IMG/VR virus record: IMGVR_UViG_3300010885_077351
DNA from: an uncultured virus (IMG/VR IMGVR_UViG_3300010885_077351)
Lineage: Duplodnaviria > Heunggongvirae > Uroviricota > Caudoviricetes
Length of the DNA: 20,000 nucleotides
Direction: 5' to 3' (one strand)
Shown: positions 1 through 20,000 of the stretch, in pieces
Position numbering within the stretch: the first letter of the stretch is position 1
How the letters are laid out: every line of letters begins with the position of its first letter
The notes under the pieces: generated by a model
Told to the model about the DNA's origin: nothing
Databases searched by the model: none
What the model saw: the letters and a program-made list of their open reading frames with translations, nothing else
Translations under genes and position numbers: made by a program

Positions 1-1
1 T

Positions 2-109
2 ACAACAAATACCACTAAAACAACAACATCTGTAACTGTTATCAACACTAATTCATCAGGCACACTTACCGGTACTAGTAATGCTAGTGTGTTTATTTAC
101 GCACCATAA
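2..109 (+). CDS. 3' end of an upstream Thr/Ser-rich protein (partial; probably a virion/tail protein)
   Basis: Open frame from position 2 (TTNTTKTTTSVTVINTNSSGTLTGTSNASVFIYAP) ends at TAA 107-109, overlapping the next ATG (TAATG coupling). Confidence 0.6.
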   Translation, partial: TTNTTKTTTSVTVINTNSSGTLTGTSNASVFIYAP

Positions 110-918
110 TGGGTAGAGTATCAAATATTTTAAATCCTGTAAGTAGTAACGCAAACTATGATATAGTTTGGTCATTTAAGTTCTTACTATCAAGTGTAAG
201 TGCTACACCGGCAGATCAAGGTGGTTTTGTAACATATCTCGTACCATCAACTGCTACTAATCCTAACACCTCACCACCTACATACACAGTAGGTGGTTCT
301 GGATTATTTTTAGGCTACGATAATACACCACCAGGTGGTATTATAGATGCTGCTATTGGTATCGGGTTCGATACAATGGGATTGTTTGCTGTATCAGGCA
401 TTGATTCTCGTACATATGGAGTTAATATATCTGCTGCTAAAAGAAACTCTGTAACTATACGAGGAGGTTATAGCGCTTTTGAAATGCTTTATAACGAAAG
501 TCTTTCAGCTTTAAATACAAATTTTACTCTTTTAACAACAACAGAGAATTACCAATGGCTAAGATTTCGCTTAGGTAATATCGGTCAGACTCTTTATTTA
601 GACTACAGACATAGAGACAATGATTCTTATTCGCAATTGTTAGAGTTACCAGTTAATTTACTAATTAATGATAACACCTTTTATAGTGTTGGTATTTCAT
701 ACGCATACCCTCTTAGTTCTACTACGTACAGTGAACAATCTAATACTATCCTCAGAATTAAAAACTTTCAAGTTGAAGGTAGTATAAGTGCGCCAGATAC
801 TTTCGTGTATAGTACAACTAGTATGTCTATTACAGCTCTTGAATTTGAGACAAACACCTCACCTATTACTGGTAATAGTATTCTCGCTGTACAAGATGAA
901 CATATATTCCTTACATAA
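109..918 (+). CDS. L-type (legume/ConA-like) lectin-fold protein, putative tail/receptor-binding component
   Basis: 269 aa, beta-rich. WSFKF...GGFVTYLVP...GSGLFLGY...IGIGFDT resembles the L-lectin F-x-F / DG-F-x-F / GGxLG / VAVEFDT pattern. Lies next to a tail-type gene. Confidence 0.55.
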   Translation: MGRVSNILNPVSSNANYDIVWSFKFLLSSVSATPADQGGFVTYLVPSTATNPNTSPPTYTVGGSGLFLGYDNTPPGGIIDAAIGIGFDTMGLFAVSGIDSRTYGVNISAAKRNSVTIRGGYSAFEMLYNESLSALNTNFTLLTTTENYQWLRFRLGNIGQTLYLDYRHRDNDSYSQLLELPVNLLINDNTFYSVGISYAYPLSSTTYSEQSNTILRIKNFQVEGSISAPDTFVYSTTSMSITALEFETNTSPITGNSILAVQDEHIFLT

Positions 919-921
919 ATA
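916..921 (+). promoter_or_regulatory. T4-type late promoter-like box (CATAAATA)
   Basis: TAAATA 9 nt upstream of ATG 931. It overlaps the previous stop codon, so it may be coincidental. Confidence 0.4.
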
Positions 922-930
922 ATATAAGCA

Positions 931-3159
931 ATGAGTACATATATAGTCCCAGGTACAAGACTTACCACTTTAACAGCTTTAAGTGTTCTTACAGATGCTG
1001 ATTTGTTTTATGTGGTAGACACAACAACAAATACATCTCGTAAAACAACTTATGAATCTCTTACATCAAATGTACTTAGAGATTTAACTTCATTTTTCTT
1101 GAATTCAACTGGAGGTCGAGTTAATGGTCTGGTTACGCTACTATCTGGTGTTTCAGCTACAAATTTCTTCTATACAAGTGGTGATGGTTTAGTTGTACCT
1201 TATGATAGATCAGACTTTTTATATTTGAGTTCAACTCAGACGGAGATGTCTAAAGCTGCATCACAACAATATGTTATATCTCAGCTAGCATCTGTTAGTG
1301 GTATAACTCAAACCTATTTATTTCAAAATTTTGTAGCTCTTTCTGGGTCTGTATTAACTGCAAATCTTTCAAGTTCAATTGTACCTACTACATCTAGTCA
1401 ATATGTTAATTTAAAGTATATTACAGATAATTATGTACCAAAAACAGGTGGTGTGTTTACTGATTTTATTTCAGTACCACAACCATCTGTTGGTGATCCA
1501 AGTGCAAGGGTTGCAACAGTTGGTTATGTTGAGAGTAGAATTGCTGCACAACCTGGTTCTAGATTGAATAACCTTTCTGCTTTTCCGATTAATAATCGCG
1601 ACAACAAGCACAATAATAACGGTAGGGGTAATAGCGGTAATGGTGTTACTTTTATACGAGATAATGATAGTAAAGTAAGATCTTGTGGTCTATATAGTAA
1701 CGTCAACTCAGGTGGTTATGGATTTTACCAAACACAACTTTATAGTTTTCCTCAACTGCCTATTGAATTTCAAATTAATAACGGTACGGAGTTTGCTACA
1801 AAGGTACTCAATACTGGTCAATCTACTTTTATATTATCTAATTTAGGTTATGTATACACTGCAGGTGATAACACTGCAGGTCAACTTGGTGTTGGTGGTA
1901 TAACTAGAAGAAACACCTTTGTTAATATTACTTCTAGTATTACACCATCAACAACCGGTACTCAAATTACTGGATTGTTTATTAGTCAGGGTAATGACCA
2001 AACAACAACTAATAACTCTGTTTATTTATTGAGTGGTGGTCAGTTATGGGCATGGGGATCCAATAAAATAGGGCAACTTGGTGTTGGATCAACCACAAAT
2101 GTTGCTGTTCCAGCACTTGTAAATTTAGTGAGCCCAGGTTCATCAATTGTTGGTCAATATTTAACTAAAATTGCAGCGTCTAACTCAGCTGCGTTAGGCT
2201 ATGTATTAGCTATAGATAGTAATAAAATAGTGCATGTCGCTGGTTGGAATGCCGCTGGTCAATTAGGATTGAGTGCAGCTATAAATGGTACGGGATCAGG
2301 TAGACGTACTGGTGCCTTTCCAACAAATACCACAACATTTAAAACATCTCAGTTGTGGACAATCTCTAGTGTTCAAGTTTCACCTCATCTACAAACTGTT
2401 CCATTACCGGTATTAATATCCCCTACAATAACTGCAGATGAAGTTTATACAGCTGGGTCAAATTCATACATACTTACTGGTGGTAGTGTATTGTCTTGTG
2501 GTAGAAATGGTACTGGGGCTTGTGGTCTTGGTAACACAACAAGCGCTCCAGGTATCTTAAGTCCAGCTACTACTAGACCTTATTGGCAAACAGTTATTAG
2601 TGATACATCAGGTGCACCCCTAACAGGTGTAGAATATTTAACTACTAGTGGTGATCCAGCTAATATAGGTATCGTAAGCGTTTGTGCTTATATATCATCT
2701 TTATCAACAATTAAAGTGTGGGGAAGCAACAGCAGTGGGCAGCTTGGTACTGGAAATAACGGAAATCAACTAGTTGCGACAACACCATCTAGTGCTCCAA
2801 CAGGCATTCTCAAAGCTAAAATGGTTGGTCAACAGCATAACACCACATTATTTGTTTTAGATAGTGCTGGTGACATATATGTTACAGGTTATGTTGATGG
2901 TGGTTTAGATGGTCGTGGAGAAGGTAACATTAAAGTACAAAATACATTCCAGAAAGTAATTCGACCACAAGGTATTAAATATGTTGACTTCGAAGTGTTT
3001 TCATATGGTAATATGTCTCAATTTAAAACTGTATTAGCTCAATCACTTACCAATGAATTATATGCATGGGGTTACAATACATATAATCAAGGTGGGTTTA
3101 TTAATATACCAGCTACTAAAACAATTATCGATGTACCTATCAAGGTAAGTCTATTCTAA
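931..3159 (+). CDS. RCC1-repeat (beta-propeller) tail fibre / receptor-binding protein
   Basis: 742 aa. C-terminal RCC1-type blades: VYTAGDNTAGQLGVG, LWAWGSNKIGQLGVG, VHVAGWNAAGQLGLS, VLSCGRNGTGACGLG, IKVWGSNSSGQLGTG, IYVTGYVDGGLDGRG, LYAWGYNTYNQGG. The N-terminus (RLTTLTALSVLTDADLFYVVD...SRKTT) and stalk-like motifs (YVNLKYITDNYVPKTGG, VATVGYVE) are typical of phage tail fibres. Confidence 0.8.
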   Translation: MSTYIVPGTRLTTLTALSVLTDADLFYVVDTTTNTSRKTTYESLTSNVLRDLTSFFLNSTGGRVNGLVTLLSGVSATNFFYTSGDGLVVPYDRSDFLYLSSTQTEMSKAASQQYVISQLASVSGITQTYLFQNFVALSGSVLTANLSSSIVPTTSSQYVNLKYITDNYVPKTGGVFTDFISVPQPSVGDPSARVATVGYVESRIAAQPGSRLNNLSAFPINNRDNKHNNNGRGNSGNGVTFIRDNDSKVRSCGLYSNVNSGGYGFYQTQLYSFPQLPIEFQINNGTEFATKVLNTGQSTFILSNLGYVYTAGDNTAGQLGVGGITRRNTFVNITSSITPSTTGTQITGLFISQGNDQTTTNNSVYLLSGGQLWAWGSNKIGQLGVGSTTNVAVPALVNLVSPGSSIVGQYLTKIAASNSAALGYVLAIDSNKIVHVAGWNAAGQLGLSAAINGTGSGRRTGAFPTNTTTFKTSQLWTISSVQVSPHLQTVPLPVLISPTITADEVYTAGSNSYILTGGSVLSCGRNGTGACGLGNTTSAPGILSPATTRPYWQTVISDTSGAPLTGVEYLTTSGDPANIGIVSVCAYISSLSTIKVWGSNSSGQLGTGNNGNQLVATTPSSAPTGILKAKMVGQQHNTTLFVLDSAGDIYVTGYVDGGLDGRGEGNIKVQNTFQKVIRPQGIKYVDFEVFSYGNMSQFKTVLAQSLTNELYAWGYNTYNQGGFINIPATKTIIDVPIKVSLF

Positions 3160-3408
3160 TAGACCGTTCGTATATTCGTAAGTGAGATCGTGCTTCATCG
3201 AATGAAAGCGCTCGTTGATGTATTTTTGGAATGCAATCGGTTTTACCCAGTCGATATTTTCAATATCTACATCCATATCCTCACATTTTTTATCAATATA
3301 GTCAATTGCTTCAACCAAACATAACCACCTTGCATACTGATCAATATGCATTTTTTCTTTACCTTTATTTGTATTAATTGAAATATAAATGTTATTATCG
3401 TTTTTCAT
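3151..3408 (-). CDS. small hypothetical phage protein (weak resemblance to T4 gp33 late co-activator)
   Basis: 85 aa. Own promoter-like TAGATT-17-TATAAT. The acidic helical segment LVEAIDYIDKKCEDMDVDIEN is only loosely gp33-like. Confidence 0.6.
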   Translation of the reverse strand: MKNDNNIYISINTNKGKEKMHIDQYARWLCLVEAIDYIDKKCEDMDVDIENIDWVKPIAFQKYINERFHSMKHDLTYEYTNGLLE

Positions 3409-3414
3409 AATATC

Positions 3415-3443
3415 ATTATAGTCAATTTCCTAACTACAATCTA
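3415..3443 (-). promoter_or_regulatory. sigma70-like promoter TAGATT-N17-TATAAT
   Basis: Perfect -10 at 3420-3415, 6 nt before ATG 3408. Confidence 0.55.
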
Positions 3444-3845
3444 TAGATTTGTGATAGTTAGTAGTGGATCTGTAGTTAAAGGTTTTGTGACGATAATAGG
3501 TGTAAATGTTACCTCTACTTTAATTTCTTGATTACATTTTTCACAAATAAAGTTGTTATCCTGATTAGGGTAGATTATTTCTTCGAATGTATTACTACCG
3601 CAAGGACATGGAAATGATACAGTATTACTTGAAATAATTTCAAGCCTTTCATTTAAAAGAAGTTCTTTCTTAATTGAATCATTACGCAATGTAATGTCAT
3701 TATAAAAATAATTACCAATTAATTGTATTAAAAAAGAAAATATAAATGCATGTAACCAACCACCAAATAATGGAGCAAGTGCATATCCTAGAATACAACT
3801 AATAGTAACTGTAATCACCACACTTTGCAAAACTTGTTTAATCAT
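3441..3845 (-). CDS. membrane protein with two TM helices and a C-terminal Zn-ribbon (CPC...CxxC)
   Basis: Hydrophobic segments VLQSVVITVTISCILGYALAPLF and WLHAFIFSFLIQLIGNYFY, then CPCGS...CEKC. Start placed at ATG 3845 rather than TTG 3863 because TTGAAT lies exactly 34 nt upstream, as for three other genes. Confidence 0.7.
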   Translation of the reverse strand: MIKQVLQSVVITVTISCILGYALAPLFGGWLHAFIFSFLIQLIGNYFYNDITLRNDSIKKELLLNERLEIISSNTVSFPCPCGSNTFEEIIYPNQDNNFICEKCNQEIKVEVTFTPIIVTKPLTTDPLLTITNL

Positions 3846-3846
3846 A

Positions 3847-4176
3847 TTATAATTTAAGATCAATAAGAGAATTATTCAACTCGAATAATTCTTCTCTAAT
3901 CCTAATTATCTGATCTATTTGATTATCAATACGCTTACCCTTTAAAAGTGGTATTTCCTTTACACCAGTTTCTAAAACTGACGCAATATTATTAAGGGTG
4001 TTAACCATTTCTCCTATTTGAGAATAAATCTGTGTTAATTCATGAGGTAACTCTGGAGGAGCTTGAGCAGCTGCTTCTTGTTCGTTTTTAAGTAAGTCGT
4101 AAGCAGCTGAATAATCATCACCTAGCTTAGGTGGCTGAGCTCTTGCAACAGAGTATGGATCTCCTACATGTATCAT
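3847..4176 (-). CDS. hypothetical coiled-coil protein, probably late-expressed
   Basis: 109 aa ORF with a perfect TATAAATA 6 nt upstream of the ATG. Confidence 0.7.
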   Translation of the reverse strand: MIHVGDPYSVARAQPPKLGDDYSAAYDLLKNEQEAAAQAPPELPHELTQIYSQIGEMVNTLNNIASVLETGVKEIPLLKGKRIDNQIDQIIRIREELFELNNSLIDLKL

Positions 4177-4182
4177 TAAATA

Positions 4183-4204
4183 TATTTATAACAATCAATA
4201 AATA
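4183..4204. promoter_or_regulatory. back-to-back T4-type late promoter boxes (TATAAATA on -, AATAAATA on +)
   Basis: Minus-strand TATAAATA at 4190-4183 and plus-strand TAAATA at 4199-4204 lie in the 33-nt divergent gap, 6 and 5 nt before the respective ATGs. Confidence 0.65.
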
Positions 4205-4209
4205 ATAGT

Positions 4210-4629
4210 ATGAGTAGCTTTACAAAAAAATTCTTCACACTCCTCGAACAAGATGGACAAGAACAAATCCCAACCCCAGATCAAGAAGCAATGGCTTCAA
4301 CATTAGATGCTGAAACAGATCCAGCATCTCTTGGAGCTGATATTAATTCCCAAGCTGCAACAGCTGTAGCACAACAGCAACAACAAATGATTGGTACAGT
4401 GCAGTCTTGGATTGCTAAGCTTGATGAGTTTGTTAAGTATCTTAACTCACCAACAGGTGAATCTATTCAGAATACCCTCAAGGATGCTTTACCTGATACA
4501 ATTCTTGATAAAATTCGTACAACTGAAACAAAGAAGATTGCTCGTTCAGCTATGGACCTTGCAGCTCTTTCACAGATTTTCCAAGGTTACCTAGCAACAG
4601 CAAGAGATCCGAAGTACAAAGGAGTATAA
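4210..4629 (+). CDS. hypothetical late protein (possible packaged head protein)
   Basis: 139 aa with a late box upstream and a terminator downstream. N-terminus MSSFTKKFFTLLEQD. Confidence 0.75.
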   Translation: MSSFTKKFFTLLEQDGQEQIPTPDQEAMASTLDAETDPASLGADINSQAATAVAQQQQQMIGTVQSWIAKLDEFVKYLNSPTGESIQNTLKDALPDTILDKIRTTETKKIARSAMDLAALSQIFQGYLATARDPKYKGV

Positions 4630-4643
4630 TTTATAAATTAACG

Positions 4644-4680
4644 AAAAAAGCGAGTAGATTAGTTTCTACTCGCTTTTTTT
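4644..4680. terminator. bidirectional rho-independent terminator
   Basis: AAAAAAGCGAGTAGA-ttagtt-TCTACTCGCTTTTTT: perfect 15-bp inverted repeat with A/T tails on both sides, between convergent genes. Confidence 0.85.
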
Positions 4681-5699
4681 ATCTCTGCAAGTTTCACCAT
4701 ACCCATTAATCCGGTAAAACTATTTTCAATAATGAATTCAGGTGTAATTTCATTAAGACTATACTTCATAACAATGTCATTGAAGTCTTTTAATTTTTTA
4801 CCATATTTTGCAGGCCAAATAAAAACGGTTTCACTTTTATCAAGTAATTTTTCAGTTTTAACTAATGATGTATTATCAATCCACTGAGAGTCTAGCACCC
4901 AAATACGAGTATAAAATTGAAAACGAGTAAGCTGTTGTTGTTGGGTCTCGGTAAATAGATGTTCTCCTTTCGAAATACCAGCAACAGCTAACCCATTTTT
5001 AGTAAACATTGCATTAATTGGACCTTCAAACAGAAATATATAGTTAAGATCGTCTTTTACATTACTAATGCCATAAAGAGACTTATCGCTCCCCATCTTA
5101 GACGTATATTTTGACTTAATATCATTACCACTCTGTATGACCGTTCGAGACTGATAGAAAATAATATCTCCATGTTCATTATAAAATGGAATAACCAATC
5201 TATTTTTATGTACCTTATCTTTTAATGAAACATACAAAGCTTTGGGTTTGTTGATAGATTTATGAATTCGTCTTTCCTTGATAAGCTTGAGACATGCTCT
5301 AACAACCTCATTATCTTTATGAAAATTTACTTGAGTTTTATCAAATAGATTGATTGAATCAGTAGGCAATGTTGGTGCAACATATTCTTTCTTTATTACC
5401 GCATCTTTGAAATCGTATACCTTTGAAGTATCGTACTTACTAGCTTCATCTAGAATTTGAGCATATGTAAGCCCTGATATTTTTTCAATCCACTTAAGTG
5501 GTAGTGAACTCCAACCACAATTATGACAGAATATATTATTATTCTTCGGAATGTAAAAACATCTGCGTTTTGAACCTAAAGATTTACCTTCACGACAAAT
5601 AGGACACCCGCATTGATAAGTTTTATTGTATTTGTTGCGTTTAGGCTGATACCCGTACGTATAAAATTTTTCAATGATGTATTCTTCAGGTAATATCAT
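4659..5699 (-). CDS. gp61: T4 gp61-like DNA primase
   Basis: Zn finger CPIC...CHNC, RLVIPFY...FYQSR, KY, TOPRIM FLFEGPINAMF, WVLDS, and C-terminal FIWP...KDFND. Confidence 0.92.
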   Translation of the reverse strand: MILPEEYIIEKFYTYGYQPKRNKYNKTYQCGCPICREGKSLGSKRRCFYIPKNNNIFCHNCGWSSLPLKWIEKISGLTYAQILDEASKYDTSKVYDFKDAVIKKEYVAPTLPTDSINLFDKTQVNFHKDNEVVRACLKLIKERRIHKSINKPKALYVSLKDKVHKNRLVIPFYNEHGDIIFYQSRTVIQSGNDIKSKYTSKMGSDKSLYGISNVKDDLNYIFLFEGPINAMFTKNGLAVAGISKGEHLFTETQQQQLTRFQFYTRIWVLDSQWIDNTSLVKTEKLLDKSETVFIWPAKYGKKLKDFNDIVMKYSLNEITPEFIIENSFTGLMGMVKLAEIKKASRN

Positions 5700-6562
5700 T
5701 TTAATAGTTTCACAATATAACTTTCATAGTCGTTACCAAAGCAAAAAATATCGTACCATCTATCTTGCTTCTTCAAAATAGAATCTAATTTAAGTTCTTC
5801 ACAATACAACTTAAATTGTTTGAAATCATGATTTTGTGCAATATCTAATTGCTCTTTATACCATTCATGTTCATCTGCATGCATAGTATACTTGTCTAAT
5901 CTAAAAAGACTATAGTTTCTTTTAAACTCTTCGCTTTGCTCAGCTGTAGTTGCATATTCACCATCAAAATATTTTTTAATTTTTTTCTTACCCATACCAG
6001 TTACACCAGGTACGTTATCAGACTTATCACCTCTAAAACATTTTTCAACGAGATAATGCTCTTTTGTAACTTTCATTATATCTAAAAAGTTATCAGCGGT
6101 AATTTCACACTTTTTAATAGGATCATATACAGTAACGTTAGCATTAATGCATTGACATAGGTCTTTATCAACAGTAACTATAACTTTCTTACCAGGGAGC
6201 TCTTTGCAAAGGTAAGCCATGCAGTCATCTGCTTCAAGACGTAACGGGAAGAAGTTTTTTACACCAAGACAGCTTAGTAAATGCTTAATATGCTCGTTTT
6301 TAGAGTGAACTTGAGCACTATATTCACGATCTCGATTACCTTTATAGTCAGCGAACATATCTTTACGTTCGTTTACACCATAATCCTTCTTTTCATCCCA
6401 GCAGCAGTAAATTTTATCAGGTTTAAACTTTTCTACATAGGTTTTAACTGAGTTAAGTACCATATATACATGGAGATAAGAGTCTTCACCTTTAACTTGG
6501 TTGTTAGCTACCCAGAAGCAACGATGCACAAGGTTATTTCCGTCTATAATAAGGGTCTTCAT
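5696..6562 (-). CDS. rnh: T4-like RNase H / 5'-3' flap exonuclease
   Basis: LIIDGNNL, YKGNR, EADD, TVDKDL and GDKSDNVPGV (H3TH) motifs. ATGA overlap with the primase gene. Confidence 0.92.
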   Translation of the reverse strand: MKTLIIDGNNLVHRCFWVANNQVKGEDSYLHVYMVLNSVKTYVEKFKPDKIYCCWDEKKDYGVNERKDMFADYKGNRDREYSAQVHSKNEHIKHLLSCLGVKNFFPLRLEADDCMAYLCKELPGKKVIVTVDKDLCQCINANVTVYDPIKKCEITADNFLDIMKVTKEHYLVEKCFRGDKSDNVPGVTGMGKKKIKKYFDGEYATTAEQSEEFKRNYSLFRLDKYTMHADEHEWYKEQLDIAQNHDFKQFKLYCEELKLDSILKKQDRWYDIFCFGNDYESYIVKLLK

Positions 6563-6568
6563 AACCTT

Positions 6569-6596
6569 ATTATAGACGTTTTCCTTATAAAATCAA
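6569..6596 (-). promoter_or_regulatory. sigma70-like promoter TTGATT-N16-TATAAT
   Basis: -35 at 6596-6591, -10 at 6574-6569, 6 nt to ATG 6562. Confidence 0.7.
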
Positions 6597-7828
6597 GCTA
6601 AAAGAGCTTGAACAGGTTTACCTTTATCTGCAACCTTGAATGGTCTGCCTTCTGGTGAGATTACAATTTGATCTACTGGTAATCCTGCTGCAGCTGCAAT
6701 AGTAGCATTGAAGTCAGATGGGCTAACAATGTTTTCAACTGATTTCATACCTTTTTCATCAGATTTACCATATGCTTGACCACCTTTGATACCGGCACCA
6801 ATGAGTACTCCAGAGAAAGCACCTGGATGGTGGTCTCTACCGTTATTAATGTTAATATTTGGTGTTCTACCAAAGTCTGTTGCAATTACAATAAGGGTTT
6901 TATCATAAAGCCCAGATGCTTTAAGGTCTTCAATGAGAGCATTAACAGCTTGATCAAGAATCTTAAGTTTACCTTCAAGAGATTCAAAGTTATTAACGTG
7001 AGTATCCCAACCACCATCAGTAACTTCAATAAACTTACAATTACCTTGTTCAATTAAACGTTTTGCTAAGCAAACACCTTGACCAAAACGATTATTACCG
7101 TATTTGTCTCTGGTTACTTGATCTACCTTAGAAAGATCGAAGACATCAAGCTCATTTGAATTAAGAAGACGAATTGTTTGGTCATAAAACTCAGCATATG
7201 ACTTTTGAGCTGGGTTAACAATCTTATTAGCATCTTTTTCAAGCTTATCTAAGATTTCAATTCTCTTAGAAAACTCTGCTGCATTTTTAAGCTTAGTATT
7301 ATCAAGACCTCTCATTGGATCTGCTATTGGAATAGGAGAATACTTTTTAGGCATCCAACCAGAACCAGGATGATCAGCACCACCGCCGATTAAAACGTTT
7401 TGAGGTACAACTTTTGGTTTATTATCCTCTGTATAATGACACATCCATGCTCCCATATTAGGGTGAACGATTGTACCAATCTTCTTGAATGATGTTTTTT
7501 GTAAATACTGTGCTGCAGCGTGATCACCTGTTGTAACCATCATAGAACGAACAACAGCCATCTTATCACCATGTTTTGCCATGAGAGGAAGGTGTTCTGA
7601 AATCTGATAACCAGCATTAGTGTTAATTGGATTGAATACACCCTTTACTTCTGCATGTGCTTTTGGATCAAATGTATCCAAATGGCTCATACCACCATTC
7701 ATAAAGAGGTAAATGATATGTTCTGCTTTTTTACCTGCAGGAGCAGCTGCTACATGTGGTAGAACGGTTACACCTAAGCCTGCTGATGCAAGATTAAGCA
7801 CGAAATTACGTCTTGTTAAGTTATTCAT
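6593..7828 (-). CDS. DUF1501 family protein with Tat signal peptide (alkaline phosphatase/sulfatase-like superfamily)
   Basis: MNNLTRRNF twin-arginine signal, IIYLFMNGGMSHLDTFDPK, VVRSM, FGQGVCLAKRLIE, GGWDTH, TDFGRTP, GRDHHP, GIKGGQAYGKSD: all hallmark DUF1501 motifs. Confidence 0.92.
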   Translation of the reverse strand: MNNLTRRNFVLNLASAGLGVTVLPHVAAAPAGKKAEHIIYLFMNGGMSHLDTFDPKAHAEVKGVFNPINTNAGYQISEHLPLMAKHGDKMAVVRSMMVTTGDHAAAQYLQKTSFKKIGTIVHPNMGAWMCHYTEDNKPKVVPQNVLIGGGADHPGSGWMPKKYSPIPIADPMRGLDNTKLKNAAEFSKRIEILDKLEKDANKIVNPAQKSYAEFYDQTIRLLNSNELDVFDLSKVDQVTRDKYGNNRFGQGVCLAKRLIEQGNCKFIEVTDGGWDTHVNNFESLEGKLKILDQAVNALIEDLKASGLYDKTLIVIATDFGRTPNININNGRDHHPGAFSGVLIGAGIKGGQAYGKSDEKGMKSVENIVSPSDFNATIAAAAGLPVDQIVISPEGRPFKVADKGKPVQALLA

Positions 7829-7830
7829 GG

Positions 7831-7843
7831 CTTTTATTATTTA
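7831..7843 (-). promoter_or_regulatory. late-promoter-like 13-mer TAAATAATAAAAG (copy 1)
   Basis: Identical 13-mer found upstream of both the DUF1501 gene and the DUF1549/1553 gene (9628-9640). Confidence 0.45.
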
Positions 7844-9621
7844 TTGAATTTGAACTCCGAACTATTAACTAGTGCCCAGATGATGTCATCATCCTGAACA
7901 CCAACAAACTTACTTTTTTCATCAATTGTTGGTTTTCTAACAATATAGACTTAAAAATAACATCAATTGTATCAGCTGGTGATTTGCCTGTAAGTGTTTT
8001 TGCAAGATTTGTGTCTTTATTGATTGCAACTTCAGCTAATTGACCATTCATAAAAGAAATAACTTGTGTAACTGAACCTTCCTTTGAAGATGTATCAATT
8101 AATTCTCTATCACTACGACCAAGTTGTTCAAGAATCGTATTAACTGGATTGTTATCATTAACTTCAGACGCTCTCACTAGAGGGTAGTTACGATATTTTG
8201 GAGCTGTTTCATATTTTGAACGAATCACCTTTTGATATTCTTCATTTTTAGCTTTTAATTTATCAATTGCCAAATCTTCGATACTATATCTCATTATTTT
8301 AACATATTCATCTTGGAAAGTTAACTTAAATGTTTCAGGCTTAGCAATAGCGATACATAACTGAATCCCACAATTGCTCTGCTGTTAAACGTTGTTTGAC
8401 TGGTCCAATGAACACAAATTTATCTGTATTAGTATACATGCCGTCATAGAGTTCTCTTTGAAACAATGTTGTATTGTAAAGAACATACAGGAATTGCTTA
8501 GTATCATAGTTAACGTCTACCATAATCTTAGCAAGAGTGTTCATAAGCTCACCATTAAGCTCTTTTTCATCGTGAATATTATCATAGTTATCCATTATAT
8601 GTTTACCAAACACCCATTTCCAGTAACGATTAGCAATGTTTTTAGTGAATGTTGGATGATTTGGGTTAACTAACCAGCTAATAACATCCTTTCTCATATC
8701 AACCTTATTGTTAATTTCAGTCTTACCAGAAAGGACTGCAGGTATAACAACATCGCCTGGTTTTGCATCTTTATAATTGTAATCATGAGGTAGTTTCAAT
8801 ACACGCTTTTCATCTACTTCAATATTAGATCTCATAGCATTAACAAAGTTGTTAATAGTATTGTTTAACCCACGGTTCTTTATAGGATCAGCTTTAATTA
8901 TAGCATCAATTTCTTCTCTCAAAGCTTTCTGACGAGCTGCTACCGCTGGATCTTTATCTTTACCACGACCTCTAAGTTCTATCTGGGTAAACATAGCAGC
9001 CATCTTATAAAACTGCATTTGGGTGAAGTCTTGGAAAGGATCATCATGGCATTGTGCACAACCAATATCGGTTCCCATGAATACTTTACCTGTACCAATA
9101 AGGTTATCTAATGGCATTCCTAAATCACGATAGAAGTATCCTGTTGCTGGGTTATCATAATATGAACCTGTTGATGTTAACAGATCTGTAACAAACTTTG
9201 AATAAGATTTGTTAGCTGTGATTGAGTCTTTAACATAATCAATGTAAGGACCACCAGAAAAATTGTTAGTGGTGTTAATTCTATCACGCAATCTTAATGA
9301 TTCAGCCCAGAAGTTAAACATATGTGATGTATAACCTGGATGGTTCATAAGAAACTGTATTAAACCTCGTCTCTTATTAGGGTCTGTTGCTTTATTAAAC
9401 AAGTCATACTCTTCATAGGTTGGATTTCTACCAATTATTGTAAGATACGCTCGTCGTAAAAATTTATCATCATCAATTTTACCAAGTGGTATAACATTAG
9501 CTGCTACGTATTGTTTTTGTAACACAGAATCAATATTACTACTGTATGTGTTAAGTTGATCTAAAGTTGCACCAAATGATAGAGCGCAAACACTTACTAA
9601 TATAGCTATAAGTTTTTTCAT
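7837..9621 (-). CDS. DUF1549/DUF1553 (PSD1/planctomycete cytochrome c-associated) secreted protein, about 595 aa, interrupted by two frameshifts (~8355 and ~7944)
   Basis: Sec signal MKKLIAILVSVCALSFGA. DUF1549 motifs FLRRAYLTIIGRNPT, FWAESLR, FMGTDIGCAQCHDDPF (CxxCH). DUF1553 motifs WLVNPNHPTF..NIANRYWKWVFG and RLTAEQLWDS. Continues in another frame as IAIAKPETF...RASEV...LGRSDRE...SVTQVISFMNG, then shifts again to VRKPTIDE...DDIIWALVNSSEFKFNK* (TAA 7839-7837). It joins track ORFs 8341..9621 and 7869..8294. Confidence 0.88.
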
Positions 9622-9627
9622 AGTAGT

Positions 9628-9640
9628 CTTTTATTATTTA
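9628..9640 (-). promoter_or_regulatory. late-promoter-like 13-mer TAAATAATAAAAG (copy 2)
   Basis: ATTAAATAATAAAAG upstream of ATG 9621; overlaps the previous stop codon. Confidence 0.45.
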
Positions 9641-9909
9641 ATAACTTTATTTTTATTATAAAGATATTGTGATTTTAAAAGACTATAAATGTTGTTAGGT
9701 AACTTTTCAACTTCTTCGAGTATTTTATTTTCAACACCGAAGAAAAACCTATCTTTAGGTACTTCTCTGTTTATATTTTTAGGAATAGAGATGAAATAAA
9801 AATTTTTATCATCCTTTTCCATGTAAACGAACATTTCACCTACATAATGCCCATTCTGAACAGCATATGGTATGCTTTTTTTAGGTTCAGGCTCTCGTTT
9901 AAAAATCAT
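9634..9909 (-). CDS. hypothetical phage protein
   Basis: ORF in the replication operon. Likely start is MIFKREPE (ATG 9909), overlapping the end of the upstream gene; the track start is 9927. Confidence 0.7.
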   Translation of the reverse strand: MIFKREPEPKKSIPYAVQNGHYVGEMFVYMEKDDKNFYFISIPKNINREVPKDRFFFGVENKILEEVEKLPNNIYSLLKSQYLYNKNKVIK

Positions 9910-10270
9910 CCCCACCATATTTGTCATTAAATTTACCCATTTGAATTGCGAAAAACTTCATTAGTAATGAATGTAATGCATCTGCATGTATGGGTGTATT
10001 ACATTTTGTTAAAGCTATAGGTACACCTTCACTATTATACCCTAATAACATAAAACAATCAAGAAATTCACTTATTGTACAAACAAGAGCATTATTAATA
10101 TCTTCAACCCCTTTGTTTTTCTTTACTTCTTTCAGTTTGTTAGAAAGAATTTCATTTATTAGATTTTTAATATCTATATTCGATTGCACCTTCTCAGTCT
10201 CATCTTGAGAAGGTGCTTTGGGAGTGATTTTTTTCCTTTTATATTTTTTAGGTTCATCACTCATAAACAT
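9899..10270 (-). CDS. hypothetical phage protein
   Basis: 123 aa, tightly packed in the operon. Second ATG (10264) is 5 nt after a TAAATA box. Confidence 0.75.
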   Translation of the reverse strand: MFMSDEPKKYKRKKITPKAPSQDETEKVQSNIDIKNLINEILSNKLKEVKKNKGVEDINNALVCTISEFLDCFMLLGYNSEGVPIALTKCNTPIHADALHSLLMKFFAIQMGKFNDKYGGDDF

Positions 10271-10272
10271 AT

Positions 10273-10626
10273 TTAATCCAGTTTATAAAACGGATTAGTT
10301 GTGTCATTTTGTGATATACCTTTTTCAAGCAAATATTCCACAATAACCTCAATAGAATGGGTTTTGATAAAGTAGTTACGAGGAAACCTCACCCCACCAT
10401 CATCAATTTCAAACATAATTTCATTAAGTTTTTCTTTATTTTGATAACATGTAATAAACACAGATGTAACACCTGGATCCACAAGAATAGTCCACTTACG
10501 TGGATCAGAAATCCCATATTTCTGGAATATTCTAAGAGTAATAAAACCACTATCTTTTAAACGCTTAATAAAATATCCTGATGTTTTAAGCTTATTTTTG
10601 TCTTGGTATGTTAGTATGTGGTCCAT
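10273..10626 (-). CDS. hypothetical phage protein
   Basis: 117 aa, globular-looking ORF packed 1-2 nt from both neighbours. Confidence 0.75.
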   Translation of the reverse strand: MDHILTYQDKNKLKTSGYFIKRLKDSGFITLRIFQKYGISDPRKWTILVDPGVTSVFITCYQNKEKLNEIMFEIDDGGVRFPRNYFIKTHSIEVIVEYLLEKGISQNDTTNPFYKLD

Positions 10627-10627
10627 G

Positions 10628-11338
10628 TTATTGTGTGAGTGATGATAAAATATATCTTAATTTAAGCGGCCCTTGATCAATATCAAATATAAGTACCCCA
10701 TACTTATTATTGATCGATACACTTACATTATCTGAATTAATAAGTTTAAAGTTATCAAAGTTAATAGGTATATTTTTAAGTTAATTACCAACTATATTTT
10801 TACCTACTTGCAATTGAAATGAATCTGTATTATGTCTAGCTTTATCTGTAAGCTCACACTTTACCATACCATCTTCAAGATAAAAATAAATTTTATTAGT
10901 TTCGGTAGTAAAAGTAGAAGCTTTATTAATTTTACTAAAATCCTCTTTTACCAACTCAAAAGTAAAGTCGGTATCAAAGGACATAATCTTTTCAGGTTTA
11001 ACTGAAGGGGGTGCAATGAAATCATCTTCAAAAAGGTGATATTTAAATTTAATTTCTGGGGATTTATACTCCAGGTTATTTTGATTAACCTGGAGTTCAA
11101 TTTCATCACTATTAATACAGTCTAAAACTCGATTAAGTTTTTTTAAGTCCGGTATACATAAGGATCTTTCGGATTCATTCGAATGGTTTAGAATCGCGTA
11201 AAGGATCAACGTATTGTCCGTCGACGTTACTATCGACGATATTTTCTCCTTCTCCACTTTCACTATACACTGATCGTTTATCTTCGCTAGAGACTCTAGA
11301 AACTTTTCGATTTGTTGCTTTTTTAACTTTAACTTCAT
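10628..11338 (-). CDS. gp45: T4 gp45-like DNA polymerase sliding clamp, 236 codons with one in-frame TAA (10781-10783)
   Basis: gp45-like pattern (LAKIND, LCIPDLKKLNRVL, KFKYHL..DDFIAPP, FTFELVKEDFSKINKAS, LTDK...TDSF). After the TAA the frame continues for 50 codons (IPINFDNFKLI...VSINNKYGVLIF...LRYILS), matching the gp45 C-terminal strands, and ends 1 nt before the next ATG. Confidence 0.8.
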
Positions 11339-11696
11339 ATTGTGTGAATAATTCTACTAACTTACCAAGATTGCTTTCAATACCTTTTAATATAGAAACA
11401 ATATCTGAATTATCAACTAGTTGAATAGGTCTAGATTCTTGTGGGTGTTGAATAACATGTGGTAAATTAACAGTATTTGGTGGTAGTTGAGGTGGTGGAG
11501 CAAATTGAGGTTGTGGTGGTGGAGGTGGCTGAGCATTTCTCAACGTACTCTCAAACAACTGCTTAACCTGCTCACTTTGAGGTCTCAAATGAGCTGATTG
11601 ACCAACTAAATTTTGATCAATTTTTCTAGCCTCACCATAAACGCTACCCATTAAATTGAGTAGCATTTTTTGTTGTTCAATTGCGTCTGGGTTCAT
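11175..11696 (-). CDS. hypothetical Pro/Gln-rich, probably partly disordered protein
   Basis: 173 aa. ATGA-coupled to the gp32 stop. Contains QPPPPPQPQFAPPPQLPP. Last 164 nt overlap the clamp gene. Confidence 0.75.
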   Translation of the reverse strand: MNPDAIEQQKMLLNLMGSVYGEARKIDQNLVGQSAHLRPQSEQVKQLFESTLRNAQPPPPPQPQFAPPPQLPPNTVNLPHVIQHPQESRPIQLVDNSDIVSILKGIESNLGKLVELFTQYEVKVKKATNRKVSRVSSEDKRSVYSESGEGENIVDSNVDGQYVDPLRDSKPFE

Positions 11697-12544
11697 AGAT
11701 CTTTAAGAAGTTCATCGATATCAGCATCTTCAATACTAGAAGAATTAACTGATGGTTGCTTAACCTTATTACTAAGCTCTGCAATCGCTTCATCTGCTTC
11801 AGGTAATGAAGTTGTAGTTTCACGGTCTTCAGCGGTCTTACAATAAAAATGCTCATCAAGCATTTGCTTAAGCTCATCTTCAGTCTTAACCCGGAATACA
11901 TTTTCAAGGTCATGTGTAGACTCAAGAACTTCATCTTGCTTGGATTCACTCAAACCAAGATCTTTACCCACAGAAGTAAATCGTGAAGAAGTATATACTG
12001 GATAGTCACCTTGCTTTTCAACCTTAATCTTCAAGTTAACACCTTCTTTAGATAGATCAAAAACTCGCATACCGAACTCTTCAGCTTCATCACCACTAAT
12101 AGCGCTATTGATAATATTACCAAGCTGTTTACCATAACGAAGAATTTTTACTTTGCCGTTATTTTCTGGCTTAGACGGATCATCAATTACATAAACATTA
12201 GTAAGCCATTGTTCGGCACGACGAATAGTTTTCATTTTCTCTTTTTCTTCTTCAGTACCGGTACGAAGAACTTTATATCTTTCTTCAGCAATAGGATCAC
12301 GTTCACCGAATGTAGTAGGTGAAATAGCACTTACATACTTACCAGTAGCAAGAGAATTCCAACCATGCGTAAAATGATGAAAAAGAGACTGCTTTGGATT
12401 TTTTGTATTAGGTAGAAGCCTTACTGTATAGGTATTACCAGGTTTAAGTTGCATAATATCTTGCAAACTTCCTTGCTTATTATCTTGCGAAGTTAAAGCT
12501 TCTTTAATGGAATCGAACATTGACGTTAGGTTATATTTACTCAT
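11693..12544 (-). CDS. gp32: T4 gp32-like single-stranded DNA-binding protein
   Basis: VRLLP, HGW, SPTTFGERDPIAE, NVYVIDDPSKPENNGKVKILRYGKQL, FDL..G.NLKIKV, Y..S.F, acidic tail ending DIDELLKDL. Confidence 0.9.
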   Translation of the reverse strand: MSKYNLTSMFDSIKEALTSQDNKQGSLQDIMQLKPGNTYTVRLLPNTKNPKQSLFHHFTHGWNSLATGKYVSAISPTTFGERDPIAEERYKVLRTGTEEEKEKMKTIRRAEQWLTNVYVIDDPSKPENNGKVKILRYGKQLGNIINSAISGDEAEEFGMRVFDLSKEGVNLKIKVEKQGDYPVYTSSRFTSVGKDLGLSESKQDEVLESTHDLENVFRVKTEDELKQMLDEHFYCKTAEDRETTTSLPEADEAIAELSNKVKQPSVNSSSIEDADIDELLKDL

Positions 12545-12554
12545 AGTATATCTT

Positions 12555-12582
12555 ATTATAAATTAGGTTTTGATAAATTCAA
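12555..12582 (-). promoter_or_regulatory. sigma70-like promoter TTGAAT-N16-TATAAT
   Basis: -35 at 12582-12577, -10 at 12560-12555, 10 nt to ATG 12544. Confidence 0.65.
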
Positions 12583-13245
12583 CAGTTTTTTTTCAATTAT
12601 TTTTAATCCTTCTCTAATTACTATTTTAAGTCTTTGAGATGCAATAAATCTATTTCGGGTTTTGTAAAATAGATCGTAAAAATCTTTACAATAAAAGTCT
12701 AATAACTCTGGTTCTACACTCTTAATTTGTTTTTCCACATCTAACCCATGTAATATATAGAAATTAATTAAATGGGATTTGAGGTTAATTAAAAATAACG
12801 GTACGGGTGGTTGTGATGTCTTGTACTGTGATAGAGTTATACTATTTTGCAAACACTGATTGTATATATTTTTAAGAGCATCTTTACAATCTTGAATAGT
12901 TAGCTCATTATCTGGGTCTTGAGTTTCTTTTTTTCTCATATATTGAGAATAAGCAATAATTGCCTTTCTCATATGATAAAAACTCAAATCAAAATATTCT
13001 TCTTTTGAATAAATTTCATATGGTGCCCAGAAAAAGTCATTACATGAAATTGTCTGGTTTGTATTAAAAAATACACCGAGTTTTTTTAGACTGATATAAA
13101 TTTCATCTGATATATCAGTAAAATTTTGTCTTAATCTGAATGGTTTGTTTTTAGCTTTTTTGGATGCAATTAAGAATGCATTATAAATTCTCTTTTCATC
13201 TTCTGTGATATCATTTTTTGAGAGAATTGATGTATTTTGTGACAT
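12556..13245 (-). CDS. hypothetical basic protein; positional candidate for gp59-like helicase loader
   Basis: 229 aa, basic/aromatic, directly upstream of gp32 as gene 59 is in T4. Function is inferred from size and position only. Confidence 0.6.
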   Translation of the reverse strand: MSQNTSILSKNDITEDEKRIYNAFLIASKKAKNKPFRLRQNFTDISDEIYISLKKLGVFFNTNQTISCNDFFWAPYEIYSKEEYFDLSFYHMRKAIIAYSQYMRKKETQDPDNELTIQDCKDALKNIYNQCLQNSITLSQYKTSQPPVPLFLINLKSHLINFYILHGLDVEKQIKSVEPELLDFYCKDFYDLFYKTRNRFIASQRLKIVIREGLKIIEKKLLNLSKPNL

Positions 13246-13498
13246 ATTTTGACTTTGTAATTGTATTATCGTAATCTATAAACATTTTAACTATTTCAAA
13301 GTAAGAATCAACGTCTAAAATTCTCTTTAATATGTTTTTCAATTTTATATCTTTAAGAATCAATAGAAATACGTTTTGAAAAGAAAGTTTTTTACCAACT
13401 AGAAGTGTACAAAATGTACAAAAAGATAATAAAGAGTGCTCTGTTTCATCTTCAACCAAAAAGTGGGCTGGATTATAGTTTTTGTTTGTAATTAACAT
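13211..13498 (-). CDS. hypothetical phage protein
   Basis: 95 aa ORF overlapping both neighbours in the operon. Confidence 0.7.
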   Translation of the reverse strand: MLITNKNYNPAHFLVEDETEHSLLSFCTFCTLLVGKKLSFQNVFLLILKDIKLKNILKRILDVDSYFEIVKMFIDYDNTITKSKYVTKYINSLKK

Positions 13499-13818
13499 GG
13501 CTTGAAATGTTTGGTTAGACCTAAAAATTCTTTAGTGAATGAGAAAATATGGCCTGAGCCTTTATTAAACACCTTTTTGTTAAAATCATTGATGTTAACA
13601 TCAGAAATTTCACTCTTATACACAACAACCTCTTTGTTTTTAGTGTTAACAACTAGTAAAACATCGCAGTTAAACTTCTTTTGGCATAATTTAATAAATT
13701 CAGGTGTTACAACACCAGTATCAAAAAAACTTACAAACATTTTACCGTTGAGTTTTAGTTGAAAAAACTGTGTTGTTTTGAATTTTTCTTTAAGGTAATC
13801 TATAAAGCTTTGGTTCAC
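13492..13818 (-). CDS. hypothetical protein resembling a degenerate stand-alone DHHA1 domain
   Basis: 108 aa, GTG start. CDVLLVVN...VVVYKS...DVNINDF...FNKGSGH resembles the DHHA1 'VSxR...D...A..FGGGGH' layout. Confidence 0.5.
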   Translation of the reverse strand: MNQSFIDYLKEKFKTTQFFQLKLNGKMFVSFFDTGVVTPEFIKLCQKKFNCDVLLVVNTKNKEVVVYKSEISDVNINDFNKKVFNKGSGHIFSFTKEFLGLTKHFKPC

Positions 13819-13846
13819 CTCATTATTTAGAGGTTACTCCAAATAA

Positions 13847-15166
13847 TCAACTCGCAAACATACTCAATGAACTTAACATTTCACTTTCCATACCACCTGT
13901 TTGGCCATCTGCTTCTGAAATAGTTAAAGTTGAATAATCTATTTTCATTGATGTAGTTGTTCCACGTGCTCCAAATCGGTTTTTCATCATACCCATTTTA
14001 ATAATCTCTAGTTCTCTATCTTCATCATTCTGGAAGATAGAAACAATAACATCTGCAGTAGCTGCAAGACCGATAGACTCACTAATAGTATTAAGATCAG
14101 GGTTAGAAACATCAAATCCTGAACGATTAAGCTGGGTTGCACTAATAACAGGACAGCTAAAGATGTATGACATAGCACGAACCTGCTCAGTTACATGTTT
14201 AATACGTTCATAACTGTTATTACCCATTGGAGAATGTAGTAGATTCAAGTAATCTAACACAATAGCATCAATTTTAATACCTTTATCTTCAATTTTTTTA
14301 ATGAAAGCTTGAATCTGCCTTGGAGTCATTGTTGCAGGAGGAAATTCTTTGATAAGAATCTTACCACCTGGCTTATTTTTCTTAATATCTTCAATGGCTG
14401 CTTTAAGAGATCCAGTCTCTAAATGAAGAGTCTTCATTGGAATCTTACTTACATTAGTACAAATACGTTTCGCATACAATATTTCAGGCATTTCTAACGT
14501 AATTAACAGTACAGTTTTATTCTGATCTGCTATATTAGCTGCAATATTGCCGAGAAAAATAGATTTACCAATATTAGTCTCACCTGCAAAGACATATAAA
14601 GCTCGACCATCTCTCATAAAGCCCCCACCAATATAATCATCCAACCAAGGCCATGTACTTGGAATAGTTTCCTGTACATCCTGGATTTGCTTGATTACAT
14701 TATCAATATCTGCATACAAGTCTAATCCAACATCAGTCTGCAAAGATATATTACAGCTTTTTTCAAATTTATCAAGAATTGCAGAGGTATCAGCCTTATT
14801 ACTTGAAATATCAGCAGCAACCTCAAGTAAAGTACTAAAAACAGCCTTCTCTTTTAAAAATTGCTCGGTATTTTCATACAATTCATCTTCGTTGAAGCTT
14901 TTATCAAGGCTTTGAAAGCTGGTAAGCACGTTTTTAAATGATGATCTACTTACTTCATCACCACAATACTGCTTTATTTCCGTTAAATTAGGTAATTCAT
15001 TGCGAACATCATAAAATCCTTTGATAATCTCAAATATTTTTTTATTATCTCTGTTTTTAAAATAATCTGATTTGGTGTAATCAATAGTAGTTGCAAGATA
15101 TCGTTTATCTGTACAGCATTTATACAAAAAGATATTCTCAAAAAAGTCCAAGTCTAATTTTAACAT
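13847..15166 (-). CDS. gp41: T4 gp41-like (DnaB family) replicative helicase
   Basis: Walker A AGETNIGKS, LITLEM, LIKEFP, Walker B IVLDYLNL, SATQLNR, SESIGLAATAD, MKNRFG. Confidence 0.95.
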   Translation of the reverse strand: MLKLDLDFFENIFLYKCCTDKRYLATTIDYTKSDYFKNRDNKKIFEIIKGFYDVRNELPNLTEIKQYCGDEVSRSSFKNVLTSFQSLDKSFNEDELYENTEQFLKEKAVFSTLLEVAADISSNKADTSAILDKFEKSCNISLQTDVGLDLYADIDNVIKQIQDVQETIPSTWPWLDDYIGGGFMRDGRALYVFAGETNIGKSIFLGNIAANIADQNKTVLLITLEMPEILYAKRICTNVSKIPMKTLHLETGSLKAAIEDIKKNKPGGKILIKEFPPATMTPRQIQAFIKKIEDKGIKIDAIVLDYLNLLHSPMGNNSYERIKHVTEQVRAMSYIFSCPVISATQLNRSGFDVSNPDLNTISESIGLAATADVIVSIFQNDEDRELEIIKMGMMKNRFGARGTTTSMKIDYSTLTISEADGQTGGMESEMLSSLSMFAS

Positions 15167-15172
15167 TACATT

Positions 15173-15200
15173 ATAATAGTAGCTAGATATAGTATATCAA
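15173..15200 (-). promoter_or_regulatory. sigma70-like promoter TTGATA-N16-TATTAT
   Basis: -35 at 15200-15195, -10 at 15178-15173, 6 nt to ATG 15166. Confidence 0.6.
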
Positions 15201-15231
15201 GATGGTAATTGTGGTATATTTTTTAAACAGT

Positions 15232-15239
15232 ATTAAATA
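15232..15239 (+). promoter_or_regulatory. late-promoter-like box ATTAAATA
   Basis: Intergenic, 5 nt upstream of ATG 15245; same spacing as at 4210 and 17884. Confidence 0.6.
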
Positions 15240-15244
15240 ACCAT

Positions 15245-16501
15245 ATGAATAGACGTGAATTTATACGAGTTGGTGCTGCTGGTTCGATGTTATTGCCTGA
15301 TTTTTTAAGAGCTCAATCACAAAACAAAGCAAAAGCAACATAAGTTGTACAGATTTATTTGCCAGGTGGTATGAGTCATCAAGATTCATGGGATTACAAG
15401 CCATTTGCACCATCTGAATATAGAGGACCATTTGATCCAATTAAAACAAAAATTGACGATGTGACTTTTGGGTCACTTCTTAAAGAAACTGCTAAGATTA
15501 GTGATAATTTAACTGTTATCCGTTCAATGACACATGGCGAAGCTGCTCATGAGCGTGGAACACATAATATGTTGACTGGTTATAAGCCATCACCAGCACT
15601 AAGCTACCCATCTTTTGGTAGTGTTATTAGTCATGAATTAGGAAATCGCAACAATTTACCAGCATACGTTCTTGTTCCAAACCAATTTGCACCAGAAAAT
15701 GGTACAGGTTATCTATCAACAAAATATGGAGCATTTTCTCTAGGTTCTAACCCAGAAGATCCAGGATTTGCTGTTAAAGATCTCAATTCACCTGCAGGTA
15801 TTAATGATAAAGCATTTGATAGACGTCGTAACCTACTTGGTGCTGTTGATGAACACTTTAAAACCCGTGAATCTAATGTAGATGCTGTTAAAGCAATGGA
15901 TTCGTTTTATAATGATGCATATGCAATGATGTCGTCAACACAAGCACGTGAAGCGTTTGAGTTATCAAAAGAACCAGATGTGGTAAAAGATGCATATGGT
16001 CGTAATGCAGCTGGGCAACGGCTGTTATTATCTCGTAGATTGATTGAAGCTGGTGTAAGAATGGTTACAGTAACGTATGGTTCATGGGATCACCACTCAA
16101 ATCTTAAAGGATCATATGAGCAAAACATGATTAACTTTGATAGAGCCTTTGCTGCATTCATTACAGACCTTAAACAACGTGGTTTACTTAGCTCTACACT
16201 GGTAATGGTAACATCTGAATTTGGTAGAACACCAAAAATTAACGCAACTAATGGTAGAGATCATTGGCCAAGAGTATTTTCAACAGTACTAGCAGGTGGT
16301 GGTGTCAAATCCGGATATGCTTATGGTACATCCGATGCTTTAGCTTCAGAACCAGATAATAATCCAGTAACTCCTGGTCAACTAGCTGCTACAATGTATA
16401 GTTTAATAGGTGTTTCACCAAGAAAGAAGCTAATGACACCAGATTTAAGACCGATTGAAGTCGTTTATAACGATTCACCAATTGAAGATATCTTAGTTTG
16501 A
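15245..16501 (+). CDS. second DUF1501 family protein with Tat signal peptide, 418 codons with one in-frame TAA (15341-15343)
   Basis: ATG 15245 gives MNRREFIRVGAAGSMLLPDFLRAQSQNKAKAT*VVQIYLPGGMSHQDSWD, in frame with track ORF 15359..16501. Motifs VIRSMTH, PSFGS, AGQRLLLSRRLIEAGVR, WDHH, SEFGRTP, GRDHWP. Confidence 0.9.
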
Positions 16502-17137
16502 CCACTTATTCAAGAACCATTCTTGACCATTATTCCACTCATCTGTAAATTCTTTCAATCCAGGTGACGCATGAGTGATAGTTATATCACCTACACCGAT
16601 TTTAAAGCCAGCTTTATGGCAAGCCATTGAAAAGTCTAGGTCATAAAAGTGAAACCCAGCAGGATTTGTTTCATCAAACCTTACTTTTTGTAATACTTCT
16701 GTTTTAACAGCCATAAACACACCATCAATTAGTATAACACGATCAGGATAACTACCAAAACTGGTCATAAACTTGGTACCTGTAGGTTCACATAGATGAG
16801 CTACAGCTCCTCTATGATGTTTTCTATTACTCATTAGATGCCATAATGCTGGTTTCTGTAATTTTGCTTCTCTTGTTCCTGCTAGCCCTACAACATCAAA
16901 GTTTGTTCCAAGATTATAGAGTTGCCTTTCAATTGCTTCAGGTGCTTCTATAATAACATCATCATGTACGAATACAATCCAGTCTGATAATATAAAATCG
17001 TCAATAGCATCATTATAGACAATAGGTAAAGGGTCTGTATTGTTTGCTGCCCAAGATACATCATATATATCTTTTGTGCTGCGATATAGTAAAGTTGATT
17101 TTGGATCACCTTTGGTTGCTGATACGAATTTTATCAT
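16493..17137 (-). CDS. GT-A fold glycosyltransferase (GT2-like)
   Basis: YNDAI, IVFVHDDV (DxD-type), VVGLAG, LIDGVFMAV, RFDE, FHFYDLDFS, ITHAS motifs. Confidence 0.85.
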   Translation of the reverse strand: MIKFVSATKGDPKSTLLYRSTKDIYDVSWAANNTDPLPIVYNDAIDDFILSDWIVFVHDDVIIEAPEAIERQLYNLGTNFDVVGLAGTREAKLQKPALWHLMSNRKHHRGAVAHLCEPTGTKFMTSFGSYPDRVILIDGVFMAVKTEVLQKVRFDETNPAGFHFYDLDFSMACHKAGFKIGVGDITITHASPGLKEFTDEWNNGQEWFLNKWSN

Positions 17138-17835
17138 ATAATTAAGAATGGGGAGTTAGGTTTGAATTTACCAACTTCTTTAAATTTATACTCTTTTGTA
17201 AGTTTAACAACCTTTCCTTCAGGTAATTCAACCCAACCCTTTCCTTTAATAGACGAATAACTACCATTATCATTAATATAGAGGGTACTACCTTGTCTTA
17301 CTAGGTAGACGTTAAGGGATGTAGTGTTAACAATACAGAGAGCAAACGTCCCATTAAGTCTCTCGCATATCGTTTCAATTATTTTAACTTCATCAGTAGA
17401 AGAAGATCGAGATTTATTACCTTTGAGCTCATTCCATTTTTCTTGAATCATACACACAATAACAGATGTATCTACAGGATTTTCATTCCAATTACAATAT
17501 TGTTCATTCAAACTTTCATGATTTGTTAAAACACCATTATGAAACACAAGCCAATCTTCTTGCTCAAATGGATGTGATGTATCATAGTTATATTTTCTTA
17601 CTGAAGATGTTGGAGCTTGTACATGCCCCATATAGTAAGCATGGTTTTTAGGTTTGAGCTTTTGCTTTTCGAAGTTAATATAACCTTCCTGCTTTAAAAT
17701 ACTTACATCGTCAACATTACCAGCTGGTGCTTTCATCAGCGTTAGTAATGACGATGCAAAGTTTCCACGAGCTTTATTAGCTTCATATAAAACTTCAAAC
17801 ATTGATTGATCGGCTGAACCGAATATAGAACACAT
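17134..17835 (-). CDS. class II (Ntn) glutamine amidotransferase-like protein
   Basis: N-terminal MC nucleophile, RG, GHVQAPT, SHPF, HNGVLTN, VDTSVI, GTFA motifs; stand-alone domain. Confidence 0.85.
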   Translation of the reverse strand: MCSIFGSADQSMFEVLYEANKARGNFASSLLTLMKAPAGNVDDVSILKQEGYINFEKQKLKPKNHAYYMGHVQAPTSSVRKYNYDTSHPFEQEDWLVFHNGVLTNHESLNEQYCNWNENPVDTSVIVCMIQEKWNELKGNKSRSSSTDEVKIIETICERLNGTFALCIVNTTSLNVYLVRQGSTLYINDNGSYSSIKGKGWVELPEGKVVKLTKEYKFKEVGKFKPNSPFLII

Positions 17836-17870
17836 AATATATTAAATATAGACGTTAATACACAAAAAAA

Positions 17871-17878
17871 TATAAATA
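17871..17878 (+). promoter_or_regulatory. T4-type late promoter TATAAATA
   Basis: Exact T4 late consensus, 5 nt upstream of ATG 17884. Confidence 0.75.
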
Positions 17879-17883
17879 ATTTT

Positions 17884-18936
17884 ATGAATTTTAATTCTCT
17901 CGTTACCAAACTAGAAATCCTTGAAGAAGCTAAAACTGGCCGCTTTGAAAAGCTCTTCCAAACAGGCTACCTTAAAAAAGCTATTGAAGATAAAAAACTT
18001 GGTACAGCAAGACCGTTAATGTTTGAATTTATTATTAACTTTTTGAAAGAGAAGGGTGTAGTACCAGATGAAACATATTTTAAAGGTTCACGCGCTGCTG
18101 CTGACGCAGGTGAATTTATTAAAAATCTTATTGATACAGGTTTACTTAAAGATGAAATTGCTGATGAATTCAACGAGTATATAAAAACTAATTTAGGTGA
18201 CTGGATTGGACTTAAAGTGAGATCTTTACGTGAACGCGGTAAAGGACAAAATCGTGGTAAAACATTCGGATCTGCTGAAGAATTTAACGCATTTAAAAAT
18301 GTTAAAACCAAAGAAGAAATGGATGCTGAAAAGCAAGCTGCAAAAGATAAAAAACAAGCTGCAGCTGACGATACATCACCGATAGCCCCTTATGAGTTTA
18401 CCGATTATTTAGTTAATATAGTATCTAAGGTACCTCTAGATATTAAACTAGTAGCTAGAATTTTAACAGCTGCAAGTAATGGTAAATCAGTTAATGTGGA
18501 TGATACTAGCACACCTACTAATATTGATATATCTTTAGATCCTGAATCAGCAATTGTAGATAAGGTTAAAAAGAACGGTGCAGATGCAACAGCTGACTCA
18601 CTTTTAAAAGTATTGCCGAAATATTTAAAAGTTGATGCTGAAGATATGGAAATTTTTATAAGCTCACCACATACAATGGATATTGAATCTGAGTTTGAAT
18701 CTAAAAAACCAAAAACTAAAGCTCAACGAACTGGTGTTGATTTACAAGGTTATGGAATGGGTACTATTGCTCCAGATGACTCTGAGAGACGTCTTGCAAA
18801 CCCATTTTAAGATGAGGAAGTCCTTGTTCAAAATGAAAACCACAAACCAAAAGTGACATTCATTTCAACCAAGGACCGTTTTAAGCCAGCAAATTCCTGG
18901 CAACAAGCTGCTAGAGCGGAGATGTTTTACAAATAA
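17884..18936 (+). CDS. hypothetical late protein (308 aa to first TAA; 350 codons if the in-frame TAA at 18808-18810 is passed)
   Basis: Late box upstream; charged protein starting MNFNSLVTKLEILEEAK. Frame stays open 41 codons past the TAA, to TAA 18934-18936, overlapping the queC end by 10 nt. Confidence 0.7.
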
Positions 18937-19664
18937 GTCTCATAAGGGATTTTTTTGCAGTTATGCTTAACCCATACAGACGATAAGTCTTGTTTATATT
19001 CGATTGGATCAATATAACCTGCTGAAACAAATCCAGCTAACCTTAAACTACTAGAAGGTGAATAAGCATCTGCTTTATCTTCACCTGCATAGCAAGTCCA
19101 AGTATCGCTAAACTTCACACCAAGTCTAATACCCTCTTCAATAATCTCTTTTTTAGACATTGTAATTAGAGGAGCTTCAACTTTAATGCGATGCTCTCGA
19201 TTTAAGTCAGCAACTGCATTGATTGCATCTAGAAACTCAGGGCTTCCATCCCAATAACCTGCTAATGAATCAACTTGAGCTGCTCCATACCAAACTGTGC
19301 TCGCTCCAACTCCTTCTGCATATGATAGAAGGTAAGTAATAAAAAGCATATTACGGAATGCAACGTAGCTTTTCGGTTGAGCCTCACCTCTCATCTCTCT
19401 AACGTCTGGTGTATCAATATCTAGATTAGTTAGAGAAGAAGTTGGTGCTAATACATCTAGTGGTGTATTAATAATTTTCATTTTGATAATTTTCTTATGA
19501 CCTACACGGCGTATAAGTTGTTTATGAGCGCAATCTAGTTCTTTTTTATGTCTTTGACCATAATCAAAAAATAAACAATAAATTTCATCAAACTGTTCAA
19601 TCGCTTTTTGAAGTAGGACAGAAGAATCCATACCACCAGAGAATGCTAATACTATTTTCGACAT
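18927..19664 (-). CDS. queC: QueC-family (7-cyano-7-deazaguanine synthase-like) PP-loop ATPase with degenerate Zn site
   Basis: IVLAFSGGMDSS, FDYGQRH..EL, SSLT, SYVAFRN, GYWDGSPEF, APLITMSKKEI, TWTCY. Confidence 0.9.
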   Translation of the reverse strand: MSKIVLAFSGGMDSSVLLQKAIEQFDEIYCLFFDYGQRHKKELDCAHKQLIRRVGHKKIIKMKIINTPLDVLAPTSSLTNLDIDTPDVREMRGEAQPKSYVAFRNMLFITYLLSYAEGVGASTVWYGAAQVDSLAGYWDGSPEFLDAINAVADLNREHRIKVEAPLITMSKKEIIEEGIRLGVKFSDTWTCYAGEDKADAYSPSSSLRLAGFVSAGYIDPIEYKQDLSSVWVKHNCKKIPYETYL

Positions 19665-19666
19665 AT

Positions 19667-19936
19667 TTAAATTGTAGCTTCGTCTAAGAGATTTTCAAGA
19701 TATACAATACCTTTCATCCCAGAAAAACGTGAAACTTCTTTTTCGTTTTTAACAAATACACAAGTCGGTACAGCATTAATGTTGTAATTTTTAACTAATT
19801 GTTCATGTTCTTCGATGTTGATGTGCTCAACATCGCAATTATGATGTTTTTGTTTAAACTGCTCAATGATTGGTTTAAACATTTTACAAGGTCCACAATA
19901 ACTAGCAGTAAAGTATAACAATTTAATTTCATTCAT
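19667..19936 (-). CDS. trxA: thioredoxin
   Basis: FTASYCGPCKM active site, YNINAVPT cis-Pro loop, RFSG. Confidence 0.92.
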   Translation of the reverse strand: MNEIKLLYFTASYCGPCKMFKPIIEQFKQKHHNCDVEHINIEEHEQLVKNYNINAVPTCVFVKNEKEVSRFSGMKGIVYLENLLDEATI

Positions 19937-19942
19937 ATTACA

Positions 19943-19970
19943 AATATAATATATTGTTGGTTGTTTTCAA
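19943..19970 (-). promoter_or_regulatory. sigma70-like promoter TTGAAA-N16-TATATT
   Basis: -35 at 19970-19965, -10 at 19948-19943, 6 nt to ATG 19936. Confidence 0.6.
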
Positions 19971-20000
19971 CTTATAAGGTGAAAGTGAAAAATACCGACA

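Follow-up and report, generated by a model that had tools for sequence, protein, structure and literature searches.

A DUF1549/DUF1553–DUF1501 gene module, predicted to be exported, in the replication region of a freshwater T4-like phage

Gene content of the locus

The stretch of DNA analysed here, called the window, comprises 20,000 nucleotides of the IMG/VR record IMGVR_UViG_3300010885_077351 of an uncultured virus. Its replication region carries a module of three genes: a helper with the domains DUF1549/DUF1553 (PSCyt2 and PSD1), the adjoining DUF1501-a, and a solo second DUF1501 gene, DUF1501-b (Table 1). The carrier is a freshwater T4-like myophage of the lytic type. The gene set of the window and of its near-identical relative G001 includes the portal protein gp20, prohead protease, gp15, family B DNA polymerase, UvsX, gp32, DnaB helicase, primase, RNase H, and PhoH.

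An initial annotation had rightly placed the helper and DUF1501-a between the clamp region and rnh; the flanking genes encode the sliding clamp and an RNase H-type 5'-3' exonuclease. It had also ascribed to the pair the AT-rich style of its flanks, and the base composition of the module does match that of the flanking DNA. Both the second DUF1501 gene and the broken state of the window helper were missed. Over 16 viral loci, the gap between helper and DUF1501 genes is 4-8 nt in 12, with an overlap in one and a small inserted ORF in three.

Table 1. Coordinates of the module genes, their motifs, the flanking genes, and the sequence lesions in the window
Feature	Position	Strand	Remarks
RNase H-type 5'-3' exonuclease, flank	5696..6562	-	
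DUF1501-a	6593..7828	-	intact 411-aa protein with putative Tat signal; Pfam, model, fold matches; identical to G001
Candidate twin-arginine motif T-R-R-N-F-V	7799..7816	-	residues 5-10; by motif
Helper, DUF1549/DUF1553 (PSCyt2 + PSD1)	7837..9621	-	Pfam, three-frame translation, alignment to L024, L001, L003, L002
Mid-PSD1 segment in another frame	7869..8294	-	141-aa ORF; no Pfam match alone
1-bp deletion	7940..7941	-	relatives TTGGTT, window TTGTT
Sole long open frame from the true helper start	8341..9621	-	426-aa truncated product ending ...VMYRYC-stop
2-bp deletion	8354..8355	-	relatives ATGTCTAT, window ATGTAT
CAQCH, c-type haem-attachment-like motif	9046..9060	-	residues 188-192, within PSCyt2
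Predicted Sec-type signal peptide	9571..9621	-	MKKLIAILVSVCALSFG, likely cut before AT; by motif and hydrophobicity
Sliding clamp gene, flank	10628..11338	-	236 aa in G001; 185 aa in window, remaining 10781..11338
Private TAA in sliding clamp gene	10781..10783		protein cut to 185 aa
DUF1501-b, solo second DUF1501	15245..16501	+	418 aa in G001; putative Tat motif NRREF; broken in window
Private TAA in DUF1501-b	15341..15343		replaces TCA of G001
Private TAA in ORF 17884..18810	at 18808		

The helper protein

The intact helper is 595 amino acids long, and in the window its codons are spread across three frames. The initial annotation had described a CAQCH-bearing DUF1549/DUF1553 protein encoded 8 nt upstream of DUF1501; the domains, motif, and spacing stand, and in the window the gene is not a single ORF. 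The protein starts at 9621, with the N-terminus MKKLIAILVSVCALSFG/AT. Pfam finds both PSCyt2/DUF1549 (7.5e-35) and PSD1/DUF1553 (6.2e-18) in the window helper. The 426-aa frame contains PSCyt2 at residues 29-215 (121.2 bits) and PSD1 at residues 310-422 (65.5 bits; profile positions 2-119 of 244). In the intact G001 helper, the PSD1 match extends across profile positions 2-240 of 244 with 88.2 bits, and the helper of the lineage contains both PSCyt2 and PSD1. Residues encoded by the mid-PSD1 segment belong to this longer match in G001. The final 33 codons of the window helper are back in the first frame, which ends ...EFKFNK-TAA, 8 nt before the ATG of DUF1501-a.

Sec-type and twin-arginine signals, as the initial annotation proposed for the two proteins, are predicted by motif and hydrophobicity. 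In 54 of 58 helper relatives the N-terminus is basic and leads into a hydrophobic stretch, and residues 1-16 of the helper model have pLDDT below 50. The CAQCH motif and its surroundings (C188, A189, Q190, C191, H192, D194, P195, and F196) are invariant among the 58 relatives; the model is less confident here, with block means of 76 and 63 over residues 181-200. PSCyt2 and PSD1 make up the entire domain content: there is no carbohydrate-binding domain, and a search for PSCyt1 (PF07635) gave no match even at E up to 10. Fold searches with the helper found no match, cytochrome-like or other (best Foldseek E-value 0.2; best VIA Z 5.6).

The DUF1501 proteins

DUF1501-a matches PF07394 along the full profile, positions 1-390 of 390 (3.1e-97; 326.7 bits, cut-off 27), and DUF1501-b of G001 matches it with 364.3 bits; all three family assignments originally made for the pair are borne out by Pfam. 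The N-terminus of DUF1501-a, MNNLTRRNFVLNLA, includes the candidate twin-arginine motif, in which R6, R7, and F9 are at least 90% conserved in alignment A1, and R6 and R7 at least 95% conserved in 116 DUF1501 relatives. The pattern RR.[FL] lies within the first 25 residues in 50 of the 57 rows of A1. DUF1501-b carries a putative N-terminal twin-arginine motif, NRREFI.

The predicted structure of DUF1501-a (pLDDT 88.1) has the fold of the alkaline-phosphatase superfamily, a likeness that had been anticipated. The best of all fold matches is ENPP6 (5ege_A; Z 21.0, 3.0 Å, 245 aligned), followed by PafA (5too_A; Z 20.4, 4.0 Å, 278 aligned); sulfatases score about 17-19 (e.g., 1p49_A; Z 18.8, 3.7 Å, 251 aligned), with Foldseek E-values of about 4e-8. 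Eight residues (D54, K56, H103, D275, H277, R321, R331, and H333) are 100% conserved in 116 rows, and this cluster of Asp, His, and basic residues would fit a metal/anion site.

In other respects DUF1501 differs from the characterized members of the superfamily. Sequence identity of DUF1501-a to its structural matches is 8-18%, and DUF1501 appears to need a helical partner. In contrast to NPP/ENPP and PafA, no universally conserved Ser/Thr nucleophile was identified: among 116 rows, universal conservation was found for none of the Ser, Thr, or Cys residues at positions that suggest a nucleophile (residue 48: 66% S, 21% T, 14% A), which counts against the main reading given below. Unlike type I sulfatases, DUF1501 has no formylglycine motif (C/S-x-P/A-x-R) at a plausible site in 16 a-type and 9 b-type rows. 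The sole pattern match common to a-type rows, CLAKR at residue 253, lies inside a mid-protein helix and is missing in two of the 16; L018 also has a mid-protein SDPVR, and the pattern is present in none of the nine b-type rows. Pfam Sulfatase (PF00884; 20.4 against 25 bits, C-terminal third only) and Phosphodiest (17.7 against 23 bits) both fall below cut-off, and hhalign gives DUF1501 a probability of 7% against a Verrucomicrobial sulfatase. A sequence search of the PDB found no DUF1501 structure; the best E-value, 0.0031, belongs to a sulfatase and covers only the C-terminal third.

Lesions private to the window

Two deletions, one of 2 bp after 8354 and one of 1 bp after 7940, split the window helper over three frames. 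This helper is otherwise the G001 helper minus 3 bases, and both deletions are absent from every relative compared. Over 19,785 aligned columns, the window differs from G001 by 8 substitutions and 3 deleted bases, and three of the eight window-private substitutions create TAA stops. Contigs from public runs have the extra base at 7940 in all three covering runs and the extra AG at 8354 in both covering runs; the deleted form was found in none of these contigs, and Logan contigs drop rare variants.

These deletions and private stops are most likely assembly or sequencing errors, or the marks of one defective genome, and in all likelihood they do not represent the phage lineage. A naturally defective or decaying phage genome, with the module inactivated through its broken helper and DUF1501-b, would be consistent with the position of the damage: the only two indels in 19.8 kb both lie within the helper gene and outside long homopolymers, and one of the three private TAA codons is in DUF1501-b. 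Module genes account for ~22% of the compared DNA and contain three of the five disruptive lesions; the binomial p of about 0.07 therefore leaves some room for real inactivation in one variant. Such decay is nevertheless improbable. The same copy has stops in ORF 17884..18810 and in the sliding clamp gene, where a stop should be intolerable to a replicating lytic phage, and both G001 and L024, which otherwise match the window, are intact. Three of the eight substitutions are nonsense and six of the eight are of the C>A or G>T type; the private changes would therefore resemble damage or error rather than evolving sequence. The deleted form is also missing from the public-run contigs. The helper, sliding clamp, and second DUF1501 are broken in this assembly only, and its gene calls should not be taken as evidence of decay.

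Conservation in phages

The module is very probably a genuine, conserved auxiliary module of phages. DUF1501-a occurs in 26 IMG/VR loci at 50-100% identity, and all 21 viral loci whose upstream DNA is complete encode the helper in a single intact ORF, the reverse of the absence or decay in related phages that the initial annotation had considered. An alignment-based scan found a relative encoded by 319 of 408 pattern-matching IMG/VR stretches; the best 80 have a median GC of 0.353, and where enough DNA is present (71 loci), 55 have the helper upstream. The median GC of cellular homologues is 0.588. Median pairwise dN/dS is 0.110 for the helper (23 usable pairs of 78), 0.093 for DUF1501-a (48 of 78 pairs), and 0.107 for DUF1501-b (15 of 28 pairs). 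Between L002 and G001, the pair is 99% and 91% identical and the flanking genes 47-81%.

The phage genes appear as virus-only clades in trees made with FastTree only and with partial cellular sampling. The 16 viral a-type rows group together in a single clade (support 100), and the nine b-type rows fall on one side of a branch, beside orphan DUF1501 genes of Verrucomicrobiaceae. When 82 viral rows share a tree with 91 cellular ones, no more than 5 changes of the viral/cellular label are required. DUF1501-b was acquired separately from the pair with which it co-occurs. The initial annotation had proposed to see whether viral copies form a clade under purifying selection; the phage genes do fall into virus-only clades, with dN/dS of about 0.1. 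Intact loci, virus-only clades, low dN/dS, and phage-like GC3 likewise uphold the earlier proposal of domestication: the phage lineage has kept the module as a long-resident gene set of its own. A literature search found no paper on a DUF1549/DUF1553 and DUF1501 module in phages, in agreement with the initial annotation.

These families are otherwise characteristic of Planctomycetota and Verrucomicrobiota, which might raise suspicion of an assembly chimera or of cellular DNA wrongly binned with viruses. Both junctions are crossed by independent contigs (X1 record 1, 500-8045; X2 record 11, 9424-10055; X3 record 20, 6971-18167), and the window is therefore not a chimera joined at ~6590 or ~9630. 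The same clamp-module-RNase H order recurs in seven IMG/VR loci, and GC3 of the module genes (0.17-0.23) equals that of the phage core genes (0.21-0.27) and not that of cellular homologues. An artefact is ruled out for practical purposes.

Cellular relatives

Identity between DUF1501-a and its best relatives in cells does not exceed 49%, with 5 of 64 parts of the genome scan covered; DUF1501-b is about 60% identical to cellular genes. Among the matches listed, 78 of 80 genome loci are titled Planctomycetota or Verrucomicrobiota, and in 72 of the 80 cellular loci the helper lies upstream of DUF1501 on the same strand. The neighbourhoods of the closest cellular pairs are heterogeneous and indicate no substrate, which counts against the main reading. 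First-look DUF1501 candidates in five Verrucomicrobiaceae genomes number 19 to 125 each, and 91 to 125 in four of the five.

Cellular modules of DUF1501 with PSCyt1/PSCyt2/PSD1 are described for Planctomycetes, Verrucomicrobia, and Lentisphaerae by Kamneva et al. 2012 (PMC3542564) and He et al. 2017 (PMC5615132). The former report that a twin-arginine signal is frequent in the DUF1501 family, and that PSCyt1 is present in several, not all, of the described helper architectures. Rhodopirellula baltica is reported to have 41 copies of each PSCyt2/PSD1 domain. The PVC modules share with the phage module their Pfam families, the helper-upstream order on one strand, the DUF1501 Tat signal, the helper signal peptide, and CxxCH. 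The two differ in that the PVC modules are encoded by bacteria rather than by a lytic-type T4-like phage, and in that the phage genes are placed in virus-only clades at the identities given above. Cellular helper stop-to-stop frames of 636-1184 codons compare with 595 aa in the phage, and the many DUF1501 candidates of PVC genomes with one pair and one solo DUF1501.

Predicted complex and proposed mechanism

The helper and DUF1501-a probably form a heterodimer, as judged from structure prediction. Their predicted complex scores 0.67, against 0.00 for the best of three controls; among solved complexes 116 of 157 attain this mark, and among mismatched pairs 2 of 215, a calibration that is rough here because the alignments were our own. 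At least 61% of contacts agree between runs, and the pLDDT of the partner is 86 or higher. The model is support for binding, not a demonstration of it, and is consistent with the two-subunit assembly suggested in the initial annotation. The predicted interface does not include the CxxCH motif, which counts against the main reading.

In the main reading, the module is an exported enzyme system kept by the phage, it works by the mechanism below, and the lesions are unrepresentative; we give this combination a probability of roughly 55%. The helper (by Sec) and DUF1501-a (by Tat) would be exported to the host periplasm in early or mid infection, along with expression of the replication genes. A helical insert of DUF1501-a (residues about 142-222) would dock on the C-terminal PSD1 part of the helper (about 393-593). 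DUF1501 would act as a metal-dependent enzyme of the alkaline-phosphatase superfamily, with D54, H103, D275, H277, and H333 as candidate metal ligands and K56, R321, and R331 as candidate anion binders, on a substrate that is probably an anionic (phospho- or sulfo-) ester or related group. Targeting, and perhaps a haem, would come from the helper. For the phage, the gain would most likely be a supply of nutrients while it replicates; an esterase or nutrient role is itself only a tentative assignment.

Aquatic T4-like phages carry exported auxiliary metabolic genes, such as cyanophage pstS and phoA. These are host-derived periplasmic nutrient genes, as the present module may be, and likewise occur in T4-like phages alongside phoH (G001 has PhoH). 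They encode single subunits with known functions, in contrast to a two-subunit module with two predicted export routes.

A periplasmic redox role has a parallel in SorAB-like dehydrogenases, in which the catalytic subunit is exported by Tat and its cytochrome c partner by Sec. The helper would then be a true c-type cytochrome exchanging electrons with a redox-active metal centre in DUF1501, through which the phage would tap or dump electrons during infection. The predicted division of export routes, Sec for a cytochrome c apoprotein and Tat for a cofactor-folded subunit, is as expected, and the invariance of C188, C191, and H192 and the lower model confidence around CAQCH agree with it. Electron transport is proposed for the cellular module by Kamneva et al. 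2012 (PMC3542564), and DUF1501 is directly followed by a PSCyt1-LRR gene in 5 of 37 scanned cellular loci (L099, L041, L052, L059, and L086). However, the fold matches of DUF1501-a are hydrolases, transferases, and mutases, with no oxidoreductase among the 50 listed, the motif lies away from the predicted interface, Foldseek and VIA find no cytochrome fold in the helper, and the literature consulted contains no PSCyt2 protein with demonstrated haem attachment. A redox role is accordingly doubtful.

Envelope remodelling or superinfection exclusion is rather improbable. Here DUF1501 would be a periplasmic transferase or hydrolase of lipid, lipopolysaccharide, peptidoglycan, or surface glycan that alters the receptors or envelope of the infected cell. 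LtaS, LtaP, EptA, MCR-1, and PbgA/YejM do appear among the fold matches (Z 15.7-16.5), but they score below soluble phosphodiesterases and sulfatases, and DUF1501 (411 aa, with a Tat signal only) lacks the membrane anchor domain of LtaS or EptA. Gene neighbourhoods offer some hints: the phage has many glycosyltransferase genes, one adjoining DUF1501-b; NlpC/P60 (L026) and Amidase_2 (L013 and L023) lie beside or inside the module; and two of five Verrucomicrobiaceae b-type orthologues follow ftsA-ftsZ or a D-Ala-D-Ala carboxypeptidase gene. With two of five cellular loci and three viral loci, these hints are anecdotal, and PADLOC gave no match.

Significance

The nutrient reading, and more broadly a three-gene periplasmic phage system that reprograms the ester (S/P) or redox chemistry of Verrucomicrobia/Planctomycetes-type hosts during infection, is offered tentatively. 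If true, it would define a new class of viral auxiliary enzymes built from two subunits, and would be the simplest form found in nature of a family that has defied explanation for some two decades. DUF1501 and PSCyt/PSD1 are among the most expanded gene families in Planctomycetes and Verrucomicrobia, and phages hold one minimal pair under strong purifying selection, which provides practical handles. The phage pair is single-copy, small, and AT-rich, is easy to synthesize, and is suited to expression, structure determination, and assays; it also offers a predicted interface for testing. As an ecological pointer, its retention would suggest that the activity of the module pays off in lytic infection in lakes.

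The module as encoded in the window

The helper, a protein combining PSCyt2/DUF1549 and PSD1/DUF1553 domains, precedes DUF1501-a, whose N-terminus (MNNLTRRNFVLNLA) carries a twin-arginine motif. The reading frame of the helper opens with MKKLIAILVSVCALSFGAT and yields a PSCyt2/DUF1549 match (Pfam, 7.5e-35) followed by the first half of PSD1/DUF1553 only (profile positions 2-119 of 244). The remaining PSD1 part lies in a second frame, and the final 33 codons (...RKPTIDEKSKFVGVQDDDIIWALVNSSEFKFNK) belong to the first frame again, ending 8 nt ahead of the DUF1501-a ATG. Pfam searches and translation show that the initial annotation was right about the domains, the CAQCH motif, and the 8-nt spacing. 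The helper gene it described is present with those domains; the annotation does not mention that the gene is split over frames in the window, and the observation is thus real yet incomplete.

Features of the module, private stop codons, and other genes of the window
Feature	Position	Strand	Remarks
DUF1501-a	6593..7828	-	411 aa; PF07394 matched end to end, 3.1e-97, 326.7 bits
Helper, first frame	start 9621, stop 8341	-	426 aa; contains CAQCH
Helper, remaining PSD1 part	7869..8294	-	second frame; 141-aa ORF without a Pfam match of its own
DUF1501-b (second DUF1501, b-type)	15245..16501	+	Tat motif NRREF; broken in the window by TAA
Private TAA in DUF1501-b	15341..15343		sense codon in G001
Private TAA in sliding clamp gene	10781..10783		GAA in G001; 185 aa versus 236 aa in G001
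Private TAA ending ORF 17884..18810	18808..18810		GAA in G001; 308 aa versus 350 aa
RCC1-repeat protein	931..3159		742 aa; PF00415 3.6e-23
7-deazaguanine/queuosine-type gene set	16493..19664
Glutamine amidotransferase	17134..17835
QueC	18927..19664

Lesions private to the window

In an alignment with four related viral contigs, the helper has two deletions that occur in the window alone: one of 1 bp after 7940 (TTGGTT to TTGTT) and one of 2 bp after 8354 (ATGTCTAT to ATGTAT). Compared with G001, a near-identical and intact virus record of 84.8 kb, the window shows eight substitutions and exactly these two helper gaps, with zero further indels over 19,785 columns. Six of the eight substitutions are of the C>A or G>T type, and three give the window a TAA stop in place of a sense codon of G001. 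Logan contigs, which may miss rare variants, from four freshwater-metagenome runs of four studies were aligned to the window; at 7940 all three covering runs have the extra base, and at 8354 both covering runs have the extra two. The deleted form of the helper is absent from the Logan contigs of every run covering these two positions.

The stop in the clamp gene makes it unlikely that this copy is a replicating phage, and is a strong sign that the window sequence is error-laden or defective. The lesions are very probably assembly or sequencing errors, or belong to one defective genome, rather than reflecting decay of the module. Programmed frameshifting as the cause of the split helper was rejected, because near-identical genomes carry one unbroken helper frame.

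Genomic context

The T4-like genes of the window and G001 include those for primase, an RNase H-type exonuclease, the sliding clamp, gp32, a DnaB-type helicase, family B DNA polymerase, UvsX, gp15, portal gp20, prohead protease, several glycosyltransferases, and PhoH, together with 7-deazaguanine genes. A shared gene order is seen in seven IMG/VR loci: clamp, three small ORFs, helper, DUF1501, RNase H, and primase. A chimeric join at the module edges, raised as a possibility in the initial annotation, was looked for and not found; independent contigs span both junctions. The T4 late-promoter motif TATAAATA does not occur near the module, and its two matches in the window are fewer than expected by chance.

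An RCC1-repeat protein adjoins the replication genes of the window, and a beta-propeller protein of this kind is unusual beside T4-like phage replication genes. The queuosine-type set of the window includes QueC and a glutamine amidotransferase; elsewhere, G001 carries genes for GTP cyclohydrolase I and for PTPS/QueD-like and radical-SAM-like proteins. Together with the several glycosyltransferases, the 7-deazaguanine/queuosine-type genes suggest DNA hypermodification.

Predicted structure and function of the pair

DUF1501-a is modeled as a confident fold (pLDDT 88.1) and, judged by this model, belongs to the alkaline-phosphatase superfamily of enzymes, at a similar distance from ENPP6 (Z 21.0, 3.0 A, 245 aligned residues), PafA (Z 20.4), and the sulfatases (Z about 17-19). 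Its Pfam matches to sulfatases and to phosphodiesterases are below the cut-off. Searched against PDB sequences, the DUF1501 profile gives marginal sulfatase matches in the C-terminal third only, and hhalign against a sulfatase from one locus aligns the same third alone, with a probability of 7%. Across 116 viral and cellular rows (aligned sequences), eight DUF1501 residues are invariant (D54, K56, H103, D275, H277, R321, R331, and H333), a pattern compatible with a putative metal site and residues that bind anions. These 116 rows contain no invariant nucleophile (Ser, Thr, or Cys), and a formylglycine motif was not found in DUF1501.

The helper model is all-helical (pLDDT 86.8) and has no Foldseek match at E <=0.001 (best 0.2); the best VIA match, a phycobilisome linker fragment (Z 5.6, 4.0 A, 107 aligned residues), falls below the level that is meaningful for a helical protein. 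PSD1 has also been linked to DUF1800, an idea that was dropped because a DUF1800 match was lacking even with E-values up to 10 allowed.

The two-protein complex prediction proposed in the initial annotation, run with the mature helper and DUF1501-a, scores 0.67 (best of three controls, 0.00), a value that 116 of 157 solved complexes attain, as do 2 of 215 mismatched pairs; these counts are approximate given that own alignments were used. At least 61% of contacts agree between runs, with a partner pLDDT of 86 or more. The model supports binding of DUF1501-a by the helper, short of demonstration. The predicted interface sets helper residues 393-593 against a helical insert of DUF1501 (142-222), and the 426-aa helper product of the window would lack most of it. 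Conservation among viral a-type rows (DUF1501 paired with a helper) is 0.83 for the interface and 0.83 for the rest of the protein, which adds no support.

On the best reading, the helper and DUF1501-a would be the two subunits of a periplasmic metallo-enzyme whose substrate is an anionic ester, and the phage would keep the pair for nutrient supply during replication, a role to which a probability of roughly 0.3 is assigned. One live rival, rather unlikely, is a redox enzyme in which the cytochrome subunit is genuine; the CxxCH motif of the helper lies outside the predicted interface. A second live rival, remodeling of the envelope by the pair, seems more improbable still. Cellular neighborhoods are too mixed to decide among the ester, redox, and envelope readings.

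A second, solo DUF1501

DUF1501-b is intact in G001 (418 aa; PF07394 1.1e-108) and occurs together with the pair in 13 of 26 DUF1501-a loci, in two layouts. In the first (6 loci), it lies in the replication region on the opposite strand, away from the pair; the DNA of one more locus of this layout (L001) ends before DUF1501-b could show. In the second (7 loci), it is found 0.4-1.8 kb upstream of the helper, beside the gp15 and portal genes. The nearest named relatives of DUF1501-b are Verrucomicrobiaceae and Prosthecobacter proteins (about 60% identity), and no PSD1 partner is present near these relatives in any of the five loci examined. Two Verrucomicrobiaceae loci contain a b-type orthologue directly after ftsA-ftsZ (L123, 1815..6314) and two genes after a D-Ala-D-Ala carboxypeptidase gene (L121, 2463..6285).

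The a-type and b-type are far apart in the FastTree phylogeny and are therefore separate acquisitions rather than products of duplication in the phage. Residues of the predicted a-type interface show 21% consensus identity in the b-type, versus 35% for the rest of the protein, which weakly fits a b-type enzyme that would act alone.

Cellular relatives and origin

In the 5 of 64 parts of the genome set that were scanned, the best cellular relatives of DUF1501-a share at most 49% identity with it, and the titles of 80 cellular loci name Planctomycetota or Verrucomicrobiota in 78 cases and "uncultured bacterium" in 2. The helper precedes DUF1501 in 72 of these 80 loci; two of the others have no helper although upstream DNA is available, and six are too short there to decide. 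Passages of Kamneva et al. 2012 (PMC3542564) and He et al. 2017 (PMC5615132) describe the cellular modules and state their function to be unknown, and a passage of Wecker et al. 2009 gives R. baltica 41 copies of each domain. Among the papers retrieved by full-text searching, the sole phage paper concerns a weak CDD match of a 61-aa Pseudomonas phage protein.

The neighbors of 37 sister-clade cellular loci (145 ORFs) hold no recurrent functional partner apart from a PSCyt1-LRR gene, and also include scattered sulfatases, TonB receptors, and kinases. In five of those 37 loci (L099, L041, L052, L059, and L086), DUF1501 is followed by this gene, which encodes PSCyt1 (CxxCH) with leucine-rich repeats, an arrangement that points to a variant of the cellular module with three genes. 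A true APS kinase is encoded downstream of one cellular pair (L058).

FastTree unites the 16 viral a-type rows in a single clade (support 100), and nine b-type rows fall on one side of a branch, adjoining Verrucomicrobiaceae. Over 82 viral and 91 cellular rows, the FastTree phylogeny requires only five changes of the viral/cellular label and contains all-viral clades of 49, 23, and 8 rows.

Conservation among phages

A single-protein scan of IMG/VR recovers DUF1501-a in 26 loci (50-100% identity). An unbroken helper frame of 591-623 codons is present in 21 of 21 loci with complete upstream DNA (of the remaining five, one is cut by the contig end and four lack upstream DNA); the decay in related phages against which the initial annotation had warned is not seen in these loci. 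Median pairwise Nei-Gojobori dN/dS is 0.110 for the helper (23 usable of 78 pairs), 0.093 for DUF1501-a (48 of 78), and 0.107 for DUF1501-b (15 of 28). These medians and the virus-only clades give a positive answer to the question, raised at the outset, of whether viral copies group together under purifying selection. GC3 of the module genes (0.17-0.23) resembles that of the phage core genes (0.21-0.27); the median GC of cellular homologues is 0.588.

In an alignment-based scan, 319 of 408 IMG/VR pattern matches encode a DUF1501 relative. The best 80 of these 319 have a phage-like median GC of 0.353 and a helper directly upstream in 55 of the 71 loci with enough DNA, so that viral contigs carrying the pair, sought at the suggestion of the initial annotation, proved to be many. 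A viral scan with the RNase H protein as query returned only three close relatives, all with the module, and is uninformative on its presence or absence. Among 50,697 deposited phage records (megablast, tblastn), there is no match to the module region, DUF1501-a, or the helper, and DUF1501-b has two weak partial matches only (29-30% coverage). PHROGs, NCBIfam, and PADLOC contain no match to any of the three module proteins.

At the related viral locus L002 (5796..8824), identity to G001 reaches 99% for DUF1501-a and 91% for the helper, versus 68-77% for gp32, clamp, RNase H, and primase on the flanks and 47-57% for two small ORFs. The L002 pair looks to have been recently exchanged between related phages, or to be far more constrained than the core genes.

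Gene content around the pair varies in some viral loci. In L016 (9708..10004), L017, and L018, helper and DUF1501 are separated by a small inserted ORF (70-100 codons; weak DUF5661 match, E 2.8e-4); the gap is 4-8 nt in other viral loci. A P-loop kinase of 146-150 aa adjoins the module in L009 (6987..7439) and L012 (7293..7733). Its APS-kinase-like match (32.5 bits; cut-off 21.1) was not counted as a sulfur link, because generic AAA_33 and zeta-toxin models match the protein too.

For the lineage, the reading of the pair as a phage-domesticated module is supported, and the copy in the window is a damaged exemplar of it.
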